A stretch of 64,000 nt of DNA from a virus (taxonomy: Duplodnaviria; Heunggongvirae; Uroviricota; Caudoviricetes), in IMG/VR virus record IMGVR_UViG_3300023238_000006, positions 1 through 64,000 of that record; one strand, 5' to 3'. The notes under the pieces were generated by a model. That model was not told the DNA's origin. It worked only from the letters and a program-made list of their open reading frames with translations, and searched no databases. This document shows positions 1 to 64,000 of the stretch, piece by piece (position 1 is the stretch's first letter; every line of letters starts with the position of its first letter). The translations under genes were made by a program, and so were the position numbers.

Positions 1-2280
1 CAGCACATCTCTATAGTATATTGTAGTATTGTCATCCCCTGTGTATCTAACAACTGTGAGGTTAGAATTGACATCATACTCTGTAGCTATTATATCTAAA
101 GAACCAAGTATCTTATCATACCTCTTAATAGCTCCTGCTGTACCAAGTGCTCTATCTATATCGCCAATATCAGTAGCAGCTGTATTAAGTATTAACTTAT
201 CAGCACCTGTTAACATCCCTGCCGCAATAGTAGTAGCAGCTGGTAATAAGGCATCAGTTCCATCAGAGCTCACCACAGTCACTGTAGTGGCTGTAGTAGT
301 CGTACTAAGGTTAGTGGTGACATTAGTTAGCTTAGCATTATTAAGTGCTGTATCGCTCTCTATAGTATCAAGATTAACTGGTTGTGTAATAGTAATGTTT
401 GCTACTTTAGCTTGCTCAATGTCGTCATACTCATTAGTATTAACATTAGCCTCATAGGCTAACTTAATAGAAGCATTGTCTAAGTTCTTATTTACAATAG
501 TCCAGTCAGCTTCTACAGCTGCTAAGGCTATCTCAGCAATAAGCATATCTCCAACTTCAACAGCTACTGCGAAGAATGTTCCTGCCACTGTTACTGTGTA
601 CATATCACCTTTAGCTATCACTACTGGTGTAGCTGCATCTAGGTTAGGAGTATTAAGTGCTGCATCGTAGCCGCCCTTGTAACTCATCTCACTTACTAGT
701 GCTGCTGCAACTTCTGCATCAACATAAGCTTTCACTGATTGCTGTGTAGGAACCTTAGTAGCTAAGTTTGATGTCATCAAGTCTTCATCTATAACGAACT
801 GCATGAGTGCTGTTGTGGTATCACCCTCTAATACCATAGTATTAATCTCAGCTGCTGTAGCTGTGACCCCTAATGTCACCAAGGCGGCAGCTGCTGACAA
901 GTCATCAACTAGTGAAGCACCAAATACACTTATAGTAGTACTTGCTGGGAGTACTAGTGTCTTGATATCTAAATCAACCTCACTATCCATCAGCGCACCA
1001 GCTGCTGTTACATTAATAGTATCAGTCACATCTGCTAATGCTTCAATACCATCCAGCTTAGTCTTATCTGCTGCTGTCTGTACACCAGCAACTGTAGGCG
1101 TAGCTGCAGATAGTACTGCATCTGTACCATTAGAACTAACTACAGTTACTGCTGTAGCTGTTGTAGTAGTAGTTAGGTCTGTAGGGTTATCAATCCAGTC
1201 TGTGCCATTATAGTGTCTCTGACGTAGTAGTACTGTGTCGAAGTACAAGTCACCTTGAGTCAGTGTAGGATGTGTAGTAATAGTTGGTGCAACACTTAGT
1301 GAGCCGTAGTAAGTATCAGCGAAGTTGTTGACATCAAGGATATTTGCTGCTACCGTGTTTACATTAGCTATTGATGCACCTGTTAAATTAACATTAGCTA
1401 TTGCGCCTGCAACAGTGGCTATGTTAGCAGAGTACGTCCCTAATGTATCAATGTTATTGGCTGTTGCTCCGGTGTTCAATCTATCCAAAGCGGCTGAAGT
1501 AGTAACATCTCCAAGAGCATCTATAGCAGCAGCAGTAGCCCCCGTATTTAATCTATCTATATTAGCTGCAGTAGCTCCAGTATTAAGTCTGTCTAAAGCT
1601 GCTGATGTTTGCGTGTCACCTAGTATATCTATCGCAGTAGAAGTCTGTAGATCACCAAGTCTGTCCATGTTGTCAGCTGTAGCGCCTGTGTTAAGTCTGT
1701 CAATATTATTAACAGTAGCACCTGTGTTCAATCTATCTATATTAGCTATGGATACGTAGATCCTGTCAAGAGTAATCTTATCAGCATAGAGACTGTCCAA
1801 CGTAGCCTTATCTGCTACTAAGCTGTCAAGCTTAGCCTTATCAGTAAACAATGAGTCTAGCTTAGCTTTGTCTGCAAAGATTGAATCCAACTTAGCCTTG
1901 TCAGCTAGTAGTGAGTCTAGAGTCAACTTGTCTGCATACAGTGAATCCAGTATAGCCTTGTCAGTCACTAAGCTATCCAGCTTAATCTTATCAGCGTATA
2001 GGGAGTCTAACTTTAGCTTTCTTACAGCTAAGTCCGTAACTGCTGTAGAGATTGCAGCTACTGTTACAACATCTTGATATATACTTGCTACCACAGCACT
2101 ATCACCAGCCATCAGCTTCATTGAGCCATAGATACCAGCACCAATCCTAGGAGTTAATCCATCATCTTCTGTAGTCTTACCAACTATATCAAAATATATA
2201 CCATCAGTGTAAGGTGCCTCAGGAAGCCCTGTACCACGCACCTCTCTTAAAACCTTGCTAAGTAGATCTGTCGCCATTAT
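1..2280 (-). CDS. Tail fibre / tailspike-like protein, 3' part runs off the left window edge. N-terminus MATDLLSKVLREV... begins at 2280. Contains tandem decapeptide LDSLxADKxK repeats and IDRLNTGAT repeats.
   Basis: Manual reverse-complement translation from the ATG at 2278-2280 gives a continuous ORF to position 1. The plus-strand track ORFs at 29-2077 are low-complexity antisense products of it. Repeat-rich, Thr/Ala/Val-rich fibre-like composition. Sits next to the packaging genes. Confidence 0.55.
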   Translation of the reverse strand, partial: MMATDLLSKVLREVRGTGLPEAPYTDGIYFDIVGKTTEDDGLTPRIGAGIYGSMKLMAGDSAVVASIYQDVVTVAAISTAVTDLAVRKLKLDSLYADKIKLDSLVTDKAILDSLYADKLTLDSLLADKAKLDSIFADKAKLDSLFTDKAKLDSLVADKATLDSLYADKITLDRIYVSIANIDRLNTGATVNNIDRLNTGATADNMDRLGDLQTSTAIDILGDTQTSAALDRLNTGATAANIDRLNTGATAAAIDALGDVTTSAALDRLNTGATANNIDTLGTYSANIATVAGAIANVNLTGASIANVNTVAANILDVNNFADTYYGSLSVAPTITTHPTLTQGDLYFDTVLLRQRHYNGTDWIDNPTDLTTTTTATAVTVVSSNGTDAVLSAATPTVAGVQTAADKTKLDGIEALADVTDTINVTAAGALMDSEVDLDIKTLVLPASTTISVFGASLVDDLSAAAALVTLGVTATAAEINTMVLEGDTTTALMQFVIDEDLMTSNLATKVPTQQSVKAYVDAEVAAALVSEMSYKGGYDAALNTPNLDAATPVVIAKGDMYTVTVAGTFFAVAVEVGDMLIAEIALAAVEADWTIVNKNLDNASIKLAYEANVNTNEYDDIEQAKVANITITQPVNLDTIESDTALNNAKLTNVTTNLSTTTTATTVTVVSSDGTDALLPAATTIAAGMLTGADKLILNTAATDIGDIDRALGTAGAIKRYDKILGSLDIIATEYDVNSNLTVVRYTGDDNTTIYYRDVL
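1380..1750 (-). repeat. Second imperfect tandem repeat family (about 11-residue IDRLNTGATxxN / LDRLNTGATAAN units) in the tail-fibre gene.
   Basis: Translation of the minus strand. The antisense plus ORF 1325..1759 shows the mirrored periodicity (VAPVFNLSI... repeated). Confidence 0.5.
1765..2020 (-). repeat. About nine tandem 30-nt repeats encoding the decapeptide L-D-S-L-x-A-D-K-x-K within the tail-fibre gene.
   Basis: Visible in the translation (LDSLYADKIK LDSLVTDKAI LDSLYADKLT ...) and as periodic cttatc/cttgtc...agcttagc units on the plus strand. Confidence 0.6.
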
Positions 2281-2296
2281 AATTCTCCCTTGTTAA

Positions 2297-2743
2297 TTAA
2301 ATCCATTGTATACCATCTGCAGGTACTTGCTCATAAGTCTTATTCCACTTGTGGGACTCTTCATAATTTCTATTAAGTACAGGATGAGTAACACCTGTTA
2401 ACTCATCAATCAACCACTGGTCAAATGCTGTTAAAGCTATTAGTAGCTCACCAGTCTTGACTATACCTTCTTGAGACTCATTGTACTCTTTCCAGAACAG
2501 CTTCTCACTAGGGCCAAACGTAGAAGCAGCAATACCTTCACCAGCTAGCTGTCTCCTAGCTTCTGTTAAGAAGTGAAGGTTCATATACACAGACATCACA
2601 CCATTACCATCATATTGTTTGCTATAAGGACTACTCTCTTTAGTTAAGTCCTTAGCTAAGAACATAGCTGCAGTATCTAGGGAGATTCTATTCTCTAGAT
2701 CTCCATACCTAGCACTAGACTGTAGTAAACTTCCTAGCCTCAT
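2297..2743 (-). CDS. Hypothetical protein (148 aa) between the tail fibre and terminase genes.
   Basis: ORF track. 4-nt ATGA-type overlap with the upstream gene, same orientation as its neighbours. No recognisable motif. Confidence 0.45.
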   Translation of the reverse strand: MRLGSLLQSSARYGDLENRISLDTAAMFLAKDLTKESSPYSKQYDGNGVMSVYMNLHFLTEARRQLAGEGIAASTFGPSEKLFWKEYNESQEGIVKTGELLIALTAFDQWLIDELTGVTHPVLNRNYEESHKWNKTYEQVPADGIQWI

Positions 2744-3204
2744 AATGTAAACTCACTAGAAGGAGCTACATAGTCTAAATCAACCACACCATTATGGTAA
2801 CTCTCTAACCTCATCTGATCCTGGATCTCATAAGTCTTAGCATTGTAATCCTTAATAATCCTATCAGCAGCATTTACATGGATACCACCCTTCTCTTTGC
2901 TAAGGTAACTAGCTAAGTATCTACTAACAGCAAACACTAGTTCTTCATCAATATCCATAAGGTCAGTATCTAGTGTGGGTGAAACGGGGGTGCGTATAAG
3001 GTAGTCACCTTGTGCAAGGCGTAGGACATCAGCAGTTGTACTGAGTGTCATTAAGTGTAATGAGTCTGCTTGCATAGCAACAGTAGTCAAAGCATACTGA
3101 ACTAGCCCAGACAACACCTCCACATCCTTAGGGATAACGTTATCACCCGTAAGTAGTCCAGTTGTGATGCTCTTAAACATGCTATATGTCATATTATTCT
3201 CCAA
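2740..3204 (-). CDS. Hypothetical protein (154 aa).
   Basis: ORF track, operon context. Confidence 0.45.
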   Translation of the reverse strand: MENNMTYSMFKSITTGLLTGDNVIPKDVEVLSGLVQYALTTVAMQADSLHLMTLSTTADVLRLAQGDYLIRTPVSPTLDTDLMDIDEELVFAVSRYLASYLSKEKGGIHVNAADRIIKDYNAKTYEIQDQMRLESYHNGVVDLDYVAPSSEFTL

Positions 3205-3258
3205 TGGTTTTATTAGGAGAATAATAGTATATTATCGAGGATTTGTCAAGAGGGGTAT

Positions 3259-4968
3259 TTAGGCGTAGCTGGTGTATGCACTGTCTTCTTCAACATCTGA
3301 GGAGGAGTTGCCCCACATAGCCCTATCTCTGCTATTAGTTGGTTTGAAGCTACCGGGTGATATGTTTGGAAACCTAAGCTCCATCATGCCTAGTTGACTA
3401 ATAACATCTGGAAAGTCATCATGACCTGCAAAGTTGCTCCATGTTGTGTACTTCAATTGGCTCATAGCTTCCTTCATATCAGGAGTGTCAACAAGTTCTA
3501 CTGGAAAGTGTATCTTGTGATTCTGAAACTGTGGTAACATAAACCTAAATCTCTCATGTTTACCCTGGCCACTAGACCTACTGTTAATGCCTTCTGCCCC
3601 AAACTTAGCACCCTTCTGTCTAGCAAAGGTAAACCATGTAGTTCTCTTTAACATCATCTCTTTAAGGGAGAACAGGTGGCTACGCTGCTGTCCATCAATT
3701 TCTATCCCAACCTCTACGTTTTTGCCCTTGCTCTGCCACATCTCCACCATGTTAAACAGCTCATTGTACTGCTCACCAATCCCTTGACGACGTAGACACA
3801 GATCTAGGAGGTAGTAGTCCCTGTTACTATTAACAGCCCAGCACGCTATTGCAGAGAAGTCTGACTTAGCTTCTGATGTAGTTGTGAAGTCGGTAGTTAT
3901 ATAGATGTTGTATGCATCGATCTTCTTGATTAAGTCTTTACGGCTGTACATCTCAATCATGTCTGTAGATATCATCCTATCCTCATCGGAACTAATACGC
4001 AACATCCTCTCTTGGTTAAATGACTTAGTGGACTTAGATGCTATTGCCTGTCTGTATTGTCTTATAACAGCCTCGTACGGATGCATAGCTGGCCAAGCAC
4101 CTTTGAACTCCTCAGCTGTCATATCAGCGGATATACTTTCACAAATAGGTAGCAGCACAGGGGTATATCCTCCACCTGTAAGTGTTTCTACCACAGGATC
4201 CCCAAGGTTGAAGGGAGTAGCTACTGAAAATATTCTTCCTCTAAGCCCCCCTACCAAACCATTCTCAAGGTCACTTGCGATTAGTTCTCTTAGAAGGCTC
4301 ATCTGTACCTCTGAGTAAGCTGCCTGTGTATTTAGAATAACGTCATCCATAATAGCATGATCGTAACGTTCACCATAGTTATCTCGGTTACCACGGATAT
4401 TACCACCTATACCGAGGTATCTAATTAGAAAGGCTCTACTCTTCTCTTTACCAATCCCATTTCTAACGAAGCGTGATTCAGTCTCTGTAAAGTCCATAGA
4501 CTCAAACCAGTTATTACAGAATACACTGTCCTCACACAAAGCCTGGACAGCTTTACTCATAACCTTAGCACCACCCATTGCACTTGCACCTAGAAGCAGG
4601 TGAAACCGAGTCTTATCACCATTAGGTACTACCCCTTTAATGGCACAGTAAATAGGGTAGAAGGCAGTAACTACTGTTGACTTAGCTAAGCCACGAGAAG
4701 CAACTATAGCAACCCTGTGAGGGTTAATAGGGATTGAGTCACATACTTCTTTGGAGTATGGAAATTGTTCTTTAGTAACTTGTCCAAACAGTACATCAAC
4801 CATGAAATAATGGGCTAAGGGCGTAGTAAATTCAAAGTCCTCTCCAGCTACCATTCTCATGATAGCAAAGAACTCTAATGCTTCCTCAGATGGGATGTAA
4901 TTGGGGAAGGAGTAATCAATAGTATTGAGAGCTTCCTCCATATCGAATAAGTGTAAATCTATACTCAT
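3259..4968 (-). CDS. terL: Terminase large subunit (ATPase plus nuclease).
   Basis: 569 aa. P-loop-like VASRGLAKST. C-terminal acidic nuclease-type segment KIDAYNIYITTDFTTTSEAKSDFSAIACWAV...YYLLDL, typical of T4/T7-type large terminases. Confidence 0.7.
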   Translation of the reverse strand: MSIDLHLFDMEEALNTIDYSFPNYIPSEEALEFFAIMRMVAGEDFEFTTPLAHYFMVDVLFGQVTKEQFPYSKEVCDSIPINPHRVAIVASRGLAKSTVVTAFYPIYCAIKGVVPNGDKTRFHLLLGASAMGGAKVMSKAVQALCEDSVFCNNWFESMDFTETESRFVRNGIGKEKSRAFLIRYLGIGGNIRGNRDNYGERYDHAIMDDVILNTQAAYSEVQMSLLRELIASDLENGLVGGLRGRIFSVATPFNLGDPVVETLTGGGYTPVLLPICESISADMTAEEFKGAWPAMHPYEAVIRQYRQAIASKSTKSFNQERMLRISSDEDRMISTDMIEMYSRKDLIKKIDAYNIYITTDFTTTSEAKSDFSAIACWAVNSNRDYYLLDLCLRRQGIGEQYNELFNMVEMWQSKGKNVEVGIEIDGQQRSHLFSLKEMMLKRTTWFTFARQKGAKFGAEGINSRSSGQGKHERFRFMLPQFQNHKIHFPVELVDTPDMKEAMSQLKYTTWSNFAGHDDFPDVISQLGMMELRFPNISPGSFKPTNSRDRAMWGNSSSDVEEDSAYTSYA

Positions 4969-5738
4969 AGCATCTCCTCATCTAGTTCTAGAATATCTCT
5001 ATCAAACAACTCAGAGTTGCCATCCCTTAACAGTGCTTGCCCATCCCACTTGTACACCCTGAACTGCTGTTTAATACGGGTTTCACTATCAATAGCGTCT
5101 TGCCCTACAGCAAAGCTCCATTCCTTAATAACTTCTATCTCGCCCTTGTTGTTACCTTTAAATCTTTCAGCAACGCTGCTGTTAGTTATACCAATTTTGT
5201 AAGCTGGGTGTCCCGCGTATGTAACTTTTAAGTAGTACATAATAGCTGGCAGGTATTTCTTAACCCTGCCGTTATACAGTGTCTTGCAATTACAAGAGTT
5301 ATCTCTACCTAATACATTATCAAGTGTTGAATCTATAGTATCCCCACATGTTAGGCACTCAAGCGTAATGGGCTGGTTAGCTGTAATATACGTAGACCGG
5401 GTGTAATCAAACACCTCCCCAAATTTAGATAGTACTCTAGCTTTAAAGTGTTCAAGAGACCCAGTGTGGAACTTAGTAGCTGCCTCAATACCACACTGAC
5501 TGCACCCAAACTTATAGTGGTTACTAGGAGTCTGCCAAAAACTACCATGAGTGCTACATACCAGCTCAACATTTATCTTGGTGCCTAAATTTATAGCCTT
5601 TGAGTAGTCATAGGTATCTCCATGAAATGATTTGGACTTAGCTTCAAAATTACTAGCAGCATTAGCTAGCCTAGCCTCCCACTTCTTACCCACGGTTGAT
5701 ACCCACATCTTCAAAGTTAATACCCATAACCTGCACAT
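4965..5738 (-). CDS. Putative homing-endonuclease-like protein. It has N-terminal tandem zinc-ribbon repeats (HG-F-Q-P--H---GC--CG) and a C-terminal T5orf172/GIY-YIG-like domain (YYLKV...YKIGIT...R).
   Basis: Motifs THGSFWQTPSNHYKFGCSQCG, LECLTCG and AIMYYLKVTYAGHPAYKIGITNSSVAERF. It is a paralogue of 26797..27846 and 55771..56649. Wedged against the terminase gene, a typical homing-endonuclease position. Confidence 0.55.
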   Translation of the reverse strand: MCRLWVLTLKMWVSTVGKKWEARLANAASNFEAKSKSFHGDTYDYSKAINLGTKINVELVCSTHGSFWQTPSNHYKFGCSQCGIEAATKFHTGSLEHFKARVLSKFGEVFDYTRSTYITANQPITLECLTCGDTIDSTLDNVLGRDNSCNCKTLYNGRVKKYLPAIMYYLKVTYAGHPAYKIGITNSSVAERFKGNNKGEIEVIKEWSFAVGQDAIDSETRIKQQFRVYKWDGQALLRDGNSELFDRDILELDEEML

Positions 5739-6474
5739 CTATAATACTCTCACCACCAGTAAGTCTAGCCCGTTGTTGAGTTATTAATTCCTTCAACTGA
5801 GCATTCATCTCTTCTTGAGCACTAAGTGCAGCTGCCCCAGGGCTAACTGTAATACTTAACTTCTGCTCCTCAGGTTGCTTAGTCAACACAGCTAACTCTT
5901 TAGCTGCTAAATGGGCAACCATGGGACTAACTGTCATCTTAGTCCCGTCATGGTTTAAACAAGTACCATTCATAATATCAAACTGCTTCTTAACAGCAGC
6001 ATGGAAGAAGGAGCTATATTGTAGGTAGACAGGTATCATCATCTCCTTATCAATCATCCCTACAAGTTTAGTACCATTATACATACTAATATGATTATCA
6101 GTCTGGCGGTTCTCAGCTACCAGTTTATTATACTTCTCAGGGAATACTATACTCCAAGCTTCTTTATTAGTATGGGAACGTTTAAGGTTACAATACTTAA
6201 TAGCATTAACTAAGTCCTTAATACCAACCCCTCTCATACCTCCCATTAAATGGAGGTAGCTCATGAAGTCTTCTTCCATCAACTCCTGTTCAAGGCCTGT
6301 GTCATCACCCATAGCATTGACTAACCTAACTATCTCCTCAGTAACTATTACATTAGTATTCTTAGGTAGCATTGTTTTAATCTTATCTATAGTTATACCC
6401 TGAAGCTCGTCAGGGACCATCCTTGTAGATCCACTACTTGGTGTGGATAGTAACTCTGTTCTAGTCTTTGCCAT
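5686..6474 (-). CDS. Hypothetical protein (262 aa). Its position upstream of terL makes a terminase small subunit possible.
   Basis: ORF track only. The assignment is by position and is speculative. Confidence 0.3.
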   Translation of the reverse strand: MAKTRTELLSTPSSGSTRMVPDELQGITIDKIKTMLPKNTNVIVTEEIVRLVNAMGDDTGLEQELMEEDFMSYLHLMGGMRGVGIKDLVNAIKYCNLKRSHTNKEAWSIVFPEKYNKLVAENRQTDNHISMYNGTKLVGMIDKEMMIPVYLQYSSFFHAAVKKQFDIMNGTCLNHDGTKMTVSPMVAHLAAKELAVLTKQPEEQKLSITVSPGAAALSAQEEMNAQLKELITQQRARLTGGESIIDVQVMGINFEDVGINRG

Positions 6475-6721
6475 TCTTATCTCCTATTGTATATGCATAT
6501 AAACTCTTCCCCACCTGGTGAGTACCTAGGTAGCCTTTATCCATTAACTCTCTCTTATACTTGCGATGAGTACTCACACCCATGCCTGTATGGTTCATCA
6601 TCTCTTCATCAGTTACATCTATATCACATCTGTCTAGCACATTAAGCAGGTAGAAGCTTCCTATACTAAGGGTAGACAGTGATAGTAGCCAATCAATAGC
6701 TGATAGCTTTATTACCTTCAT
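6461..6721 (-). CDS. Hypothetical small protein (86 aa).
   Basis: ORF track, same-strand operon. Confidence 0.35.
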   Translation of the reverse strand: MKVIKLSAIDWLLSLSTLSIGSFYLLNVLDRCDIDVTDEEMMNHTGMGVSTHRKYKRELMDKGYLGTHQVGKSLYAYTIGDKNGKD

Positions 6722-6966
6722 AGTAATCCTTATATTATTATAGTGGGAAGTATAGCAGGTAGTTGTTAAAAAGTAAAGGGTGTTGTTGTGAATGCCAGAG
6801 TAGGATCTGGCTAGTGTGGCTAGTTAGGCCTTTAGGATAAGGTATCCATCAAATCAAATCATTGGCGTGTCGTGAGTAACGGTTACGATACTAGTAGACA
6901 TAGTTAGGGCTTCTTCGGTACGGTATGGTTGGCCGATGCCTAGGTGGGAGTATACAAGGGCTAACC

Positions 6967-6992
6967 TTAATACACTCTTAATACACTCTTAC
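6967..6992. repeat. Tandem direct repeat taatacactct x2 in a minus-strand intergenic region.
   Basis: cttaatacactcttaatacactcttac read directly. Confidence 0.5.
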
Positions 6993-7040
6993 TTCTTACC
7001 GGGTTTATGAGGTTTCTTCTTACAAGCCATTACTACTCCT

Positions 7041-7478
7041 TTAGAATTTAATATCATTAGCTATATCTTCCATATTAATAGTATCTGGCAGTTTATATAT
7101 GGTATCAGGGATAGCACCTTCCAGCACTAGATCGAAAGTAACCTTAGCATCCTCCATAGGAACTACATAGCACTCAGTAGATCCTACCCATGTAGCCTTT
7201 GAGGTATAGCTATAGTTCCTAAAGAAGGACCTAAACACTAGCTCTAACTCAAATGGGTTATCACATTTCCGGTCTCTGATGATCTTAATAGAAGGGGTTC
7301 TACGCTCTTTAGACTTATCATAGATACTTTCACATATCTCCATCAACCGCCTCTTGCTAGATACCCCTGAGCTCTTACCATACTTCATCACTACCATACC
7401 TGTAGGAAGGGTTATCTCCATTAGGTAGAGCCTAAGCTGAGGCTTAGCTACATCCTGACCAACCTGCAGGAATGCCAT
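7041..7478 (-). CDS. Small T5orf172/GIY-YIG-like domain protein (145 aa).
   Basis: LYLMEITLPTGMVVMKYGKSSGVSSKRRLMEI resembles the YxxxI...KIGxT...RR core of the other three T5orf172-like genes in the window. Confidence 0.4.
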   Translation of the reverse strand: MAFLQVGQDVAKPQLRLYLMEITLPTGMVVMKYGKSSGVSSKRRLMEICESIYDKSKERRTPSIKIIRDRKCDNPFELELVFRSFFRNYSYTSKATWVGSTECYVVPMEDAKVTFDLVLEGAIPDTIYKLPDTINMEDIANDIKF

Positions 7479-7613
7479 AGTTAAAGGGTATACTCATTAG
7501 CAGCTCTATCAGCGATACCTTCTGCTTCCTGAATATCCCACAGCTTGCACCACTCCATCCAGGCATCTAGCCTTTCTGCCAAGGGTGCATCACTATAGAT
7601 GACCTTACTCACC

Positions 7614-7856
7614 TCAGACATCTAACACCTGAGTATGCTGGATGTAGGCATCATAGTTAAACACTTTGTATGTTACCATCATAGTAAAGTCCCCCTCATG
7701 GAGTACATCCATAGATACTTTAATATCCTTCATATGACGTATAGGTTTTGGTATAACACAAGGAGTAAAGAGTGGATGGGAGTTGCACACCATCCCTACT
7801 CTATGATCTCCACTGCAGTACTCACATATAGCTTTGTCTAGTAAAGGCAATATCAT
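7614..7856 (-). CDS. Hypothetical Cys/His-rich small protein (80 aa), possibly zinc-binding.
   Basis: CEYCSGDH...CNSH spacing. Weak. Confidence 0.3.
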   Translation of the reverse strand: MILPLLDKAICEYCSGDHRVGMVCNSHPLFTPCVIPKPIRHMKDIKVSMDVLHEGDFTMMVTYKVFNYDAYIQHTQVLDV

Positions 7857-8002
7857 TAGTTACCCCTCTCCATACTATACTTACCCCCATCAGTAATAGT
7901 AGAACATTTAGGGCATATCATAACCCCAAACATCTTAGGTATAGGTAGAACCTTCTCCCCACACCCAGGGCATTCTACTAGTTTATCTAGTACACTACTC
8001 AT
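7856..8002 (-). CDS. Small zinc-ribbon protein (48 aa, MSSVLDKLVECPGCGEKV...CPKCSTITDG...).
   Basis: Manual reverse-complement translation. Two CxxC pairs. Start and stop are coupled to neighbouring genes (TAATG overlap). Confidence 0.4.
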   Translation of the reverse strand: MSSVLDKLVECPGCGEKVLPIPKMFGVMICPKCSTITDGGKYSMERGN

Positions 8003-8005
8003 TGG

Positions 8006-8593
8006 TTACTTCTTTAGTCCGCAGCCAACACATACGCTGAATCTACCAAGGCGGTTATGTATAGCTGTAACCTCTGTAGAAGTGCTACATTTACATTTAC
8101 CTGTTGCTGGTGTAGGCTCTTTACCATCCTCTGGTAATATATCAAATCCTATATACCCTGTGACAGAATCAACACTATGAACAGTATATGTACTGCCATC
8201 GGGGGTACGGATGTAGGTAACACCCAGTGCTACAGCTTCATTAAGATCTAATGAGAACTGTGTACCATCCCACTCTGGAGTATCTGGAAGGTTACTAGTG
8301 ATGACTCCTATAATCCTGCCATCAGGTAGTGTGTGTAGATTACAATCACCAACTAGTGCAGACTCTAGGCTATCCTCTGTAGGAACCTCTGCCAAAATTA
8401 AGTCTTGTGAAGACTTTGGAGCTACTTCTTCTAGGTCTATAATAGTAACTGGTATCTCTACCTCATCAATAACTACAACCTCCACCTTAGCAGCTTCTAC
8501 CGCTGCTCTTACCACTTCCATCTCTTCATCTGATAATACATTATCTGTAGTATCTATATCTACTAGCTTTACATCATTCTTAGCTCTTGGCAT
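8006..8593 (-). CDS. Hypothetical acidic protein (195 aa), first gene of the leftward operon.
   Basis: ORF track. Begins immediately next to the divergent intergenic region. Confidence 0.45.
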   Translation of the reverse strand: MPRAKNDVKLVDIDTTDNVLSDEEMEVVRAAVEAAKVEVVVIDEVEIPVTIIDLEEVAPKSSQDLILAEVPTEDSLESALVGDCNLHTLPDGRIIGVITSNLPDTPEWDGTQFSLDLNEAVALGVTYIRTPDGSTYTVHSVDSVTGYIGFDILPEDGKEPTPATGKCKCSTSTEVTAIHNRLGRFSVCVGCGLKK

Positions 8594-8965
8594 ATGAATC
8601 CTTTTGTTTGTTTGCGGAAGTATACCATAACTATTCTATCCACTATCCTCTCAGACAACTCTCTGGAGGCTCTTGAGCAAACGTAAGGGTTTAGGTAGCT
8701 AACGGTATGGTTGTGTGAAGCAAATGGCCCAGAGGTGGGTTAGAATTATTCCTAGTGGCCTATGTAGATATTAGCTAGTTGTAACTACTCTTAGCTAGTG
8801 CTATTTCTCTTCTGAGTTATCTGCGCAGCTGATGGTGAAGGGGCCTTATGTGCCTTATAGTAATATTTTTATTTTTCAGGAATTGTAGTTGGTATTTCTG
8901 AATTAATCTAGGTAGTGGTTCCCTTATATAGGGGATTTATGGAAATAGCTATTGGCAGCTAAGGG

Positions 8966-8986
8966 GGAGGAGGAGGAGGAGGAGGA
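8966..8986 (+). repeat. (GGA)7 microsatellite inside the polypurine tract.
   Basis: ggaggaggaggaggaggagga. Confidence 0.8.
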
Positions 8987-9300
8987 TGGAGAAGAGGGAG
9001 AGGTATAGTGTGTGTAGGTGGTAGCTAGGCCTTAGCTAGGAGCGGTAGCGACGGTAGGGAAGGTAGAGGGTGGGTGGTGGGGCAGGTAAGTAGGTGTGGT
9101 TGCCTTGAGAGGGAGGGTCCACAAGAGGGTAGTAGGCAGTGGAGATGGTAGGTTCTCAGCTGTTTGGCTTATGGGGATATTTTGTTATTTTTTGGTAGGG
9201 GGTTAGTATAGCCCACACAAACCCACACTGCACCTCCCACCCCCCGCCTAGCTAACAGAGCAAAGGGACCCAAGAAACTTGCCAGTAGTATTAGTTGTAG

Positions 9301-9315
9301 CTCAGCTTAGCTGAG
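9301..9315. promoter_or_regulatory. Perfect 7-1-7 palindrome CTCAGCTTAGCTGAG, a candidate operator upstream of the first rightward gene.
   Basis: Read directly. Lies about 75 nt upstream of the 9388 start. Confidence 0.35.
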
Positions 9316-9387
9316 TACAGTGTGGTGGTACCAGTAGACTAGCTTGCACTCACCTGAGTCGATGAGCTACTACTCAAGGAGTATCAA

Positions 9388-9546
9388 ATGAAGTACACAA
9401 GCCTTAACTATAACAACTATGATGCTAAGTTTGACTTAGATTCATTCGAGGAAGTAATAGAGATAGCAGAGCCTACATACTACCTCAATGAGTACTGGCT
9501 AGTACTTGGAGTGGCAGTAACCTCCTCTTTGAGGAGTAGAGTGTAG
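9388..9546 (+). CDS. Small early protein (52 aa) with a good RBS (caaggagtatcaaATG).
   Basis: Manual translation. SD-like aagga 8 nt upstream. Confidence 0.4.
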   Translation: MKYTSLNYNNYDAKFDLDSFEEVIEIAEPTYYLNEYWLVLGVAVTSSLRSRV

Positions 9547-9668
9547 TGGAAGAATAGAGAACAGACAACATCGGTATCCTCTAACCGTAAGACCTAGCGA
9601 TACTAGAACTCTTTACAAAGCTTGCCGAATGGCTAATCATATTCATTAAACCGTAGGAGGTTACAACA

Positions 9669-9944
9669 ATGGAAGAACTTATACCCACTTTTACACTTAT
9701 CGCACTAGCAATCATGGCAATGTGGATGTTTCCATCTGCAAGATTCCGCAAAAGCATAGGTAACTCACTCACAAGTACTATAGAAGTACAAGCTAAAGCA
9801 ATGGTCCGTAATGCTCAGATGAATAGCATACAAAGTGAAGTGGAGACGATGAATGAGTTCTTAGACCAAGGTCTAACTGAAGCAAGTATAGCAGAAAGTT
9901 GTCAAGCATTTGACAGACTAATCGCTAGAACACCTAAAGCATAA
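9669..9944 (+). CDS. Hypothetical early protein (91 aa).
   Basis: ORF track. RBS aggaggttacaacaATG. Confidence 0.5.
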   Translation: MEELIPTFTLIALAIMAMWMFPSARFRKSIGNSLTSTIEVQAKAMVRNAQMNSIQSEVETMNEFLDQGLTEASIAESCQAFDRLIARTPKA

Positions 9945-9954
9945 GGAGTTAACA

Positions 9955-10311
9955 ATGGGAAGAAGTATACAGCCACCTGTGGCAGCTGTTAGAGCAACTT
10001 GGGACAATCACGTCCAACTTGCTAGTTACTTACAACATAAAGGGCTTACAGCTGACAAGACTGTAGCCTTCTTGAAGGGTAAGGATTACACCCTCAACAA
10101 CCTCAAGTACGAAGCAACTCGTGTATCAGCTGTAATAGCTGGTATTGAACTAAGTACTCCTGTAGATAAAGTCGAGGCGCTAGTTGCCTCAGTAGATTTA
10201 GTAAACTCTGGTCTAGCATCAGGGTCATTGAAGTATACAAAGGCCAAAGGTATCCAAGTAATGCCAATGGCAAAGCCAATAGAGCCACCTATTAACGAGG
10301 TAGCCTACTAA
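9955..10311 (+). CDS. Hypothetical early protein (118 aa).
   Basis: ORF track. RBS aaggagttaacaATG. Confidence 0.5.
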   Translation: MGRSIQPPVAAVRATWDNHVQLASYLQHKGLTADKTVAFLKGKDYTLNNLKYEATRVSAVIAGIELSTPVDKVEALVASVDLVNSGLASGSLKYTKAKGIQVMPMAKPIEPPINEVAY

Positions 10312-10423
10312 TGGTAATATCATACGATGTGTTGTTTGTTGCAACCCTCTGTTTAATATGTGCAGTAGCTTTGGTCATCCTTGACCATAACACCTCACAT
10401 CATCCGTTCTAAAGGAACATACT

Positions 10424-10516
10424 ATGAACAAGCTAACTAACAAGCTAGCCATATACTTAACTGTGTACCCAAATGGTACTGTTTGTCACTTCGCTAAGTG
10501 GCTAAAGACTGTGTAG
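10424..10516 (+). CDS. Very small ORF (30 aa) with an RBS, directly followed by a terminator.
   Basis: taaaggaacatactATG, then a hairpin at 10523. Confidence 0.25.
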   Translation: MNKLTNKLAIYLTVYPNGTVCHFAKWLKTV

Positions 10517-10522
10517 ACATTA

Positions 10523-10550
10523 GTAACCTTCGGGTTGCTCTTGTTTTTTT
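10523..10550 (+). terminator. Rho-independent terminator (GTAACC-TTCG-GGTTGC stem-loop plus T-run).
   Basis: gtaaccttcgggttgctcttgttttttt. Same hairpin core as the terminator at 15616. Confidence 0.6.
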
Positions 10551-10762
10551 AGGGCAACCCACACATCAGCCACAGCAACTGCTCTGCTAAAGCTACCACA
10601 CCGTTGCTGGAGAGGCCTACGGAGTAGGGCTATCCTTCTACCTAGTGCTACCCAGCTACTTGATAGGCCGGCTATCCTTGCCTCATATCCTCTTCGAGGA
10701 TTCGTGTGTGGCGGTATTTAATGGTTATGGTCATTACTTGCTAATAAACTAATGGAGATAAT

Positions 10763-11005
10763 ATGTTCGAAGTAACAATTGCAATGGTACTTGTACCTAT
10801 ATTCTTAATCCTAGCTTGGAACCTCAGAAGAGGGGTGTTCAGTCAAACTGCTATATGGAGAGAGAAGGTCATACTAACTACTAAGGACTCTGAAGTAGAT
10901 TTACAAGAAGACTATAAAGAGTTAGCTGATAAGGTAGTAGCCTCTAAGGCTAAACACGGAGACAAGTGGTTCAAGATGAGTGACATCGATGAGCTAATGA
11001 AGTAG
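10763..11005 (+). CDS. Hypothetical small membrane-anchored protein (80 aa).
   Basis: ORF track. Hydrophobic N-terminus. RBS ggagataatATG. Confidence 0.45.
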   Translation: MFEVTIAMVLVPIFLILAWNLRRGVFSQTAIWREKVILTTKDSEVDLQEDYKELADKVVASKAKHGDKWFKMSDIDELMK

Positions 11006-11072
11006 AAGGGGTATAACTACCTTTTACAAAATAGCATAAAGGCAAAGCCTTTGTGTATATAAGGAGATAACA

Positions 11073-11204
11073 ATGGAAATAATAACAATGGTCTTGGTGC
11101 TGATGTTCTGGCCTATAATAGTGCCAATAGTAGCACTAGTATACACAACAGTCGTATGGCGCCTAGTAAGCCTAGTAGGGCTTGTGATAGGTGGCAACAA
11201 GTGA
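11073..11204 (+). CDS. Small hydrophobic peptide (43 aa).
   Basis: ataaggagataacaATG. Entirely hydrophobic core. Confidence 0.35.
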   Translation: MEIITMVLVLMFWPIIVPIVALVYTTVVWRLVSLVGLVIGGNK

Positions 11205-11243
11205 AGAAGGTGGTAGACTCTATAGAAGAGGCGCTAGAGCCTT

Positions 11244-11264
11244 GTAAACGACTCACTATATATA
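11244..11264 (+). promoter_or_regulatory. T7-class phage promoter-like sequence gTAAACGACTCACTATAtat. 13 of 13 match the T7 consensus -13..-1 ACGACTCACTATA.
   Basis: Direct comparison with TAATACGACTCACTATAG. Chance occurrence in 64 kb is improbable. The phage encodes a T7-like RNAP. Confidence 0.5.
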
Positions 11265-11536
11265 TTCTAGGAGTAGTTGTGGGAATCCTCACACAAGTAC
11301 TAGCTACTATCTCGTAAGACCTTCTAGGAGACCCGTGACGGGTCGCTACTTCAATAAGGTACTGGAGTAGCCTTTAGGGGAGATCGTGGCGTAGAGAGGC
11401 TCGTAGGTACTGTACACGCCTCTCACAGCCCTAACAAACACTCCACCTACAACAACCACTAAACAACCTCTGTACATACTAAGCTACACTTAAGCCTATG
11501 TACACTACAATACCAAATATGACATAAAGGGTAACT

Positions 11537-12007
11537 ATGAATTACGAACTACTCCAAAGAGATATAGTCGTAGCCACTGATAAGAAGTGGCTTAAACGCC
11601 ACCACTATTACACAACAGCTATCAAGCTATACGGAGTACTAGCTAAATCTCCACCAGACCTATCAGACACTGCTATGGCGTACCTCTGTACTATGGGGCT
11701 AACAACATACCAAGAGGCTAAACGACAACTAGTCCACTCAGGGCTACTAGAAGTACATAAGATTAACTCCACCACAATAGTATTCGTACTAGGAGATAAA
11801 GCTATAAGATACTACGCTAGACGCATAGCCTCTAAAGAGCACCAAAGGGTCCTACGCAAGGCCTTAGAGAGTATTAACTACCCAGACGCACCTGTATCTA
11901 TAGAAGAGGACGAAGTTACCTTAGACTATTCAGAGACAGATTTAGTAGCCTTAGCACAGACTATACCTAAACCTATAGCTATAGATACAAATATAGTAGT
12001 ACTATAG
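11537..12007 (+). CDS. Hypothetical protein (156 aa).
   Basis: ORF track. RBS taaagggtaactATG. Confidence 0.5.
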   Translation: MNYELLQRDIVVATDKKWLKRHHYYTTAIKLYGVLAKSPPDLSDTAMAYLCTMGLTTYQEAKRQLVHSGLLEVHKINSTTIVFVLGDKAIRYYARRIASKEHQRVLRKALESINYPDAPVSIEEDEVTLDYSETDLVALAQTIPKPIAIDTNIVVL

Positions 12008-12423
12008 CACCAGTATACACGTAACGCCGTGTGGACTAGTATCGTCTCTGTCTTACAGAAACTCTAGTAATATAGAAGCCTCGCAAAAACACCACCTAAA
12101 ACCCTTGCAAACATAAGGTACAGCGAGGTTTAGTCGTGTACAATAATAAAAGTGGCATAAAGGCACTTCAGCCCAGCTCTTACTACGAGCCTTCAACAAT
12201 TACATAAATACCATAAAGGCATACTATGAACTACCAACAAGAAGACATTAATAGGAGAAGTCTCAGATAGAGGCTTGCCACTTCTAGCATTAGAACTAGA
12301 GACTAAATATAATCTACCTGCAGAGGTAATTATAGAAAGTGACATAAAGGCCTTCCACCTTTTATTTAAGTATAGAATCAGACCTAATATCCACTACTCT
12401 CCACTAAGCCTAAAGGACTCACA

Positions 12424-12600
12424 ATGACAAGATTAGAATCAGCAATCCAAAGTAGAAAAGAAACAGCAATGGTACAAGCATACCTAAGAACCTCATTCGT
12501 AACGCAATGTAAACCAGTAGGAACTCCTCACCAAGTGGTAAGAGCAACTCCATTCAGCCTCAGACTAGCTACCTTAGAAGTATCAGCGGAGAAGAGATAA
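12424..12600 (+). CDS. Small hypothetical protein (58 aa).
   Basis: Manual translation. RBS taaaggactcacaATG. Confidence 0.35.
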   Translation: MTRLESAIQSRKETAMVQAYLRTSFVTQCKPVGTPHQVVRATPFSLRLATLEVSAEKR

Positions 12601-12731
12601 TGACTACTCGTACTCGTACTAGCCGTAGCTACCGTCCACTTCACTCACCTCGTACACCTAAGCCTCTACATTCTCTTCGAGAATTAATGTGTAATGGTTC
12701 CATAACAATCCTTAGAAACTCAAAAGCATAA
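12600..12731 (+). CDS. Small basic Arg/Thr/Ser/Pro-rich peptide (43 aa, MTTRTRTSRSYRPLHSPRTPKPL...).
   Basis: Manual translation. ATAATG start overlap. It overlaps a nucleotide motif that is also found non-coding at 10690. Confidence 0.25.
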   Translation: MTTRTRTSRSYRPLHSPRTPKPLHSLRELMCNGSITILRNSKA

Positions 12732-12809
12732 TAAATCTATTATAACTAGCCTCAAGCGTACCCTGAAAAGGTGCTAACCAAACTCACCACTAAACCAAGG
12801 AATCAATAA

Positions 12810-13439
12810 ATGAACATCACTAACTTAAGCACAACAGCAACAACTACTCTAGAAGCATTAGTAGCCGGTATCGAAGCAAAAGCATCAGCAAAAGCATTAG
12901 ACCGTAGGATAGCAATCCTTTCCACAGAGAGTGGTGCTAATAAGTTAATGCGTCAGAAAGACGGTAGAACTCTTGGTGCTATCACAACTCGTATTGCAGA
13001 CATCACAGAGAAGCCAGTATTCTCAGGCTTCACATACAATGGTAATGTTGAAACAATAGTAGCCATAGCTTCAGCACTTCAGTATATGAAAGGAGACCTT
13101 AGAGAATCTATCTCTGAAACTATCTGGGCTACATTCGACGGAGATACTCGTACAGACATCATCAATGCATATGGTCGCCTACCGTACTTAGCAGATGAGC
13201 TAGCTATAGAAATCAATGGAGTTGATGTAATCGTAGACCCTAACGCTCGTCCTCTAGCTAAAGCAGGTATTCAGCCTAATGTAGCTGAGTTAGAGATGTT
13301 AGTAAACACTATTGCTATGAACCTAAACCTATTAGGGGAATACAACTGTACTCAAAGAGAAGCGGACAAGAGTTGGGCAGATGCTAATCGCAAGATTAAC
13401 AAAGCAGAAATCCTCGACTCATACAAAGCTTCACTATAG
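12810..13439 (+). CDS. Hypothetical protein (209 aa) immediately upstream of the RNAP gene. Whether it substitutes for the N-terminal domain the RNAP lacks is speculative.
   Basis: ORF track. Adjacency to an RNAP that is truncated at its N-terminus. No detectable motif. Confidence 0.45.
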   Translation: MNITNLSTTATTTLEALVAGIEAKASAKALDRRIAILSTESGANKLMRQKDGRTLGAITTRIADITEKPVFSGFTYNGNVETIVAIASALQYMKGDLRESISETIWATFDGDTRTDIINAYGRLPYLADELAIEINGVDVIVDPNARPLAKAGIQPNVAELEMLVNTIAMNLNLLGEYNCTQREADKSWADANRKINKAEILDSYKASL

Positions 13440-13495
13440 CCATACGGTTAAGACTTAGGTCTTAGCCTCCTACCAAAACCCCAAGGAGATAATAA

Positions 13496-15259
13496 ATGAA
13501 TTTAGAATTAGAACTACCCGAGATAGTAGACTACCTCGACATAAACAACGATACAACAGTTGAGATGTTAACAGCACTCTTCCACCGTATAACTTACAAC
13601 CTAGGGGCTACCAGCCTCACTTACTGGTTAGATAAGTTCACAGACCACAAGCAAGGCAATCGTATGATACTACAGCTATCACTACGAGGAGTAATAGTAA
13701 CTACAGTCAAACACAACTATGCAGAAATAGAAATGTCTAAGCAATGGTTACTACAGAACAACACTCAAGAAGAGTTAGATGCTCTTATCCTTAGCAATAA
13801 GCTTAATAAATATCTACCAATCAGAGCTAACCTTAACAAGCCTCTAGTATCAGACCAAGTTAAGCTATCATCTGGTATCCAAGCTACTGGCCTATCTCGC
13901 CCATCATTCGCTAAAGCTGGCCATAACATATTCACATACGATACAGCTATGATGAGCCTCTACAGAGACGAGATAGTTAAGTTCTCAATCAAAGCTATGG
14001 AGAAGATGGAAGCTAAGCTCCACCGCTCTCTAAGACTACCTGAAGCACACGACTATGGCTCTATCATAGAACAAGCTATAGACCTCATCATAGCTAACTC
14101 TCACCACGAGTATATGCTAGGTAGCCTAGTCCTAGATAGTAGAGGTAGAGCTATATACCAATGCCTTAAAACTATCTTCAATCCAATTTCTAACAAGATG
14201 GCTAGAGCTCTGGTAAAGGCTCCAGGAGAGTTAGTAACAGCAGATAGTGCTAAGGGTGCTTTCCTATTCATAGCTGAAATCTACTCAGGCTTCAACCCTA
14301 ATATCCCAGCTAAGATTGAGCAGGGTATAGACTGCTACGCAGACCGCCTATACCACGAAATAGACGCAGACACTGAAGAAGGCTTAGACTCCTTATTCGA
14401 AAACATATGGTTAGAACGGCTATACGCAGATATGGAAGCTTTCGAAGCCAATCCATACCACCTAGTAACAACTCCACTAGAAGTGGACTTCTCAGCATCA
14501 AACCTAACTATCATAGGACTACTACTAGGGCACACAGACTATGTAGATGACTCTAGATATATGTGGGACATAGATGGCCTTAGCAAGAACCACGTTAAGT
14601 TTGCACAGACTCCATATGTATTTGGTAGCTCAGCCTCAATAAAATCACTATGGGCTAAGAACAAGCTAGACTTCACAGCAACTCAAGTTGACATTATGAG
14701 AACAGCTCAACTAAGAGGTAAGTTTGCTATTGCCAATGAGTTCAAGGACATCATAATCAACCATTGCCATCCAACAGCAGTAATGGAGTTCCATATAGCT
14801 GATGAGAAGTTCAGGGTAGAGTGTAATAAGACTAAGAACATAGGCGAAACTACTAAAAGCTATATAGTCTTAGACTCAATTAGCAACAAGTTCAACCTAA
14901 TCCAGCATACTAACACTCACAAGACACCAGACCTTAAGCAGTTTAGACGCTACCCAGTGACTGGTATCATCCACAATCGCGATAGCTGGTTACTAGACTT
15001 CGTATTCTCAGCACTACCTTGGGGATTACCTATCCACGATGCGGGCATAGTAACTTGGTCAGGGGCAACAACTATGCGAAACAAAGCTGTAGAAGGTATG
15101 ACAATCATACATTCTACTAGACAAGAGACTGTATACAACTACCTTAAATCTATAAACTTAGACACAGCTGGCTTAACAAAGTATGCAAAGCTACTAGGTA
15201 AAGTTGCAGACTTAAACAAAGACAAGACAATGACTATCTCACCGTACTTACTAAAATAG
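13496..15259 (+). CDS. Compact T7-like single-subunit DNA-dependent RNA polymerase (587 aa).
   Basis: Motifs are aligned to T7 RNAP by eye. LVLDSRGRAIY matches DWRGRVY. EVDFSASNLTI matches motif A (AFDGSCSGIQ). TPYVFGSSASI matches motif B (TLAYGS). GLPIHDAGIV matches motif C (HDSFG). The protein is about 200-300 aa shorter at the N-terminus than T7 RNAP. Confidence 0.75.
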   Translation: MNLELELPEIVDYLDINNDTTVEMLTALFHRITYNLGATSLTYWLDKFTDHKQGNRMILQLSLRGVIVTTVKHNYAEIEMSKQWLLQNNTQEELDALILSNKLNKYLPIRANLNKPLVSDQVKLSSGIQATGLSRPSFAKAGHNIFTYDTAMMSLYRDEIVKFSIKAMEKMEAKLHRSLRLPEAHDYGSIIEQAIDLIIANSHHEYMLGSLVLDSRGRAIYQCLKTIFNPISNKMARALVKAPGELVTADSAKGAFLFIAEIYSGFNPNIPAKIEQGIDCYADRLYHEIDADTEEGLDSLFENIWLERLYADMEAFEANPYHLVTTPLEVDFSASNLTIIGLLLGHTDYVDDSRYMWDIDGLSKNHVKFAQTPYVFGSSASIKSLWAKNKLDFTATQVDIMRTAQLRGKFAIANEFKDIIINHCHPTAVMEFHIADEKFRVECNKTKNIGETTKSYIVLDSISNKFNLIQHTNTHKTPDLKQFRRYPVTGIIHNRDSWLLDFVFSALPWGLPIHDAGIVTWSGATTMRNKAVEGMTIIHSTRQETVYNYLKSINLDTAGLTKYAKLLGKVADLNKDKTMTISPYLLK

Positions 15260-15286
15260 TAAGCGGGAGTAACAAAGGATTAAACA

Positions 15287-15619
15287 ATGAATCAAATATT
15301 TATCAACCTAACATCACATACACTAAACGAAGTAACAACAGGGATGGCTCTACCAGTAAGTGGCATAGTAGCTAGAGTTAAAAGTAGTACAACTACTCAT
15401 AGAGTTCACAATGGTATCCCTATCTACATCTCTGATTTCGGAGAAATACAAGGACTACCAGAGCCAATAGAAGGTACTATATATGTAGTAAGTGCATTAG
15501 CACTAAATGCTATACCGCCACACCGTACAGATGTGGTTGCCCCAGGTAATCTACAGCGGGACCAAGATGGTAAGCCTATAGGGTGTGTAGGATTTAGAAC
15601 AAGTGACCGCACTAAGTAA
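15287..15619 (+). CDS. Hypothetical protein (110 aa).
   Basis: ORF track. RBS aaaggattaaacaATG. Confidence 0.5.
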   Translation: MNQIFINLTSHTLNEVTTGMALPVSGIVARVKSSTTTHRVHNGIPIYISDFGEIQGLPEPIEGTIYVVSALALNAIPPHRTDVVAPGNLQRDQDGKPIGCVGFRTSDRTK

Positions 15620-15645
15620 CCTTCGGGTTACCAGTCTTTTTTTTT
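15616..15645 (+). terminator. Rho-independent terminator (GTAACC-TTCG-GGTTAC plus T9).
   Basis: gtaaccttcgggttaccagtcttttttttt. Confidence 0.7.
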
Positions 15646-15681
15646 CAAACAACTATAGTAACAATATAAGGCAAAAGGAGT

Positions 15682-15708
15682 AGGCTTTGGCTACTAAGCC
15701 TTTTTTTT
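15682..15708 (+). terminator. Second tandem terminator (AGGCTT...AAGCCT plus T8).
   Basis: aggctttggctactaagcctttttttt. Confidence 0.6.
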
Positions 15709-15836
15709 CAACCTACAAGCAAGAGAGACCCCAACTAAAAGGAACAACAATGACTATAAAGACAACAACAGTAACAACTACACCAGCACTCAACATACTA
15801 CCCAACGGTGAGATGGATCCTTCCAAATCCCAATAG

Positions 15837-16022
15837 ATGTTTGGGGGAGTAATTTACAACGTAGTAACCCCATTCCATTCTTACTCAATACAACGGGAGG
15901 GGGAGACCTTATGGTACGACCCAAAATATGATATGAGTAACACTGACCTATCCACATTGCTAGATGAAATCCACGCAATGGATTGTGACTACGAACACTA
16001 CTGTGAATCCCTCGGAATTTAA
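15837..16022 (+). CDS. Hypothetical small protein (61 aa).
   Basis: ORF track. Confidence 0.35.
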   Translation: MFGGVIYNVVTPFHSYSIQREGETLWYDPKYDMSNTDLSTLLDEIHAMDCDYEHYCESLGI

Positions 16023-16031
16023 GGAAAACAA

Positions 16032-16271
16032 ATGAACATATACAAAGTATCACAAACAGAAAACAGAGGGTATGATACATATGATAGCTTCATATGCTAC
16101 GCACTAACAGAAGAAGATGCCGCTAACCAGCTACCAACTGGCCGCCACACTTGGAAAGATTCCTACTGCTCATGGTGTACCAACCCGTCCAAAACAACAG
16201 TAGAGTATATAGGTACTTCAACATACCCAGTAATGGCTGGTTTAATACTATCATCCTTCAATGCAGGATAG
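16032..16271 (+). CDS. Hypothetical small protein (79 aa).
   Basis: ORF track. RBS aaggaaaacaaATG. Confidence 0.45.
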   Translation: MNIYKVSQTENRGYDTYDSFICYALTEEDAANQLPTGRHTWKDSYCSWCTNPSKTTVEYIGTSTYPVMAGLILSSFNAG

Positions 16272-16615
16272 AAAGCAATGAAATACCTACTACTAGCTAT
16301 AGCCCTACGACTACGTAGGGAAACACCAAAGATAAGAGGCACATACACACCTAATGCTCTTAGAGCTTCCCACTTCAAACTCATCGAATACGATGAGATG
16401 ATATTTTTAGGAGAATTATAATGACTAAACTAGCATACCAACAAGCTCGTAATGCTTACAACAGAGGGGGAGGTGTTAGTAAACACTAATCCAGGTAGTA
16501 CATACCATCCTAAGATCTTCTCTATATTAGGAACCCACTACTCTACTAATCACAAAAGGGCTAAGAAGCTTCGCCACTACAAACTAGCTTTCGTAACTGA
16601 GCAAAAGGACCACTA

Positions 16616-16849
16616 ATGTTTAACCCATTCAAATGGCTAATCCCAGAAAAGAGTGCCTTCGATAAACTATACGACTTAATCATTGCAGACAACACCGCAG
16701 GAATACCTATAGGGGATATGCGTGAAAGAATTAACTCCTTATACGAAGTAATGCTAACTGTTGGAGATGGTAAGAAAGCTACCTACATAAATGAGCTACT
16801 ACGTAGCGAAGTGTATGCTATTAGACTAAAGAATACAAAGGAAAACTAA
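16616..16849 (+). CDS. Hypothetical small protein (77 aa).
   Basis: ORF track. Confidence 0.45.
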   Translation: MFNPFKWLIPEKSAFDKLYDLIIADNTAGIPIGDMRERINSLYEVMLTVGDGKKATYINELLRSEVYAIRLKNTKEN

Positions 16850-17229
16850 TGTCTCACTCTCACTCACACCCAGAAGACTTATACAAAGTGGTATACAACT
16901 CTTGCTTCGGAGGCTTTAGCTTGAGCAAAGAAGCAGAGGAATGGATATGCACTAAACTACATATAACAGCTCTCCACGCAGGTGTGGGAATGTTTGAGCA
17001 CCTAATCCTGTCAGATGTAGATGCGGTTACCTACGAAGCTAATACTCAACGCCACTCACCACTTCTAGTAGAATGCGTAGAAACGTTAGGTTCAGCTAAA
17101 TCCTCCGGTAGATGCGCCAGCTTACAAATAGGAGTCATACAAGGTAACCAGTACTTCATAGAGGAGTATGATGGTAGCGAATCAGTAATCACTCCCGCAG
17201 ATGATATAGGCAAGTGGACAACAATTTAA
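16849..17229 (+). CDS. Hypothetical protein (126 aa).
   Basis: ORF track. ATG overlaps the upstream stop. Confidence 0.5.
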   Translation: MSHSHSHPEDLYKVVYNSCFGGFSLSKEAEEWICTKLHITALHAGVGMFEHLILSDVDAVTYEANTQRHSPLLVECVETLGSAKSSGRCASLQIGVIQGNQYFIEEYDGSESVITPADDIGKWTTI

Positions 17230-17487
17230 TGTTCATACTAGTAAACAAAGACGGAGCTATGCTAGTACGTCAATCAGCCTATGCCTTATTCTTCGCAGAT
17301 AAAGGTTACACTATTGAAGCCCTAGGTAGTTGGCTAACTTGTATGGAATGTATGGCAATCATAAAAGGCTACCATACAAACATACAGCTATAGTCCTCAG
17401 AGTAATTCTAAGGTACCAACAAGGCCTTAACTACCTTAACCCAACCCTAAGTATACCTAGCTATACTTTAGCCCTTCAGGAGGAGCT

Positions 17488-17952
17488 ATGGAACTACCAA
17501 GAGGCGCTGAAGCCTTATTGCTAGCTGCTGCCCAGCATCTAACAGAAGAAGACTTCAAGACTAAGGACCTAGGCCGCTACCTCCTAGCCAAGAAGAAGCG
17601 GCTACTAAAGATAGCCTTCCCAGTAGTTAAGGTAGAAGTAACAACCCTCCATGGTATCTACTTCCTCTACAACCACAACAGGATTGTCTACATAGACCAT
17701 AGCCTAGATTGTGAAAATGACATAAAGGCCTTTGCACTAGCTAAGGATATGACATTCAACAACTACAAGATCTTTCCTATGCATAGCTCATCCGACATCA
17801 TAGTCCTAGCTGTCTACTTAGCTAACAAGTTTAAACCGCAGTACAACCTTAACATTGGCATCACCACTTTGTCATTTAAAATCACCAACTACCCAACTCT
17901 CCTCGGCGAAGCAATACGAGGAACAGTTGCAGATCTCATAGCTACTTTATAA
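17488..17952 (+). CDS. Hypothetical protein (154 aa).
   Basis: ORF track. RBS aggaggagctATG. Confidence 0.5.
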   Translation: MELPRGAEALLLAAAQHLTEEDFKTKDLGRYLLAKKKRLLKIAFPVVKVEVTTLHGIYFLYNHNRIVYIDHSLDCENDIKAFALAKDMTFNNYKIFPMHSSSDIIVLAVYLANKFKPQYNLNIGITTLSFKITNYPTLLGEAIRGTVADLIATL

Positions 17953-17970
17953 GTAGCTTAACAAAACAAA

Positions 17971-18042
17971 CTAATACTCTCAATGAAGCTAATCTTAAGA
18001 TCCCTATCCTCCTACGGTAGGTTAGTTTCATTGAGAGTAATA
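17971..18042. promoter_or_regulatory. Long imperfect inverted repeat (19/21, 13-bp perfect core TACTCTCAATGAA / TTCATTGAGAGTA) enclosing a nested CCTACGGTAGG palindrome. It lies upstream of gene 18055.
   Basis: Direct reading. Confidence 0.45.
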
Positions 18043-18054
18043 TAAGGAATTATA

Positions 18055-18297
18055 ATGAAAGTAAAGATACTACGCAATACAGATGAAGATGAAATAAACG
18101 AGTTTATATCAGATAAAGATATTGTTACCATTACGTATCACACCCAAACTACTGGATACTATGATGTTTGCTTCATAACTTACAACGATAAGGAGGAAGG
18201 TAATGAACCTAACAATACTTCTAGTAACCTCATCGCTTATTGTGAGCGCGATAGTCACAGCATTAGCAATCTATCAAATAGATATCTATTCGAATAA
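18055..18297 (+). CDS. Hypothetical small protein (80 aa).
   Basis: ORF track. RBS tataaggaattataATG. Confidence 0.4.
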   Translation: MKVKILRNTDEDEINEFISDKDIVTITYHTQTTGYYDVCFITYNDKEEGNEPNNTSSNLIAYCERDSHSISNLSNRYLFE

Positions 18298-18394
18298 CCT
18301 CCACAAATGTGAAGCCACTCGTGACTCCATCATCCGTACAACTAAGGCTACATATGCCTTTAAACTTAAACAAATACAAGCATTAAGGAACTAA
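18203..18394 (+). CDS. Small membrane protein (63 aa) with a strong SD (ggaggaaggtaATG). It overlaps the previous ORF out of frame.
   Basis: ORF track. Hydrophobic N-terminus. Confidence 0.4.
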   Translation: MNLTILLVTSSLIVSAIVTALAIYQIDIYSNNLHKCEATRDSIIRTTKATYAFKLKQIQALRN

Positions 18395-18395
18395 G

Positions 18396-18878
18396 ATGGG
18401 ACTAATCGTAATAGCAATAATTGTAGCAGGGGTATATTACTGGATTACTAGTAGTACTAACCACATATCTCAGCAACAAGATAACAGTATACTAGAGGAA
18501 TGGGAGGATGAACTCCTCAGACGTAACACAGATGCCTCACAGCCTCCAATTCCCTCTACACCACCTAGGCCCTACCCAAGGTGGGAAGTTGGCTCTAAGG
18601 TACCTACGATTGATTATGACAGCTATATACGGTCAGACGCCTGGCTTAAAGGCCCTGCTAGAAGCTTAGCTTTAGTTAGGGATAGCTTTAGCTGTACTAT
18701 GTGCGGCTCTGGTAACCACATAGAAGTTCATCATATTAACTACTTAACAATGGGGGATGAAGACATAGACTACCTAGCAACACTTTGCAAGTGCTGCCAC
18801 GGCTATACACACAAAGTAGCAGGGAGAGGGGCTGGTAACTACCCACCGCTCCTAAAACCAAAGGACACTACATGTTAA
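18396..18878 (+). CDS. HNH endonuclease with an N-terminal transmembrane segment (160 aa).
   Basis: CTMCGSGNHIEVHHINYL...LCKCCHGYTHK is a canonical HNH/His-Me finger. Confidence 0.65.
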   Translation: MGLIVIAIIVAGVYYWITSSTNHISQQQDNSILEEWEDELLRRNTDASQPPIPSTPPRPYPRWEVGSKVPTIDYDSYIRSDAWLKGPARSLALVRDSFSCTMCGSGNHIEVHHINYLTMGDEDIDYLATLCKCCHGYTHKVAGRGAGNYPPLLKPKDTTC

Positions 18879-19123
18879 CTAAACTAACAACACTACTGAT
18901 AGCAGCAGCTATCACCACAACAACACTACCCGCAGGGATGTGGTCAGTAATGACTGCACCCAGCAAAACAGTACAAGCTACAGCCGCTTATACTATAGAG
19001 ACTCCAGGGTATAACCCTAGAGTCTATGAATGGACAACTGCACAAGGTGATACTTGTATCGCCTTGATGGCATCATCAGACAAATCATCAGCTCCAGCTA
19101 TGAGCTGTTTTAAGAAGAAATAA
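18872..19123 (+). CDS. Small secreted or signal-peptide protein (83 aa).
   Basis: ORF track. N-terminal hydrophobic signal-like segment. Confidence 0.4.
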   Translation: MLTKLTTLLIAAAITTTTLPAGMWSVMTAPSKTVQATAAYTIETPGYNPRVYEWTTAQGDTCIALMASSDKSSAPAMSCFKKK

Positions 19124-19131
19124 GGATACTT

Positions 19132-19944
19132 ATGTATAAATACGGAAATATAGAAGAAGCTAAAGCGGGAGATCTTGTAGAGTATACACGCAGTCATAGC
19201 TCAATGTACATTAGAGGGCAACTGTATATAGTAAAGTCTTTTGATATATATAGCATACACCAACATATCTATACTGAAAATGGTGACAATACTCACAGGA
19301 ACTTCAGATTAGTACTAACAGCTCCTGGCTCAACAGCTAAGGTTGGTGATAGTGTGATTATGATTGAGGATATGGGAGGAGTACTGAAGCGTAATACAAT
19401 ACATACTTTAGAAAGTTTATCTAATGGTTCGTTTGTAGGGCATTCTTGTGTATCTTCTAACCCAGATACCTACCTAGTCCTGCTTAAAGAAGAAGAGTAT
19501 GGTGAGGGGCCTGCTTACCGTAGGTGGTTTCAAGCCCAATATGGTAAAAAAGTATATAAGTTCACATCTTTAAACAGCAATCACAATGTTGACGGGAGTG
19601 GTCGTTATACAACATTAAAGCATACAGCCTCAACTCAAGACAACAAAAAGGAAACTAAAATGAACGAAAACATCACAGTAACAATGGCAGCAAAAGAATT
19701 TGCTAAACACCAATCGATGCCTACACCTAAGGTTAAGACAGACTTTGAGGCTAGATTTAATTTCTCAGTAACTTACTATAATGAAGATGGGAGTATATTC
19801 AACCACCAAGAATATAAGACTGCTAAGCTACGTAACGAAGCGGCACTAGATTACTTAGCTGATGCTAAAGCTGGGGCCAGAGCTGTACCTCACAATGCTG
19901 GGGCTGCTATCAAGCGTAAAGCTATAACGGTAGTGGAGGCTTAG
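19132..19944 (+). CDS. Hypothetical protein (270 aa).
   Basis: ORF track. Confidence 0.5.
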   Translation: MYKYGNIEEAKAGDLVEYTRSHSSMYIRGQLYIVKSFDIYSIHQHIYTENGDNTHRNFRLVLTAPGSTAKVGDSVIMIEDMGGVLKRNTIHTLESLSNGSFVGHSCVSSNPDTYLVLLKEEEYGEGPAYRRWFQAQYGKKVYKFTSLNSNHNVDGSGRYTTLKHTASTQDNKKETKMNENITVTMAAKEFAKHQSMPTPKVKTDFEARFNFSVTYYNEDGSIFNHQEYKTAKLRNEAALDYLADAKAGARAVPHNAGAAIKRKAITVVEA

Positions 19945-20064
19945 TATGTTTAGTTCCGTATCAACTCAAACATTCGTACCAGCTGGCCTAATGGCAGCGG
20001 TAATACTATGTGTAGCAGGAATCATGCTATATAGCAACTACATAAACACACCAGAGGCAGCATA

Positions 20065-20892
20065 ATGAACAAAATCAAACTAACACTACTTACAGCACTA
20101 CTAGCTCTTACATTCACTGGATGTATATCACCCTCGTCAGTAGACGAAGGCATGGAAGCAACACTTGTAAAGAAGCCTTTCATCTTTGGCCACGGTGGTG
20201 TAGACCATGACCCGGTAGCAACAGGGTTAGTATGGACTGCATTCAGTACATCAGTTGTTAGAAAGAGCATAAAGCCTTTCAACGTTGACGAAATATTCGA
20301 CGACCTGGTAACATCTGACAACAACCCTGTGGACTTTAAACTACACCTCAAGCTACAACACATTGAAGGCAAGACTCCAATCCTAGTAGAGAACTTTGGT
20401 GAAGGCTGGTACATTAACAACGTTAGAGAACCACTGCGTAACATCGTAAGAAACTTCACTAAGTCTCACAAGATGTTTGATATGACAACTAACAAAGGTG
20501 TAACTGATGAACTACAACTCCTAGTAATGACTGAGGTATCGGCATTACTAAAAAGCATTGGTATGCCTACAGTACTACTACAAGCCTCTGTAGGTAAAGT
20601 ATTACCTCCTGAAGCAGTCATCGCAGCAACTATCAAAACAGCTGTACAAAAGCAAAATGTTAAAACTCAGAACGAAAGAGTATCTGCAGAGAATGCTAGA
20701 GCTGAGGCTGAGAAAGCATCAGCTAGGGCAGACAAAGCCTATATGCTTGCAATAGGTATGGATGCTAATCAATACCTACAGATGAAGAAACTAGACATCC
20801 AGAAGTTAGCCGTACAAAGTGCGGCTGACGGTAAGATTGCTCTAAGCCTAATTATGGGTGGAGATGTACAACCTATGTACAATATAAAGTAG
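20065..20892 (+). CDS. Putative lipoprotein (275 aa) with a C-terminal coiled, AEAE-rich segment that resembles the SPFH/band-7 family.
   Basis: Signal peptide plus LTFTGC lipobox-like. ERVSAENARAEAEKASARADKA coiled segment. The family assignment is weak. Confidence 0.4.
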   Translation: MNKIKLTLLTALLALTFTGCISPSSVDEGMEATLVKKPFIFGHGGVDHDPVATGLVWTAFSTSVVRKSIKPFNVDEIFDDLVTSDNNPVDFKLHLKLQHIEGKTPILVENFGEGWYINNVREPLRNIVRNFTKSHKMFDMTTNKGVTDELQLLVMTEVSALLKSIGMPTVLLQASVGKVLPPEAVIAATIKTAVQKQNVKTQNERVSAENARAEAEKASARADKAYMLAIGMDANQYLQMKKLDIQKLAVQSAADGKIALSLIMGGDVQPMYNIK

Positions 20893-20899
20893 TAGCTTA

Positions 20900-21825
20900 A
20901 TCTACTACCACTGGGCACTTAGGTGCCTACTATAGTAAATTAAAAGGAAACCTATGGAATATCTAGTAACCCTACATGGAGAAACTCTATGTACACTAAC
21001 AGCAAACAGTTTAGAGCAGGCAGAGGCTATTGCCTTTAGAATGTATGGTTTAGAAGTTGACATAAAGGAAAAGTAATGAAGAGTCTATCAAGACTTAAGT
21101 GTGATGCTTGGTTCTATAGGAATTAGGGTAGTATATTTATAGCTATAGTTGTGTTTGGTGGAGCATTGATTGGTTACCTATTTGGTAACTGTAGATGAGC
21201 TTATTACTCGTAGTTCTATGAGTAGTTGCATTATGTATATTATTAAAAGGATAAGTGATGAAGTATTTTGTAATAGTAACAGAGGAAAATGAAGAGCCTT
21301 GTGAAACTAGAAGTGATGCTGGTATGTTCTCGTATCTTGAACCTTACTTTGTAAATACTACTCATTAGAAGAGGCTTTATTGCCCGTGAATACATCTTAT
21401 TGGAGGGACAATTATACCCCTCTTATGATAGTAACAGTATATGATTACAACTAAAGGAAAAGAGATGAAAGTATATTACATAGGTAAAATGATTGGTGAA
21501 TGCGATGAAAATGACTCTAAATGGTCAATAGAAGGTATCTTTGATTCTAAACAATTAGCATTTTCAAAACATGGTAGAAGATGAATTTTGTATTGAGTTA
21601 GAAATGAATGTTAAATTGCCTTCAGAATTAATAAAACCTCCTGAAGGAACATACTGGTGAAAAATTTATAACAAAATTATAAACTATGATGGTGTAGAAG
21701 TAAAGGATTAAATTAGAACTTAAGTATTAGTATAAACTTATATATAAAGGTTTATTCTTAAGCTTTTTTTATTTGTTACCTAGTATATAATACTATATAA
21801 CAAATAAAAAAAACGGAGAACAAAG
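20900..21825. other. AT-rich (about 30% GC) segment poor in ORFs. It contains a palindromic AT stretch (TTATTTGTTAC...ATAACAAATAA) just upstream of 21826.
   Basis: Composition by eye. Only tiny ORFs. The inverted repeat was read directly. Confidence 0.4.
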
Positions 21826-22365
21826 ATGAATAAAGTAGAATTACAAGAAGCACTAAGACTTCATAAGTTATGGTTAAATGATAAACCTGGTGGAATTAGA
21901 GCTGGTTTAAGTAAGGCTAATTTAAGTAATGCTAATTTAAGTTATACTGTTTTAAGAGGTGCTGATTTAAGAGGTACTAATTTAAGTAATGTTGATTTAA
22001 GTTATACTGATTTAAGAGGTGCTGATTTAAGTAAGGCTAATTTAAGAGGTACTAATTTAAGTTCTACTGATTTAAGAGGTGCTAATTTAAGTTATACTGA
22101 TTTAAGAGGTACTAATTTAAGTAATGTTGATTTAAGATGTGCCGTAGGAAACAACAAAGAAATAAAATCGCTTCAAATAGGTACTTATTTAATCTCTTAT
22201 ACAGCAGTTGTTTTAAATATTGGTTGTGAGTCTCACTCTATCAAAAAGTGGGCTTGTTTCAGTGATGAAAGAATAGCTAGTATGGATGAAGAGGCTTTAG
22301 AGTTTTGGAACTTAAACAAACATATAATTTTAGAGTTATGTAACAGAGGAGAAGGAAATGACTAA
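21826..22365 (+). CDS. Pentapeptide-repeat protein (179 aa) with A(D/N)LSx repeats and a C-terminal domain of about 70 aa. Very AT-rich codon usage.
   Basis: ANLSNANLSYTVLRGADLRGTNLSNVDLSYTDLRGADLSKANLRGTNLSSTDLRGANLSYTDLRGTNLSNVDL. Nucleotide-level internal repeats. Confidence 0.7.
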   Translation: MNKVELQEALRLHKLWLNDKPGGIRAGLSKANLSNANLSYTVLRGADLRGTNLSNVDLSYTDLRGADLSKANLRGTNLSSTDLRGANLSYTDLRGTNLSNVDLRCAVGNNKEIKSLQIGTYLISYTAVVLNIGCESHSIKKWACFSDERIASMDEEALEFWNLNKHIILELCNRGEGND

Positions 22366-23020
22366 TAAAGAAAGATATGAAGCTAACCCTGAGAAGTATG
22401 TAGTTTACTGTAGCTACGATGTTACGTGGTTTAAACATGCCAACCAGGACAATGTAACATTCACAAACTCAGGAACAAAGTATAAGCTAATCCTAGCTTC
22501 TCATTCTCACATTGCTGATTCCATTATAGCTGATGGGAGTGTTGAGGTTGAGCAATACTCCACATTATACAATAAAGAAGGTGATAGTAAAATACTAGAT
22601 TTCACTCTAAAAGCTAAAGACTTCTTTAGTGTATATCAATTAGTATATGACTACAGACTAGCAGATAAGCTAGAGATAGATATACCTGATGGTGTTGATG
22701 TACTAGCAGAACCTAAAGAGGAGAAAGAAGTAGCTATAACAAGAGTTGAAGTAATTGGTTTAGAGGGCAGAGAGTTTGTTAGCCATCTTAAAGGTGGTAC
22801 TTATACCACATCCCTACAAGATGATGGTAGAACTCTAAAGATATTTGAAGAACCAATCCAAAAACCGTGGCACGAATATGAGAATAATTTTCCAGCACTT
22901 ATGTATGATGTATTCCATGAACTATTTGAGATAGTAAACAGTAAAATGGGTATTAATAGCGACCACAGACTAGCTACTAAAGAAGAGGTTATGGCACTAT
23001 ATTATGAAGGTAAGAAGTAA
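22358..23020 (+). CDS. Hypothetical protein (220 aa).
   Basis: ORF track. ATGA overlap with the upstream gene. Confidence 0.5.
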   Translation: MTNKERYEANPEKYVVYCSYDVTWFKHANQDNVTFTNSGTKYKLILASHSHIADSIIADGSVEVEQYSTLYNKEGDSKILDFTLKAKDFFSVYQLVYDYRLADKLEIDIPDGVDVLAEPKEEKEVAITRVEVIGLEGREFVSHLKGGTYTTSLQDDGRTLKIFEEPIQKPWHEYENNFPALMYDVFHELFEIVNSKMGINSDHRLATKEEVMALYYEGKK

Positions 23021-23054
23021 TGACACAAGAACAAGCAAGACTAAAGGGTGAATA

Positions 23055-23264
23055 ATGAAATACTTTATAGTAAGTTACTCATTCCCTGACGGAAATGGGA
23101 GTGTAAATGTAGAAGACCCTATATACCCTAACTACGAAGAGTTGTTAGAGCGAGTCAAAGCTACAAATGTACATGTCGATAGCATCTCTATTATAAGTAT
23201 AATGAAATTAACAGCAGCAGAATATTATAGATTCTACTCAAAAAAAAGGGTAAGTAATGGCTGA
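23055..23264 (+). CDS. Hypothetical small protein (69 aa).
   Basis: ORF track. Confidence 0.4.
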   Translation: MKYFIVSYSFPDGNGSVNVEDPIYPNYEELLERVKATNVHVDSISIISIMKLTAAEYYRFYSKKRVSNG

Positions 23265-23445
23265 ATCACATGAACTACGCTGCAGGAAGTATAAGCAGCA
23301 GATAGAAAACCTCAAACTAGACTTAGCAGATGCCGACAAAATGATAGCAGAGCTATCAGCTATCATCGTTAAACGTGATGCTGTCATAAAAGCTACATCT
23401 AATACAATTGCTGATGGTACTGTACGAAGGCTTAAAGGTAAATAG
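23257..23445 (+). CDS. Hypothetical small coiled-coil protein (62 aa).
   Basis: ORF track. Confidence 0.4.
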   Translation: MAESHELRCRKYKQQIENLKLDLADADKMIAELSAIIVKRDAVIKATSNTIADGTVRRLKGK

Positions 23446-23992
23446 CCAAGAAGTTATCAGCCCTTGCAGGTAGGTTAACAGAAGTCAGATATGCAAGTAT
23501 CGTGGACTTTAAGCAGTGCAAACGAAGAGACGCTGCAAGGCTAGTTTGGAGTCTTAGGTAGCTATGGTAATATGTTTGTTATCATGGCTATTACCATCCG
23601 CTGTGGAGCGAGGTTACGACCAGTACATATTTATATGTTACCCCCTAGGAGGTTTCAGCTGCTATCGTATTGCTCCCAATTATGTTGCGGTCGTCTAATA
23701 GTAGGGCCCAATCTAGTGTAATTGTGCTTCAAAACCACACTAAGAAACTCTTAGTCGTCTAATTGGCAGGGCACACTCAACAGGCAATGCAGGTGCAAAT
23801 CCTGCCCACAACTAAATACGTTGTATATATAACTTTACTGAGTGACTTCCTAGACAAAACTTTGCATCTAGGTGCAACTTGCAGCATAGGTAAGGTTACA
23901 TATACAACTAAATAATTCTAAAAAGATTAAGAAGCCTACTTACTGAATAGTATTTAGGTCTAGGATGGATAAAGTGGGCCTTACGAGCACAT

Positions 23993-24020
23993 AAAGTGGT
24001 TCGAGTCCACTTAATCTTTT
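23993..24020 (+). terminator. Hairpin AAGTGG-TTCGAGT-CCACTT followed by AATCTTTTT. It is either a rho-independent terminator or the T-arm of a tRNA-like element. A 7-bp acceptor-like complement AAGATTA lies at 23923.
   Basis: Direct reading. The loop TTCGAGT is a canonical tRNA T-loop, but no anticodon arm could be folded by hand. Confidence 0.35.
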
Positions 24021-24064
24021 TAGAGTTATTTGCAGTAATTACATATACAACTAAAAGGATAACT

Positions 24065-24238
24065 ATGAGTACACCAGTAATAACAGAAGAAGAAGCATTA
24101 ATACTAATAAATGATGCAGCACTAATAGTAGAAGGCAACTACATGGTAATGGAAAGTGATGCCTTATATATTATACAAAGAATATTTGGTACTTATACAC
24201 ATCCTTTCAACTCAACTCAAGAGGAGTTAACCCTATGA
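24065..24238 (+). CDS. Small acidic protein (57 aa).
   Basis: aaaaggataactATG. The in-frame GTG-started track ORF 23996 is probably an artefact. Confidence 0.4.
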   Translation: MSTPVITEEEALILINDAALIVEGNYMVMESDALYIIQRIFGTYTHPFNSTQEELTL

Positions 24239-24444
24239 CAAGACTAGAAATACATCAACAACTAAACACTACTGGTAGCACAGAAGTTATGGCGCTAATA
24301 GAACAGGTCTTACACCTCTCACAAGTTTCTTGTGAAGGCTGTATCTTCCTACCTGAACCAGACGACACATATCCAGAGTACTGCGGTATGTGTAGCCGTT
24401 TCTACGGGGACCACCATACTACCGAAGCTCACCGTAACGACTAA
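24235..24444 (+). CDS. Small Cys-rich protein (69 aa).
   Basis: ORF track. CEGC...CGMC. Confidence 0.4.
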   Translation: MTRLEIHQQLNTTGSTEVMALIEQVLHLSQVSCEGCIFLPEPDDTYPEYCGMCSRFYGDHHTTEAHRND

Positions 24445-24463
24445 CATAACCTAAAGGATTAAT

Positions 24464-25099
24464 ATGAATACAGTAACGCTAACACTAGAACTAACTTACA
24501 CTCAAGCTACTAAGGTCTTAGCAGCTGTAGAACGTATATGCTCACCAGACTCGCACACAGGGGCTACAAGCCCTAAAGTCTGCCCAGGGGATACACTTAT
24601 CACGGTAGCCAATACTATGCTATTTGGAGACCCTATAGAGTCTCCTAGAGCTGAACAGCTATCCCAAACTGTTAATAACCCCATGGCAGCTAAATCCAAT
24701 AAATCTATAAACATCAACGAACTTGATGTTATTTACGGTAAGACAGACAGACCATCAGCAGGAGACGTCACTACCACTAGCTACGGAGCTCACCACACCC
24801 TTAAGTCTATACCAGTAGTAACTAAGCCTACAGGACGGTCTAAGACATCTATGCCTAGCTTTGGGCGTTCACAAGCACAAGTTGATGCCTATGCAGCCTC
24901 AGAGGCATCTCGTATAGAGATAGCTGACGAAGAAGCTATGTTAAAGCAGGAGCGTAAAGAAGCTAAAGAAATGGAAAAAGCTGAGATAGCCAAAGATAAG
25001 GCTAGAGCTCAAAAAGAAATAGATGACATTAAGTCAGCGGTAATTGAAGAGCCTCTACCAGGAGTTGCTGCACCTCTTAAGAAGCCTTGGGAATTATAA
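24464..25099 (+). CDS. Hypothetical protein (211 aa) with a Lys/Glu-rich C-terminus.
   Basis: ORF track. RBS aaaggattaatATG. Confidence 0.5.
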   Translation: MNTVTLTLELTYTQATKVLAAVERICSPDSHTGATSPKVCPGDTLITVANTMLFGDPIESPRAEQLSQTVNNPMAAKSNKSININELDVIYGKTDRPSAGDVTTTSYGAHHTLKSIPVVTKPTGRSKTSMPSFGRSQAQVDAYAASEASRIEIADEEAMLKQERKEAKEMEKAEIAKDKARAQKEIDDIKSAVIEEPLPGVAAPLKKPWEL

Positions 25100-25344
25100 T
25101 GTATCTGCCTGCAATGAAGCCAATAATTCTAAAGGCTATGAGTTACACTCTTATTCAAATCAAAACTGATAAAGGGTATAAAGGCGATGACTTACTACGC
25201 TTAGTAATGAAGCATCTGGACGAAGCTGAAGCTATCAGAATATTAGTACAATCCCTAGGATTTGAGGTTAAGATATTGCATAACCCACTAGAAGTTGTTT
25301 GTGCATTCCTACCTCCAACAGATATATATCAACTAAAGGATTAG
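25087..25344 (+). CDS. Hypothetical small protein (85 aa).
   Basis: ORF track. Confidence 0.4.
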   Translation: MGIIMYLPAMKPIILKAMSYTLIQIKTDKGYKGDDLLRLVMKHLDEAEAIRILVQSLGFEVKILHNPLEVVCAFLPPTDIYQLKD

Positions 25345-25346
25345 CT

Positions 25347-25526
25347 ATGTTAACTAAATTAATAAACTGGTACTATTGTACTGACCTATACCATCGGCAA
25401 CGTCGTGGGCAAATATCCACTCAGGAAGCCTTAGAACGTACACTTAACCGGCTGATAGTTATACACACTATAATGATACTAGTGGCAACACTAGTTCTAT
25501 ACATAATATTAAAGGTAACTGCATGA
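25347..25526 (+). CDS. Small membrane protein (59 aa).
   Basis: aaggattagctATG. Hydrophobic C-terminus. Confidence 0.4.
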   Translation: MLTKLINWYYCTDLYHRQRRGQISTQEALERTLNRLIVIHTIMILVATLVLYIILKVTA

Positions 25527-26086
25527 CAGCAACAGATCTAGCACTAATGGCTTTCTACGAAAGCATTCCAAATAGGCCTAAGATTAAATACGACGACACT
25601 ATAACTAGGTTCGATCGTGATTTATGGTTCTATGACCGTGATGATATAAACCGTCAATCATCCACAACTAAGAAAGTAACTTACGAAGCTCACATAAAAG
25701 TTATCCAAACAGCAGTAACTATGCTTAAGGTTGATACTCAACACGATATAGCTATGATGATACTAACTCATAGGTTCTTCAAATCATACCGTGATGATAT
25801 CTTCTCTGGCACAGGGAACTTCTATAGTGACTACTCCTTCTTAGTAAAGAAGATAGCTATGGTTCACAACACTGATACTAACAGAGTAATTACTCATAGT
25901 ATTGGTAATAAACTACAGGAGTTTAAAGTGCCAACATTGGTACAGATTAACTACATTGCAGGAACTGTAACTAAAGTTAAAACACCAGATACTGGAGAGA
26001 CTCTAAATGAGTGGGCTGTTAAGTTCAACCTAGCCTGTAATAGTACTATAAGCTACCAAGTAGCTGGGCTATCTATAGGAGCCTAA
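25523..26086 (+). CDS. Hypothetical protein (187 aa).
   Basis: ORF track. Confidence 0.5.
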   Translation: MTATDLALMAFYESIPNRPKIKYDDTITRFDRDLWFYDRDDINRQSSTTKKVTYEAHIKVIQTAVTMLKVDTQHDIAMMILTHRFFKSYRDDIFSGTGNFYSDYSFLVKKIAMVHNTDTNRVITHSIGNKLQEFKVPTLVQINYIAGTVTKVKTPDTGETLNEWAVKFNLACNSTISYQVAGLSIGA

Positions 26087-26087
26087 C

Positions 26088-26351
26088 ATGAGTGAGACCA
26101 GTAAAAAGGCTCCATGGTATCCTAATAGGGAACTAACATACGGAATGGTATATTTCTATATCAAGAATAAGACTCACTCCCTCAACGCATTTGACACTGA
26201 GTCAATACGTGAGGCTAAGCGATCAATACTAGAAGAAGCACGTGATGCTTCGCCTTCACACCAAATGTTCCTCAAAGCTGCTAAATTAGCCACAGGGATC
26301 TCACACAGAACTATAAAACGCCTGTTATATCAGGATAAAGAAGTTGTGTGA
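26088..26351 (+). CDS. Hypothetical small protein (87 aa).
   Basis: ORF track. Confidence 0.45.
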   Translation: MSETSKKAPWYPNRELTYGMVYFYIKNKTHSLNAFDTESIREAKRSILEEARDASPSHQMFLKAAKLATGISHRTIKRLLYQDKEVV

Positions 26352-26468
26352 ACCATTTGGCCCAGAACTCTACTACGTAAAGCCCTAAAAATAGGGCTTC
26401 TGTAGCCAGACAGTTCTCTGAAGGCATACTTTCTATGGTAGTTTACACCTGTACTTTCATACTTATAC

Positions 26469-26497
26469 TTGACTTCAGTAGTTAAACATAGTATACT
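26469..26497 (+). promoter_or_regulatory. Host sigma70-like promoter TTGACT-17 nt-TATACT.
   Basis: ttgacttcagtagttaaacatagtatact. About 25 nt upstream of the 26522 ATG with an intervening RBS. Confidence 0.5.
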
Positions 26498-26521
26498 TCA
26501 CTATTAAATTAAAGGATACAT

Positions 26522-26812
26522 ATGGAAACATGTAAAGACTTCATCTTAAAGATGACACAAATGGATAAAGCGGAGCAATTCGTAATAGCAGGTATAGTAC
26601 ATAGCTGGACACCAGAGTCCTCAATAGGTTCAGTAGTTATTAAGACTACTGATATGAGCAGTGCAGATGCTAATAAGTTTATTAAAGGCATTAAGACCCT
26701 AACAGCTAAAGGCTTAGTACGTAGAATTAAGAGGTCTCATTATATGATGCACCCTAAAACTTTAGTACCTAGAGATAAAGAACTCGCTATGGAGACATGG
26801 GAGGGGCTGTAA
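26522..26812 (+). CDS. Hypothetical small protein (96 aa), possibly DNA-binding.
   Basis: ORF track. Basic C-terminal half. Confidence 0.45.
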   Translation: METCKDFILKMTQMDKAEQFVIAGIVHSWTPESSIGSVVIKTTDMSSADANKFIKGIKTLTAKGLVRRIKRSHYMMHPKTLVPRDKELAMETWEGL

Positions 26813-27846
26813 TGGCTAGAAAATTGCTACCAGCGGATATCTTACAAAGATTCATAACCACACATGGGCAAACCTATGACTACACTAACAGTGATATAAC
26901 TACTAGAACAACAAAAATCTCAATAAGATGCAGGGTTCACGGGCCTTTTACACAGATGCCTAAAGAGCATATGCTGGGACAAGGATGCCCTAAGTGTGGG
27001 CATTTAGCCACAGCGGCTGCTTTAAGGCACTCTCAAGAAGAATTTGTACTAAAGGTGCAGGTAATCCACAATAACAGGTATGACTACTCATTAGTGAAGT
27101 ATACGTCTGATGCTGATAGCATTGATATAATTTGCAACACTCACGGTGTATTCTCACAAATAGCCTCATCCCATGTCCAAGGAAGTGGGTGCCCTAGGTG
27201 TGCAATTGAGAAAACACATAGTGAGGCTACGTATACAACTGCTGAATTCATCGAAAAAGCTAGTGTAAAACATAGTAATTATTACACATACCCAGAGACT
27301 AACTATGTTAAAGGTACTGTTAAAGTGGTGATAACATGCCCTGTTCATGGGACTTTTCAACAAACACCAGTGGCACACCTAACAGGCCAGGGGTGCAAAG
27401 TGTGTGTCACTGCAGAAAGAGGGCTAAAAACCAGAAACTCAACAGCTAACTTTATAGAGCAGGCAGGTAAAGTGCATGGTAATAAATACTGTTATGCGAA
27501 TACCTCTTATGTACTATCTGTTGAAAAAGTTACTATTACATGCCCTATACACGGGGACTTCACGCAGACTCCTACTAATCATCTGTATGGTTATGGATGT
27601 AGTAGATGTGGTGTGGTAAAATCAAATAAAAGGTTTCACCACATACCCACAACGCTTTACTACTTTAAAATAAAAGATTGTTGGAAAGTGGGCATAACAG
27701 TATTTGATGTAAAAACACGTTACAACACTGTGGATCACTCCAATATTAGTGATTTGACAACATGGAAATTCTCATCAGGCAAAGAAGCTTATGAGTATGA
27801 GCAGAATATCATATCACTTAACAAAGAACATGCCTATACGGGTTAA
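26797..27846 (+). CDS. Putative homing-endonuclease-like protein with four tandem zinc-ribbon repeats (HG-F-Q-P--H--G-GCP-C) and a C-terminal T5orf172/GIY-YIG-like domain.
   Basis: VHGPFTQMPKEHMLGQGCPKCG, THGVFSQIASSHVQGSGCPRCA, VHGTFQQTPVAHLTGQGCKVCV, IHGDFTQTPTNHLYGYGCSRCG, then LYYFKIKDCWKVGIT. Confidence 0.55.
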   Translation: MGGAVMARKLLPADILQRFITTHGQTYDYTNSDITTRTTKISIRCRVHGPFTQMPKEHMLGQGCPKCGHLATAAALRHSQEEFVLKVQVIHNNRYDYSLVKYTSDADSIDIICNTHGVFSQIASSHVQGSGCPRCAIEKTHSEATYTTAEFIEKASVKHSNYYTYPETNYVKGTVKVVITCPVHGTFQQTPVAHLTGQGCKVCVTAERGLKTRNSTANFIEQAGKVHGNKYCYANTSYVLSVEKVTITCPIHGDFTQTPTNHLYGYGCSRCGVVKSNKRFHHIPTTLYYFKIKDCWKVGITVFDVKTRYNTVDHSNISDLTTWKFSSGKEAYEYEQNIISLNKEHAYTG

Positions 27847-27912
27847 ACACCATTTACTGATGGTACAGGCATAACTGAATGCTTTAAAATAGATATAAAC
27901 AAGGATTAACAT

Positions 27913-28731
27913 ATGAATGAATCAGCTACGGGGGTAATTTTACCTGAGGATAATTTGATAAATACTGCATGGGCAAAGGAACAACTTGGAAGAGTAGACT
28001 TATTCTCTCAAGAACTCCTTAACTACGGTAAAGGTGAAATCTTCTTCATGCTACAGACAAACCTATCAACAGGTGGCTTTGAGCAATCAATCAACGACTT
28101 AGATTACACTGTAGAGACTGCTGTTAAATACATCAGCTACTTACAAAAGCGCTCAGTGCTAGATGCCATAAAGGCTAAGTACTACGTAGCTCTATCTCTA
28201 TCAGCAGCTGAATACATCCCAGACTCTGTTGAAGACGCTATTGCACTAGCAGACGTATGTCTAGCTAAATTCGGCAAATTAACTGCTGACAACCTTAAGA
28301 AGGCTGCTGAGACAACTGGTGTACTTCCTAAGAAGATGTCAGATGCTGCAATCTCTGTAGAGGCTATGAAGAAGAAAGCCCTCAACGAGTGGTTACTAAG
28401 CGAACACAGCCTATCAGACGATGATGTGTTACAAGCATCAACTATCAATACCACAGGGCGTGCAGAATACTTAGAGAAGATGCTACAAGCCTACAGCCTC
28501 CTAGAAGGCTGGAAAGCCTTCTACAACATCATTGCTAAATCTGTCCACGACTCAGGAAACTCTAAAGCCCTTCGCTTCTTATCAGATGTATCAGATGCCT
28601 CTAAGTCAATCGAAGAGTTTCTAGCATCAGAAGCTGCTAACACTAACTTAATGTCTCTCAAGGAAACCTTCGTAAATGAGGTCTACCCATCTATCAGCTA
28701 CAATGCTGAGATGGCTAAAGAGAGTAAGTAA
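27913..28731 (+). CDS. Hypothetical protein (272 aa).
   Basis: ORF track. RBS aaggattaacatATG. Confidence 0.5.
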   Translation: MNESATGVILPEDNLINTAWAKEQLGRVDLFSQELLNYGKGEIFFMLQTNLSTGGFEQSINDLDYTVETAVKYISYLQKRSVLDAIKAKYYVALSLSAAEYIPDSVEDAIALADVCLAKFGKLTADNLKKAAETTGVLPKKMSDAAISVEAMKKKALNEWLLSEHSLSDDDVLQASTINTTGRAEYLEKMLQAYSLLEGWKAFYNIIAKSVHDSGNSKALRFLSDVSDASKSIEEFLASEAANTNLMSLKETFVNEVYPSISYNAEMAKESK

Positions 28732-29276
28732 TGTTGCCTAAACTAGGTGATGTACTTGTAGCTATTGCTAGTAGTATAGTTGACGACCTTCCAATACTAA
28801 CTATAGGGTTAGGATACGAAGTGCACAAGTACTCCAGCGAGTATTCGGAAGGTGGGGTATTAAACTACCTACACATTATTGACGATCAAAACGAGCATTA
28901 TATGTTAGAAGAAGATTGGCACCAAACATTCAAACTAATGGATGACCAACCGGTGGAGAGTAACGAGCCGGTAGGTACTAACGACGCTGGCGAAGCACTA
29001 CAGTCTATTGAGGAAACTCTCATTCAACGCGGTAAACGCTATGGCGAATACTCTAAGGTTTCTGGTGTATCTCAAAGGCTTAAGGCAGTCCTCCAAAAGG
29101 GCATAAATGAGTCAGGTAAAAGCTACACAGAGTTACCTCCTTACATACGAGAATCTCTAGAGCTAATCTGTAACAAACTATCTCGTATAGTAAATGGTGA
29201 CCCTCTATACGATGACAACTGGCGTGACATAGCTGGGTATTCCCAGCTAGTAGTAGACGAACTTAATAAGGATTAA
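28731..29276 (+). CDS. Hypothetical protein (181 aa).
   Basis: ORF track. ATG overlaps the upstream stop. Confidence 0.5.
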   Translation: MLPKLGDVLVAIASSIVDDLPILTIGLGYEVHKYSSEYSEGGVLNYLHIIDDQNEHYMLEEDWHQTFKLMDDQPVESNEPVGTNDAGEALQSIEETLIQRGKRYGEYSKVSGVSQRLKAVLQKGINESGKSYTELPPYIRESLELICNKLSRIVNGDPLYDDNWRDIAGYSQLVVDELNKD

Positions 29277-29277
29277 T

Positions 29278-29418
29278 ATGTTTTACACCCTATCAGCAAT
29301 TGTATGGCTATCACTAGCACTAATGCAGTACCACTTCGGAGACATGACCGATACTAAAGATGTAGTAGGGGTTTGTACCGCTGTAATAGTAGCCCATATA
29401 TATGGCGTAAGGAATTAA
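29278..29418 (+). CDS. Small membrane peptide (46 aa).
   Basis: Manual translation. TAATATG coupling. Confidence 0.3.
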   Translation: MFYTLSAIVWLSLALMQYHFGDMTDTKDVVGVCTAVIVAHIYGVRN

Positions 29419-29419
29419 T

Positions 29420-29587
29420 ATGAAGCACATACCATTAGCAATAGGATGGCTATTCTTAATTATAGCCTTAACAGTTGCATTCTTCGGACTAGAAGAAACA
29501 AATAGTTTAATAACATACCACAGTAATATCATATGTGCAAACATATGGTTTGCCGTTAGTGCTGTTATATATAAACTAGAGGACTAA
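29420..29587 (+). CDS. Small membrane protein (55 aa).
   Basis: Manual translation. Hydrophobic. Confidence 0.3.
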   Translation: MKHIPLAIGWLFLIIALTVAFFGLEETNSLITYHSNIICANIWFAVSAVIYKLED

Positions 29588-29589
29588 CT

Positions 29590-29745
29590 ATGGATATTCC
29601 TCGCTGCAACTCTTGTATGTACTGGAAGGTCTCAACTAAGTCTCCAGCACTCATGGTGTGTGAGGCTGATACTAATCATATAGGCCTTATAGGCCCTACA
29701 TTCTACTGTGCTAACCACACTGTGGGTAAACATAAAGGAAAGTAA
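29590..29745 (+). CDS. Small Cys-rich, zinc-binding-like protein (51 aa).
   Basis: CNSCMYW...CEAD...FYCANH. Manual translation. Confidence 0.3.
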   Translation: MDIPRCNSCMYWKVSTKSPALMVCEADTNHIGLIGPTFYCANHTVGKHKGK

Positions 29746-30345
29746 ATGAAAGTAACAATACACTTAGCAACCCCACAAATACAAGTAGGTGAAATGGCTA
29801 AGATATGTTATGCTACTAAAGCGCTTGAGGCTGGTGGTAAAGATATAACAAATCAACTAGTATTTGGACACGGGCACTTAGCTGCCTTAAGGTTTGCATA
29901 TGTAACATTATCACTAGAAGGTATCTCAGTTGCCTGCCAAAACCAAATAGTAAGAAGTAAGCACTTAGACTTTATGGTACAGTCAAAACGCTATGTAAGT
30001 GCTGATAAGGGAGAGTTCAAATTCATCATGCCTGAAGGGTTAGATGAAGTTACTCAAACTTATATGCAAGGGCATTGGGATACAGCTTTAAGCTGCTACA
30101 CATCGCTATTAAAAAGTGGTGTAAAGAAAGAAGACGCAAGAGCAGTACTGCCAGCTAACACATCCACAAAGATGAACATTACAGGTAATCTACAAGCTTG
30201 GTGGAGTTTCTTTGTCCTCAGAATGACTCCGCATGCTCAAACTGAAGTACGTATGGTAGCTCATGCTATATTTGATAGACTTAAGGATCCATACCCAGAA
30301 GTATTTAATGATAAGTCATTAGCTATATTTACTAAGGCTAAGTAA
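29746..30345 (+). CDS. thyX: Flavin-dependent thymidylate synthase ThyX-like (199 aa).
   Basis: GHGHLAALRFAYVT, RSKHLDFMVQSKRY (a divergent RHR-x7-S-x-RY ThyX motif), and NITGNLQAWWSFFVLRMTPHAQTEVR, which matches the NLRAW.HF..LR...AQ.EIR block of ThyX. Confidence 0.6.
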   Translation: MKVTIHLATPQIQVGEMAKICYATKALEAGGKDITNQLVFGHGHLAALRFAYVTLSLEGISVACQNQIVRSKHLDFMVQSKRYVSADKGEFKFIMPEGLDEVTQTYMQGHWDTALSCYTSLLKSGVKKEDARAVLPANTSTKMNITGNLQAWWSFFVLRMTPHAQTEVRMVAHAIFDRLKDPYPEVFNDKSLAIFTKAK

Positions 30346-30555
30346 TGAACTCTCAAGAGTTTCAGCAACTAGTTGCCTTCATACGCAAATCACTAACCTA
30401 CTCCGCTATTGGGTTATCAACCCAAGAGCTACAAGCTCTATCACAACGGCTGGACTCAGATGCCTTTAAGGCAGCAGTAGCAGTAGATGAGTTTTTTGAG
30501 CTTAAGCGCCAAGAGGTAGCTTAATCTCTGACAACTTATTAATCAAAGGAAACAA

Positions 30556-30756
30556 ATGTTTACAACTAAATACAGAATCGTAAGAGACGCCTACAACGGA
30601 TACGAAGTACAGTATAGAAAGTGGTGGATGCCTCTATTTATGATGGCAGCCAGCAATGGCGCTGGTAGAGGTATAAATACATTTGGTAAACTAGATGAAG
30701 CTAAAGACCATATCCGTAAGCATAGAATTACGCATAAAATAGTGTACGAAGAATAA
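30556..30756 (+). CDS. Hypothetical small protein (66 aa).
   Basis: ORF track. RBS aaggaaacaaATG. Confidence 0.45.
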   Translation: MFTTKYRIVRDAYNGYEVQYRKWWMPLFMMAASNGAGRGINTFGKLDEAKDHIRKHRITHKIVYEE

Positions 30757-30758
30757 CT

Positions 30759-30947
30759 ATGGAAGAACAAATACAAGAAGTCTACGAAGAACTATTGAAC
30801 TACCTAGACAACTCACCACTGAACATATCTACAGCTATCTACTACGACGTACTATGGCAACTAGCAGAAGACGAGATTAACAACCGTCTACAAGACAAAG
30901 CAGACTATGAAAGAGATGCTATTAAAAATGGAGATTACGATGACTAA
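30759..30947 (+). CDS. Hypothetical small acidic protein (62 aa).
   Basis: ORF track. Confidence 0.4.
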   Translation: MEEQIQEVYEELLNYLDNSPLNISTAIYYDVLWQLAEDEINNRLQDKADYERDAIKNGDYDD

Positions 30948-31281
30948 ACTACAAGAACTACAAGGTAAGATCCTAGAGGCAGAAGATGCTGCAGGACTGG
31001 TAAACCCAGAAGAGTATGAAACACTATATAAGATATTAGTTAAAGCCTACTACTATGCGAAAGATATTATAGCCTTGCAAGACCCTATTAATGTAATGTT
31101 AGAGGATGTTAATACTGATATCCTCCAGGATGAGCTAGATACAGCTAAGGCTGAACTTGTTCAACGGGATAAGACTATCATTAGTCTTAATGAAGAGGTT
31201 GATGTATTAATAACGTCAATAGCTTCATTCTCCTCAAAGATGGAAGCTATTACTAAACTATCAGCCTATGCCTCAGAGTAA
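30907..31281 (+). CDS. Hypothetical coiled-coil protein (124 aa).
   Basis: ORF track. Confidence 0.45.
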   Translation: MKEMLLKMEITMTKLQELQGKILEAEDAAGLVNPEEYETLYKILVKAYYYAKDIIALQDPINVMLEDVNTDILQDELDTAKAELVQRDKTIISLNEEVDVLITSIASFSSKMEAITKLSAYASE

Positions 31282-31480
31282 ACGCCACTCAACAATAGAA
31301 GCATTCGTCAACACGGTTAGCGGTATACTACTAGCAGTATATGTAGCTCAGCCAATCATCTTTAGTTTCTATGGAATACATATGAGCACCTACGACAACT
31401 TTGGTATAGCTATAAGCTTCACAGCATTTAGCTTCACCAGAGCCTATCTACTACGTAGGATATTTAATAAACTGACATAA
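31268..31480 (+). CDS. Small membrane protein (70 aa).
   Basis: ORF track. Confidence 0.4.
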   Translation: MPQSKRHSTIEAFVNTVSGILLAVYVAQPIIFSFYGIHMSTYDNFGIAISFTAFSFTRAYLLRRIFNKLT

Positions 31481-31489
31481 AGGACTTTA

Positions 31490-32323
31490 ATGTTTAAAGA
31501 CAAAACAATTGCCATATACGACATTGAAAGTCCTTGGATAACTGATGCAGGAATCTCTGCCTTAACCCAAATATATTGTATAGGGGTGGTAACACTACTA
31601 AATGGCAATATCATAGATAAGAAGATGTATACCGAACACTGGACTACCTACTCAGATGGTTCATTAGTAGAATGTATGACTGCATTAAACTCTGCAGACA
31701 TTCGTGTAGCATTCAACAACATTGGATTCGATGACGTTGTAATGTCTAACGTTATAGGTGTAGGGATGCCTATAATATCTAGCACTCTGGACTTCAACTC
31801 CTTAGACTTAATCATATGCGCTAAGCTATGCTACAGCAAAGATGAACTAATGGCTATAGATATAGAGCTAAACCTAGATAAAGCCTTATGGGGTTCTTAC
31901 TCCTTACGAGCCTTTGGAGCTCGTCTAGGCAACGCTAAGATGCACTTCGATGAATTCGATGGTGGACTTACAGAAGACCTCTGTACGTACTGTATACAGG
32001 ATTGTGTGGTAACTGCAGACCTGTTTATACACCTGACTCAAAAAGAAAACTTTCCGATAGCTGCTGTACTAACAATAGAACATAAAGCTAGCACAATCAT
32101 CCAAGAGCAGACATTCCACGGATTTTATATTGATATAACTAAGACCAGAGCCCTTAACACTAAACTTCTCAAAGAGAAGCTAGAGATAGCTACTGAACTA
32201 AGCAAGACCTTTATGCCCAAATGGCTACCAGACGGTAAGGTACTTACCTATAAAAAGAAAAGTATAACTAGGAAGTTTCTTCCTAACAACAGTTACATTC
32301 CCCTACTGGGCACAAAGGTTTAA
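31490..32323 (+). CDS. Family A (T7-like) DNA polymerase, N-terminal fragment: 3'-5' proofreading exonuclease domain plus the start of the thumb (277 aa).
   Basis: Exo I IAIYDIES. Exo II FNNIGFDD (T7 FHNGHKYD). Exo III YCIQDCVVTADLF (T7 YNVQDVVVTKALL). Collinear with T7 gp5 residues about 1-300. Confidence 0.8.
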   Translation: MFKDKTIAIYDIESPWITDAGISALTQIYCIGVVTLLNGNIIDKKMYTEHWTTYSDGSLVECMTALNSADIRVAFNNIGFDDVVMSNVIGVGMPIISSTLDFNSLDLIICAKLCYSKDELMAIDIELNLDKALWGSYSLRAFGARLGNAKMHFDEFDGGLTEDLCTYCIQDCVVTADLFIHLTQKENFPIAAVLTIEHKASTIIQEQTFHGFYIDITKTRALNTKLLKEKLEIATELSKTFMPKWLPDGKVLTYKKKSITRKFLPNNSYIPLLGTKV

Positions 32324-32324
32324 A

Positions 32325-32489
32325 ATGAAATACTCTCAAATGATAGCAATACACACCACAGCACTACTACTGTTAGGGGTAGCACTGGCTATATACCCAA
32401 TACTATTACCTATAGTCCTACTAGCTATGTGTGTAGTCCTAGTTGTACAAGCTGGAGTTGAGCTATACCACTGGCTGACTAATGTCTAG
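32325..32489 (+). CDS. Small membrane protein (54 aa).
   Basis: Manual translation. TAAAATG follows the DNAP-exo stop. Confidence 0.35.
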   Translation: MKYSQMIAIHTTALLLLGVALAIYPILLPIVLLAMCVVLVVQAGVELYHWLTNV

Positions 32490-32589
32490 CATAGGTGTAG
32501 CTGAGGCTATACTAACTATGGGGATATTAATAATATTAATAACGTTCATAGGCACATACTGTGCTGTTGAACACTCTAAGAAAAACTAA
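32482..32589 (+). CDS. Small membrane peptide (35 aa).
   Basis: Manual translation. Confidence 0.25.
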   Translation: MSSIGVAEAILTMGILIILITFIGTYCAVEHSKKN

Positions 32590-32864
32590 ACTACCTTCCT
32601 CCTGGCATTGCTAATACCATATAAGCCCAATGGCGTCTATTGGTCTTCCGCTGACGTACACTCGCTAAGACTAACTCCATTCATCTTCATTGGAGTATAA
32701 CATTAAGATGACCGAGAAGGGCACTATCATACTAACATCCGCAGCTCGGTATATAAAAATAAGAGCAAGGGATGTATGGCGGGACTAATACACCTTGCTT
32801 AATACAAACGTAATACAGAAAGATACTGTATAACAGACCCAGAGGCCGTTGAGGTAACGCTGCG

Positions 32865-32954
32865 GTAGGTGTAAAGTAGTCCGGTAACACTTGGTGTATC
32901 ATTTACCTGCAGAGGTATGCATCTAGATCGCTGGTTCAAATACAGCCACCTACC
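32865..32954 (+). tRNA. tRNA-like element with a 7-bp acceptor GTAGGTG/CACCTAC, a D-arm AAGT..ACTT and a T-arm GCTGG-TTCAAAT-ACAGC. The 37-nt middle region (anticodon/variable) could not be folded by hand.
   Basis: Manual base-pair check. Class II or intron-containing tRNA, or a tRNA-like decoy. Confidence 0.25.
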
Positions 32955-34348
32955 ATGAGAGAAGACTCAAACAACATTCCCGAACTTACAGTTCTAATCT
33001 ACCTTCATCGCGGATAGAAATTAGATAACCCTACAGGCTCCCGGCGGGCTGTGTAGGTTGAAACAAGCCATACTACTTAGGCTAAACTAGTAGCAGAGCA
33101 TAACTGCAATATCCGTCTGGTCCCCGTAAGGGACTCTATAAACTCCTAGTGAGCATACACACTAAGACAGGAATACAAGAGACTGCCTGACTACGCAGTG
33201 TATTGCGTAATACACCCAGTCAGTTGTGTGTTCTCTAGGGTTTTATACCCAAAGTTTCTATCAGCTTGATGATGGCGTATATCCTACGACACAAGGATCA
33301 ACACCGTGCCTCTTATCAAGGCTAGTACGCTGGTTGTATACGTATGAAGAAGTAGCTTGATACCTACATTTGAACCAAAACCGGTAACTGCTCCCGTTAA
33401 GGGCTCTGAGACGAGAAGGCTCTCGCCTTCTCTCCACAGCCTAGCAGCTAAGTTCCTAAGAGCATATAGATAACTGTTCCATAGATGTAAGCTGATGCCC
33501 AACGCTATGACTAAGTAACCCTAGAGCCCAACGAGATTAATTATCTCACCACACATTTGGATAGCACGTCGAGAGTCACTATGCCGGTCCATTGTAGATA
33601 CTCAATGCTATATGTTCTTAGGAGCTTATCCCTCCTGAAAAAAGCTAGTAACTTAATTACTCTTCTTAAACGTCAATGCACTATTATGCCCCAGATGTGA
33701 ACAGGGAATGCCTGGCAACGTATATAGGGAATGTTGTGAAGTGTCTTGCGTATTAGCACCATAGGTAGCACTTGGAGTATAGGTACCTAGCGACCTGCAC
33801 TCGAAAATTATATCAATGCGCTAAGCCCTTGTTGATACCTTGGGAGATGTCTACACTCGATGTGAGGGGACGCTAAATACAAGATCATCAGACCACTAGT
33901 TACCCATCACTAGTATAAATAAGATGGGCAATATGTAAACGTATAAAGTAGGGTTGCCTACAAATGTGGCTGTCCTCGAGGCTTGTAGACCACATCCTAT
34001 TAAGGTGCAGTTCAACTCTGATTCGTTTACACCAAAAATAAGTACCAGTCATCTAACTAGTCAAGAAGCTCCATTAAAGGAGCTAATGTGAGTGCAACTC
34101 TCACCTGGTACACCAGCTCCGTATAGAGTATAAACGATTCAGTCAAGAGTAAAGACTATAACTTATCCCCTCGGGATTGAAGCTTCAAAAAGTACGTCAC
34201 TGTGGAACAGGACTTAAAAGAAACAGTAGGTTCCTCACGTACCTTAAACGTGGGTGCATATGCTGCAGCCTGGTTGGCACGAGAGGTTCGATTCCTTTAA
34301 CAGCACTAGATATATCGAAAGATCCTCATATCTTAAATGGGGACGTAA

Positions 34349-34424
34349 GTACCATTAGCTTAATCGGTAAAAAGCGTCGACTATTAAAACATAAGATACT
34401 GGTTTGAATCCAGTATGGTACACA
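34349..34424 (+). tRNA. tRNA-like element with acceptor GTACCAT/ATGGTAC, U8, a D-arm GCTT-AATCGGTAAA-AAGC containing GG, and a T-arm ACTGG-TTTGAAT-CCAGT. The anticodon stem does not pair.
   Basis: Manual folding. Probable degenerate or pseudo-tRNA. Confidence 0.2.
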
Positions 34425-35190
34425 AAACAATGGGGCGAGCATTACAGAGGCAGGATGAATTTGCAACTTCATCAGTGAGTTTGACTCTCACCGCTCCACC
34501 ATGATACCACCTATGAGCATAAGTTATAAGCCAGGAATAAAACCGCCTGCAGTACCGAACAGTAAGGTACAGTGTTACCGGTCCACTTATGTTCTTAGGT
34601 GTTATCACCAGTCCCCAGCTAAGACTTAAAATAAATGCACTCCAAGCCATTATGAGTATAAACCATTGGCAGTACCCGCCGATAGCAGGGGCAGTTTAAG
34701 TGCTAACCAAGTCTCCGGAAGCTCATCTAGGTCAAGACTTTAAACTGACCCTAAACGAAGCAGGTTTTACCGTTGTACCTTAAACAATGGCTACGACTAT
34801 CCCTGTGGGTACATACAGGAAGACAGGATAAGTATACACTGCCTGAAGCGTGTAGTTAGTTGCGCACATCTAACCCAGTGCTGTATGTATCCTCAGGGGT
34901 CGTCTAGCTAAAGAATGACCGCTAATCATAAACTATAGCAGCGTGGCAAACAGAGCTGAAAGACTCAATACCAACCAGAGGTACCGGACGCTATAAAAAT
35001 TCGGGGTAGACGGAGTTAACCATAGGTGTACAACTACTGGTGCAAAAGCAATAAACTTATGAAGGTTATATACTCTCCTTTGGAGATCAAGTATGTAGCC
35101 TTTAGTAAGTTTATACAATACGTAACATAGTACAGATTAAAGCCATAAAAGGTACTTAATCTGTATTATAATAAACATTAAAGGAACCAG

Positions 35191-35529
35191 ATGGAAACAA
35201 CTCTACTAACAATAGCCCTAATACTAATCACCCACTTCGTGGCTGATTTCGTACTCCAATCAGACTACGTAGCTAAGAACAAATCTAAATCTAACTGGGT
35301 ACTACTACAACACGGCACTATCTATATGATACCCTTCATCATCATAATAAGCCCACTCTACGGCCTAGTTAACGCTATCCTGCACATTGCTGTGGATTAC
35401 TTCACATCACGTGCTACAGGTAAGCTATGGGCTGCTGGTAAGACTCATGACTTCTTTTTAGTTATAGGATTTGATCAGTTATTACATTCACTAACGCTAA
35501 TAGGTACTTACTACTTATTAGTATTATAA
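35191..35529 (+). CDS. Small polytopic membrane protein (112 aa), first gene of the NAD-salvage operon.
   Basis: ORF track. Three hydrophobic segments. RBS aaaggaaccagATG. Confidence 0.5.
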   Translation: METTLLTIALILITHFVADFVLQSDYVAKNKSKSNWVLLQHGTIYMIPFIIIISPLYGLVNAILHIAVDYFTSRATGKLWAAGKTHDFFLVIGFDQLLHSLTLIGTYYLLVL

Positions 35530-35537
35530 GGACTTCT

Positions 35538-36062
35538 ATGCTTAAATACGGAATAATACTTGGGAGATGTCAGCCCATGCATTTAGGCCACCAACACATT
35601 ATCAACAAAATAATATCGGATGGACTAACACCTGTAGTAGTACTAGGCTCTTCACAAGAAGCTGGTACTACTAAGAACCCATATCATCCACTACAACGTA
35701 TACACATGCTTCGCCTAGTATACCCAGATATCAAATGCTTCGCATTAGATGATGCTGACTGCTGGGACGAATGGTACAACAAGCTTATAAACTCAATAGA
35801 GTTAGTAATAACTGATGACTTATCAGAAGTAACTATCTACCTCCACGACAAACTTGAAGACTTACAAGACTTCACCTTTAGAGGTATAGACTATTTCAAT
35901 GAGTCATACAGCAAAGTCTACGAAGTAGACGGTATGCATACAACTAAGCTAGCTATATCTGATATTCAGATTAGAGCTAAATCAATACGTGAAGACTTAG
36001 AAGGTAATAAACACTTCTTAGATACTAACGTGTATAACTATATAAAGGGACTTAATGACTGA
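35538..36062 (+). CDS. Nicotinamide/nicotinate mononucleotide adenylyltransferase (NadM/archaeal-type NMNAT, 174 aa).
   Basis: GIILGRCQPMHLGHQHII is the G-R-F-Q-P-F-H-x-G-H nucleotidyltransferase signature of NadM-type NMNAT. Confidence 0.7.
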   Translation: MLKYGIILGRCQPMHLGHQHIINKIISDGLTPVVVLGSSQEAGTTKNPYHPLQRIHMLRLVYPDIKCFALDDADCWDEWYNKLINSIELVITDDLSEVTIYLHDKLEDLQDFTFRGIDYFNESYSKVYEVDGMHTTKLAISDIQIRAKSIREDLEGNKHFLDTNVYNYIKGLND

Positions 36063-36603
36063 TACAACAATAGAATGGCAATCCCCTGAGACAACACCAG
36101 CAGGTGATCCGTTCCTAACAGTAAAGAAAGCTAGAGGTTACTACTACTACGCAGAGCGTGGGGGAGTAGACTCTATAGCCTTCGTACTGCTGGATAAAAC
36201 AGCTAACAAGATTGGTCTTATACTAGAGAGTAAACCTCCTATGGATGAAATGGCTTCAATTGAAGTTGACTACATCACTGCATTTGGGGGGTCTATAGAC
36301 TCACCAGACTCTAAGACTGATATAGTTATAACTGAGGTATTAGAGGAAGCTGGTTACGTAGTAACAGCTGATAATGTAACTGAAGTTGGATCAACTGTGG
36401 TATCGACCCAAATGAGTCAAACACTTTACGCCTACACAGTAGACGTTACAGGTATACCTAAGACTGCAGAGACTGAGTACGAGTCTCAAGGTAAAGGTGA
36501 TAGAACACAGTGGATGACATTCACTGAAGCATTAGCAAACTCTGACTGGAAGTCTATATTTATTATGACTATGTTAGGGCACAAGCTAGATGGAGCTAAA
36601 TAA
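36055..36603 (+). CDS. Nudix hydrolase (ADP-ribose pyrophosphatase-like, 182 aa).
   Basis: Nudix-box-like GGSIDSPDSKTDIVITEVLEEAGY. 8-nt overlap with the NMNAT gene. In other phages NMNAT and Nudix are fused as NatV. Confidence 0.6.
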   Translation: MTDTTIEWQSPETTPAGDPFLTVKKARGYYYYAERGGVDSIAFVLLDKTANKIGLILESKPPMDEMASIEVDYITAFGGSIDSPDSKTDIVITEVLEEAGYVVTADNVTEVGSTVVSTQMSQTLYAYTVDVTGIPKTAETEYESQGKGDRTQWMTFTEALANSDWKSIFIMTMLGHKLDGAK

Positions 36604-37997
36604 TGCAATCAATACTAAACCTAGCTGATTCCTACAAATTCTCACATTCAAGCCAGTACCCAAAGAATATGGTAAGTCAATATGACTACATGGAATCACG
36701 TGGGGGCACTTACCCTGCAACAGTATTCGTAGGACTTCAGTACTACTTATTCAAGTACCTAACAGTACCTGTGACTGAGTTAGAAGTAAAACTAACAGCG
36801 GCTAAAGCTGCTCGTCACGGAGTACCTTTCGATCTAAATGGTTGGATGCATATTGTAAACAACTGTGATGGCTTAATTCCCGTAGAAATTAAAGCAGTAC
36901 CAGAAGGCAGCCTAATACCTACCAAGATGGTACTAGTAACTATAGAATCAACAGACACAGCTGTTCCATGGATAGCAGGATTCTTAGAGACTATCTTAAT
37001 GAAGATCTGGTACCCAACTACAATAGCTACTAAATCTTACTACACTCGTAAGATGCTAGAGAAGTACGGAGATCCTGAATGGGCTAAGTTCGCTTACCAC
37101 AACTTCGGAGACCGTGGCGCTACCTCAGTAGAATCTGCAGCTATAGGAGGCTTTGCCCACTACACCCAATTCATGGGAACTGATAACTTCAACTCCCTAG
37201 ACATTGCAGAGAACTACTACGCTACAACAGCCATGCCAGCATACTCAGTATACGCTACCGAGCACTCTAGCACTACCTCACACGGTCGTGAAGGAGAAGA
37301 AGAGTTTGTCTATACTCAGCTATTAGAAAACCCTGGTAAGGCCATCATGAGCTTCGTAGCTGATTCATACGACGTGTATGAGTTTACTAAGTTCTGTACA
37401 GCCCCTAACTCTCGTATTAGAGAACTAATTGAGTCTAGACCTAGCCAAAAGTTAGTCCTCCGCCCTGACTCTGGTAACCCTATTGAAGTGATGACACAGA
37501 TGTTAGCTATAGTTAAAGCCAATAATTGGGGCTATACTGAGACTCCTACAGGATTACTATTCAATCAACTAGGTATCTTATGGGGTGATGGAATCACTCC
37601 TGAAGTAATAGAAGAAATCTTAGCTATGGTACCACGTGTGGGCTATGCAGCTGGGAACTTCATATTTGGAAGTGGTGGTGATCTCATGCAGAACATCACT
37701 AGAGACACTCAGAGGTTTGCTATTAAATGTAGTAGTATCACTGTAGCACATGATGAGTTTATAGGTAATACCTCGTACGAAGAGGTAGATGTCTACAAAG
37801 ACCCTATTACTGACCCTGGTAAAGCCTCTAAACGTGGTAAGGTAACTACTTACATTAGAGAAGATGGTACTTACTTCGTAGACCTGGTAACAAATAAAAC
37901 ACCTGATGCTAAGAATGCTTTAACAACTGTATTCTTAAATGGTACGGTAACTAAAGAGTATACACTAGAAGAGATACGTAACAACTCAAAGGACTAA
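36603..37997 (+). CDS. nadV: Nicotinamide phosphoribosyltransferase (NAMPT/NadV, 464 aa).
   Basis: N-terminal LNLADSYKFSHSSQYP (the DSYK motif of NAMPT/NAPRT). Length is typical. Co-operonic with NMNAT. Confidence 0.75.
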   Translation: MQSILNLADSYKFSHSSQYPKNMVSQYDYMESRGGTYPATVFVGLQYYLFKYLTVPVTELEVKLTAAKAARHGVPFDLNGWMHIVNNCDGLIPVEIKAVPEGSLIPTKMVLVTIESTDTAVPWIAGFLETILMKIWYPTTIATKSYYTRKMLEKYGDPEWAKFAYHNFGDRGATSVESAAIGGFAHYTQFMGTDNFNSLDIAENYYATTAMPAYSVYATEHSSTTSHGREGEEEFVYTQLLENPGKAIMSFVADSYDVYEFTKFCTAPNSRIRELIESRPSQKLVLRPDSGNPIEVMTQMLAIVKANNWGYTETPTGLLFNQLGILWGDGITPEVIEEILAMVPRVGYAAGNFIFGSGGDLMQNITRDTQRFAIKCSSITVAHDEFIGNTSYEEVDVYKDPITDPGKASKRGKVTTYIREDGTYFVDLVTNKTPDAKNALTTVFLNGTVTKEYTLEEIRNNSKD

Positions 37998-37999
37998 CT

Positions 38000-38665
38000 A
38001 TGGCTAAACTATCAATCTGCTGCGTCTCGGACACACATGGTAAACACAGCCAACTAACCCTCTCTAAATACCCGGCTGATGTACTTGTACATGCTGGGGA
38101 TTGGACCGGAGGTAAGGACATAGCCCTAACTGAGACTATAGCCTTCCTAGACTGGTTCTCTGAGCAACCATTTGAACACAAGCTATTCATAGCCGGTAAC
38201 CACGAGAGAACTGTAGAGGCTAACCCCCAAGACTTTCAAGACTTACTAAAGCACTACCCAACTATAGAGTACATTCACCATAAAGCGGTAACTATTTCCG
38301 GTATTAACTTCTACGGCAGTAACTACTCTAACGAGTTCTGTGACTGGGCATTTATGGAAGAAGAGCCTGAACTATCTAAAGTCTGGGACCTAATCCCTAA
38401 TGATACTGATGTCCTTGTGACTCATGGGCCAGCCTATGGCTGTCACGATCAAGTTAAGCATGCTTACGGACGTGATCCCCATGTAGGGAGTAGATCTCTT
38501 CATCATAAGAAACTATCCCTCCAGGATACATTAAAACTCCACATAAGTGGGCACATCCACGAAAGTTATGGCACATCCTCAGATCTATGTATAAATGTAT
38601 GTGCCTCGGTACTAAATGAGAAATATCAATTAGTAAATGAACCAGTAGTAATAACACTACACTAG
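38000..38665 (+). CDS. Calcineurin-like metallophosphoesterase (221 aa).
   Basis: CVSDTHG, GDWTGG, IAGNHE and the later GHIHE are the MPP family motif series. Confidence 0.65.
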   Translation: MAKLSICCVSDTHGKHSQLTLSKYPADVLVHAGDWTGGKDIALTETIAFLDWFSEQPFEHKLFIAGNHERTVEANPQDFQDLLKHYPTIEYIHHKAVTISGINFYGSNYSNEFCDWAFMEEEPELSKVWDLIPNDTDVLVTHGPAYGCHDQVKHAYGRDPHVGSRSLHHKKLSLQDTLKLHISGHIHESYGTSSDLCINVCASVLNEKYQLVNEPVVITLH

Positions 38666-38738
38666 CTAGAAGCCCAGCAACAGGGGGCGAAACACTGTCA
38701 GTCAGCAAAGGCATAAAGCCTTCACAAAAGGAAATACA

Positions 38739-39023
38739 ATGATCAAGACTATCAAAAACAGAAGAGCATACCCAGCAGCACTTAAGATGGCTGCACTAAA
38801 GGCATCTAAAGGCAAGAAGGCTAAATCAAATGCAGCAATTGCAGATGACTTCAACATCCACAAGTCAACTCTAGGGAATTGGAGACGTGCTGCAGGTATT
38901 CAACGCCCCCAGCCTACAGGCTTAGCTAGACACAACTCTGATCAAAAGGCTGAGAAAGCTCACAACACTCCTACTATGCAAACAAACGGTACAATCATGT
39001 ACCGTGGTGTAGAGTACAAGTAA
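38739..39023 (+). CDS. Small basic protein (94 aa) with a putative helix-turn-helix (IADDFNIHKSTLGNWRR).
   Basis: ORF track. The HTH resembles the transposase/sigma-region-4 type. Confidence 0.45.
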   Translation: MIKTIKNRRAYPAALKMAALKASKGKKAKSNAAIADDFNIHKSTLGNWRRAAGIQRPQPTGLARHNSDQKAEKAHNTPTMQTNGTIMYRGVEYK

Positions 39024-39255
39024 TTAGTTGGTTGAGGTGAAAGGCCTCTTATAAATAGCGTAGAGCTTACCACATAGTCTACCTAGACTCTAAACTTGCT
39101 GGCAACCAACCAGAGTGTTGATGGCTACACAGGTTTAACCATCTGCGAATGAGGCTCAGCCTAGCATAAGGCTAGTAGAGGCATGGTACCTCTACGATCA
39201 TTTATACTACTTATGAGTATAACGGTACCAATAATTAATATAAATAGGAATAACT

Positions 39256-40239
39256 ATGGCAACAGCACTACAAGACTTAATAAATATAATTAAAACAGAA
39301 GACAGTACATTGTTGCAATCAATAATAAAAGATATTGATGCATCAGACTACTCATGGGGTATGCCTGAGTTTTTAACCCACTTAACAACTTCACAGGTAG
39401 CTAGATTAACTACTAGCCAAATAACTCTACTAAAGAATATGAGGTTTAAAAGGGGGCAAACCTTAAGGCTGTATAGAGAAAGATGTATATTTGCAACAAC
39501 AATATCAGGAGCGCACTCTAAACAATGGGCCTTCATGCATGCCTCGGCGTTGTTTGCTAAGGAAGACCTTATCTACCTCAGCAAGTATGAAACTACTAAA
39601 TGGAAGGAAGCTAACCCATCAGGTGGTAGCACTAAAAAAGGTACTGAGCTTAACTTCGCTATGGACGACTTCTCTCTAGCACTATTCAAAGCCTCTATAA
39701 CTAAAGGCTTTCTCCGTACTGAAGCTAAGAACTACATCTTAGCAGTGAACAAAGCCTACTCTAGTGTGACTGCTACTGACCCTGTTAAGAAGCTAGCAGC
39801 AACTAAAATTCGTAACAAGTTCTACGCAGTTATACTAAACAACACCGAGGTACATACTAACGCTATGTTAAAGGAGCTACAATGGACAGACTTAGAGCCT
39901 GCAAAAGGTGGATACTACCAAGCCTCTGAAGACGAGGCACTATCCTTCTCATTCGGCGGTCACAGACATTTACTAAGCTACACAACTACTAACGCTATGG
40001 AGACGTACTCAACTGATATTGAAATAACTACCCACAACAACGGTACTGACAACGAACGTCATGCTGATCGTTTAGCCAGTGCTACCAGTATACTACTAAC
40101 TATTCACGCAGCAACTGGCAATACAGCTTACTTAGCACTAGCTACTCGTATGCTAAAAAACATCACATCTGATAGTAAGATTAAAGTACTTAACACAACC
40201 TCTGCCGTAGCTATGCTACGAGCTATACTAACTAAATAA
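39256..40239 (+). CDS. Hypothetical protein (327 aa) immediately upstream of the AAA/VWA pair.
   Basis: ORF track. No motif recognised. Confidence 0.55.
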   Translation: MATALQDLINIIKTEDSTLLQSIIKDIDASDYSWGMPEFLTHLTTSQVARLTTSQITLLKNMRFKRGQTLRLYRERCIFATTISGAHSKQWAFMHASALFAKEDLIYLSKYETTKWKEANPSGGSTKKGTELNFAMDDFSLALFKASITKGFLRTEAKNYILAVNKAYSSVTATDPVKKLAATKIRNKFYAVILNNTEVHTNAMLKELQWTDLEPAKGGYYQASEDEALSFSFGGHRHLLSYTTTNAMETYSTDIEITTHNNGTDNERHADRLASATSILLTIHAATGNTAYLALATRMLKNITSDSKIKVLNTTSAVAMLRAILTK

Positions 40240-40247
40240 GGATTACA

Positions 40248-41444
40248 ATGAAAGATACTAAACAACAAACAAGAATTAAGACTAACCTAAAAGCACAGCT
40301 AGACGGGGTAGCAATACTACCACTATGTTTATTTGGAGGACCAGGGTTAGGTAAAAGCTCTATTATCTCCCAAGCAGCTAGAGACTTAGGTGCCTCAGAA
40401 AATGTAGTATCAATTTCATCAGTAAACTTCGAGTACTTCTCAGGTATACCTGCCTTTAGTACTGATAGCTCTCTTGATCAATACTCAGTATCAGGGGCTA
40501 AAGGTGTGCAAGCAACAATATGGTCTATAGCAGAACTTATTATGGCTACTAACCGTGTTGCAGAAAAGAACCCTAACGGTGCTGTACTACACCTAGAAGA
40601 TATGCATACAGCAGATAAAACTACTGAAAATGTTATGTACCAGCTATTATTAGACAGAAAGCTTGGTGACTACAAGCTACATCCTAAAGTGGCTATCATA
40701 TGCTCTATGAACCACTCTAAGGAATCTGGAGGGGGGCACTTCAACTCAGCAGCAGTAAAGTCAAGACTATCTCTAATGGAGTATGTATTTAACTTCGACG
40801 ACTGGTACACTAACTTTGGACTATCTCTCCACCCTTGGTTATCTTCATTCTTAAAGGCTAACCAACAGTACATCATAGAGACTGAGAGCAAGACTTTAGA
40901 GCCTTCAGGGTCAGCTAGATCATACAGTAAACTATCACTAGAGTTTAACCTCTACAATGATGTGGACTTAAATGAGATGTACAAAGACTTAGCATCTGGA
41001 GTATTATCAATCAACGCTGTCAACTCTTTAGAGAAACACGTAATTTACTACCAGAAGATTGACTTCACAGGTATTGTCAAGCATAGAACAATACCTACCC
41101 TATCATCTCTCCCAGACCTTGATAAAGTATTATGGGGATATGTATTCCATAGTGTTGTAACTCCAGAAGATGGTGTCTACATCATCGACCTTATCAATGC
41201 TATAACCACTCAGCCTCATTACCAAAGCCTACTAGGCTTTCTATCAGCTGAGATTCACTCTAAGTACAAGATTCAACTATCTGGTGAGACAATCACACCA
41301 GGGCAAAACCTTGTACTAAGTAAGATCATGGGTTCATTCGATCCATCTCTATACAAGGTTACAGCACCAGTCGCTAAGAAGCTTGCAGAAGCTGAGCTAG
41401 CCAACAAAACAGAGGTCATGAGTCTCATGGCTAAATACATGTAA
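40248..41444 (+). CDS. AAA+ ATPase of the MoxR/CobS-like type (398 aa).
   Basis: Walker A LFGGPGLGKSS. Walker-B-like AVLHLEDMH. Size and architecture are those of CobS/MoxR-like ATPases commonly found paired with VWA proteins. Confidence 0.65.
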   Translation: MKDTKQQTRIKTNLKAQLDGVAILPLCLFGGPGLGKSSIISQAARDLGASENVVSISSVNFEYFSGIPAFSTDSSLDQYSVSGAKGVQATIWSIAELIMATNRVAEKNPNGAVLHLEDMHTADKTTENVMYQLLLDRKLGDYKLHPKVAIICSMNHSKESGGGHFNSAAVKSRLSLMEYVFNFDDWYTNFGLSLHPWLSSFLKANQQYIIETESKTLEPSGSARSYSKLSLEFNLYNDVDLNEMYKDLASGVLSINAVNSLEKHVIYYQKIDFTGIVKHRTIPTLSSLPDLDKVLWGYVFHSVVTPEDGVYIIDLINAITTQPHYQSLLGFLSAEIHSKYKIQLSGETITPGQNLVLSKIMGSFDPSLYKVTAPVAKKLAEAELANKTEVMSLMAKYM

Positions 41445-41453
41445 GGAACTACA

Positions 41454-42899
41454 ATGACAAAACAAGAATTCTTAATTGAACTAAAAGCAATCGTGATAAC
41501 AGGCATGGTTAAAGAGGTTAACATTATGTTAGGGGCTAGCAAGGCTGCTTTCCTATCAACATCACTCCTCCTTAAACTTCAACCAACATTTGTAGCTATA
41601 GAATCTCCCTACGCTAGACTACCTAAAGCTTCAACTATCGAAGACTTAGATGAAATCTTCAAAGCTTACATACCTATTGATGATCCTTCATTACTAGTAT
41701 TCGAAATTGCATACGATAGTAAGAAGACTATTAAACGTGCACTGAAACTTGCTGAAAAACACACAGCTTACTTCGCATTCCACTACATCAAACATCTACA
41801 TGCAACTCTTGCACAAGTTAACACTACTGCATACGTTCAAGCTATGATAAAACAAGTAGCTGGTAAAGAGCACCCATTCCTCCTAGCATCTGCAGTAATT
41901 GACAGATCTATGAGTGATATGGCTCTTAAAACACTAGCAGCAGCTGGTGTTAACACTAGGCCATACGAGAATGTTATTGAGCATATGGAGACTACTAATA
42001 TCGCTGAAGAGTTAGAGCTACTAGCTTCAGCTATGGAGTCTAAAGTTATCACTAAGATCCCTGGCTATATTCGTAAATTACGCATAAAGCCAATTGATAA
42101 CATCGCAGAGCTATTAGAAGTAGTGGCTAACCACGGCCAAGGTCAAGGCGAGTTCGGGTACCAGCAAGGTCAAAGAACTGCTAGTGTAATAGTAGACCTG
42201 TCACAAGCTCTTAACCACACCCTCTCATCATCTTGTAAAGGTACTGCAGTTGGTGACCTTATGGCTACTAGCTTTGAAGCTAATCACATCGATGCCTTAT
42301 GGTTCGATGACTTAACTAAAACTGTATTATCATCAGTAATTGAAAAGTCTAACGAAGGTTATGCGTCATGGGGTAATCTGTCTAAGACTAAACGCCACTT
42401 ATACCATAGCCCAGTTAGAATCAATACTGACCACAAGTTACAACTATATGTAACAATAGACCAAAGTGGGTCTGTATCTACTGGAGACCTTCAGAAGATA
42501 CTATCAGTATTTGAACAATACTCACACCTAATATCTCAAGCAGTAGTTATGCATCACACAGCTAGCGTTATACAGCAGTATGAGCTAGATGATAGCTATG
42601 GAGAGTTAATAGATCACCCAGAGTTTAAAGCGGCCTTTGCTTGTCGCCACGGTGATGGTGGGACATCTCACGGAGATTGTGTTAAGCGTATAGCTAAACA
42701 TATCACTAAGAACAACATCGACCCTGAGAGAGCTATTTGGCTCAGCTTCAGCGATGGCTATAGCGACTTAGAAGACGTATGCATGACTGAACATAGTATT
42801 ATGGACAAGTTAGAAAAGTTCTTCATCAGAGATAGTAGAGGTAGAAATATTATCCTACATACAATCCCTGGTAAGAACCACAATATAGTAACGCCTTAG
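41454..42899 (+). CDS. von Willebrand factor A (VWA) domain protein, CobT-like (481 aa).
   Basis: MIDAS motif YVTIDQSGSVS (DxSxS) in the C-terminal half. Immediately downstream of the AAA+ gene. Confidence 0.6.
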   Translation: MTKQEFLIELKAIVITGMVKEVNIMLGASKAAFLSTSLLLKLQPTFVAIESPYARLPKASTIEDLDEIFKAYIPIDDPSLLVFEIAYDSKKTIKRALKLAEKHTAYFAFHYIKHLHATLAQVNTTAYVQAMIKQVAGKEHPFLLASAVIDRSMSDMALKTLAAAGVNTRPYENVIEHMETTNIAEELELLASAMESKVITKIPGYIRKLRIKPIDNIAELLEVVANHGQGQGEFGYQQGQRTASVIVDLSQALNHTLSSSCKGTAVGDLMATSFEANHIDALWFDDLTKTVLSSVIEKSNEGYASWGNLSKTKRHLYHSPVRINTDHKLQLYVTIDQSGSVSTGDLQKILSVFEQYSHLISQAVVMHHTASVIQQYELDDSYGELIDHPEFKAAFACRHGDGGTSHGDCVKRIAKHITKNNIDPERAIWLSFSDGYSDLEDVCMTEHSIMDKLEKFFIRDSRGRNIILHTIPGKNHNIVTP

Positions 42900-42907
42900 G
42901 AGATGCA

Positions 42908-43600
42908 ATGGATAACTTCGAATACTTAGTTAGAGTTGCAGAAATGGACACACTAACTACCCTTAAAGCTAAGGAGCAGTTCATTAGAGAGCAGGTAGCT
43001 GCTATCTATGAAATAGATGGGATGGATAGCTGGAGCCATTATGTTAATGACTCAAATGTTGCCGCAGTTATACCTAGATATAAACTACTTACTAAAGCGT
43101 TAAATCTCTATGATGGGGCTAATGACTTACCAGATAAACTTCTTAAAGTTAAACGTAGGTTATGTGCTAGTTTACTAACTAGGTTTGTAGAGCAAAAGCA
43201 TAACTACCCAGACTTCGTAAATTTCTTTGAGTTTGATGCAGAGTTAAACTTTCGTGGAATGTATGGGGGGGACGCTATATCTGTAATACTTATGATAGGC
43301 ACAGAGGTGCCTATACAAAAGGTAGAGTTGACGCTACATGCACCATACAGACTGCAGTATGTGTTTAACGACATACTAACAGACAGTGATAATTATAGCC
43401 TTAGAAATATACTAGCAGCAGAAGACTTAAAAGCTGCACTACATAACCGTGAGGATCTTACAATGCTTAATCAACTAATAGATAAGGCTTACAGTGACCT
43501 TAATAAAAGATCCTTACCAGCTGACCTATCTAAAGTACCTATAAACCTAGAACGCCTAAACACTATCTCAGCCACTATGATGGCAAAGTTATGCCCTTAG
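42908..43600 (+). CDS. Hypothetical protein (230 aa). It overlaps the DNAP polymerase ORF by 10 nt in another frame.
   Basis: ORF track. Not similar to DNAP thumb sequences by eye. Confidence 0.5.
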   Translation: MDNFEYLVRVAEMDTLTTLKAKEQFIREQVAAIYEIDGMDSWSHYVNDSNVAAVIPRYKLLTKALNLYDGANDLPDKLLKVKRRLCASLLTRFVEQKHNYPDFVNFFEFDAELNFRGMYGGDAISVILMIGTEVPIQKVELTLHAPYRLQYVFNDILTDSDNYSLRNILAAEDLKAALHNREDLTMLNQLIDKAYSDLNKRSLPADLSKVPINLERLNTISATMMAKLCP

Positions 43601-44958
43601 CCCCTTACAAAATCCCAAGTGGGAGGTACTTGAAAAATGGTAGTTGGAAACCTCCAGGTAAAAAAACGTTCAAATGGTTCTCAACTCCTCATAGGACGAT
43701 AAACGTAACTAGGGAAGGGGAGTACCAACCTATTAAGTATGAGCCGTTTAATCCTGGGTCACGTTCACATATAAAGAAGTGGATGGAAGAGGACTATGGC
43801 TACACGTTTCCTTATTATACAGAGAAAGGATCTCCTAAAGTTGACCCCGAGTCGTTAGACAATATGAACCACCCAGCAGGAAAGATGCTTAAAAGGTTTT
43901 TAAAGGTTGGAAAGGACCAGTCGCAAATAGGCAATGGGGCAGGATCTCTTATAAGTCACTACAATGAAAACACAAAAGGTATACACTGTAGAGTTGACAC
44001 TAATGGCACTATTACAGGCAGATTCTCGGTAAATTCTCCAAATATGGCACAGATACCATCTCAAGAGGAATTCAGGGAGCTGTTCTCTGCACCAGAGGGC
44101 TGGACCTTTGTAGGTGTGGATTTTTCTCAGCAGGAGCTAGTAAATCTAGCGCATTTCCTGTACCCTTATGATGGCGGAGCATATGCTAAAACTGTTGCTG
44201 ATGGTAATAAAGAAGATGAAACAGATCCACATAATGTACATAAAAGGCTGGCTGGGCTAGATACTAGAGGGCAGGCTAAAGTGTTTGGATTCCAGTACCT
44301 GTATGGTGCAGGTGAAGTTGTTCTAGGAGCAGCTGTAAGGTCAGAGCTGTTAGCCGATTACACAGATAAAGAATATGCAACAGCTAAGAAGAAAATAGAC
44401 AGACGTATAGTAATTATAGACGATATGCCTCTATTCCCTATAAAGAAGGATAAGTATATACAAGTCACAGAACTTCTAATACATCAAGCTATATACGGCA
44501 ACCGCATAGTTACCAAATTCGAAAAGAACTTTCCTGGTTTATCAGAGCTAATCAAAGCACTCCAGAAAGAAGCTAAGGACTACGGCACTATCACTATACC
44601 TGGCGGGAGGGTTATGCCTTGCAGATCCTCCAGGAACGCGCTGAACACTGCTATGCAATCCCTAGGAGGCACCGCAATGAAGTACTATTTGGTAGCTATA
44701 CATAGAGAATTAGCTAAAGAAGGTATTATACATGGAAAGCACTTCATACAGCAAGCAACAATATATGATGAGGTTGATATGATAGTAAAAACTGAGTACG
44801 CAGAAGCAGTTGGCAAAACTCTAGAACGCTGCTTCTCAATTATATCAGAGGAACTATCCCTAAACACGCACTACAAAGGCGAAGCCCTTCTTGGGGGAAT
44901 AAGTATAGATACTGACACAAAGTTGCCTATAGCAAATTCTTGGTGGGGTTGTCATTAA
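43591..44958 (+). CDS. Family A (T7-like) DNA polymerase, C-terminal fragment: thumb, palm and fingers (455 aa).
   Basis: EPFNPGSRSHIKK matches T7 VVFNPSSRDHIQKK. TGRFSVNSPNMAQIPS matches TGRxSSxxPNLQNIP. Motif A VGVDFSQQEL. Motif B GQAKVFGFQYLYGAG. Motif C IYDEVDMIV. The C-terminus ...NSWWGCH matches T7 ...NWAICH. Confidence 0.85.
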   Translation: MPLAPYKIPSGRYLKNGSWKPPGKKTFKWFSTPHRTINVTREGEYQPIKYEPFNPGSRSHIKKWMEEDYGYTFPYYTEKGSPKVDPESLDNMNHPAGKMLKRFLKVGKDQSQIGNGAGSLISHYNENTKGIHCRVDTNGTITGRFSVNSPNMAQIPSQEEFRELFSAPEGWTFVGVDFSQQELVNLAHFLYPYDGGAYAKTVADGNKEDETDPHNVHKRLAGLDTRGQAKVFGFQYLYGAGEVVLGAAVRSELLADYTDKEYATAKKKIDRRIVIIDDMPLFPIKKDKYIQVTELLIHQAIYGNRIVTKFEKNFPGLSELIKALQKEAKDYGTITIPGGRVMPCRSSRNALNTAMQSLGGTAMKYYLVAIHRELAKEGIIHGKHFIQQATIYDEVDMIVKTEYAEAVGKTLERCFSIISEELSLNTHYKGEALLGGISIDTDTKLPIANSWWGCH

Positions 44959-45105
44959 TATTACTGTAAGGAACAACAATGCAATCAAGACTACATAATA
45001 TAAGACTAGCTAGCCAATTACTGCAAGCTAGAGTAATACCAACAACTACAATGCTATCATCAGTACCTCTACTAGAGGCGTATATTAAGCGTCAGAAGGA
45101 TAACT

Positions 45106-45333
45106 ATGAGATCACTAATATCAACACTAATAGAACGATGTAAGTACCTAAGCATAGAGTTAGAGCTCCATGGCAACTACCCATGGATCTATCTCCACTC
45201 AGTTAATGGTAACATAGTTAAAGAAAGGTTTCAAGCTAATCATGGATTTACAGCCTTTACATTAGGTATGGGCAATACGACCAGATGGTCCGACCGTAGG
45301 GAAGTATTTAAAATTATAAGGAAATATAGATGA
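45106..45333 (+). CDS. Hypothetical small protein (75 aa).
   Basis: ORF track. Confidence 0.4.
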   Translation: MRSLISTLIERCKYLSIELELHGNYPWIYLHSVNGNIVKERFQANHGFTAFTLGMGNTTRWSDRREVFKIIRKYR

Positions 45334-45638
45334 CTAATGAAGACTACAGCTACCTTCGCAAGAAGTTCTTAATGTACCAGTATGACACACCGCAGTACCC
45401 TGCTAGTGTAGCTAGGGTAATGGCAGATACTAAGGTAATTGATATGTACCTACTTGCAGCTAATCAGAGTGCAGCTACTAACATAAAGCTTTATGTTAGG
45501 TGGTTACGTAAGCTACGTGATACTAAACTATTCCCTGGTAATAGTCATACTTCTAAACCTAGTAAGTTTGTTGGTATCTTCGGTATAACTAAGTCTATGG
45601 TTATCTATGATTTAATTGTAGCTATAAGGCCTTACTGA
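45330..45638 (+). CDS. Hypothetical protein (102 aa).
   Basis: ORF track. ATGA coupling. Confidence 0.45.
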   Translation: MTNEDYSYLRKKFLMYQYDTPQYPASVARVMADTKVIDMYLLAANQSAATNIKLYVRWLRKLRDTKLFPGNSHTSKPSKFVGIFGITKSMVIYDLIVAIRPY

Positions 45639-46015
45639 TGATAAGTAAAGAACTACTAAGTGCAGTACTGGATGTACCAATAGGCAGCTTTGTTAATGGT
45701 ATAGATACACACCAATACATGGTAGAGTATCAACACTTGAAAGGCGATGAAATACTAGACTGTTGTATTAACATTTACCATCTTGCACACAAGTGCAAGG
45801 AGTGGGCTGTAACTATTAAGACTGACAAGTTAACTATGTATGCTATAAACAACTACTTATCTAATGCTGGAAGCACTGTATGTGACATAAGTTGTAGCTA
45901 TGAGAATGAACTGCTTGATATAGATGATACAGATTACACCAAATGGTTTTCTGCAGCATCTGAACCAGAAGCAATCTTCGCAGCATGTGAGTGGATACTA
46001 AAGGAAACTAAATGA
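45638..46015 (+). CDS. Hypothetical protein (125 aa).
   Basis: ORF track. ATGA coupling. Confidence 0.45.
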   Translation: MISKELLSAVLDVPIGSFVNGIDTHQYMVEYQHLKGDEILDCCINIYHLAHKCKEWAVTIKTDKLTMYAINNYLSNAGSTVCDISCSYENELLDIDDTDYTKWFSAASEPEAIFAACEWILKETK

Positions 46016-46296
46016 CTAAGACAACTAGAACTAAACAAGTAACTGAGGAGCTATTCACAGCAAACGACGGTACTGAGTTTAACGAGGCTTACCATTGTAA
46101 ACTACACGAGTGGAAATCAACAGCTACTAAGGTGTATACTGTATATGCGAGGGGTAAACGCGCTAACTTTAGTGAAATCTACTCTACTCTAGAGCTAGCA
46201 AAAGAAGCTTTAGCCAGCTCTTCTGCTCACAATATAGTAACTTCATACCTTAACGAACGCTTCTGGCTACGTGAATGGGAAGCATCAAATGGATGA
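46012..46296 (+). CDS. Hypothetical protein (94 aa).
   Basis: ORF track. Confidence 0.45.
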   Translation: MTKTTRTKQVTEELFTANDGTEFNEAYHCKLHEWKSTATKVYTVYARGKRANFSEIYSTLELAKEALASSSAHNIVTSYLNERFWLREWEASNG

Positions 46297-46642
46297 ATTT
46301 CAATACAAGATGAAACTTGCAGAACTTGACAGCCTTACCACTAATAAGAGTAAATCTGAGTTTATCTCAGCCAACAGGGTTAATTGGACTTATGACCTTA
46401 TAACCGCTTATGATATACTACTCATGCAAACCATATCTGATAGTGTACCAATGGCTGGGGCTGTAGGCCAGGCTTCTCTTCGTACCTCTATAAATGAGTA
46501 CATTATTAGGGTAGTAGGTGATCTAGCACCTTTAGAAGGATTACCACACTCACCGCCAACAGCACCTAAAGCATACAATACTTTTATGCAGAGTCCTGGT
46601 ATACCAGCCTATATGAAGCTAGCTATTCTAAAAACTAAGTAA
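46289..46642 (+). CDS. Hypothetical protein (about 117 aa). An ATG start at 46289 is preferred over the track's GTG at 46271.
   Basis: ATGA-type overlap with the upstream stop. Confidence 0.45.
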   Translation: MDEFQYKMKLAELDSLTTNKSKSEFISANRVNWTYDLITAYDILLMQTISDSVPMAGAVGQASLRTSINEYIIRVVGDLAPLEGLPHSPPTAPKAYNTFMQSPGIPAYMKLAILKTK

Positions 46643-46736
46643 CAACTTCTACTACTCCTGCCTGTAGACGTTAGAGCCTTAAACCTCTACCGACTATAAG
46701 GCACTAAGGCTATCCGTAGCCGAACAAGGAGCTGTA

Positions 46737-47690
46737 ATGGCTAAAAACAAACTCACGAAGAAGGTTCTCAATGAAAATTGGGAAGAGATACTACGTCTAA
46801 AAGCCAAGGGTGAATCTACTACAGATATCGCTATGCTATTTGGGGTACCAAGGGGGTCACTGGTTGCCAGGTTGAAGAAGAAAGTAATTTCTAACACACC
46901 TGCTAACCCCACATCACGGACTTTAATCATTGATATAGAGAATGCACCCATGTTAAGTTACCACTGGGGAATTTACCAGCAAGACATAGGCAAACCGATG
47001 CGTGTAGAAGGCAACCGCTCATACATGATGAGCTGTGCAATGGGGTGGTTAGATGAAGACAAGGTACATTACTTTGAAACTCGTACTGAGGATGACTCAA
47101 CACTAACAGCTAAGATACTAGAATTTCTAGACGAAGCTGACTTTGTAATAGGTCACAATGCTAAACGCTTTGATATGAAAAAGATCAATGCCTATGCTAT
47201 CCTTAACAACCTCTCACCTCCTAGCCCCTACAAAGTTATAGACACTATGTTGATGGCTAAGCAGCAGTTCTCATTCGAACGTAACACCCTCGAATACCTC
47301 TCAAACGCACTATGTACTCAGACTAAATCTGCCCATGGAAAGTTCAAAGGCTTTGAACTGTGGAGTGAATGTATGAAAGGCAATGAAGAAGCTTGGGCAG
47401 AGATGAAGCACTACAACATCCAAGATGTTGTTGCTACTAAAGAACTCTACCTGAAGCTACGTCCTTGGGTTAAAGGTCACCCCAATATGGTTGCTAAATC
47501 TGGCTCTGAAAAGAACAGATGTACTACATGTGGCTCATCAGATATTAGTCCTCATGGTTACCATGTGTCTAATTCTGGCAAGTTCCAGCAATACAAGTGT
47601 AATGACTGCGGGGGATTCTCTAAGGCTCGTAAGAACCTTCTACCAAAAGAAGCTAAGGCATCACTGCTAACAGCTATACCTAACGGTTAA
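46737..47690 (+). CDS. Stand-alone DnaQ/DNAP-type 3'-5' exonuclease (317 aa) with an N-terminal HTH-like segment and a C-terminal CxxC...CxxC zinc ribbon.
   Basis: Exo I LIIDIENAP. Exo II VIGHNAKRFDMKKI. Exo III YNIQDVVATKELYLKL. These are close to T7 gp5 motifs and to the 31490 ORF. C-terminal CTTCGSS...CNDCGG. Confidence 0.6.
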   Translation: MAKNKLTKKVLNENWEEILRLKAKGESTTDIAMLFGVPRGSLVARLKKKVISNTPANPTSRTLIIDIENAPMLSYHWGIYQQDIGKPMRVEGNRSYMMSCAMGWLDEDKVHYFETRTEDDSTLTAKILEFLDEADFVIGHNAKRFDMKKINAYAILNNLSPPSPYKVIDTMLMAKQQFSFERNTLEYLSNALCTQTKSAHGKFKGFELWSECMKGNEEAWAEMKHYNIQDVVATKELYLKLRPWVKGHPNMVAKSGSEKNRCTTCGSSDISPHGYHVSNSGKFQQYKCNDCGGFSKARKNLLPKEAKASLLTAIPNG

Positions 47691-47709
47691 CAATTAAAGG
47701 AGCAGTACA

Positions 47710-49110
47710 ATGCTGGAACTATACCGCGAAAGCTTAGCTAAAGATGGCTGCTTCGTACAAGAATACCCTCAAGTGTTTAAGGCAGCAGCAGCAACAATCC
47801 CATCACACATACCATCTAAGATGGCTATACTAATGGCAGCTGCAGAGCTTACAGTATTTGCAGGGCACTTACGTAAACCAATCATGTGGCACGGATCTAA
47901 AATCCCAGTAAATATGATAGCCTTCCTAATAGGAGGGAGTGGCTCAGGTAAGGGGTTGTCAATTAAATGTATCTCCAAGATACTTGAAAATGGTAATACT
48001 CAGATAGATAAAAGCCGTGAGGCTTATGCCAAAGTCCTAGCAGTGGAAGCTGCTGAGGCTGATGGCAAGAAGCCAACTGACTGGCGCAAGTACTACGCTA
48101 AGCCTAAAAGCCTAAAGTCTACTGTATCAACTCTACCAGGTACTATGAAGCATTTAGCCTCCCTTGAAAAAGGTAAGCTAGGTTCTGGCTATATGTATGT
48201 AGATGAGATAGGTAGTGAATTAGTTAGCAACAAAGACTTATCCGAGAATATCATAGCCCTAGCAATAGGGTATGATCTTGGAGAAATAGCCCCTAAACTA
48301 CTTAAGGATGACACCAACCAAGTTGAGGCCATCCACAACCTGCCTTACTCAGCACTGATGTTTGGCTCACCAGCTAACATCATCTACGACGAGGTAGTAA
48401 AGAAGAAGTTCAAGGACGAGTTCTCTACTAAACTATCCAGAAGGGTTCACTTCGCTTTCATCACTGAGAAAGAAGAGAAGCCTGTATTTGATTCTATAGC
48501 GGAGTCTAGACTCCATGCTAAAACTGAACGCGATAGAGTAGCTGAAGCCACTGCTGGCCTTGCACCTTGGTTCACTTCACTAGTCACAACAACAACTCAC
48601 ATACCACTAGCGGTTACAGAAGAGGTTGAAGACTTATTTAGTGATTACCAGGGGTACAATGACTGGTATGCTGAAACTATCTCTAAACAGTACCCTATGA
48701 CAATCCTGCATAGACTCCACCTACAATGGAAGAGTCTAAAGATAGCAGGGGCTCTAGCTATACTTAGCGGAGATACTGTGATAACTAAACAACATATGGT
48801 AGAAGCTATACGCTTCTCTGAGATATTTGCTAATGACCTTATGGCCTTTGAAACAGAACTCAGTAAAGAACCATATGAGTTATTAGTATCGTATATGCAT
48901 AGTATTGCGGTAGGAGGGACAGCTACCGTAAGTATACACCAACTACGTAAACTAGGCTTTATAACTGGACAAGGTTCCGACCGTAAAGCTATAGAGCTTG
49001 TGGACTTGGCTAACAACCTTGATACCAGCAAATACGAAGTTATAGGTAAATATATCCATTTCTTTCAAGATGTTGGAGACACAAGTTACGACCGTGATAC
49101 TTTAGCTTAG
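47710..49110 (+). CDS. P-loop NTPase (466 aa), possibly a replicative helicase or primase-associated ATPase.
   Basis: Walker A FLIGGSGSGKGLS. Walker B-like GYMYVDEIG. The family is not resolvable by eye. Confidence 0.45.
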   Translation: MLELYRESLAKDGCFVQEYPQVFKAAAATIPSHIPSKMAILMAAAELTVFAGHLRKPIMWHGSKIPVNMIAFLIGGSGSGKGLSIKCISKILENGNTQIDKSREAYAKVLAVEAAEADGKKPTDWRKYYAKPKSLKSTVSTLPGTMKHLASLEKGKLGSGYMYVDEIGSELVSNKDLSENIIALAIGYDLGEIAPKLLKDDTNQVEAIHNLPYSALMFGSPANIIYDEVVKKKFKDEFSTKLSRRVHFAFITEKEEKPVFDSIAESRLHAKTERDRVAEATAGLAPWFTSLVTTTTHIPLAVTEEVEDLFSDYQGYNDWYAETISKQYPMTILHRLHLQWKSLKIAGALAILSGDTVITKQHMVEAIRFSEIFANDLMAFETELSKEPYELLVSYMHSIAVGGTATVSIHQLRKLGFITGQGSDRKAIELVDLANNLDTSKYEVIGKYIHFFQDVGDTSYDRDTLA

Positions 49111-49199
49111 TTTTAGGTAACTATAGTATAATTGTACTAATTTAACTAAGGAACCTTATGAGGACTAAAGAAGCTAGATCAATTGTGTTTATAGGTAAA

Positions 49200-49445
49200 G
49201 CCAGTACATAATGGCAAGTACAACTACATAAATGTAGTGTACCTAAACAACAGTACAAAAGTTGAAATTATATGTCCTATTCATGGTGTGTTTTGACAAA
49301 GACCTCAAGACCACGTAAAAGAAAGAGGCTGTAGTGTATGTGGCGGTACAGAATTCAGAATTATGACTACTGAAGATATTAATACTGCTTGCAGTATAGC
49401 CTATTCAATGGCGTATGCTGTTGAGGACAACGAACGAGAAGAGTT
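49200..49445 (+). pseudogene. Decayed remnant of the zinc-ribbon-repeat endonuclease family. ICPIHGVF*QRPQDHVKERGCSVCGG is interrupted by an in-frame TGA.
   Basis: Manual translation of an intergenic AT-rich segment. The repeat signature HG-F-Q-P--H---GC--CG is retained with a stop inside. Confidence 0.5.
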
Positions 49446-49531
49446 AGCATAAGCTAGCTCTACCCATCTGATACTATAATAGACTTAACTATTATTAATC
49501 CCATTATATTATCTAAGCCAAGGAGGCAATC

Positions 49532-50437
49532 ATGCTACACGGTGTTTCACTCAAACATGTTTCTAATATTGCTATCCAAGAGGCTATAGCTGCAAAAGCT
49601 CATCCAGATGTTATCACTCGCCTTAAGGCCAATGTAGCGTACTCCTGTGTTGTGGGGTTTGAATATCACGAAGTGTCCTTTGAAGACTTAGCAAACCTTT
49701 TATCCCACGATATAGGGTTCAACAACTTTAAATTCAAGGACTTCACAACAGCTACCTACGACAAAATAAAACACCCGGAAGCTTACGGTAGAATACGAGG
49801 AGCTAATAACATAGAATCTGGCTGTAGCTGGGTATGGTTTGACATAGACGTAACTACAATCTCAGACACTGAGATGCACGATATACTATCTAAGTTCAAC
49901 CACCACATAGCTAGAACCTCTGACCCATCTAAAGCCTATAAATATCGAATACTTATAGAGCTGTCAACACCTATAGAAATTCTAAGAGACGAGTGGAAAC
50001 CTTTCATACAGTCAATAGCTAATATGTTAGGACTAGGTAAGGTTGACAAACTGCCACTCTCACAAGTGATCTTCGGGTACTTAGGCAGACCAGTACTATC
50101 CCAGCTAAACGGGGAGAAACTTAACCCCGCCTCTCACCTCGCTATAGCTCGTGCTGAAGTGGCTAAACGTGCAGAAGAGGAACTACTATGGGACTACGAT
50201 AAAGATGCCGCTACGGCAGCCCTAGCTACCCCCTACTCGACGTTTGAGTATGCATACAATGCTCAAGTTGGTGACAGATGGAAGACATCTATGGCAGCCA
50301 TATCACACGCTAAGAAGCTAGGTGCTAGTAAAGCATACATCCAAGATTTGATGTATGCAATCAATGACTTCTTAGATGTCCCTAAGGCAAAAAGTATTGT
50401 AAGAACATCACTATTCTCAGCAATAGAAGGAAATTAA
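49532..50437 (+). CDS. Hypothetical protein (301 aa), possibly a primase of the primase-polymerase type.
   Basis: WFDIDV (hhhDhD-like) and a downstream HHIARTS...KAYKYRILIEL. Weak. RBS aaggaggcaatcATG. Confidence 0.35.
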   Translation: MLHGVSLKHVSNIAIQEAIAAKAHPDVITRLKANVAYSCVVGFEYHEVSFEDLANLLSHDIGFNNFKFKDFTTATYDKIKHPEAYGRIRGANNIESGCSWVWFDIDVTTISDTEMHDILSKFNHHIARTSDPSKAYKYRILIELSTPIEILRDEWKPFIQSIANMLGLGKVDKLPLSQVIFGYLGRPVLSQLNGEKLNPASHLAIARAEVAKRAEEELLWDYDKDAATAALATPYSTFEYAYNAQVGDRWKTSMAAISHAKKLGASKAYIQDLMYAINDFLDVPKAKSIVRTSLFSAIEGN

Positions 50438-50659
50438 ATGAAACCAGTAACACTAAAAGCAATTGACTGCTATATGTCAGACCCGGGTGAGTACACACTA
50501 CTACTAACACCTACTCAAGTAGAGGATGCTATAGACTCTTTAGAAGATCTATATGTATCTATACGTAACAAGGACCTAGTCCCTTACCGCATCAAGTTTC
50601 ACGATGAGGAAGGCTATATGGGCTCAGACATTCAAATTATAGCAAAGTATAAGCTATGA
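50438..50659 (+). CDS. Hypothetical small protein (73 aa).
   Basis: ORF track. Confidence 0.4.
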   Translation: MKPVTLKAIDCYMSDPGEYTLLLTPTQVEDAIDSLEDLYVSIRNKDLVPYRIKFHDEEGYMGSDIQIIAKYKL

Positions 50660-50856
50660 AGTTTGAAGTAGGAGATATCGTAATAGGGATGGCTAAGTCC
50701 ATCCATGCAGGGCATAAAGGAACAGTAGTAGCTGACTACGGCAACTACTTAATGATCCTCGCTGAGGATCAGAAGTACACTAACGCCCATAAGAATAGTG
50801 CGTTTGAAGGCAAAGTCTTTCAAGTAGATAGCTTGTTATGTAAGAAGGTAAAGTAA
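50656..50856 (+). CDS. Hypothetical small protein (66 aa).
   Basis: ORF track. Confidence 0.4.
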   Translation: MKFEVGDIVIGMAKSIHAGHKGTVVADYGNYLMILAEDQKYTNAHKNSAFEGKVFQVDSLLCKKVK

Positions 50857-50927
50857 TGGTTAAAGCATTAAAGCTTAATTTAAGGTAGGCCTACTATAAT
50901 TTTAATAATAAAATTATAAGGTATTTA

Positions 50928-51176
50928 ATGCAATTACATAAATTAGCCCCAGGTAAATCAAAGTCAACATTCAAAACACTAGAGGCAGAGCTCCACAAGG
51001 TACACGGTAACAAGTACTCTTACTTCTTTGCAGAATACTTAACACCTAAAGGGCAAGCTAAGTACTATAGTGATGATATACTAATAGGAGGAAACTCTGA
51101 ATTATTTAAAACTAATATACTAAAGGATTACGATGATAAAATTGAGCAATACCTCCAAGATGAAAGTAACAGGTAA
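50928..51176 (+). CDS. Hypothetical small protein (82 aa).
   Basis: ORF track. Confidence 0.4.
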   Translation: MQLHKLAPGKSKSTFKTLEAELHKVHGNKYSYFFAEYLTPKGQAKYYSDDILIGGNSELFKTNILKDYDDKIEQYLQDESNR

Positions 51177-51747
51177 AAAAGTCCGTTCATGGAGCTTAGA
51201 AGCAGGAGTAACCTGCCCTATGTCAAAAGATGTAGAGGTGTGTAAAGGGTGCTATGCCTTAAAAGGTATGTATCGGTTTCCTGTAGTTAAGGCTGTAAGG
51301 CAACATAACAGAGAAGACTACAGAACCGCCGACTGGGTTACTAGGATGGTAGCTGAGTGTACTAAACTAGATATGGTACGACTGTTTGACTCCGGAGACT
51401 GTGAGACTGTAGAATTGGCTGAGAAGCTAGAGCAGGTCATAACAGCCTCACCAAAAGTAATTTGGTGGTTCCCTTCAAGAATGGACAAGTCTAAGAATGT
51501 AGGTAAAGTACTTAAACGCATAGCAGCTCTTCCTAACGTAGCTATGAGGCTCTCAGCAGACAACATTGGATTCAAGAAGGAACGAGCAGGAGTTAACTCC
51601 TATGTAATACGGCCCTCAGACATCCCAGAAGCTCAGGCTAAAGGTATCCACCTTTGCCCAGTAACTCTGCCAGGAAGTACTCAGAAGTCTTGTGACAGCT
51701 GTACTGCCTGCTACACAGATACTCCTGTAGCCTACATGGTCCACTAG
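51133..51747 (+). CDS. Cys-rich hypothetical protein (204 aa).
   Basis: ORF track. CPMSKDVEVCKGCY...C...CDSCTAC. Confidence 0.45.
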   Translation: MIKLSNTSKMKVTGKKVRSWSLEAGVTCPMSKDVEVCKGCYALKGMYRFPVVKAVRQHNREDYRTADWVTRMVAECTKLDMVRLFDSGDCETVELAEKLEQVITASPKVIWWFPSRMDKSKNVGKVLKRIAALPNVAMRLSADNIGFKKERAGVNSYVIRPSDIPEAQAKGIHLCPVTLPGSTQKSCDSCTACYTDTPVAYMVH

Positions 51748-51754
51748 GATTGCC

Positions 51755-52405
51755 ATGGGACTAAAACCGCTAAACCAAGCAGACTACATACTAACTATAA
51801 TAAAAGACCTAGGATCTATCCATATAAACGATAGCAAAGGTAAACGTCGTTCAGCACTTTTCAATTGTAAAGTCTGCAACACAGATATTAAGTTAGCAGT
51901 AATTGATGCTAAGAAAGCTACATGTGTAAACTGTCACACCATAGCCAAAGCTAAAGAGGATGAAGCCTATAAGGACTCATCCCTTACCTACGTCTCTGGT
52001 GTTTACTATACACAAAGCTATAAAAACAAAAAGCCTAGGACATTCCTAGTCTCTATGAATGAACTACGATCAGCCCACTACTTTATGCAAAACAACATAA
52101 AGCGTTGGTTCACTGATTACTTCATGGGTATATTCCTAGCAACCCCTCCAGTACCTATAGTAGGACCTTACGAGGTAGCTTATGTATACCACTACAAGAA
52201 TGAAGCTAGTGACCTGGGTAATGTATGTAGCCTCACAGATAAATACTTCTGTGATGCTATACAACTAGCCGGGATAGTACCTGAGGATAATGTTAACTTC
52301 TGTAAGAAGATAACATTTCTAGTAGGTGAGAAAGATGTACTACACCCTAGGGTAGAAGTGCATTTGAGGCCTTATAAGGGCGAAACAAAGGACAACAATG
52401 ATTGA
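51755..52405 (+). CDS. rusA: RusA-like Holliday-junction resolvase with an N-terminal zinc-ribbon extension (216 aa).
   Basis: DLGNVCSLTDKYFCDAIQLAGIVPEDN matches the RusA core DLDNLxKxxLDALTGAGVWxDD. N-terminal CKVCN...CVNCH. Confidence 0.6.
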   Translation: MGLKPLNQADYILTIIKDLGSIHINDSKGKRRSALFNCKVCNTDIKLAVIDAKKATCVNCHTIAKAKEDEAYKDSSLTYVSGVYYTQSYKNKKPRTFLVSMNELRSAHYFMQNNIKRWFTDYFMGIFLATPPVPIVGPYEVAYVYHYKNEASDLGNVCSLTDKYFCDAIQLAGIVPEDNVNFCKKITFLVGEKDVLHPRVEVHLRPYKGETKDNND

Positions 52406-52571
52406 CAGAGAAGCATTAAAGATATCTATAGCAGATACTTTGATTAATAGTTATGAGTACTCAGAGGCTGAAGATATGCTGTTCACTGAGGAAATACTTG
52501 ATGAAGTACTATACCAAATGCACGAAGCTATAGATGAAGAAATAAGCTACGCAATTGAGAGAAGAACATAA
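52398..52571 (+). CDS. Small acidic protein (57 aa).
   Basis: Manual translation. ATGATTGA overlap with the rusA stop. Confidence 0.35.
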   Translation: MIDREALKISIADTLINSYEYSEAEDMLFTEEILDEVLYQMHEAIDEEISYAIERRT

Positions 52572-52646
52572 TGAATAACTTACTAGCACTTTATGAATAC
52601 ATAAAGCTAAAAATAGAGGTAACACTCTACAACATATTTCAAGACG

Positions 52647-53732
52647 ATGGGGGGAGATGTTATGGAGAATTTGAAGATAAACTCTGAGTACCTATTAAAC
52701 TTTCTACACCTCCATTACCAAGAAGTATATGATGCACTGGGAACTACTGAGCATGGGTATTTAGGCAAAGAGCCTAACTCCCACCACTTAGAAGGAACAA
52801 TCCTAACCCATACTAAAATGGTTATGGAAGTTGCTGAAACTACTTACCCTGGTAACATAAATATCCTAGTGACAGCAATGTTACATGATATAGGCAAACC
52901 TTATGTATATGAAGACATCGAGAAGTCTCACCGCAGACGCTTTGCATGTCATGAAGCGCTCAGCACATTTATGGCTAAGCCTATACTACAATATCTAGCT
53001 AACGTTATAGATATTGACCAAGAGTTAATACTAAAGGTAATAGCTCTTCATGGAAGTCTTTACAACTACTTTGAAGATAGCAGGATACCTGCTAATAATC
53101 ATCAGAAGATTGCTGATAAGTTTGGTAATGATCTAACTCTTTTAGAAGCAGTTGCTAACTTTTACTACTGTGACCACACAGGCCGTACTCAAGAGAGCCC
53201 TGGAGACATATCCGGTATCATGAAGGACTTTAAAGCTATAGCTACTTTATTAGTAGAGCCTAACGAACCTATATCTCCAGCTATTACAGTCCTCGTAGGG
53301 CCTCCTAGAGTCGGTAAAAGCACTTGGGTAACCAATCATGCCTTTGATACTACGATTGTCTCTAGAGACGCTCTGGTGGACTCTCACGGGGTAGGTTCTA
53401 CCTACTCTGAAAGATGGAAGTCTTTAAGAAGGGATACTCAAACGTTAATAGACAAAGAGCTGCTAAGCATATTCAACTCGGCTATTAAGGCCAAGAGGGA
53501 TGTAGTAGTAGATATGACTAACATGAGTAAAAAGAGCCGTAAAAAGTGGCTAACAAATGCTAGGGGCTATTACAAGAAAGCTATAGTTTTCATAGAGCCT
53601 AGGGAAGTGTTACTCGCTAGGAACACTCCTGATAAGTACATACCTGAGTACGTAATAGACAACATGATTAAAAGCTTTGTAATGCCTATGTACGACGAAG
53701 TGGACTACATAGAATTATATAAAGGACGGTAA
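52647..53732 (+). CDS. HD-Pnk-type RNA/DNA end-healing enzyme (361 aa) with an N-terminal HD phosphoesterase and a C-terminal P-loop 5'-OH polynucleotide kinase. An alternative start at 52662 has a better SD.
   Basis: HD signature NSHHLEG...LHDIGK. Walker A VLVGPPRVGKST. Adjacent to an Rnl1-type RNA ligase. Confidence 0.65.
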   Translation: MGGDVMENLKINSEYLLNFLHLHYQEVYDALGTTEHGYLGKEPNSHHLEGTILTHTKMVMEVAETTYPGNINILVTAMLHDIGKPYVYEDIEKSHRRRFACHEALSTFMAKPILQYLANVIDIDQELILKVIALHGSLYNYFEDSRIPANNHQKIADKFGNDLTLLEAVANFYYCDHTGRTQESPGDISGIMKDFKAIATLLVEPNEPISPAITVLVGPPRVGKSTWVTNHAFDTTIVSRDALVDSHGVGSTYSERWKSLRRDTQTLIDKELLSIFNSAIKAKRDVVVDMTNMSKKSRKKWLTNARGYYKKAIVFIEPREVLLARNTPDKYIPEYVIDNMIKSFVMPMYDEVDYIELYKGR

Positions 53733-54913
53733 TGAAATTTGACTTACTAACAAGAGATGAGTGCCAAGCAATAACTAAATCATCAGAAGCTTTCTTCTGT
53801 ATGACTAAGCATATTGAAGGACAAGTAGTTGAGCTATACGATTATCGTCTAGCCTCAATCAGTGACTTTGTTGACAACAAGGCCTTTGAACTAAGAGGCT
53901 TATGCTTTGTGCAAGACCCTGCTACTTTAGAATGGACTCGTAACTTACTACTTAATAAGTTCTTCAACATCAACCAAACTATTGGCTGGATGTATGAGGA
54001 GGTTAAGGGTAAGAAAGTTACTAGAGTTCAGAATAAAGAGGATGGATCTGTGGTGTCATTCGTAAAGTTTAAGAATGGTAACATTCGTGCTAAGTCTAAA
54101 ATGTCATTTGAATCTGATCAGGCTGTAATGGCTCAAGAAGTTTATACTACCAACTGTACCATACGTATGATTGTGGGTAGAGGACTAAGAACAGGGTTCA
54201 CTCCCATCTTTGAGCTAGTATCACCAGATAACCAGATTGTTCTTGAATATCAAGACACGGAATTAGTGTTGTTACAAATTAGAAATAACGAAACAGGTGA
54301 GTACCTAAACCCCAAGTTTTTATTTAGTGAAATAGAGTACTATGCTATTAAAACTACGCAGAATTTTCGGATAGAACATCCGCAGGTTGTATTAGACGTC
54401 TTACTAGATGCTAAAACATCCAACCAAGAACCTATAGAAGGCTGGGTAGTAACATTCGAAGATGGTCAAATGGCTAAGATCAAAACTGACCACTACTTAT
54501 CCCTCCACGGACTTATAGGTCCTGATGCCTTTAGAGAAAACTTGCTAGTTAAAACAATCCTAGATGGCAACATTGACGATGTAATATCAGCACTAGTACC
54601 CGGTATCAAACGTGATAAGCTTATAGAGATGAGCAACTTAGTAGAAGCCAACTTCAACCACTTAGTTGTTGAATTCAAAGAGCTACGTCGTAAATACTTT
54701 CAAGACTTCAAAGAAGATCGTAAAAGCTTTGCTATTGCACACAGGACTAAAGTAGCATTCGGTGGTGTGATGAAGACTATTAATAGCTCATTTAGAGATG
54801 TGGAGCAAGTAGCTGAGGAACAAGTGTCTCACTATATCCTTAAGCAATGTAAATCACTTGGTGATGCACAGAACTACCTTAACAAACTAAAGGAATCCAA
54901 TAATGGAATTTAA
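53732..54913 (+). CDS. rnlA: RNA ligase 1 (T4 Rnl1/gp63-like, 393 aa).
   Basis: FELRGLCFV matches T4 LECRGIMFE. KEDGSVVSF has the catalytic Lys as in TKEDGSLVS. LLQIRNNETGEYL matches LLNVRENETGEYI. EGWVVTFEDGQMAKIKTDHYLSLHG matches [25 protein letters not shown]. Confidence 0.8.
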   Translation: MKFDLLTRDECQAITKSSEAFFCMTKHIEGQVVELYDYRLASISDFVDNKAFELRGLCFVQDPATLEWTRNLLLNKFFNINQTIGWMYEEVKGKKVTRVQNKEDGSVVSFVKFKNGNIRAKSKMSFESDQAVMAQEVYTTNCTIRMIVGRGLRTGFTPIFELVSPDNQIVLEYQDTELVLLQIRNNETGEYLNPKFLFSEIEYYAIKTTQNFRIEHPQVVLDVLLDAKTSNQEPIEGWVVTFEDGQMAKIKTDHYLSLHGLIGPDAFRENLLVKTILDGNIDDVISALVPGIKRDKLIEMSNLVEANFNHLVVEFKELRRKYFQDFKEDRKSFAIAHRTKVAFGGVMKTINSSFRDVEQVAEEQVSHYILKQCKSLGDAQNYLNKLKESNNGI

Positions 54914-55724
54914 TTACGAAGCTATGCTTCAATACAACGACGGAATGGCTACATTGCCAGAAGGTGCTTTCAAGATATCCCCTAGTGGGGTCGAGAAGTT
55001 CTTCTCTGACAAAACCACTTGGTATCGTGAGAACCTAATGGGAGCTGATAAGAAGTTCACTGGCTCAACATCAACAGTACTAGGTACTTGTGTACATTTA
55101 TGTGCAGAAGTAGTGGCTAACTCTATTATGGCTAAGGAGGATCACGATAGTGATGCCTTAGCAGCAGCTATAGAAGCTCACATAGACACCTACGAAGGTA
55201 ACGAAGAGTATGATACTGGTAAGATTAGAGGGCTATGGCGTACTATGTCTACTCCTCTAATCCAGGACTATGTGTTGCAGGCTAACACTATTGCAACTGA
55301 AGACTTCATCTCTCATGAGCTACTGCCAGGTATATTCGTAGCTGGAAGCTACGATGCTATTACGTCATCGGCCCCAGGTGATGACTTAATGAATCCTGTT
55401 GGGCAGTTAACTGTAAGGGATTACAAGACTGCTAGCACTAAGCCAGCAAGCTTTAGTTGGGCGTACACACTACAAGCCTACACGTATGCTTATATACTAC
55501 ATCAAAAAGGTATTAAAGTATCGCAAGTAGAACTCTGTTATGCGGTTCAACCAACCAAGACGTTACCTGTCCGCACATTTAGCTTTGTAAAGCCTTTTGA
55601 TGATTCTGCTTATACTATGATAGAAGGTATCCTGCTACTAGTTGCAGACTCTGTGCAGGCCTGGAAAGAATGGCCACAAGGGAGATACCTTTTGGCAAAT
55701 GACTACAGGCTTAAGATTACTTAA
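54903..55724 (+). CDS. PD-(D/E)xK-family nuclease (273 aa), a putative recombination or repair exonuclease.
   Basis: AGSYDAI ... LTVRDYKT is a D...(D/E)xK arrangement. Context only for function. Confidence 0.4.
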   Translation: MEFNYEAMLQYNDGMATLPEGAFKISPSGVEKFFSDKTTWYRENLMGADKKFTGSTSTVLGTCVHLCAEVVANSIMAKEDHDSDALAAAIEAHIDTYEGNEEYDTGKIRGLWRTMSTPLIQDYVLQANTIATEDFISHELLPGIFVAGSYDAITSSAPGDDLMNPVGQLTVRDYKTASTKPASFSWAYTLQAYTYAYILHQKGIKVSQVELCYAVQPTKTLPVRTFSFVKPFDDSAYTMIEGILLLVADSVQAWKEWPQGRYLLANDYRLKIT

Positions 55725-55770
55725 AGGTGTTTGTAGCCATAATACACTTAGATTTAAATAGGAGTTTATA

Positions 55771-56649
55771 ATGGCTAGAAAACTAACACTTAAAGAGTTC
55801 ATAGACAGGGCGACCGCTGTACATGATGCTATGTACGGATACGGCAATGCTGTCTACACCAATAGTAGTACTAAGATAACAATAGTATGTAAGGTACATG
55901 GGTGCTTTACCCAGCAGCCATCTGCACATCTTAACGGGCAAGGATGCCCTACCTGTTCTGGAAGAGGTAACTACAAATTACCAACTTTCAGAAAATTAGT
56001 AGGCATTAAACATAAAGGTAAATACCTATATACCTTTCCTAATGAGTTACATGCAGATACTGTATTAAAGATTGCATGCCCATACCATGGAGAGTTTAAG
56101 CAACGAGCTTCAAGTCACCTAGAGGGTTATGGGTGTAAAGAATGTGCCTATGACACTAAGGCTAATAGCTACGAAGAATTTGTAGCTAGAGCTACTGCAA
56201 AGCATGGCAATGAGTATGGATATACTAAAAACTTATTTAACAAGAGAGATCCGGGTATCTATGCTAATTGTAGCAAGCATGGGCCTTTCACGCAGAATAA
56301 GGGTAACCATTTACAAGGGCATGGGTGCCCTCAATGTTACACTCCTGGGTTCGATAAGAATAAGCCTGGTACTTTGTATTACTTAGAAGTGGTCACTGTT
56401 AGTGGAACCCTGTGGAAAATAGGGATTACTAACAGAACCATAGATGAACGATTCACAGCTAAAGACCTACTGAGTATTACTGTTGTGTACCAACATACTT
56501 TTAAATCTGGCAAAGATGCTAGTGACCTTGAGAAACTGCTGCTTAAGGAGTATAAGCATCTGCAGTACGACGGCGCTAAAGTGCTTAGAGATGGCAACAC
56601 AGAATTATTCACTAGTGATATAACACTCAATGACCCAATGAAGTCTTAA
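55771..56649 (+). CDS. Putative homing-endonuclease-like protein with three zinc-ribbon repeats plus a T5orf172/GIY-YIG-like domain (292 aa).
   Basis: VHGCFTQQPSAHLNGQGCPTCSG, YHGEFKQRASSHLEGYGCKECA, KHGPFTQNKGNHLQGHGCPQCY, then TLYYLEVVTVSGTLWKIGITNRTIDERF. Confidence 0.55.
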   Translation: MARKLTLKEFIDRATAVHDAMYGYGNAVYTNSSTKITIVCKVHGCFTQQPSAHLNGQGCPTCSGRGNYKLPTFRKLVGIKHKGKYLYTFPNELHADTVLKIACPYHGEFKQRASSHLEGYGCKECAYDTKANSYEEFVARATAKHGNEYGYTKNLFNKRDPGIYANCSKHGPFTQNKGNHLQGHGCPQCYTPGFDKNKPGTLYYLEVVTVSGTLWKIGITNRTIDERFTAKDLLSITVVYQHTFKSGKDASDLEKLLLKEYKHLQYDGAKVLRDGNTELFTSDITLNDPMKS

Positions 56650-56699
56650 AACTCATCAAATCAATCATCGGCTAGTTACCGAACAAACAAAGGACACAA

Positions 56700-57365
56700 A
56701 TGTCAGCAATAAAGCTGCTAATATCCGGATTTGAAAATACCGGAAAATCGACGACAGCGTCTCAAATACAAGATGCGCTAGTGATCAACTACGATAGAAA
56801 GACTTATGGTTTCCCAGTCCCTCATATGAATGTGACAGGGTACACCGGCATTGACGACCTGGTAGGCACCATCAACGACAAACTATCAGTATACCAAGAA
56901 CGCTTTGGTAAACTGCCTGCGACAGTTGTTATGGACACTGTTACTCAGTTTTACACGACCATGATGGGCTTTAATGATAACAACTATAAGGGATTTGATG
57001 TTCATAAGAACAACAACCGTGACACACTTAATCTAAATGCATATATAGAAGATGTATTAATAGCTAATGGTGTAAATGTAGTAATTGTGGCACACACAAT
57101 ATTTGATGCAGACACAGCTAGGCATATAATCCCAGCTACTGGGCAATTTGGAAAAGCTGGAAGTTGGCTTAGTGTAGTCAACGATGCTATCTTCATAGAA
57201 AAGAAAAGTGGTAAGTTTGTAATTCACCAAAAGTCTATGAAGTTCCCGTGCCGTACTACCCTCCCAGATGTGCTAGAATCTGTAGACAGCTCTGTTTATG
57301 ATATCAACGCACACATAGCACAACTTACAGCAGCAAAGCTTGAGGCCGCAGAATTTATTCTGTGA
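56700..57365 (+). CDS. RecA-fold P-loop ATPase (221 aa), possibly a Sak4-like recombination ATPase.
   Basis: Walker A LLISGFENTGKST near the N-terminus. Size about 220 aa. The family call is tentative. Confidence 0.4.
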   Translation: MSAIKLLISGFENTGKSTTASQIQDALVINYDRKTYGFPVPHMNVTGYTGIDDLVGTINDKLSVYQERFGKLPATVVMDTVTQFYTTMMGFNDNNYKGFDVHKNNNRDTLNLNAYIEDVLIANGVNVVIVAHTIFDADTARHIIPATGQFGKAGSWLSVVNDAIFIEKKSGKFVIHQKSMKFPCRTTLPDVLESVDSSVYDINAHIAQLTAAKLEAAEFIL

Positions 57366-57411
57366 ACCTTTCACCACTAACAAATTTAAATAAAATAAAC
57401 AAGGACCATTA

Positions 57412-58071
57412 ATGGCATTTTTAATAGTAAAAGAAGAATCAGTTGCAGCAGAAGGCGGCAGCGGTTATATCACAAAATCAGGTATCTACGGCCTAACACT
57501 GAAACACGCAGAAGTATCTACCACACCAAACGGCGCTACACAAATTAATTACTTCTTCGACAAAGCTATGTCATATGGTAACACTATTCTAGGTGTTAAC
57601 GGGCAACCAACATTTGGCTACAAGATCTTGGAAGCACTAGCTTCAGTTCTAGGGCAAGAAGAGTTATCAGATCCTGAGATGACTACAGTAACATTTAAGA
57701 AAGGCCCTAAAGAGTTATCTTGTATCCCAGAATTAAATGATGTGCAAGTTAAAGCTTGGATCCAAATCTCTTACCGTATGTACAAAGGTGAGATTAGAGA
57801 AGATGTAGCTGTACGTCGTTTCTACCGTTCAGCTGACAATGCTTCTGGTTCAGAAGTGCTTTCTGGTACAGACATTGGAGATCGTTACTCTAAAGACGAA
57901 GCAGTAGCTTCTGAAATTAAGTACGACGAAGGTGTGACAGCAGAGAGTGTGGCAGCTTGGAAGAAGAGTCAGCAAACTGGTAGTGGTTCAACACCATCTG
58001 TAGCCGCTGCTTCAGGATTTCCTATGGGTGGAGCCGTTAAGAAACCTTCAGGGTTTCCTGGGGCTCAGTAA
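57412..58071 (+). CDS. Hypothetical protein (219 aa) with a Gly/Ser-rich C-terminal tail. It might be a single-stranded DNA-binding protein.
   Basis: ORF track. Position next to a recombination ATPase. No diagnostic motif. Confidence 0.3.
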   Translation: MAFLIVKEESVAAEGGSGYITKSGIYGLTLKHAEVSTTPNGATQINYFFDKAMSYGNTILGVNGQPTFGYKILEALASVLGQEELSDPEMTTVTFKKGPKELSCIPELNDVQVKAWIQISYRMYKGEIREDVAVRRFYRSADNASGSEVLSGTDIGDRYSKDEAVASEIKYDEGVTAESVAAWKKSQQTGSGSTPSVAAASGFPMGGAVKKPSGFPGAQ

Positions 58072-58364
58072 TGGGTCAAACATTCATTGAAGCACTAACG
58101 GAAGCTATCGCTGGTAACGGCGGTAAGCTCCCATTCCACTTCATACAATCACAAGTAGCACAAGGTACAGTAACTCACACACACCTTACTCCCAATATGA
58201 GAGTATGTGTAATAAGACTTCTTACTGGTCACGAAGTTATTGGTATTGCACAAGTACTTGATGCAGCTAACGACGTAGAAGCACTAGGGCAAGAAGTTGC
58301 CTTAACTAATGCTACTAACGAACTCTGGAAAGTATTTGGTGCAGTTGCACTAGCTGCTAGATAG
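58071..58364 (+). CDS. Hypothetical small protein (97 aa).
   Basis: ORF track. ATG overlaps the upstream stop. Confidence 0.45.
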   Translation: MGQTFIEALTEAIAGNGGKLPFHFIQSQVAQGTVTHTHLTPNMRVCVIRLLTGHEVIGIAQVLDAANDVEALGQEVALTNATNELWKVFGAVALAAR

Positions 58365-58378
58365 CATAAAGGATAACT

Positions 58379-59464
58379 ATGTCAGTAAGAAGACACTTAG
58401 GCTTCGGATCAACCCTAGCCTTTCGCAATCTCTACCCACAAGTAGCCAGACTTACTGACAACGCTGGTAGACTAGCATACGCAAACTACGACCCTTCTCT
58501 AGGGGAGCCTCCAAACGAGGTTCAGCTAGAACTACTTCAAAACTACAAGTGTGACATGCCAACCATTACCTTCACTGGCTCTGAAAAGCTCCACGGTGAG
58601 AATATGGCTGTATGCTACAGTCAGGGGGAACTCTGGGTACAAGGTCGTAACCATATTAGAACTCTACTAGGAGATCAAAACGGTATGGCACAATTCGTTG
58701 AGTCAACTAAAGACCAGTGGTTGGGACTATTTATGGAAATAGGGCATCGAGAAGAACTTGATGACCAGGACCACACTATAGTAATCGACTGTGAATGGGC
58801 TGGCGGCAATATCCAAAAGGGTAATGCCGCTTGCTCAGGAACTGATAAAGGTGCTTACATCTTTGACTACTGTAGAGTTGTTAACAACGATACCAATGAG
58901 AGTGAGTATAAGAGCACTGAAGGGCTTTTCATCCCAACAGATAGCTCAATATACCTTATGAGCTCTTTTGCCTCCTACAGTGCTGTACTGGACTTTAACG
59001 AGCCATCTCAATGTGAGAAGGACTTAGAAAGGATGGCAACAGCTATAGAAGACTCGTCTCCTATAGCAGCTTACTTCGACAAACCTAATAACGTTGGTGA
59101 AGGGGCCTACCTCTGGGCTACCTACAACGGCAATGTCCTACGTCTTAAAGCCAAAGGCTTAAAGCACGGTGGTAAGCCTAAAGTACCTAGAGAGAACTCT
59201 AAAGTACTATCATCTGAAGATGCTAAAGAAATAAATGCCTTTGCTGAAGCTGTAACTCCTGTATGGAGAATCACACAAGCAATAGCTGAATCTGGTGCTA
59301 CTGAACATAAACATATTGGTATGGTTATTAAGTGGGTGCTGACTGACATTGCTAAAGAGGAAGGTCCTCTTATAGCAGCCATAACTGTCGAGTATAAGAA
59401 GACTCACTCTACTATTATTAGTATTGTGAAAGCTTACTATTTAGATAGCCTTAAAGAGTACTAA
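58379..59464 (+). CDS. Rnl2-family RNA ligase (361 aa).
   Basis: Motif I TGSEKLHGENMAV (T4 Rnl2 REKIHGTNFSL). DCEWAGGNIQKGNA matches FGEFAGPGIQKNVD. AYIFDY matches FYVFDI. Confidence 0.65.
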   Translation: MSVRRHLGFGSTLAFRNLYPQVARLTDNAGRLAYANYDPSLGEPPNEVQLELLQNYKCDMPTITFTGSEKLHGENMAVCYSQGELWVQGRNHIRTLLGDQNGMAQFVESTKDQWLGLFMEIGHREELDDQDHTIVIDCEWAGGNIQKGNAACSGTDKGAYIFDYCRVVNNDTNESEYKSTEGLFIPTDSSIYLMSSFASYSAVLDFNEPSQCEKDLERMATAIEDSSPIAAYFDKPNNVGEGAYLWATYNGNVLRLKAKGLKHGGKPKVPRENSKVLSSEDAKEINAFAEAVTPVWRITQAIAESGATEHKHIGMVIKWVLTDIAKEEGPLIAAITVEYKKTHSTIISIVKAYYLDSLKEY

Positions 59465-60003
59465 CCGCTGGCATTCCTGTACTAGGTTTTAAGACCAGCA
59501 ATCTGCTTGAAGTGGCAATCGCAGTGCAACTGCCGTAACAACAGCACAGATGAGTGCAGAGATAACTCCTTCAGCTCACAGAGGTGAATCCTCCAACAAA
59601 AGGCAGTACACAGTCTTCCAGCGTAGCAAACCAAAAGTGAATCCTGGCCGGTATGCGTATACAAACCGTAAGTCCATAGACCCAGCCATTAAGTCTTTAA
59701 AAGAGTTGGCGTTACCATAAAAAATTACCTAGCTAGTGGTACGGCTAGGGGTATAAAACCATCGGAGTTCGTTTAGGACGTGCAGCAAAGCAAGTGGCGT
59801 CTGACATTAAAACGCTTGAACTCTTGACTAGCTAACACCCGTAACAACTATGGTAGTTTTTGGTCTACTTAGGGTAGCACCCGAGCTTGTACTTCATTAT
59901 GGCTAATAGCCTCAGAGTACATTACACACTGGCCCTCTGCCTCAAGTTATCACAACTAAAGTGCACGGTCTTTTATTAAACTAAATTAAAACAAAGGGTC
60001 AAT
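59465..60003. other. ORF-poor region of about 540 nt upstream of nrdA with several hairpins and a repeated GTGAATCCT motif. It is a possible regulatory or ncRNA region.
   Basis: Only one short antisense ORF in the track. Repeats and hairpins read directly (GAGGTGAATCCTCC, AGTGAATCCTGGCC, GCAGTGCAACTGC). Confidence 0.3.
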
Positions 60004-60177
60004 ATGACTGAATTAAACAACATTAAAACACAACTAGAAACAGCATTAGCTTCAATTGAAGCTTACACAACTAAGCCTACTAAAGCAGAGTCTGCACGTA
60101 TACGTAAAGTACTTGGAGAAATTAAGAAACAAGTAACAGGCGTTAGAGCTGCACTAGTAGCTGCTGACAAAGCGTAA
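60004..60177 (+). CDS. Small Lys/Ala-rich protein (57 aa).
   Basis: Manual translation. RBS aaagggtcaatATG. Confidence 0.35.
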   Translation: MTELNNIKTQLETALASIEAYTTKPTKAESARIRKVLGEIKKQVTGVRAALVAADKA

Positions 60178-60348
60178 TAAGCTTCGATACTAAAGACGTT
60201 ACCAATAGTGTAACTAGTGGCGGAGCTAGAGTTATAGGTGGTATATCCCTTCTAATTCTAATGACACTTAATGGCCCGTCTGGTATTGACTTACTAGATG
60301 CTCTAATTATATACGTATCAGCGTTAGCTGGTTAATTAAAGGAACTTA

Positions 60349-62559
60349 ATGGTATACGTAAGAAAACATTCAGGCAACTTGGAGCCTCTAGATATATCCA
60401 AGGGTACAGATAGCCTTGAGTGGGCTATAGGAGATTTAAAAGGGGTGTCAGCATCAGAGATTGAAATTCAATCTAAACTACACTTCTTTGACGGTATCGA
60501 GACTAGCTACATTACGGACGTCTACATAAAGACCTGTGACGACTTAGCTGATCTACGCAACATCAACTACGACGATGTAGCTAGAAATCTTAAACTACAG
60601 AAACTGTATAAAAGAGTATTTGGAGGGATTACACCCACCAACTTGCTAGGCTTCTTAACTGAGCGTGTCGAAGACGGGCACTATTCTAGTAATTTATTAG
60701 ATAACGATAGGCTAAACTACGATGTGCTTAATGCTGAAATAGCTCACAATAGTGACTTCACATTCACATCATCCGGTCTTGACGCTTTAATCAACGGTTA
60801 CGGTGTATGTAAGATGGAGACTCCTCAATTTATGTTCATGGCTATAGCTATCGACATATTTAGAGACTACCATCTAGATCCTATGCCTTACGTTATTAAC
60901 TTCTACCATGCACTTCGTACATTTGAAGTAACACTGCCATCTCCTGAGATGAAAGCCCTTCGTACAAACAGTACTGACTACGCTTCGTGTATTACCTTTA
61001 GAATGGGTGATACCATAGACTCATGGGACGAGTGTGACTCGGCACTACTAAAACACACTGTAGCGTCAGCTGGAGTAGGTATTGATATTGCAGATGTAGC
61101 ATCCCTTGGAGATTCTGTAAAGAATGGTAAGATACGCCATTCTGGTAAGCTACCTATCCTAAAGTCTATAGATACTCATATCCAAAAAGCATCTCAAGAA
61201 GGCAGAAGAGGCTCTGCTACAGGTTATGTAGCTTTCTTTGATCCAGAGATTGAAACTATCTTTGCGTTAAAGTCGCCACGTATGCCTGTAGAAGATCGTA
61301 TCAACGACCTATCCTACGGTATAAAGCTTAATCAACTAGCTTACGACAGAGCAACAGAGGGAGGAGTAATATCCCTATTCTCAGTTAGAAAAGCTCCTAA
61401 AGAACTGTTTGAGGCTTTCTACTCTGGTAACAATGATCTATTCAAGTCTATCTACGAGAAGTGTGAATGTGAAGAACTATACACATCTCAGATAGATGCT
61501 AAAGTGTTCTGGGAAAGGATGATAGCTATTGAGTCCACTGAGACATCTTCGTACTACATCCTAAATATTGACGAAGTAAATCAGAACTCTCATATCACAA
61601 GACCTATACACAACTACAACATCTGTATGGAGTATGGTACAGGCACAGAGCCTTTAAGTTCTGAAAGGCCTGACAGCCCTGATATAGGTGTATGTGTACT
61701 TGGTAATGTAAACCAAGGTAAGGTACCTATAGCTAGGATACCAGCTACCATGGACTTACTGGTGAGAGCACAGTCCCATATCATGACTAGACAAGTACAC
61801 CCTAAGCCTCAGGCTAATGCGTATGTTAATACATATCATGATATTGGGCTAGGGCTATCTAATCACGCATTCTGGCTGGCTGATAATAACCTACGTTATG
61901 GTACCCCCGAGGCTTTAGACAGACATAACGAATGGATGGAACATTTCTCTTTCAATGCTCACGTAGCTTCTGTGCAACTAGCTGAAGAGTTAGGAGCTGC
62001 TAAAGGTTTCGAGTATCATGATAAAGTACTACCTATTGATAGATATAACAGAAACTGCGATGAGTTAGTATCCCCAGACCTTCACTGTGACTGGGAATCA
62101 TTACGTGCTCGTATTAAACAGGTAGGGATGTACAACGTAGGATTAATGATGATACCTCCAGCTGAAACCAGCGCAGGACCATCTAACCAGACAACGTCGC
62201 TAGAGCCTGTACGGAGTTTAATGACTATCAAGGATAAAGCTGGTGTTAACTACAAGCAGTTCGTACCTGATGCCCTTAGACTTGCAGATAAGTATGACTT
62301 CGCGTTTGATAGAGATATCAACATTCCTTTCATTAAGAATGTAGTAGTCAGCCAGAAGTGGCTAGACAAAGGTATCTCTGCTAACACATTCTATAATCCT
62401 GAATGGAAGAACACTAAGATCAGTGCATCCGATGTAATTAAACATTTGTTTATCCTAAAGTACTTCGGTGGCAAGGGTAGGTATTACCAAAACACAAAAC
62501 TGCCTGATGAGGTTGACTCATTAACAGAACAATGCTCAGGAGGTGGATGTAGTGTCTAA
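60349..62559 (+). CDS. nrdA: Ribonucleotide reductase class I large subunit NrdA (736 aa) with an N-terminal ATP-cone.
   Basis: ATP-cone YVRKHSGNLEPLDISKG (cf. VxKRDGxxExFDxxKI). Catalytic HNYNICMEY (N-C-x-E). C-terminal redox pair CSGGGC. Confidence 0.8.
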   Translation: MVYVRKHSGNLEPLDISKGTDSLEWAIGDLKGVSASEIEIQSKLHFFDGIETSYITDVYIKTCDDLADLRNINYDDVARNLKLQKLYKRVFGGITPTNLLGFLTERVEDGHYSSNLLDNDRLNYDVLNAEIAHNSDFTFTSSGLDALINGYGVCKMETPQFMFMAIAIDIFRDYHLDPMPYVINFYHALRTFEVTLPSPEMKALRTNSTDYASCITFRMGDTIDSWDECDSALLKHTVASAGVGIDIADVASLGDSVKNGKIRHSGKLPILKSIDTHIQKASQEGRRGSATGYVAFFDPEIETIFALKSPRMPVEDRINDLSYGIKLNQLAYDRATEGGVISLFSVRKAPKELFEAFYSGNNDLFKSIYEKCECEELYTSQIDAKVFWERMIAIESTETSSYYILNIDEVNQNSHITRPIHNYNICMEYGTGTEPLSSERPDSPDIGVCVLGNVNQGKVPIARIPATMDLLVRAQSHIMTRQVHPKPQANAYVNTYHDIGLGLSNHAFWLADNNLRYGTPEALDRHNEWMEHFSFNAHVASVQLAEELGAAKGFEYHDKVLPIDRYNRNCDELVSPDLHCDWESLRARIKQVGMYNVGLMMIPPAETSAGPSNQTTSLEPVRSLMTIKDKAGVNYKQFVPDALRLADKYDFAFDRDINIPFIKNVVVSQKWLDKGISANTFYNPEWKNTKISASDVIKHLFILKYFGGKGRYYQNTKLPDEVDSLTEQCSGGGCSV

Positions 62560-63673
62560 CCATTTATTTAACACAAGTCCTATTGACTTTACACAGCAAC
62601 CCCTATTCCTTGGAGAGGGCCGTAACATATCTAGACTAGACTTACCTATGGAAACTCAGATAAGTTCAGCTACAGCAGCAGCCATAGGTAAACTATGGTT
62701 CTCTGGAGACTTCAGCCCCTCTAAAGATGCTAAAGACTACATTTCTTGTAGTAAAGGTCTTAACACTTTATTTATGAAGAACTTAAAGTTCCAAACACTG
62801 CTTGACTCTCTAGCTGCTAGATCAGTAGCTGAGGTATTCTTGCCAATCACTACCAACCCTCAACTAGAGAGTTGGTGGTACCAGCATGCATTCTTTGAGA
62901 ATAATATACATTCACTGTCTTACGCTGATATTCTAAAAGGCCTTCCTGTAAATGCTTCAGCTATCTTTGATGATATTATGGTTAACCCTGATATCCTTGC
63001 TAGAGCTGACTCTGTTATTAAGTGCTTTGAAGACACTGTACAGCACAACGCTAAAATGGTGCTAAAGAATAGTGGGCTGCCTGTAGGATATAACCTTAAA
63101 GACCATAAAAAGTCTATAGTTATGTCCTTGTTTGCACTTAACATTCTTGAAGCAGTTCTATTCAAGTCATCATTCTTAACATCCTTTGCATTCAAAGAAA
63201 ATGGGCTATACTCAGTAGCTGCAGATATTATCAGTAAAATTGCACAGGATGAGTCAGGGCACTATGCCATGACTATTAACTTAATCAATAGACTACGCGT
63301 AGATCCGGATTGGGCTTACATCTTCCATGAGCACTCAGATGAAATTGACTCTCTATACAGGGATGCTATTGAAGCTGACTACAAGTGGATTGAAGTATTG
63401 TTTGAAGATGATGTAAAGCTAATGGGCATAAATGAAGCTATATTAAAGCAATACGTAACTTCTAACTTACACTCAGTTATGACATCAGTAAAACAGGCTC
63501 CAATTGTAGATAAGCTTGATAACCCATGTAAATGGGCAAACAAGTATAGTAGGCCGTCTAACATACAAACTGCACAGAAAGAGAAGACTTCAGGTAACTA
63601 CCTACTTGGTATTGTAACTGTGGATACTGATGCTGAGTTCTGGGAGAGTTTAAAGACTCCTGGTACATTGTAA
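62543..63673 (+). CDS. nrdB: Ribonucleotide reductase class I small subunit NrdB (376 aa).
   Basis: Di-iron ligand helices QDESGHYAMTINLINRL (ExxH) and earlier E/H-containing helices. Immediately downstream of nrdA. Confidence 0.7.
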   Translation: MDVVSNHLFNTSPIDFTQQPLFLGEGRNISRLDLPMETQISSATAAAIGKLWFSGDFSPSKDAKDYISCSKGLNTLFMKNLKFQTLLDSLAARSVAEVFLPITTNPQLESWWYQHAFFENNIHSLSYADILKGLPVNASAIFDDIMVNPDILARADSVIKCFEDTVQHNAKMVLKNSGLPVGYNLKDHKKSIVMSLFALNILEAVLFKSSFLTSFAFKENGLYSVAADIISKIAQDESGHYAMTINLINRLRVDPDWAYIFHEHSDEIDSLYRDAIEADYKWIEVLFEDDVKLMGINEAILKQYVTSNLHSVMTSVKQAPIVDKLDNPCKWANKYSRPSNIQTAQKEKTSGNYLLGIVTVDTDAEFWESLKTPGTL

Positions 63674-63753
63674 TGCCCTCTGTATGTAAAAGCTGCGGAG
63701 CTAGTAACCACTACCCAAACATTGTGTGCTTTGTATGCCACAAACAACTATAA
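63673..63753 (+). CDS. Tiny zinc-ribbon peptide (26 aa, CKSCG...CFVCH).
   Basis: Manual translation. TAATG coupling to nrdB. Confidence 0.25.
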   Translation: MPSVCKSCGASNHYPNIVCFVCHKQL

Positions 63754-63762
63754 AGGCCGCTA

Positions 63763-64000
63763 ATGAAACTAGAAACACTATATAAACTATCCACTAAAGG
63801 TGCTACACAGGTCCTTGATATGACTATCAATGGAGCTGTCTACACTCGTATCTGGGGGCAAGTAGGAGGTAAGATGCAGTACAAGGCTACTACAGCTATC
63901 GGCAAGAACATAGGCAGAGCCAATGAGACTTCTCCAGAAGCTCAAGCTATCCTAGAAGCCGAAGCTGTATGGACTAAGAAGCAGAAAGATAACTACTCTA
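63763..64000 (+). CDS. WGR-domain-like protein, N-terminal fragment that runs off the right window edge.
   Basis: LYKLSTKGATQVLDMTINGAVYTRIWGQVGGKMQYKATTAIGKN...EAQAILEAEAVWTKKQKDNY resembles the WGR consensus (LYKLE...RWGRIGT.GQ.K...F.S.EEA...F.K....K...GY). Confidence 0.4.
   Translation, partial: MKLETLYKLSTKGATQVLDMTINGAVYTRIWGQVGGKMQYKATTAIGKNIGRANETSPEAQAILEAEAVWTKKQKDNYS

Follow-up and report, generated by a model that had tools for sequence, protein, structure and literature searches.

The strand-switch region and the genome around it

The DNA analyzed here is a window of 64,000 nt that forms part of a 97,147-bp metagenome contig. Between leftward packaging and structural genes on one side and rightward genes on the other lies a gap (8594–9387) whose sequence is identical in four independent assemblies. 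An initial annotation had described it as an ORF-free strand switch of about 0.8 kb, and this is borne out, with no ORF longer than 36 aa within 8594–9387. The individual features that it listed are also found, namely (GGA)7 at 8966–8986, GGGTGGGTGGTGGGG at 9068–9082, a C-rich block present as CCCACCCCCCGCC at 9236–9248 and a perfect 7-1-7 palindrome CTCAGCTTAGCTGAG at 9301–9315. The description of the G-rich part as a polypurine tract is incorrect. Positions 8940–9215 are indeed depleted in C and rich in G (A 0.23, C 0.087, G 0.44, T 0.24), but the tract is 67% purine with 24% T. The putative G4 motif has three G3+ runs only, and G4 prediction across the whole window revealed no canonical G4 (four G3+ runs with loops of 1–7 nt) on either strand. 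There is one relaxed motif with an 8-nt loop, at 9057–9082, which is lost in the strain L061 that is discussed below.

A known RNA or small gene within the gap was considered and rejected. Rfam 15 covariance models gave nothing above chance in 8000–10000, and the single tRNA in the whole window is at 34349–34422; there is none in the gap. There is no ORF of 37 aa or more, and the predicted RNA fold of 8900–9300 is no better than that of shuffled sequences (z = +0.8). The 195-aa protein encoded at the left flank has no homologue in isolates or IMG/VR. At the right flank a 52-aa ORF (9388–9546, + strand) has an AAGGAG ribosome-binding site and appears in the gene calls of only some assemblies. 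Its frame is shifted by a 1-nt insertion at 9511 in two strain variants, and no family matches it; it is unlikely to be a genuine gene.

No DNA match to phage isolates was found. The large terminase TerL (3259–4968, leftward) matches those of N4-like phages with 29–32% identity, and the 262-aa gene beside it is N4 gp69-like. The order and orientation of the N4 genes are kept for gp24, the DNA polymerase, gp43, TerL, gp69 and the C-terminus of the virion RNA polymerase (vRNAP), the first three of these lying on the rightward arm. Rightward genes run to the end of the window, and the arm stops at ~71.5 kb, facing a leftward gene that contains the vRNAP C-terminus. The C-terminal 349 aa encoded by this last leftward gene match phrog_2206 ‘virion RNA polymerase’ with E = 8e-55, and N4 gp50 with E = 3e-8. 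In two relatives (L068 and L067) the vRNAP is split into two ORFs, of 2058 + 1456 aa and 2332 + 1345 aa, and the polymerase part is in the first, adjacent ORF (phrog_2206 positions 772–1958). The 1379-aa product of the phage studied here is the counterpart of the second ORF. The giant virion RNA polymerase gene of N4-like phages is represented by this C-terminal part here, and its polymerase part is seen in the relatives only.

The arms are laid out as in N4, with rightward early and middle genes, leftward late genes, TerL and gp69 adjacent to the right end, and the vRNAP where the two arms converge. In the N4 record the vRNAP is likewise the last gene of the leftward arm, TerL (gp68) and gp69 point leftward and lie ~1.3 kb away from the right genome end, and early genes begin at the left end and run rightward. 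If the N4 ends are joined head to tail the arrangement becomes that observed here, with gp69-like and TerL genes on the left of the gap and small rightward genes on the right. On this basis the physical ends are expected within the gap, as is the beginning of the direct terminal repeat.

N4-like phages transcribe their middle genes with a heterodimeric, T7-like RNAPII (gp15/gp16), and BLAST found no homologue of it. A 587-aa protein (13496–15259), with no match in Pfam or the PDB, aligns weakly with N4 gp15 (DSRGR/DKRGR) and with motif A of gp16 (VDFSASNL/LDATSSGL) with E = 0.14–0.3. N4 gp1 and the 91-aa product of the first gene (9669) gave no alignment. On the basis of its gene content and order, the phage is a distant relative of coliphage N4, belonging to an undescribed ~97-kb lineage with the N4 genome plan. 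The relatives have genomes of 82–119 kb, compared with 70–76 kb for the group comprising N4, LUZ7, LIT1, CB1 and Axy11. The lineage is new; its genome is larger and its virion polymerase is split.

At the left edge of the gap there is an extended −10 sequence TGGTATACT on the minus strand (8619–8627), which we call module L. It lies ~25 nt upstream of the ATG (8593) of the 195-aa gene. TGnTATAMT or TATACT occurs at the equivalent place in all the relatives that were read, and there is a second extended −10 copy at 6757, before the gene starting at 6721. N4 late promoters are recognized by sigma-70 RNAP of the host (PMC4496689), and module L fits a promoter of this type for the late operon. A sigma-54 reading of CTCTGG..TTGC near 8661 was discarded; the elements were seen by eye in lineages L008 and L010, and the window does not preserve their spacing.

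The predicted left genome end

N4-like phages have short direct terminal repeats of about 0.4–0.7 kb and a defined left end. The GenBank record for N4 carries one copy of the repeat, and joining the end of the record to its start therefore generates the concatemer junction. For N4 this reads ..TTTTTT..GTGAGTTCAGTATT / TGGTGGGGCTACACC.., with 31 nt between the cut and a run of nine C. The other junctions are ..GCAGTACTT / CAG.. in LUZ7 (28 nt to C7), ..GCAGTACT / TCAG.. in LIT1 (29 nt to C7, followed by GGTACC), ..TTTTTTATAGTGA..CTCAACT / TAC.. in CB1 (30 nt to C6) and ..GTGAGGGTGTGGGGTAT / GTG.. in Axy11 (30 nt to C7). In all five the repeat starts immediately after ..GTA(T/C)T and 28–31 nt before a C6–9 run. 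In the 64 kb of N4 that were scanned the terminal C-run is the sole C6+ or G6+ run, and the junction is the one place with the full motif. For LUZ7 and LIT1, run-off sequencing was used to map the ends (record notes; PMC3715699). Read depth gave the estimate of the CB1 repeat (PMC6027278), and the boundaries for CB1 and Axy11 are taken from record annotation or read depth rather than from direct mapping of ends. In the N4-like phage IME11 read pile-ups begin at the N4-equivalent TGGCTGGGGCTACACC (PMC3896407).

The same signature is found within the gap. Module B (9166–9210, + strand) comprises GGCTTATGGGG, a T-rich run, GGTAGGGGGT and TAGTATA (9204–9210). Its layout of T-run, GTGA(G) and ..GTAT matches the junctions of N4, CB1 and Axy11. 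It is followed on the same strand by a C-rich, G-poor sequence (9211–9271) containing ACCCCCC at 9239–9245 and GGGACCC at 9265–9271. From the match to the left boundaries of the terminal repeats of the isolates, we predict that the genome and its terminal repeat start at G9211, directly after TAGTATA and 29 nt before C6 (9240–9245). The left physical end is thus placed at 9211 ± 2. This is a prediction based on homology and sequence, whereas the ends of LUZ7 and LIT1 were mapped. Of the functions that had been suggested for the gap, it is a packaging or terminal-repeat boundary that is favored by the synteny with N4 and by the signature common to five isolates with annotated repeats.

Orthologous gaps were gathered from 11 other lineages via TerL and a conserved 145-aa protein (7041–7478), the proteins being 42–69% identical. 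Alignment of all 12 lineages, including the window, reveals a common composite element. It begins with tandem 8–9-bp GGCTTAT-like repeats, a T-rich run of ~20 nt and a G-rich block of 10–12 nt, often containing GTGAGG. There follows (T/C)AGTAT, in which AGTAT is invariant, 29 variable C-rich nucleotides and (T/C)ACCCCCC. After a further ~19 nt comes GGGACCC or GGTACC. ACCCCCC is also invariant among the 12 lineages, at a fixed distance from AGTAT. There are six C6+ or G6+ runs in the window, and usually one in this orientation at each relative’s locus.

A partial second copy of module B lacking the C-run is located further to the left. This is module A (8840–8899, + strand), with tandem GCCTTAT (8843–8849 and 8852–8858), a T-rich run (8863–8876) and TTGTAG..GGTAT; it forms a direct repeat, D2, with 9165–9190. 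Module A is present in lineages L008, L011, L013, L022, L023, L026, L028 and L031, and in L013 the copy lies directly upstream of a minus-strand ORF for an HNH endonuclease. A Bacteroidetes-type promoter (TAnnTTTG) in the T-runs was rejected because the length of the T-run varies.

Some further structural possibilities were explored. AGTAT does not form the loop of a conserved hairpin, since the flanking sequences are unpaired in most lineages. Pairing of the C-run with downstream G runs is not conserved across lineages. A second copy of the 8-mer AGTATAGC found at the cut site occurs at 9885–9892 (+680). As a right boundary of the repeat it has no counterpart in the relatives, and is a lead only.

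The composition of the strands changes sharply at the predicted cut. With the 12 lineages anchored on AGTAT, the preceding 160 nt have an average G content of 0.25–0.35 and C of 0.05–0.12, while the following 40 nt have an average C content of 0.30–0.55. The C content of N4 is 0.08 before the cut and 0.38 after it, and LIT1 has G 0.39 and C 0.09 in the 100 nt upstream. The strand asymmetry that had been noted at the outset is therefore real, and is a family-wide trait of N4-like junctions. The phage studied here is at the extreme, with 46% G over 250 nt compared with 14–33% in the relatives.

Comparison with N4, LUZ7, LIT1, CB1 and Axy11 reveals similarities in the position relative to TerL, gp69 and the early genes, the upstream T-run and GTGAG-like block, ..GTA(T/C)T just before the end, G over C before the cut and C over G after it, and the C6–9 run 28–31 nt inside the end. 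It differs from that group in having a much longer non-coding stretch before the cut, an extreme and strain-variable G tract and the partial second module A. In LUZ7 the DNA immediately before the right repeat carries 29 additional small genes (PMC3715699). The lineage resembles LUZ7 in carrying lineage-specific DNA at this position, either the HNH gene of L013 or the variable tract of the studied phage. Unlike that of LUZ7, the insert in the studied phage is non-coding, low-complexity DNA and not genes.

Specific cuts at the T7 concatemer junction delimit a short direct terminal repeat, a likeness that we regard as a lead only. The C-run and GGTACCTAAA-like strings of lineages L023 and L026 recall the T7 left end. 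The terminase and polymerase families of T7 are different from those of the studied phage, or very distant.

The literature covered, which lay outside the original 1988 paper on the N4 ends, contained no published description of the shared end signature or the skew switch. The proposed element is of a known kind, namely an N4-like genome-end junction with hairpin early promoters. The signature of (T/C)AGTA(T/C), ~30 nt, a C-run and a switch in G/C skew might provide a read-free marker for the left terminus of N4-like phages. It also suggests that a step in the formation of the ends is conserved.

Predicted hairpin early promoters

The palindrome had been interpreted as an operator-like site. 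A scan for hairpins with a perfect stem of at least 6 bp and a 3-nt loop places it instead among four copies of a hairpin-promoter motif of the N4 type. The four share a downstream block T-N3-GTGTRRYGG. All are on the + strand, intergenic and upstream of rightward genes, and all lie within 3.5 kb of the predicted end. Pe1 (9301–9328) is CTCAGC-tta-GCTGAG followed by TACA and GTGTGGTGG, with a predicted start near 9319–9320. Pe2 (9522–9549) is CTCCTC-ttt-GAGGAG followed by TAGA and GTGTAGTGG, and is ~130 nt upstream of the 91-aa gene (9669). Pe3 (10687–10714; ATCCTC-ttc-GAGGAT, TCGT, GTGTGGCGG) is ~60 nt upstream of the gene at 10763, and Pe4 (12670–12697; ATTCTC-ttc-GAGAAT, TAAT, GTGTAATGG) is upstream of the genes for the 209-aa and 587-aa proteins. 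Pe3 and Pe4 are located outside 8600–9387. There is one extra, weaker match in the window, on the minus strand at 32149–32191.

The early promoters of N4 are hairpins with a stem of 5–7 bp, a 3-nt loop with a purine at its center on the template strand, and about four bases to the start (PMC4496689). Inspection of the N4 sequence gives P1 as GTTGC-ttc-GCAAC-ttat-G at +90, and P2 as AAGAAGC-tcc-GCTTCTT-tt-G at 557. The four hairpins here have 6-bp stems with TTA, TTT, TTC and TTC loops, and the template loop center is A at all four sites. Pe1 is at +91 from the predicted end, to be compared with +90 for P1. Like N4 P1–P3 the hairpins have a 6-bp stem, a 3-nt loop with a central template purine, and a G start ~4 nt after the stem; they are also rightward, clustered at the left end and upstream of early genes (PMC4496689, PMC3715699). 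They differ in being four rather than three, and in having T-rich loops (TTA, TTT, TTC) as opposed to a GC-rich heptamer. Nothing in N4 corresponds to their conserved block GTGTRRYGG at +1 to +9.

The bases contacted by the N4 polymerase are kept in part. The template strand has A at −11 and C at −9 as in N4, but at the four sites −10 is T, A, G and G and −8 is G, T, T and T. As −10G and −8G are not kept, the specificity of the promoters must differ from that of N4. The relative L031 has a pair of analogous sites in which GAGTARTGG follows a hairpin, and a model constructed from the four sites of the window finds them with ~21 bits. The hairpin of L010 and L022, at +122 to +140, is a different one. 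By analogy with N4, we predict that the four hairpins are early promoters for the virion RNA polymerase. Their architecture, polarity, number and position fit promoters of this kind far better than an operator. Initiation at N4-type vRNAP promoters is resistant to rifampicin and depends on gyrase and SSB.

The G-rich tract and the proposed junction

Between modules A and B is a G-rich, C-poor sequence (8950–9165, + strand; G 0.477, C 0.088) that contains (GGA)7, GGTAG and TAGCTA repeats and the GGGTGGGTGGTGGGG run. It is exceptional within the window. The 250 nt from 8953 contain 117 G, compared with 49.6 ± 7.7 over the 64 kb (z ~8.7), and the excess of G over C is 98, the next best value in the 64 kb being 46.

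A co-occurring strain, L061 (sample ERZ27316061), was compared with the window over 8710–10434. All the differences fall within 8964–9083, apart from one SNP at 9129, and ~1.5 kb of flanking sequence is identical. L061 lacks 43 nt and has approximately (GGA)3 in place of (GGA)7. The GGGTGGG run of GGGTGGGTGGTGGGG is absent, with GGAGCGGAGGGGTGGAG in its place. The tract is 191 nt long in L061 and 216 nt in the window, and in L061 it remains rich in G (0.435) and poor in C (0.105). Since (GGA)7 and the G4-like run are missing from an otherwise identical strain, the tract is a hypervariable spacer. From the L061 differences the named G-motifs are not constrained at the level of sequence, whereas their composition seems to be. 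At the corresponding position the relatives have 45–170 nt of G/T-rich DNA or, in L013, the minus-strand HNH endonuclease gene. An exact-pattern search of IMG/VR for the G run gave no match. Among short contigs from other samples, ends fall at 8818 and 8892 and starts at 8877, 9164 and 9166, i.e. at the edges of the tract and not at 9211. Breaks at these positions are expected from strain heterogeneity or poor coverage of such DNA.

Considering these data together, we interpret 8594–9387 as the concatemer junction of an N4-like phage, with its left end near 9211, hairpin early promoters and a variable G-tract spacer, and assign this reading a probability of about 0.7. Reading from the left, a host-type extended −10 promoter would drive the leftward late operon of packaging and structural genes. 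Next would come ~580 nt of non-coding DNA unique to the right end, depleted in C on the top strand and including the strain-variable G-rich tract; by this model 8950–9165 would be the final stretch of unique sequence ahead of the right terminal repeat. The conserved cut-site module of T-run, GGTAGGGGGT and TAGTATA would follow, and the terminase or end-processing machinery would cut at TAGTATA|G. The left physical end near 9211 would open the direct terminal repeat with a C-rich stretch that has the invariant C6 29 nt inside. The first of the four DNA-hairpin early promoters, at +91, would be read by the injected virion RNA polymerase. The G tract would probably act through its composition and length, as a C-free, hairpin-poor spacer beside the cut, and not through (GGA)7 or a G-quadruplex.

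This reading makes testable predictions, of the genome end and of four early promoters, in an N4-like lineage of ~97 kb that is uncultured and comes from Antarctic-lake-type metagenomes, and helps in the orientation and annotation of such contigs. Conspicuous though they are, (GGA)7 and the G-run vary between strains and are not to be taken for regulatory G-quadruplexes.

In a more ambitious version, the switch from G before to C after the cut would act with the fixed C-run and the C-free spacer as a functional component of end formation throughout the N4-like phages. A strand-asymmetric signal could position nicking by the terminase, or stall a polymerase for duplication of the terminal repeat, and the hypervariable G tract would tune it. 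We regard this as doubtful. If true, the packaging signal would be set mainly by composition and spacing, for which we found no earlier description.

It might alternatively be the G tract that functions in its own right, by forming a G-quadruplex, a GGA-repeat structure or an R-loop, or as a CsrA-type GGA-rich RNA sponge. The tract does have ~13 GGA triplets, many G runs and the relaxed motif at 9057–9082, and its G-rich composition is retained in L061 and partly in the relatives and LIT1. Yet the reduction to about (GGA)3 and the replacement of the G4-like run between flanks that are identical over 1.5 kb, the lack of a canonical G4 in the window or of an Rfam match, and a fold energy no better than shuffles all argue against it, and no promoter is known to transcribe the tract rightward. 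No support was obtained for the suggested promoter region regulated by a G4 or R-loop. We judge a function of this kind to be very improbable.

The gap could also be an ordinary divergent region for the host RNA polymerase. Module B would then be a bidirectional promoter with TAGTATA as a symmetric −10 element, modules A and L leftward promoters and the palindrome an operator. On each strand TAGTAT/TATACT has the required A-11 and T-7, module L is clearly a promoter of the extended −10 type, the module-A copy of L013 is directly upstream of the HNH gene, and both flanking RNAs would be C-rich and G-poor, similar to Rho-loading sequences. Module B has no conserved −35 or TG element, however, and the same motif is found exactly at the mapped ends of isolates from very different hosts. 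The T-run-to-TAGTAT module is essentially unique to the gap; loose regular-expression matches elsewhere in the window are at 3208, 21764–21813 and 49111 on the + strand, and at 22612 and 51805 on the minus strand. Nor would an operator be expected to occur as one of four copies with a conserved downstream block. This explanation appears quite unlikely.

A replication origin, which the initial annotation had also suggested, we consider unlikely. Here the T-rich blocks would unwind, the tandem GCCTTAT or TAGCTA sequences would be initiator sites and the G-rich non-template strand would stabilize an R-loop primer. Consistent with this, tandem 8–9-bp repeats adjoin ~20-nt T-rich runs in two modules, TAGCTA occurs seven times against 1.1 expected, and the strongest G-over-C stretch of the window is located here. 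Given the reported hairpin priming at a 3′ terminus in N4 (PMC3896407), ends and origin may even coincide. But upstream of the G tract there is no evident rightward promoter, and the tract varies in sequence and length between near-identical strains and is short or replaced in the relatives. The cumulative GC skew, a check proposed in the initial annotation, exhibits a local bump only, coincident with the strand switch. The conserved parts are accounted for by homology to mapped genome ends. Elsewhere in the window an AT-rich stretch at 20.9–21.8 kb, considered as an alternative origin, contains small ORFs and one long AT palindrome.

A candidate right boundary of the terminal repeat

The cut-site 8-mer AGTATAGC has a second copy at window positions 9885–9892, 680 nt rightward of the predicted left end. 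This copy is located towards the 3′ end of the first early gene, which encodes 91 amino acids; the right end of N4 likewise lies in the 3′ part of gp1. The stretch 9885–9892 is a candidate for the right boundary of the terminal repeat. A second copy of this type was not seen in the relatives.

The palindromic hexamer TAGCTA occurs seven times, between 8696 and 9255, in the gap at the predicted junction of the genome ends, compared with 1.1 copies expected. Its frequent form is (T/G)TAGCTA(G/A)G, paired at a spacing of 11 or 20 bp, and the hexamer is retained in the version of the G-rich tract carried by the co-occurring strain variant.

Because an HNH homing-endonuclease gene is inserted in the junction of the relative L013 (749–1573, locus plus strand), between the two modules and with its own upstream region resembling module A, the junction is shown to accept mobile DNA. 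Homing-endonuclease-like genes of the T5orf172/DUF723 or HNH type are dispersed over the genome of the window, at 4965–5738 (−), 18396–18878 (+) and 26797–27846 (+), and one of these is located between the gp69-like and TerL genes.

Candidate RNA polymerase genes

Downstream of Pe4, one of four hairpins predicted to be early promoters of the virion RNA polymerase, lies a gene (13496–15259, +) encoding a 587-aa protein that has no match in Pfam or PDB. It aligns weakly with N4 RNAPII gp15, with DSRGR against DKRGR, and with motif A of N4 gp16, with VDFSASNLTIIG against LDATSSGLQILA. The protein could represent an RNAPII fused into a single chain. In the relatives L068 (495–11041; 2058 + 1456 aa) and L067 (7–11032; 2332 + 1345 aa), two adjoining ORFs encode the virion RNA polymerase. 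Since the product called in the phage of the window has 1379 aa, its polymerase is probably split in the same way.

Hairpins, leader peptides and repeats

A model made from the four early sites Pe1–Pe4 gives a fifth promoter-like hairpin at 32149–32191 (−), scoring 30 bits, with the sequence CTTCTC-ttt-GAGAAG followed by tttaGTGTT. It lies within a plus-strand ORF (31490–32323), on the opposite strand, and could have arisen by chance, mark the start of an antisense transcript or serve in priming. Short inverted repeats are in excess genome-wide; perfect hairpins with a stem of at least 6 bp and a 3-nt loop number 52 in the whole window, against 19.4 ± 3.6 in mononucleotide shuffles of it.

In two relatives the early leader contains a short conserved peptide ORF with a ribosome-binding site; the peptide sequence includes MHTVASDGTVTVTRPL in one and MWTVDTSGVVTVIRPL in the other. 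By eye, these lie at about 3455–3391 in L023 and about 3619–3554 in L029, both on the locus minus strand.

An Rfam search identifies a tRNA at 34349–34422 (+) with 46.7 bits, exceeding the gathering score; ARAGORN reports no tRNA across the whole 64-kb window. A long AT-rich palindrome, TTTTTTTATTTGTTACCTAGTATA / TAATACTATATAACAAATAAAAAAAA, is found at 21764–21813 within a stretch of 30% GC holding small ORFs (20.9–21.8 kb). The palindrome sits directly ahead of a gene whose tandem repeats, at 21901–22142, have a 15-nt unit and are pentapeptide-like.

Follow-up and report, generated by a model that had tools for sequence, protein, structure and literature searches.

On the combined evidence of profile comparisons and a structural model, the 587-aa open reading frame (ORF) described here is a real, extremely diverged single-subunit RNA polymerase (RNAP) of the T7/N4-RNAPII type, and it is probably the single-chain counterpart of the heterodimeric RNAPII of phage N4, with the 209-aa gene just upstream as its candidate cofactor. 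This reading is built on the homology and fold of the polymerase, the conservation of its catalytic residues, the N4-like genome context, and the synteny and co-inheritance of the partner gene. The DNA analysed, referred to below as the window, is a stretch of 64,000 nucleotides of a phage genome. The polymerase ORF is uninterrupted over its 587 codons and constitutes a single gene; it lies 56 nt downstream of the 209-aa ORF on the same (plus) strand, and AAGGA-type ribosome-binding sites precede both. The elements of this region are the following:

Positions 12810 to 13439, plus strand: ORF with ATG start for a 209-aa acidic protein (pI 4.9, 22.7 kDa), a conserved RNAP partner gene and candidate RNAP cofactor.
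Positions 13446 to 13467, plus strand: stable stem-loop GGUUAAGAC-UUAG-GUCUUAGCC, with no T-run after it, in the 56-nt spacer from partner to RNAP.
Positions 13496 to 15259, plus strand: ORF with ATG start for a single-chain, highly diverged single-subunit RNAP, an N4 RNAPII-like mini-RNAP (587 aa, 66.6 kDa).
Positions 15287 to 15619, plus strand: 110-aa ORF directly downstream of the RNAP, before the terminator-like site.
Positions 15616 to 15645, plus strand: terminator-like stem-loop GTAACC-TTCG-GGTTAC followed by a T-run.

The fold of the 587-aa protein places it among the single-subunit RNAPs. Its AlphaFold2 model (pLDDT 94.1, pTM 0.88) was compared with the PDB by Foldseek, and the best 50 matches were all single-subunit RNAPs (T7 RNAP, POLRMT and Rpo41), with E values from 1.1e-11, for T7 RNAP chain 1cez_A, to 2e-9, a probability of 1.00 and query-normalised TM-scores of 0.48-0.58, at sequence identities of only 10-14% to the matched enzymes (12-14% to T7 RNAP). 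The protein is invisible to conventional searches: it had no match in Pfam, NCBIfam or PDB sequence searches, with neither RPOL_N nor, at E <= 1, RNA_pol (PF00940) being recovered, and none of 40 family members matched PF00940 at E <= 0.1. In this it differs from N4 gp16, which scored 52.7 bits against PF00940 as a control, T7 RNAP scoring 366 bits. More sensitive comparisons pointed to N4 RNAPII, which was both the closest sequence-profile match in the PDB and the top hhalign partner. The best PDB match of the family profile by hmmsearch was the gp16 chain 6dt7_B (E = 0.02), with motifs A, B and C aligned, and hhalign to gp16 (residues 53-368) gave a probability of 75% (E 2.6e-5, 232 columns), again with the three motifs in register. 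The alignment to T7 RNAP, also run by hhalign, covered T7 residues 419-573 (E 1.5e-4). On the other hand, no alignment of the N-terminal part with the gp15 family could be obtained: the first 250 residues gave a probability of 1% (E 0.05) in a profile-profile comparison with a 25-sequence gp15 alignment, and only around DxxGR, while a single-sequence comparison with gp15 gave 0.1%.

The catalytic and structural elements were located as follows:

Positions 14135 to 14149, plus strand: T/DxxGR motif, codons for D214-S-R-G-R218 (DSRGR), aligned by hhalign to T7 DWRGR (D421-R425).
Positions 14474 to 14500, plus strand: motif A, P327-LEVDFSA-S335, with catalytic D331, aligned to T7 and N4 gp16.
Positions 14585 to 14629, plus strand: motif B and the end of the O-helix, K364...K368-FAQTPYV-F376-G-S378, aligned to N4 gp16 'CKQAIMTALYGS'.
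Positions 14831 to 14929, plus strand: long, mildly basic (pI 9.4) beta-hairpin of residues 446-478, between motifs B and C.
Positions 15032 to 15043, plus strand: motif C, I513-H-D515-A516, with the second catalytic Asp, aligned to N4 gp16 'VHDC'.

In an alignment of 40 family sequences these residues are close to invariant. Within DxxGR, R216 and R218 are found in 40/40 sequences and D214 and G217 in 39/40; E329, D331 and S335 of motif A, whose counterparts are 'PLAFDGSCS' (D537) in T7 and 'PVALDATSS' in N4 gp16 by profile and hhalign alignment, are invariant, as is K368 of motif B (40/40). In motif C, H514 is kept in 33 of the 40, A516 in 38, and D515 also in 38, the other two having gaps there. 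The C-terminal end ...LLK-COOH, reminiscent of the FAFA foot of T7 RNAP, is kept in 38/40 homologues. The motifs are thus far beyond a chance motif match. DSSP analysis of the model delimits the hairpin strands as residues 446-460 and 465-478, and the hairpin appears to occupy the place of the T7/N4 specificity loop, as judged from the order of the elements rather than from residue-level superposition. Taken together, fold and catalytic motifs back membership of the T7 superfamily, from which RNA synthesis activity is predicted.

These results bear out much of the initial annotation, which had called the ORF a T7-like RNAP with all palm and fingers motifs present, had put DxRGR near residue 215 as against about 421 in T7, and had noted the 209-aa ORF 56 nt upstream, a spacing that proved exact. 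Its view that most of the T7 N-terminal domain is absent is likewise sustained, because only 213 residues precede DxxGR, compared with 420 in T7 RNAP, which leaves no room for most of that domain. The motif starts at residue 214 here, at 421 (DWRGR) in T7 RNAP and at 236 (DKRGR) in N4 gp15. The enzyme was also rightly ranked among the smallest T7-family RNAPs, being shorter at 587 aa than N4 RNAPII at 673 aa, the enzyme so far described as the smallest of them. Its family comprises 75 clusters, 59 of them full-length (569-668 aa).

As judged from its sequence relationships, the phage is an N4-related, AD45-like marine podophage of ~110 kb with a split virion RNAP. Its only relatives in the phage databases are the Alteromonas phages AD45-P1 to P4, which encode an N4 gp50-like virion RNAP, a gp43-like primase and a MoxR ATPase/vWA pair like gp24/25. 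About 7.5 kb beyond the right end of the window, on the same strand-switch layout, lies a minus-strand gene for a 1379-aa protein, the C-terminus of which matches a region of the AD45 virion RNAP (25% identity, E 3e-24); the virion RNAP of the phage is made as two polypeptides. No RNAPII-like genes were found in the AD45 phages when they were described (PMC3821669).

The resemblance to N4 RNAPII (PDB 6DT7/6DT8/6DTA) extends beyond profile similarity. Both are minimal T7-like RNAPs with a strongly reduced N-terminal region and a truncated thumb, both come from the early region of N4-related phages which carry a virion RNAP as well, and some relatives of the 587-aa enzyme are encoded by two genes, divided at the counterpart of the gp15|gp16 junction. 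By analogy with N4 RNAPII, the enzyme would be expected to be factor-dependent (PMC4496689). The differences are also clear. The protein is a single chain of 587 aa and not a heterodimer of 269 + 404 = 673 aa, which makes it 86 aa shorter, and every inter-motif segment except the C-terminal tail is shorter (motif A to B 37 aa vs 63, B to C 147 aa vs ~209, DxxGR at 214 vs 236). It has another conserved neighbour, the 209-aa partner, in place of gp1 or gp2 homologues; the partner-family HMM, run on gp1, gp2 and the initial 12 kb of the N4 genome, found no match. T7 RNAP (883 aa) shares the overall fold, T/DxxGR and motifs A/B/C, and a long beta-hairpin at the specificity-loop place, but it is ~300 aa longer and works factor-independently on a 23-bp promoter present in many copies, a kind of repeated promoter not found here; the 587-aa enzyme also matches neither Pfam RPOL_N nor RNA_pol.

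The partner protein has 18 close homologues, and an exhaustive profile search retrieved 27 representatives of its family, of which 26 are plausible and one is a TPR-repeat false positive; most are 197-233 aa long, with a maximum of 267 aa among the 26. In each of the 7 loci whose sequence extends upstream of the RNAP, an ORF of 204-223 aa precedes it, directly adjoining it in 6 of them, while in AD45-P1 two small ORFs intervene. Six of these seven ORFs demonstrably belong to one family (HMM scores of 51-282 bits), the extended partner HMM giving 130 bits for locus L013, 104 for L014, 61 for L009 and 51 for AD45-P1 gp041; the ORF of L007 reaches only a marginal 7 bits. The ORFs all encode acidic proteins (pI 4.7-5.4), and the synteny holds down to ~30% RNAP identity. 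The divergences of partner and RNAP correlate (r = 0.93 over 21 locus pairs), a co-divergence that is expected of any two vertically inherited neighbouring genes. The AlphaFold model of the 209-aa protein (pLDDT 88) is helical; Foldseek gave a best E of 0.45 against the PDB, with no RNAP among the 50 matches listed, and a best E of 0.56 against BFVD, which is not significant. The protein has no Pfam, PHROG or NCBIfam family, and no nucleic-acid-binding signature, DNA-binding fold or RNAP-binding fold was detected in it.

The presence of a gene for a conserved acidic protein just ahead of the RNAP gene at all 7 loci suggests a lineage-specific cofactor, one analogous to N4 gp2 or LUZ7 Drc. N4 RNAPII requires gp1 and gp2, LUZ7 RNAPII binds the unrelated Drc, and the cofactors differ between N4-like clades (PMC4496689, PMC7145618). 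It has been reported that gp2 and Drc, which are mutually non-homologous, direct a mini-RNAP, itself blind to promoters, to the melted middle promoters (PMC4496689, PMC7145618). As small, early, lineage-specific proteins encoded near RNAPII genes, gp2 (with gp1) and Drc (gp14) resemble the 209-aa protein (PMC4496689, PMC7145618), which like gp2 is acidic (pI 4.9 vs 5.2; PMC7145618). It differs in resembling neither gp1, gp2 nor any PDB entry, Drc included, in sequence or fold, in being larger (209 aa vs 161 and 99 aa), and in the much more strictly conserved position of its gene just upstream of the RNAP. It is synteny, co-inheritance, charge and analogy that point to the cofactor role. The earlier linking of the 209-aa ORF to the RNAP is reinforced: its upstream position is conserved to ~30% RNAP identity, and by analogy the protein is more likely a recruiting cofactor than a detached piece of the polymerase.

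The 209-aa protein might instead have no connection with the RNAP, being an early protein such as a factor for host takeover or replication whose gene has kept its place through vertical inheritance of a conserved block of early genes; the mini-RNAP would then act unaided or with different factors. The missing functional domain, fold match and nucleic-acid-binding signature would fit such a protein, as would the two ORFs that separate partner from RNAP in AD45-P1, the marginal score in L007 and the co-divergence expected for any linked pair. We nevertheless regard this as unlikely, as early gene order in these phages is otherwise very fluid, with the downstream and small upstream ORFs differing between loci, and yet the partner stays upstream of the RNAP to ~30% RNAP identity; in addition, reduced-type enzymes have proved factor-dependent wherever tested (PMC4496689, PMC7145618).

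The initial annotation had considered a different connection, namely a split RNAP in which the N-terminal promoter-binding domain is detached as the 209-aa protein and works in trans as a second subunit of the 587-aa core. The two genes are adjacent on the same strand with a 56-nt gap, their synteny is kept across the family, 209 + 587 = 796 aa is near the size of a typical T7-like RNAP, and split polymerases have a precedent in N4 gp15/gp16 (PMC4496689) and within this very RNAP family. However, although the PDB holds many T7 RNAP, POLRMT and N4 RNAPII chains, the 209-aa model had no match there better than E = 0.45, and none in BFVD either, and hhalign gave probabilities of 0.3% to T7 RNAP 1-421 and 0.7% to the gp15 family; Pfam RPOL_N was not matched either. 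No partner-RNAP fusion occurs among the 75 RNAP clusters (maximum 668 aa) or the 26 plausible partners (maximum 267 aa), and a structured hairpin, terminator-like in some relatives, lies between the genes. Where the family is actually split, the break falls elsewhere, at the thumb/palm boundary: eight clusters of 364-381 aa begin at residues 247-257 of the 587-aa RNAP, and the split phages retain a separate partner, as in AD45, whose RNAP is divided as gp044|gp046 at the N4-equivalent site with gp041 still present. The proposal thus gains no support from sequence or model comparisons and is quite improbable.

The preferred reading, a single-chain N4 RNAPII counterpart with a candidate cofactor, implies an order of events resembling that of N4, in which expression timing, factor dependence, partner interaction and promoter identity are what we infer. 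By analogy, transcription of the early region, with its operon of the 209-aa gene, hairpin, 587-aa RNAP gene, 110-aa gene and terminator, would fall to the injected virion RNAP, and the mini-RNAP would then transcribe the middle genes (replication and nucleotide metabolism) on the plus strand. The enzyme keeps the catalytic palm, the fingers, a truncated thumb preceded by only ~135 residues, the specificity-loop-like hairpin and the conserved C-terminal tail, and it very probably needs help to locate or open promoters, as do N4 RNAPII and the mitochondrial RNAPs. The protein encoded upstream would be the best candidate for a dedicated initiation or recruitment cofactor, analogous and not homologous to gp2/Drc. 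The mitochondrial RNAPs acting with Mtf1 or TFB2M, which are among the top structural matches, are likewise single-subunit enzymes needing a separate melting protein; they are, however, of 900-1200 aa with PPR and N-terminal extensions, and their factors have a methyltransferase fold while the 209-aa protein is helical.

The proposed operon carries further signals in its DNA. The spacer stem-loop (MFE -15.3 kcal/mol, z = -3.35 vs shuffles) has counterparts of different sequence at the same position in L005, L007, L009 and L014, followed by a T-run in L007 and L009, and is possibly a processing, stability or attenuation element. The 110-aa ORF has a homologue of 58% identity in the corresponding position of L005 and matches the C-terminal parts of two PHROGs, and its conservation was not detected in the distant loci. 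No other terminator-like site was called between the RNAP gene and the hairpin at 15616 to 15645, which probably ends the partner-RNAP-110aa transcription unit and has a near-identical second copy with T-run at 10522-10550 (z = -5.1). Sigma-70-like promoters were not enriched at 8.4-15.7 kb (10 found vs 15.4 expected), and no repeated promoter consensus for the 587-aa RNAP was found.

A further feature concerns substrate choice. In every one of the 20 clade-I sequences, the window protein included, F376 (K+8, immediately ahead of GS) aligns with T7 Y639 and N4 gp16 Y145, whereas position 376 is Tyr in 20/20 clade-II sequences; position 374 co-varies perfectly with it, being Tyr in clade I and never Tyr (mostly Met or Leu) in clade II. 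The AD45 phages belong to clade II, which retains the canonical Tyr. The T7 Y639F substitution loosens rNTP versus dNTP discrimination, and POLRMT, of the same superfamily, primes replication too. Because Phe replaces the Y639-equivalent Tyr in the window clade, a further difference from N4 RNAPII, strict rNTP selectivity cannot be assumed. The 587-aa protein might on these grounds be not, or not only, a transcriptase, making DNA or mixed primers as a primase-like or replicative accessory polymerase, and both the fixed Phe of the clade and the T7 and POLRMT precedents would agree with that. We consider this very improbable, however: Y374 occurs only when 376 is Phe, which suggests that the hydroxyl has moved and is not lost; DxxGR, the C-terminal tail and the fold are RNAP-specific, the best 50 structural matches being RNAPs and not Pol I DNA polymerases; the phage carries its own family-A DNA polymerase, and its relative AD45-P1 an N4 gp43-like primase; and clade II, AD45 phages included, keeps Tyr.

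That the mini-RNAP recognises the T7-like site at 11248-11260 as a working promoter, an idea first raised for a near-consensus promoter at 11244, is hardly credible: the exact 13/13 match to the T7 -13 to -1 core ACGACTCACTATA, its sole copy in the window at <=1 mismatch (0.13 expected by chance), and its place on the plus strand in a 531-nt stretch without called genes (11006-11536) upstream of plus-strand genes speak for it, but with up to 3 mismatches there are 31 matches vs 28 expected, 11244-11266 agrees with the full 23-bp consensus at only 15/23 bases (+1 to +6 and -17 to -14 not matching), and even with 3 mismatches allowed the window contains no copy of the full 23-mer. With one copy in the window and none at the loci of any relative, the 13-mer is not a promoter family, of which phage polymerases usually have many copies, and T7 base-specific contacts are implausible because the polymerase is only 12-14% identical to T7 RNAP.

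In conclusion, the size floor of a functional-looking T7-superfamily RNAP drops to 569-590 aa, from 673 aa in N4 RNAPII, and this shows which elements can be spared. The compact family is useful for studies of single-subunit RNAP evolution (fusion versus fission at the thumb/palm boundary) and for compact orthogonal polymerases, and the Tyr-to-Phe swap offers a ready-made natural experiment on substrate selectivity. The syntenic partner is a candidate new class of RNAP recruitment factor beside the non-homologous gp2 and Drc. More speculatively, and rather doubtfully, the pair could form a self-contained and so far unrecognised two-protein transcription system of the smallest natural single-chain T7-superfamily polymerase and a dedicated acidic factor of 22.7 kDa, with a novel fold, for specificity or melting, the polymerase having Y639F-type altered sugar selectivity and use of dNTPs or modified nucleotides. 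Pfam, PHROGs and NCBIfam contain no entry for this RNAP family, so that many contigs from marine phages currently appear to have no polymerase. The family supplies the enzyme that the AD45 description missed, and the three-polymerase strategy of N4 probably reaches this marine group of roughly 100-110 kb phages.

Two open reading frames (ORFs) follow each other on the same strand, separated by 56 nt as the initial annotation had placed them, and each has an ATG start behind an AAGGA-type ribosome-binding site.

12810-13439, + strand: 209-aa ORF, here called the partner
13496-15259, + strand: 587-aa ORF, here called mini-RNAP

The 587-aa protein almost certainly belongs to the T7-like RNA polymerase (RNAP) superfamily, as a genuine member that has diverged very far, and its assignment to the T7 family is borne out by an AlphaFold2 fold, Foldseek matches and conserved catalytic residues. 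In the PDB, the 50 best Foldseek matches to the model (pLDDT 94.1, pTM 0.88, built from a 40-sequence alignment) were T7 RNAP, human POLRMT and yeast Rpo41, all of them single-subunit RNAPs (ssRNAPs), with E values from 1e-11 to 2e-9, probability 1.00 and 10-14% identity. The DxRGR motif was found where it had been placed, as DSRGR at residues 214-218 (in T7 RNAP it is DWRGR, at 421). Motifs A, B and C, originally read by eye, were all located, as PLEVD331FSAS, K368-FAQTPYVF-G377-S378 and I-H514-D515-A, respectively. In the 40-sequence alignment (27-69% identity), R216, R218, D331 and K368 are invariant, and D214, G217, H514 and D515 are nearly so; furthermore, a C-terminal ...LLK-COOH is kept in 38 of the 40 homologues, which recalls the functionally important C-terminus of T7 RNAP. 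Mini-RNAP is a minimal ssRNAP that looks catalytically intact.

Sequence profiles lend weak support to this homology. Using hhalign, mini-RNAP was aligned to residues 419-573 of T7 RNAP, from DxxGR to motif A (E = 1.5e-4), and to gp16 of N4 RNAPII, the gp15 + gp16 heterodimer, with a probability of 75% over 232 columns. The best PDB match of the family HMM was the same gp16 (6DT7 chain B, E = 0.02), in an alignment where motifs A, B and C line up. The Pfam model PF00940 (RNA_pol), which scores 52.7 bits on N4 gp16 and 366 bits on T7 RNAP as controls, matched none of the 40 family members at E <= 0.1. Searches of mini-RNAP against Pfam, NCBIfam and PDB sequences (phmmer) returned no match, and a Megablast search of the locus against phage genomes was likewise negative. 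In PHROGs, the N-terminal, middle and C-terminal thirds match three separate families of 'unknown function', which are pieces of the homologous gene in the AD45 phages described below. Among 5.8 billion proteins searched, homologues form 75 clusters, 59 of them full-length (569-668 aa, median 588), and none of the 75 carries a Pfam domain. No paper on the family was found in a literature search, and its database labels read hypothetical.

The small size of mini-RNAP becomes clear when the motif positions are compared.

Positions of catalytic motifs and total lengths (aa); N4 values refer to gp15 and gp16 concatenated
DxxGR: T7 421; N4 236 (DKRGR in gp15); mini-RNAP 214
Motif A Asp: T7 537; N4 ~343; mini-RNAP 331
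Motif B Lys: T7 631; N4 ~406; mini-RNAP 368
Motif C Asp: T7 812; N4 ~615; mini-RNAP 515
Total length: T7 883; N4 673; mini-RNAP 587

Compared with N4 RNAPII, every segment is shorter except the C-terminal tail. In the model, short helices at residues 150-200 precede the DxxGR hairpin and, judging from their order and spacing, may represent a truncated thumb; only ~135 residues, modelled as four helices and two small beta-hairpins, lie before them. This N-terminus gave no significant match to N4 gp15, either as a single sequence or as a 25-sequence profile. A long, mildly basic beta-hairpin modelled at residues 446-478 would be the counterpart of the T7/N4 specificity loop by the order and spacing of secondary structures, and an 'intercalating hairpin' can be putatively assigned from the same order.

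The partner is the best candidate for a cofactor of mini-RNAP, a tentative assignment based on synteny. Wherever upstream sequence is visible, namely in the window, AD45-P1 and five relatives (L005, which is the closest, L007, L009, L013 and L014), the RNAP gene is preceded by an ORF of 204-223 aa. This ORF is directly adjacent in six of these loci (49-95 nt), and two small ORFs intervene in AD45-P1. An extended-family HMM scored the upstream ORFs at 282, 130, 104, 61 and 51 bits, that of L007 alone being marginal at 7 bits. The remaining neighbours of the RNAP gene are not conserved among the loci. The partner has 18 close homologues, and an exhaustive profile search yielded 27 representatives, of which 26 are plausible (one is a TPR-repeat false positive), most of them 197-233 aa long; an acidic pI of 4.7-5.4 is common to all members. 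Across 21 pairs, partner identity tracks polymerase identity (r = 0.93), which shows co-inheritance rather than interaction.

It had also been proposed that the partner might be a detached N-terminal domain of a split RNAP. This idea gains no support, as neither a fold match, nor profile similarity, nor a fusion was found. The partner model (pLDDT 88, pTM 0.74) consists of helices and a single small hairpin; its best PDB match had E = 0.45, and BFVD likewise gave no significant match, in a Foldseek search that can overlook small helical sub-domains. Annotation of the partner by Pfam, PHROGs, NCBIfam and phmmer searches of the PDB was uninformative, and profile comparisons with T7 RNAP 1-421, the N4 gp15 family, gp1 and gp2 revealed no similarity; the comparison with AD45 gp036 was also negative. 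No partner-polymerase fusion occurs among the RNAP clusters or the partner representatives, and the site at which the family does split lies elsewhere. A frameshift or read-through fusion of the two ORFs was rejected in view of their different frames, the structured spacer and the separate ribosome-binding sites.

Where splitting occurs in the mini-RNAP lineage, the cut falls at the thumb/palm boundary and does not separate an N-terminal domain from the core. The AD45-P1 homologue is distributed over three ORFs, gp044, gp046 and gp048. The gp046/gp048 break, at residue 492/493, is a group I intron with a GIY-YIG/NUMOD endonuclease ORF, and a second group I intron lies right after motif A (residues ~334-337) in a relative's locus, L009; both score above the RF00028 gathering score of 50.

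AD45-P1 locus (L001) 7749-8003 (AD45-P1 record 42340-42594): group I intron, Rfam RF00028, 55.7 bits
L009 7018-7257: group I intron, Rfam RF00028, 88.6 bits
L001 5881-7781: gp044, gp045 and gp046, the region of the two-gene break

The end points of truncated clusters, at residues 334-337 (P0042, P0044, P0070 and P0075) and 492 (P0040), suggest that both positions are recurrent intron insertion hot spots. At the gp044/gp046 break (~residue 247) no intron was detectable, though an undetected one could still be hidden there. Eight independent clusters of 364-381 aa (P0064, P0066-P0069 and P0072-P0074) start exactly at residues 247-257. The break, ~33 residues past DxxGR, is in the same place as the cut between N4 gp15 and gp16. 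Taken together, the breaks and introns indicate that most members of the family, that of the window included, are single-chain enzymes, and that others are N4-style heterodimers or have genes interrupted by introns.

The kinship to N4 extends to the genome. Among 50,697 deposited phage genomes, relatives of mini-RNAP were found only in the Alteromonas podophages vB_AmaP_AD45-P1 to P4, at 31% identity. The AD45 phages are N4-related, with genomes of 100-104 kb, and encode a two-polypeptide virion RNAP like N4 gp50, a primase like N4 gp43, and a MoxR-ATPase/vWA pair resembling N4 gp24/25 (PMC3821669). The + strand layout of the window matches theirs in the AAA ATPase, family-A DNA polymerase and ribonucleotide reductase genes. 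In addition, ~7.5 kb past the right end of the window, further sequence of the same phage (L011) contains, at 21162-22211, a minus-strand gene for a 1379-aa protein, the C-terminus of which is similar to the N4 gp50-like virion RNAP region of AD45-P1 (25% identity, E = 3e-24); the phage therefore probably carries an AD45-type two-polypeptide virion RNAP. Within the early region, the mini-RNAP gene precedes the ATPase/vWA genes, an arrangement shared with gp15 and gp16 in N4. The mini-RNAP family is the RNAPII-like enzyme reported missing from the AD45 phages. It departs from the current definition of N4 RNAPII in that mini-RNAP is not a heterodimer, has no significant gp15 homology, falls below the Pfam threshold and, as far as the partner-family HMM shows, has no gp1/gp2 counterpart, whereas it shares the superfamily ancestry of N4 RNAPII and, by analogy, would work like it.

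The family also varies at the ribose-selecting position. Phe376 of mini-RNAP is aligned with T7 Y639 and N4 gp16 Y145, eight residues after the motif B Lys and directly before Gly-Ser.

14615-14623, + strand: codons of Y374-V375-F376

Position 376 is Phe in all 20 sequences of the window's clade and Tyr in all 20 of the other clade, which includes AD45. Position 374 co-varies perfectly, being Tyr with Phe376 and otherwise never Tyr, mostly Met or Leu. In T7 RNAP, the Y639F substitution weakens discrimination against dNTPs. In the Phe376 clade, the hydroxyl may have been relocated, or sugar selectivity may be altered, giving a natural 'Y639F-like' enzyme.

The transcription of the locus appears to be punctuated by hairpins.

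13446-13467: stable hairpin between the partner and mini-RNAP genes (dG -15.3, z = -3.35)
15616-15645: terminator-like hairpin and T-run after a 110-aa ORF downstream of mini-RNAP

Relatives have a hairpin at the position equivalent to the first, followed in some loci by a T-run, which suggests that partner and mini-RNAP may be expressed differentially. The second appears to end the unit of partner, RNAP and 110-aa ORF. Near-identical terminator-like hairpins, GTAACC-TTCG-GGTT(A/G)C followed by a T-run, occur at 10522-10550 and 15616-15645, and appear to bracket early transcription units.

As for promoters, the near-consensus T7 promoter claimed earlier holds in part: 11248-11260 is identical to T7 positions -13 to -1, but the full 23-mer is absent (none at <=3 mismatches), the -17 to -14 and +1 to +6 flanks have no T7 match, and a function is not supported. 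The 13-mer is unlikely to be a coincidence (0.13 expected by chance at <=1 mismatch); it is single-copy in the 64 kb, its variants at <=3 mismatches are about as common as chance predicts (31 versus 28 expected), and it is missing from all relatives' loci. Since mini-RNAP is 12-14% identical to T7 RNAP, shared base-specific recognition is implausible, and we regard the site as no more than a curiosity. It lies within a 531-nt stretch without gene calls in the source contig.

No long repeated promoter consensus was found in intergenic DNA, where k-mer enrichment gave short motifs only. The octamer CATAAAGG occurs 15 times in the window, five-fold above the 2.9 expected, with 14 copies on the + strand; its sites span 10036-58372, and six lie between 10036 and 12350. 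It is enriched in L005 too, with seven copies on the + strand and none on the - strand, but not in distant relatives. Roughly half of the copies in the window lie 6-7 nt ahead of a start codon, like an extended Shine-Dalgarno sequence; others, in the gene-poor 12008-12809, are not Shine-Dalgarno-like. Given the Shine-Dalgarno placement and the lack of enrichment in distant relatives, we do not claim CATAAAGG as a promoter; it could represent a short promoter of the phage that overlaps with the ribosome-binding site, and would fit the short, AT-rich N4 RNAPII promoter (-7 to +2; PMC4496689). Another candidate, ACAACTAAA (seven copies), was examined and dropped, and the early region shows no enrichment of sigma-70-like promoters. 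One further element recalls in shape the N4 virion-RNAP promoters, which have a 5-7 bp stem and a 3-nt loop (PMC4496689).

11330-11344: hairpin GACCCG-TGA-CGGGTC, perfect 6-bp stem and 3-nt loop

It was rejected as such a promoter, being single-copy, with a stability not significantly above that of shuffled sequences (z = -1.4).

Several other loci were noted. The 800 nt directly upstream of the partner (12008-12809) contain only small ORFs (<=58 aa) and three CATAAAGG copies, with no gene call in the source contig and no Rfam match; Rfam and ARAGORN found nothing in the early region. This stretch may contain promoters, an RNA or some small early genes. A 179-aa ORF at 21826-22365 consists largely of a 15-nt tandem repeat (TRF, 15.7 copies) encoding five-residue units (ANLSN / ADLRG ...), suggestive of a pentapeptide-repeat protein. 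Within 32324-35190 (~2.9 kb) no ORF exceeds 88 aa on either strand; Rfam places a tRNA at 34349-34422 (46.7 bits, gathering score 29), for which ARAGORN made no call. Auxiliary genes occupy 36603-37997, 53732-54913 and 58379-59464: one is for a nicotinamide phosphoribosyltransferase (NAMPT/NAPRTase), and two belong to the RNA-ligase family, the source gene table listing them under Pfam RNA_lig_T4_1 and RNA_ligase. An AAA_33 kinase-like gene adjoins the first ligase, and all of these together may constitute an RNA-repair module.

If N4 and LUZ7 are taken as models, an injected virion RNAP would transcribe the early operon (PMC4496689, PMC7145618), and mini-RNAP would then transcribe the + strand middle genes; such an N4-RNAPII-like role in middle transcription is probable. 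Apparently without most promoter-binding and melting elements, mini-RNAP would rely on a cofactor. N4 gp2 (with gp1) and the LUZ7 cofactor Drc, which are mutually unrelated, recruit the polymerase at melted promoters (PMC4496689, PMC7145618); the partner would fill the same job, binding locally melted promoter DNA and recruiting mini-RNAP. The overall logic, an N4-style mini-RNAP plus a factor, is already known. What the family adds is a lower size limit for the superfamily and a resolution of the absence reported for the AD45 phages. Its fused and heterodimeric forms bear on whether fusion or fission is ancestral, and its locus offers a candidate new cofactor together with what may be a natural substrate-selectivity variant.

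Follow-up and report, generated by a model that had tools for sequence, protein, structure and literature searches.

Qnr, MfpA and AlbG are small, cytoplasmic pentapeptide-repeat proteins in which A(D/N)LXX repeats wind into a right-handed quadrilateral beta-helix, with an extra C-terminal element beyond the helix. In the QnrB1 structures, two loops interrupt the beta-helix and are needed for gyrase protection. Ocr and ArdA, both extremely acidic, are encoded by early accessory genes of phages and mobile genetic elements. Phage morons, as in lambdoid phages, are independent promoter-gene-terminator cassettes of deviant composition. Closer in sequence to the gene considered here are orf232 of phage L, its ST64T homologue, the gene named "PipB3" in P22-like Salmonella prophages and gp043 (annotated "pentapeptide") of the Rheinheimera Barba phages, which combine an LxxHxxWL cap helix, a repeat array and a C-terminal domain reading IGCQxH...W...F.D..I..MD..AL.WW.

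The pentapeptide-repeat protein (PRP) gene that we describe lies in a 64,000-nucleotide stretch, here called the window, of a large lytic phage of ~100 kb. Its product shares with Qnr, MfpA and AlbG the beta-helix (by Foldseek), the small size, the cytoplasmic character and the presence of a C-terminal element. It differs from them in a helix that is shorter and variable in length, in family scores far below threshold, in having no Qnr-type loops and no consistently acidic surface, and in the fold of its C-terminal domain, which is not that of the Qnr/MfpA dimerisation element. Like the genes for Ocr and ArdA, it occupies an early accessory slot, and its product could likewise be rod-like; the folds, however, are unrelated, there is no homology, and PRP is neutral. 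The resemblance to morons lies in deviant composition, in a position that varies among relatives and in a putative terminator-like T-run hairpin and promoter-like palindrome just upstream. Unlike a moron, the gene has a lytic host and no terminator directly after it, being coupled to the next ORF. With orf232, "PipB3" and gp043 it shares the three-part plan, a place in early operons or early blocks and an array that shifts in 15-nt steps between near-identical phages, but amino acid identity to them is just 36–51%, and the window gene is AT-biased; in the Barba phages and in Salmonella, by contrast, the GC content of the gene exceeds that of the genome. The name "PipB3" alludes to T3SS effectors, on the strength of repeat similarity only. 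The PipB and PipB2 effector models (NF011744 and NF011743) were rejected for the window protein, which scores 40.4 versus 274 and 39.1 versus 354 bits, with only the repeats matching.

The PRP gene and its low-GC island

The window has the gene content of a phage, with genes for large terminase, DNA polymerase, primase, RNR and thymidylate synthase. The PRP gene belongs to a block of early plus-strand genes that precedes TS, NAMPT, PolA, primase and RNR, and from this position alone we infer that it is expressed early. In the ORF (21826–22365, plus strand, 179 aa), Pfam recognises the Pentapeptide family, PF00805, at 92.4 bits (cutoff 20.2; E = 1.1e-26). TRF places a tandem array at 21901–22142, with 15-nt units and a 30-nt higher-order period; its 16 units read [A/T/V][D/N/V]L[S/R]x, and half of them are xDLRG. 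The preliminary description, which had read A(D/N)LSx repeats, was roughly right, and the C-terminal domain of about 70 aa that it reported corresponds to 74 non-repeat residues. It had also anticipated a beta-helix, and structure prediction returned one: the AF2 model (pLDDT 94.2) has a cap helix, ~17 rungs with four pentapeptides per coil and an alpha/beta C-terminal domain. The helix is uninterrupted, with one bridge residue per 5 residues through 27–107, and in the PDB Foldseek matches the model only to pentapeptide-repeat proteins (Np275, Rfr23, Alr5209, MfpA, QnrB1 and AlbG). A right-handed quadrilateral beta-helix is predicted with high confidence.

The strong AT bias and foreign codon usage ascribed to the gene are borne out. 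The gene ranks last among the 56 window ORFs that reach 100 aa in both GC content (0.296; mean 0.405, sd 0.026) and GC3 (0.139; mean 0.351, sd 0.057), and 25 of its 28 leucine codons are TTA, versus 27% elsewhere. The surrounding low-GC island is also real, but it is wider than had been claimed and includes the next genes (Table 1). Its GC content lies far outside chance expectation: in 300-nt windows, it falls to 0.247 (z = -4.6; window mean 0.404, sd 0.034) and GC skew peaks at +0.47 (z = +3.6), and composition is back to the window norm by about 23300–23500. Of all 500-nt windows in the 64 kb, the ten poorest in GC begin between 21301 and 21751 and together cover 21301–22250.

Table 1. Features of the PRP locus, by position in the window
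Feature	Positions	Strand	Remarks
Low-GC, positive-GC-skew island	20950–23400 (about)	+	core trough 21400–22400; 300-nt windows
Mini-ORF 1, 40 aa	20954–21076	+	Shine-Dalgarno AAAAGGAAA before ATG; gene call in L011
Mini-ORF 2, 16 aa	21077–21127	+	after SD-ATG copy 1 (repeat family D1); translation MKSLSRLKCDAWFYRN, then stop
Mini-ORF 3, 36 aa	21258–21368	+	after SD-ATG copy 2; gene call in L011
Mini-ORF 4, 39 aa	21465–21584	+	after SD-ATG copy 3; gene call in L011
Imperfect AT-rich hairpin	21722–21770	+	22-nt arms, 73% complementary, into T7 run; terminator-like
AT-rich palindrome, 49 nt	21764–21812	none	arms 21764–21786 and 21790–21812, 3-nt centre
Shine-Dalgarno GGAGA	21815–21819	+	6 nt ahead of PRP ATG; palindrome abuts it
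PRP N-terminal cap	21826–21900	+	helix residues 3–17, LxLHxxWL motif, then GG-RA lead-in; AF2
PRP array, 16 pentapeptide units	21901–22140	+	predicted right-handed quadrilateral beta-helix; TRF, AF2, Foldseek
PRP C-terminal domain and stop codon	22141–22365	+	residues 106–179, four strands and three helices
Downstream ORFan, 220 aa	22358–23020	+	ATG overlaps PRP gene end (ATGA); within low-GC island

The 0.9 kb before the gene is AT-rich, as first described, but "nearly ORF-free" does not describe it: there are four mini-ORFs (40, 16, 36 and 39 aa), although its coding density is only ~40%. A repeated Shine-Dalgarno-ATG motif, TAAAGGAAAAGnnATGAA, heads three of the four (2, 3 and 4), and gene calling on L011, a metagenome contig of identical sequence, picks up three (1, 3 and 4). 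Neither Pfam nor PHROG matched mini-ORF 1, and no family matched mini-ORF 3. Mini-ORF 2 may be a broken gene for a small membrane protein, a putative pseudogene, because a hydrophobic stretch continues in the same frame beyond its TAG. Mini-ORF 4 may similarly be a frameshifted relic because a +1-frame extension with a single in-frame TGA runs on to 21710; its repaired translation found no match in the phage collection. A replication origin with iterons was considered for the AT-rich stretch and rejected, since the direct repeats are the SD-ATG motifs. A search of the stretch for noncoding RNA gave only sub-threshold hairpin matches to the palindrome.

The palindromic AT-rich element noted earlier is genuine and unique in the window; its 23-nt arms are 91% complementary. 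It is identical in the strain variants L005 and L006, and it is absent upstream of the Barba homologue. Neither the palindrome nor a shared promoter motif was found elsewhere in the window. It contains a promoter-like pair, TTGTTA-17-TATAAC, a weak match to the consensus, for which a consensus scan showed no enrichment in the window. As RNA, the palindrome folds with a minimum free energy of -24.1 kcal/mol (z = -2.8), and UUCUU pairs with the Shine-Dalgarno GAGAA. The hairpin that precedes it is terminator-like in form, with a putative function to match. Its GC content is below that required by the terminator scan.

The PRP gene is translationally coupled to the downstream 220-aa ORF. A database search with this ORF returned only itself, Pfam, PHROG, PADLOC and NCBIfam gave no match, and viral contigs held no relatives.

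A phage family defined by its C-terminal domain

What 69 full-length homologues have in common is a set of invariants in the cap and the C-terminal domain: H13, W16 and G23 are near-invariant in the former, and C134, W142 and M153 are invariant in the latter. Among sequences clustered at 50% identity, a profile of the C-terminal domain recovers at least 3058 clusters with E ≤ 1e-3, of which 2064 reach E ≤ 1e-10, and in these matches the domain sits C-terminally, nearly always behind pentapeptide repeats. It is covered by phrog_31567 and phrog_37032. Confident fold matches in BFVD (E ≤ 1e-3) are phage proteins only, and the named ones are pentapeptide-repeat proteins. Alone or as a profile, the domain matched nothing in Pfam, PDB sequences or NCBIfam; PADLOC models matched neither the whole protein nor the C-terminal domain alone, and the literature searched assigns no function to the family. 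The family to which PRP belongs is phage-specific, very large and uncharacterised, with a three-part plan; its conserved element, as judged by sequence comparison, is the C-terminal domain and not the helix surface.

Across unrelated phages the family gene has an early, replicative or recombinational setting. This holds for the window and for eight of the nine other contexts, the exception being L023, where the gene precedes a large-terminase gene by 1.7 kb. In a P22-like prophage its place is in the PL operon, between N and cIII; further downstream this operon encodes Erf and the anti-RecBCD Abc2. In phage L, orf232 is a gene of the early left operon, which also holds ral, a type I restriction-alleviation gene (PMC8022706). 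In Acinetobacter phage Acba_3, an N6-methyltransferase gene precedes the PRP gene and a RecA-like gene follows it. The gene comes directly after a ~780-aa prim-pol/helicase in L003, L024 and L022, with one small ORF intervening in L002 and two in PEi21; a UvrD-like helicase follows PRP in L002, L003 and L024, as does PolA in L002 and L003. No partner gene is conserved across all contexts: the prim-pol/helicase recurs in this subset but not beside the window gene.

The nearest relatives of the gene are 73% (L023) and 67% (L003 and L024) identical at the nucleotide level, the match being confined to the gene. They lie on phage-like contigs of 30–33% GC and themselves have a GC content of 0.30–0.33 and a GC3 of 0.16–0.19. 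Because the closest relatives sit on such contigs and share the composition of the window gene, its horizontal acquisition, proposed in the preliminary description, is well supported, and the donor clade is identified. In higher-GC phages, the gene has a GC content at or above that of the genome. A near-DNA search with 20000–24000 found no match among phage records. Phages that carry the same SPFH gene are just 60–67% identical and have unrelated genes downstream; a clean empty site for the island was sought among them, and only variability at the position was found.

Among otherwise identical phages, nothing changes faster than the repeat number. Barba alleles of 165, 170, 190 and 205 aa have identical ends and near-identical flanks (upstream 100% in three of the four alleles, downstream 99.7%). 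In Salmonella, allele lengths increase by 5 residues at a time between 204 and 234 aa, a single 15-bp unit separates phage L from ST64T (PMC8022706), and S. Pullorum strains have 7–27 units (PMC6449608). Variants of the window strain (L005 and L006; 134 and 139 aa) differ inside the array only. All three array variants of the strain are in frame, and in several independent metagenomes the rest of the sequence is 100% identical. Part of this polymorphism could be technical, given that short-read assembly produced some of the variants and that the array is where several contigs are broken.

Possible roles of the protein

We lean, tentatively, toward PRP being the cargo of a horizontally acquired early accessory cassette, a cytoplasmic factor that binds protein and is directed against a DNA-processing or defence enzyme. 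The protein would appear in the cytoplasm soon after infection and would bind such an enzyme of the host or of a rival element. The conserved C-terminal domain would provide the specific contact or self-association, and the beta-helix would serve as a rigid rod or steric plug, for which exact length and azimuth would be immaterial. The helix of the window copy would then not be an electrostatic DNA mimic, and its length could drift in 5-residue steps via slippage or recombination among the 15-nt units. PRP is probably a host-interaction factor, and it may have an anti-defence role. A more ambitious reading, which we regard as rather doubtful, is that proteins of this family form a new and widespread phage class for counter-defence or the hijacking of host enzymes. 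Docking on an immune or DNA-processing protein of the host would fall to the C-terminal domain, an arms race would vary helix length (for escape from a sensor or for reach), and the window gene would be a single-gene cassette freshly transferred between unrelated lineages.

Several other explanations can be considered. First, PRP could act on gyrase or topoisomerase IV, as Qnr, MfpA and AlbG do, either protecting the enzyme from poisons (abortive-infection or toxin-antitoxin toxins, microcins) or tuning it for phage replication. Small cytoplasmic bacterial pentapeptide-repeat proteins of known function all act on gyrase, and small phage proteins such as Igy and Gip target it (PMC10886550). The beta-helix of PRP superposes on MfpA, QnrB1 and AlbG, and the gene lies beside or within replication genes, the prim-pol/helicase being present in all five of L002, L003, L022, L024 and PEi21, the UvrD-like helicase in three and PolA in two. 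Nevertheless, this explanation seems unlikely. PRP scores 30.5 bits against the NCBIfam Qnr model (NF033086; cutoff 240) and 40.7 against that for MfpA (NF000349; cutoff 360), and the 5-residue periodicity of the AF2 model is unbroken through 27–107, leaving no Qnr-type loops. Moreover, the C-terminal module does not fold like the dimerisation element of Qnr and MfpA, the net charge is neutral, and a T-segment mimic would need a defined length, which hardly agrees with a helix of only ~4 coils that varies by single pentapeptide units.

Second, PRP could be an electrostatic mimic of B-DNA, akin to Ocr and ArdA, that titrates DNA-binding defence complexes such as those of type I restriction or BREX. 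Calculated from sequence, however, the net charge of PRP is 0 (pI 6.83) and that of the repeat part is +2 (pI 9.05). Some family members are strongly acidic, but charge among the 69 runs from -16 to +6, with pI above 8 in several, so acidity is not conserved; conservation lies in the C-terminal domain rather than on the helix surface. A helix of about 4 coils corresponds to ~6 bp of DNA in the geometry of established pentapeptide-repeat structures, and this is all that a monomer of PRP would be expected to mimic. Hypervariable length would fit an arms race, yet a mimic of fixed geometry does not fit, because the repeat number shifts one unit at a time. The early accessory position does favor mimicry, as do the slot between N and cIII in P22-like phages, the presence of ral in the phage L operon (PMC8022706) and, in Acba_3, the place of the gene behind an anti-restriction-type methyltransferase. 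PHROG and PADLOC searches gave no homology to known anti-restriction or PADLOC-related proteins. The electrostatic DNA-mimic reading is weak for the window copy and improbable as an account of the protein. The charges, the low Qnr and MfpA scores, the unbroken helix and the shifting repeat number leave the earlier proposal of a Qnr/MfpA-type or Ocr-type DNA mimic unsupported.

Third, the gene could be a passenger, because much of the surrounding island looks decayed; the island would be a decaying import and the array would drift by slippage. The ~40% coding density and apparently broken ORFs of the upstream 0.9 kb, the ORFan status of the neighbouring gene and the presence of other genes at the PRP position in SPFH-gene relatives are all consistent with a gene that has no current role. 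Against this, the PRP ORF is intact with a good Shine-Dalgarno sequence; it retains all of the family invariants H13, W16, C134, W142 and M153; its non-array sequence is 100% identical in several metagenomes, with three array variants in frame; and thousands of phage lineages retain the family. We therefore give this explanation little credence.

Finally, beta-solenoids are frequent in tail fibres and spikes, but a structural tail or fibre protein is wholly improbable here given the small size of PRP (179 aa), the absence of a structural PHROG annotation, the PL-operon location in P22-like phages and the early-gene placement in the window and in eight of nine other contexts, L023 (1.7 kb before TerL) standing apart.

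In general, phage pentapeptide-repeat genes are routinely annotated and then ignored, and repeat similarity alone is no ground for labelling them as "Qnr-like" resistance proteins or T3SS effectors. The PRP gene is shown here to be part of a coherent phage-specific family of at least 3058 clusters with an undescribed C-terminal domain. Salmonella phage L and P22-like phages, together with the Rheinheimera Barba collection, offer tractable models for this family, which is a well-defined and cheap-to-test candidate for a new mechanism of host interaction or counter-defence.

A pentapeptide-repeat protein with a conserved C-terminal domain

The 179-aa product of the pentapeptide-repeat protein (PRP) gene matches Pfam PF00805 with an E value of 1.1e-26 and 92 bits (cutoff 20.2), and its array comprises 16 encoded units in which xNLS(N/Y/K) and xDLRG types alternate, bearing out the assignment made in the preliminary description. 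The AF2 model, for which 69 homologues were aligned, reaches a mean pLDDT of 94.2 and divides into a capping helix (residues 3–17), a solenoid without interruption whose bridge residues recur at five-residue intervals over 27–107 (~17 rungs, ~4 coils), and a C-terminal domain in which four strands combine with three helices. Because Foldseek matches in the PDB are pentapeptide-repeat proteins only (Np275/276, Rfr23, Alr5209, HetL, MfpA, QnrB1, AlbG and the NleL/SopA N-domains), the beta-helix expected there is indeed what the model gives.

The C-domain (residues 106–179; pLDDT 83 when modelled by itself) has no convincing relative: neither singly nor as a profile did it match Pfam, PDB sequences or NCBIfam, and BFVD matches to its model at E<=1e-3 are phage proteins only, the named ones all pentapeptide-repeat proteins. 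A profile of this domain alone nevertheless recovered 3058 clusters at E<=1e-3 (2064 at E<=1e-10) from 1.84 billion representatives searched. In these matches the domain is C-terminal and nearly always preceded by pentapeptide repeats; N-terminal heads are of two or more kinds. Full-length homologues have in common the cap-helix motif LxLHxxWL, an array of variable count and a C-domain of pattern GNxKEIKSLQIG.Y.I.Y....IGCQ.H....W..F.D..I..MD..AL.WW, in which C134, W142 and M153 are invariant. Conservation is concentrated in the cap and most of all in the C-domain.

The family occurs in all 111 Rheinheimera Barba phages of the collection, annotated just as "pentapeptide"; other named members come from P22-like Salmonella prophages and from Acinetobacter, Edwardsiella, Ralstonia, Campylobacter and Pseudomonas phages. 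The Salmonella homologue is orf232 of phages L and ST64T, in the early left operon, where the two differ by one 15-bp repeat (PMC8022706). It has also been named "pipB3", with 7–27 pentapeptides in S. Pullorum strains and an effector role guessed from repeat similarity (PMC6449608). No function for the family is reported in the literature searched. The gene is a new member of a kind known before but uncharacterised, and its C-domain is undescribed.

Among closely related phages, length varies through the array. Barba alleles within one phage species encode 165, 170, 190 and 205 aa with identical ends; downstream flanks agree at 99.7%, and upstream flanks fully (100%) in three of the four alleles, the fourth aligning at 97%, probably offset by an indel in gp041. 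That gene, which lies two genes upstream of the Barba homologue (gp043), is likewise annotated as "pentapeptide" (via PF01469) and is larger (~326 aa); since it too differs by 15 nt (963 nt in Barba35A, 978 nt in the other phages), length polymorphism affects two repeat genes of a single early block. In the Barba 4S record, the homologue is frameshifted and contains an ambiguous base. Salmonella alleles span 204 to 234 aa in five-residue steps, and variants of the window phage from two other samples encode 134 and 139 aa, differing from the window only in the array, although the many assemblies that break within the array call for caution on all such counts. For the latter variants a false junction is unlikely, we infer, because internal repeats are at most ~85 nt and imperfect and the assemblies used k=141. 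Public assemblies of this phage and of Barba phages often begin or stop inside the array (assemblies L012–L014 and Barba records MT4972xx); database copies of the gene are therefore probably truncated or collapsed in many cases. Counts shift by single units, each of which rotates the helix end by ~90 degrees; therefore, the azimuth of the cap relative to the C-domain cannot be critical.

Placement of the homologues

In the contexts examined, the gene always lies in early or DNA-metabolism regions and never in a structural module, though the copy on contig L023 is 1.7 kb upstream of TerL; structural homologues, which would have counted against the preliminary description, were not encountered. 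No neighbouring gene is conserved in all contexts. A prim-pol/D5-like helicase neighbourhood recurs in five of them and may reflect a functional link to replication; no such gene stands beside the PRP gene in the window.

Context and GC content of PRP homologues (L002, L003, L022, L024: compared contigs)
Genome	Before the homologue	After the homologue	Gene GC	Flank GC
P22-like prophage	PL operon, N immediately before	cIII; Erf and anti-RecBCD Abc2 further downstream, same operon	0.567	0.477
Acinetobacter phage Acba_3	755-aa N6-adenine methyltransferase with HsdR-N domain	RecA-like gene	0.478	0.372
L003	~780-aa prim-pol/D5-like helicase (2792-5131), adjacent	UvrD-like helicase and PolA further on		
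L024	~780-aa prim-pol/D5-like helicase (3630-5969), adjacent	UvrD-like helicase further on		
L022	~780-aa prim-pol/D5-like helicase (1382-3736), adjacent			
L002	prim-pol/D5-like helicase (3325-5637), one small ORF between	UvrD-like helicase and PolA	0.450	0.347
Edwardsiella phage PEi21 (L020)	prim-pol/D5-like helicase (691-3039), two small ORFs between		0.563	0.532
Ralstonia phage DU_RP_II		RNaseH-like gene and helicase	0.641	0.603
Barba phages	divergent early switch, homologue in block right after it		0.474	0.354

Origin and surroundings of the gene in the window

The window comes from a large lytic phage, found at 99.9–100% identity in several metagenome assemblies, one a 97-kb contig. From ~9.9 kb onward runs a plus-strand block, at first of many small unknown genes and later of thymidylate synthase, NAMPT, DNA polymerase, primase, RNA ligase and ribonucleotide reductase genes; the PRP region lies ~12 kb into it. 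The low-GC island proposed earlier is real and wider than described, at ~20950–23400, with strongly positive GC skew. GC reaches its minimum in 300-nt windows at 0.247 (z -4.6), and of all 500-nt windows in the 64 kb, the ten with the lowest GC begin at 21301–21751 (span 21301–22250). Among 56 ORFs of at least 100 aa (mean GC 0.405, sd 0.026; mean GC3 0.351, sd 0.057), the PRP gene is lowest in both GC (0.296) and GC3 (0.139), and TTA provides 25 of its 28 Leu codons (27% elsewhere), placing it far outside the window range. Repeat amplification does not account for the low GC: the non-repeat N-terminal (0.293) and C-terminal (0.318) parts are also low.

Features of the window
Feature	Position	Remarks
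Large-terminase gene	3259-4968	minus strand
HNH-type endonuclease gene	18396-18878	PHROG HNH endonuclease
SPFH/Band-7 lipoprotein gene	20065-20892	phrog_200; upstream of island
SD-ATG motif TAAAGGAAAAGnnATGAA	21063-21080, 21245-21262, 21452-21469	18 nt; spacing 182 and 207 nt
Imperfect AT hairpin	21722-21765	followed by T7 run
Palindrome arms	21764-21786, 21790-21812	49 nt in all; arms 91% complementary; contains TTGTTA-17-TATAAC; abuts SD
SD GGAGA	21815-21819	six nt 5' of ATG
PRP gene	21826-22365	plus strand
Tandem array	21901-22142	15/30-nt period
ORFan, 220 aa	22358-23020	start overlaps PRP stop (ATGA); translationally coupled
Second gene-poor stretch	23446-24064	~620 nt; GC normal to high
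Hairpin AAGTGGTTCGAGTCCACTT	23994-24012	near end of gene-poor stretch; core GGTTCGAGTCC resembles tRNA T-arm
HNH-type endonuclease gene	26797-27846	phrog_681 endonuclease

The nearest genes by DNA are those of L023 (72.8% over 470 nt) and of L003 and L024 (~67%), with no match beyond the gene. These loci have 30–33% GC and their PRP genes the same composition as ours (GC 0.30–0.33, GC3 0.16–0.19), whereas in higher-GC phages the gene equals or exceeds local GC; therefore, the window copy bears the signature of the phylogenetically closest, low-GC clade. The horizontal acquisition suggested earlier is well supported, and so is transfer from a phage of that clade. The SPFH gene, a membrane-scaffold gene of a kind unusual in phage early regions, has relatives (60–67% identity) on four IMG/VR contigs followed by unrelated genes, different in each, so the slot after it is variable; no clean empty site was found among them.

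The 0.9 kb preceding the gene, first described as nearly ORF-free, carries four mini-ORFs (40, 16, 36 and 39 aa). A copy of TAAAGGAAAAGnnATGAA heads each of the three that measure 16–39 aa; three of the four are annotated as genes in the identical contig L011. Two resemble broken longer genes, one with an in-frame TAG and then a hydrophobic stretch, the other with a +1-frame continuation containing TGA; their repaired translation found no match. The mini-ORFs may be micro-proteins or decaying cassettes, and a coding density of ~40% suggests decay. The AT-rich palindrome noted earlier is present, once in the window. In its RNA fold the pairing is prolonged into the SD, with UUCUU opposite GAGAA (MFE -24.1 kcal/mol, z -2.8). 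On one reading, hairpin and palindrome would form a moron-typical terminator/promoter/operator layout in which read-through transcripts would be translationally masked and those starting inside the palindrome open. Promoter consensus scans of the window showed no enrichment, and Rfam gave only sub-threshold hairpin matches on the palindrome; since it is identical in both strain variants, no covariation test is possible.

On the 3' side lies a series of small ORFans, the first of which, low in GC like the rest of the island, matches no family library and, among 5.8 billion proteins, only itself. The hairpin region in the gene-poor stretch may derive from a tRNA or represent an RNA not yet described; ARAGORN detected no tRNA anywhere in the window, and an Rfam search of 23300–24600 gave nothing. 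The endonuclease genes flanking the wider region may be homing elements that add to local mosaicism.

Possible functions

The preliminary description regarded the protein as a candidate DNA mimic. Several observations speak against this. First, its net charge is 0 (pI 6.83; helix part +2, pI 9.05) and family members differ widely in charge (-16 to +6, median -3). Second, the Qnr, MfpA and PipB models score 30–41 bits against cutoffs of 240–360, and, in contrast to Qnr, the AF2 model has no Qnr-type loops. Third, the beta-helix is short and its length free. We tentatively favor, with slightly less than even confidence, a protein-binding factor that acts early and in the cytoplasm. Its C-domain would make a specific contact or self-associate, the beta-helix would act as a rigid rod of which variable length is tolerated, and the target would be a DNA-processing or defence enzyme of the host or of a rival element.

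A PRP directed at gyrase or a topoisomerase has precedent, and the replication-module synteny in some phages is consistent with it; we regard it as unlikely. Ocr-like electrostatic mimicry is improbable given the charge values, and we hold out equally little hope for a passenger without function. A structural protein is scarcely credible given the placement of the homologues. That the family represents a new class of counter-defence or host-hijack factor is a rather doubtful, though not negligible, proposition. The useful outcome is the family-level picture, in which a conserved but undescribed C-domain goes with placement in early regions and hypervariable length, and given that picture, the PRP gene is a reasonable experimental target.
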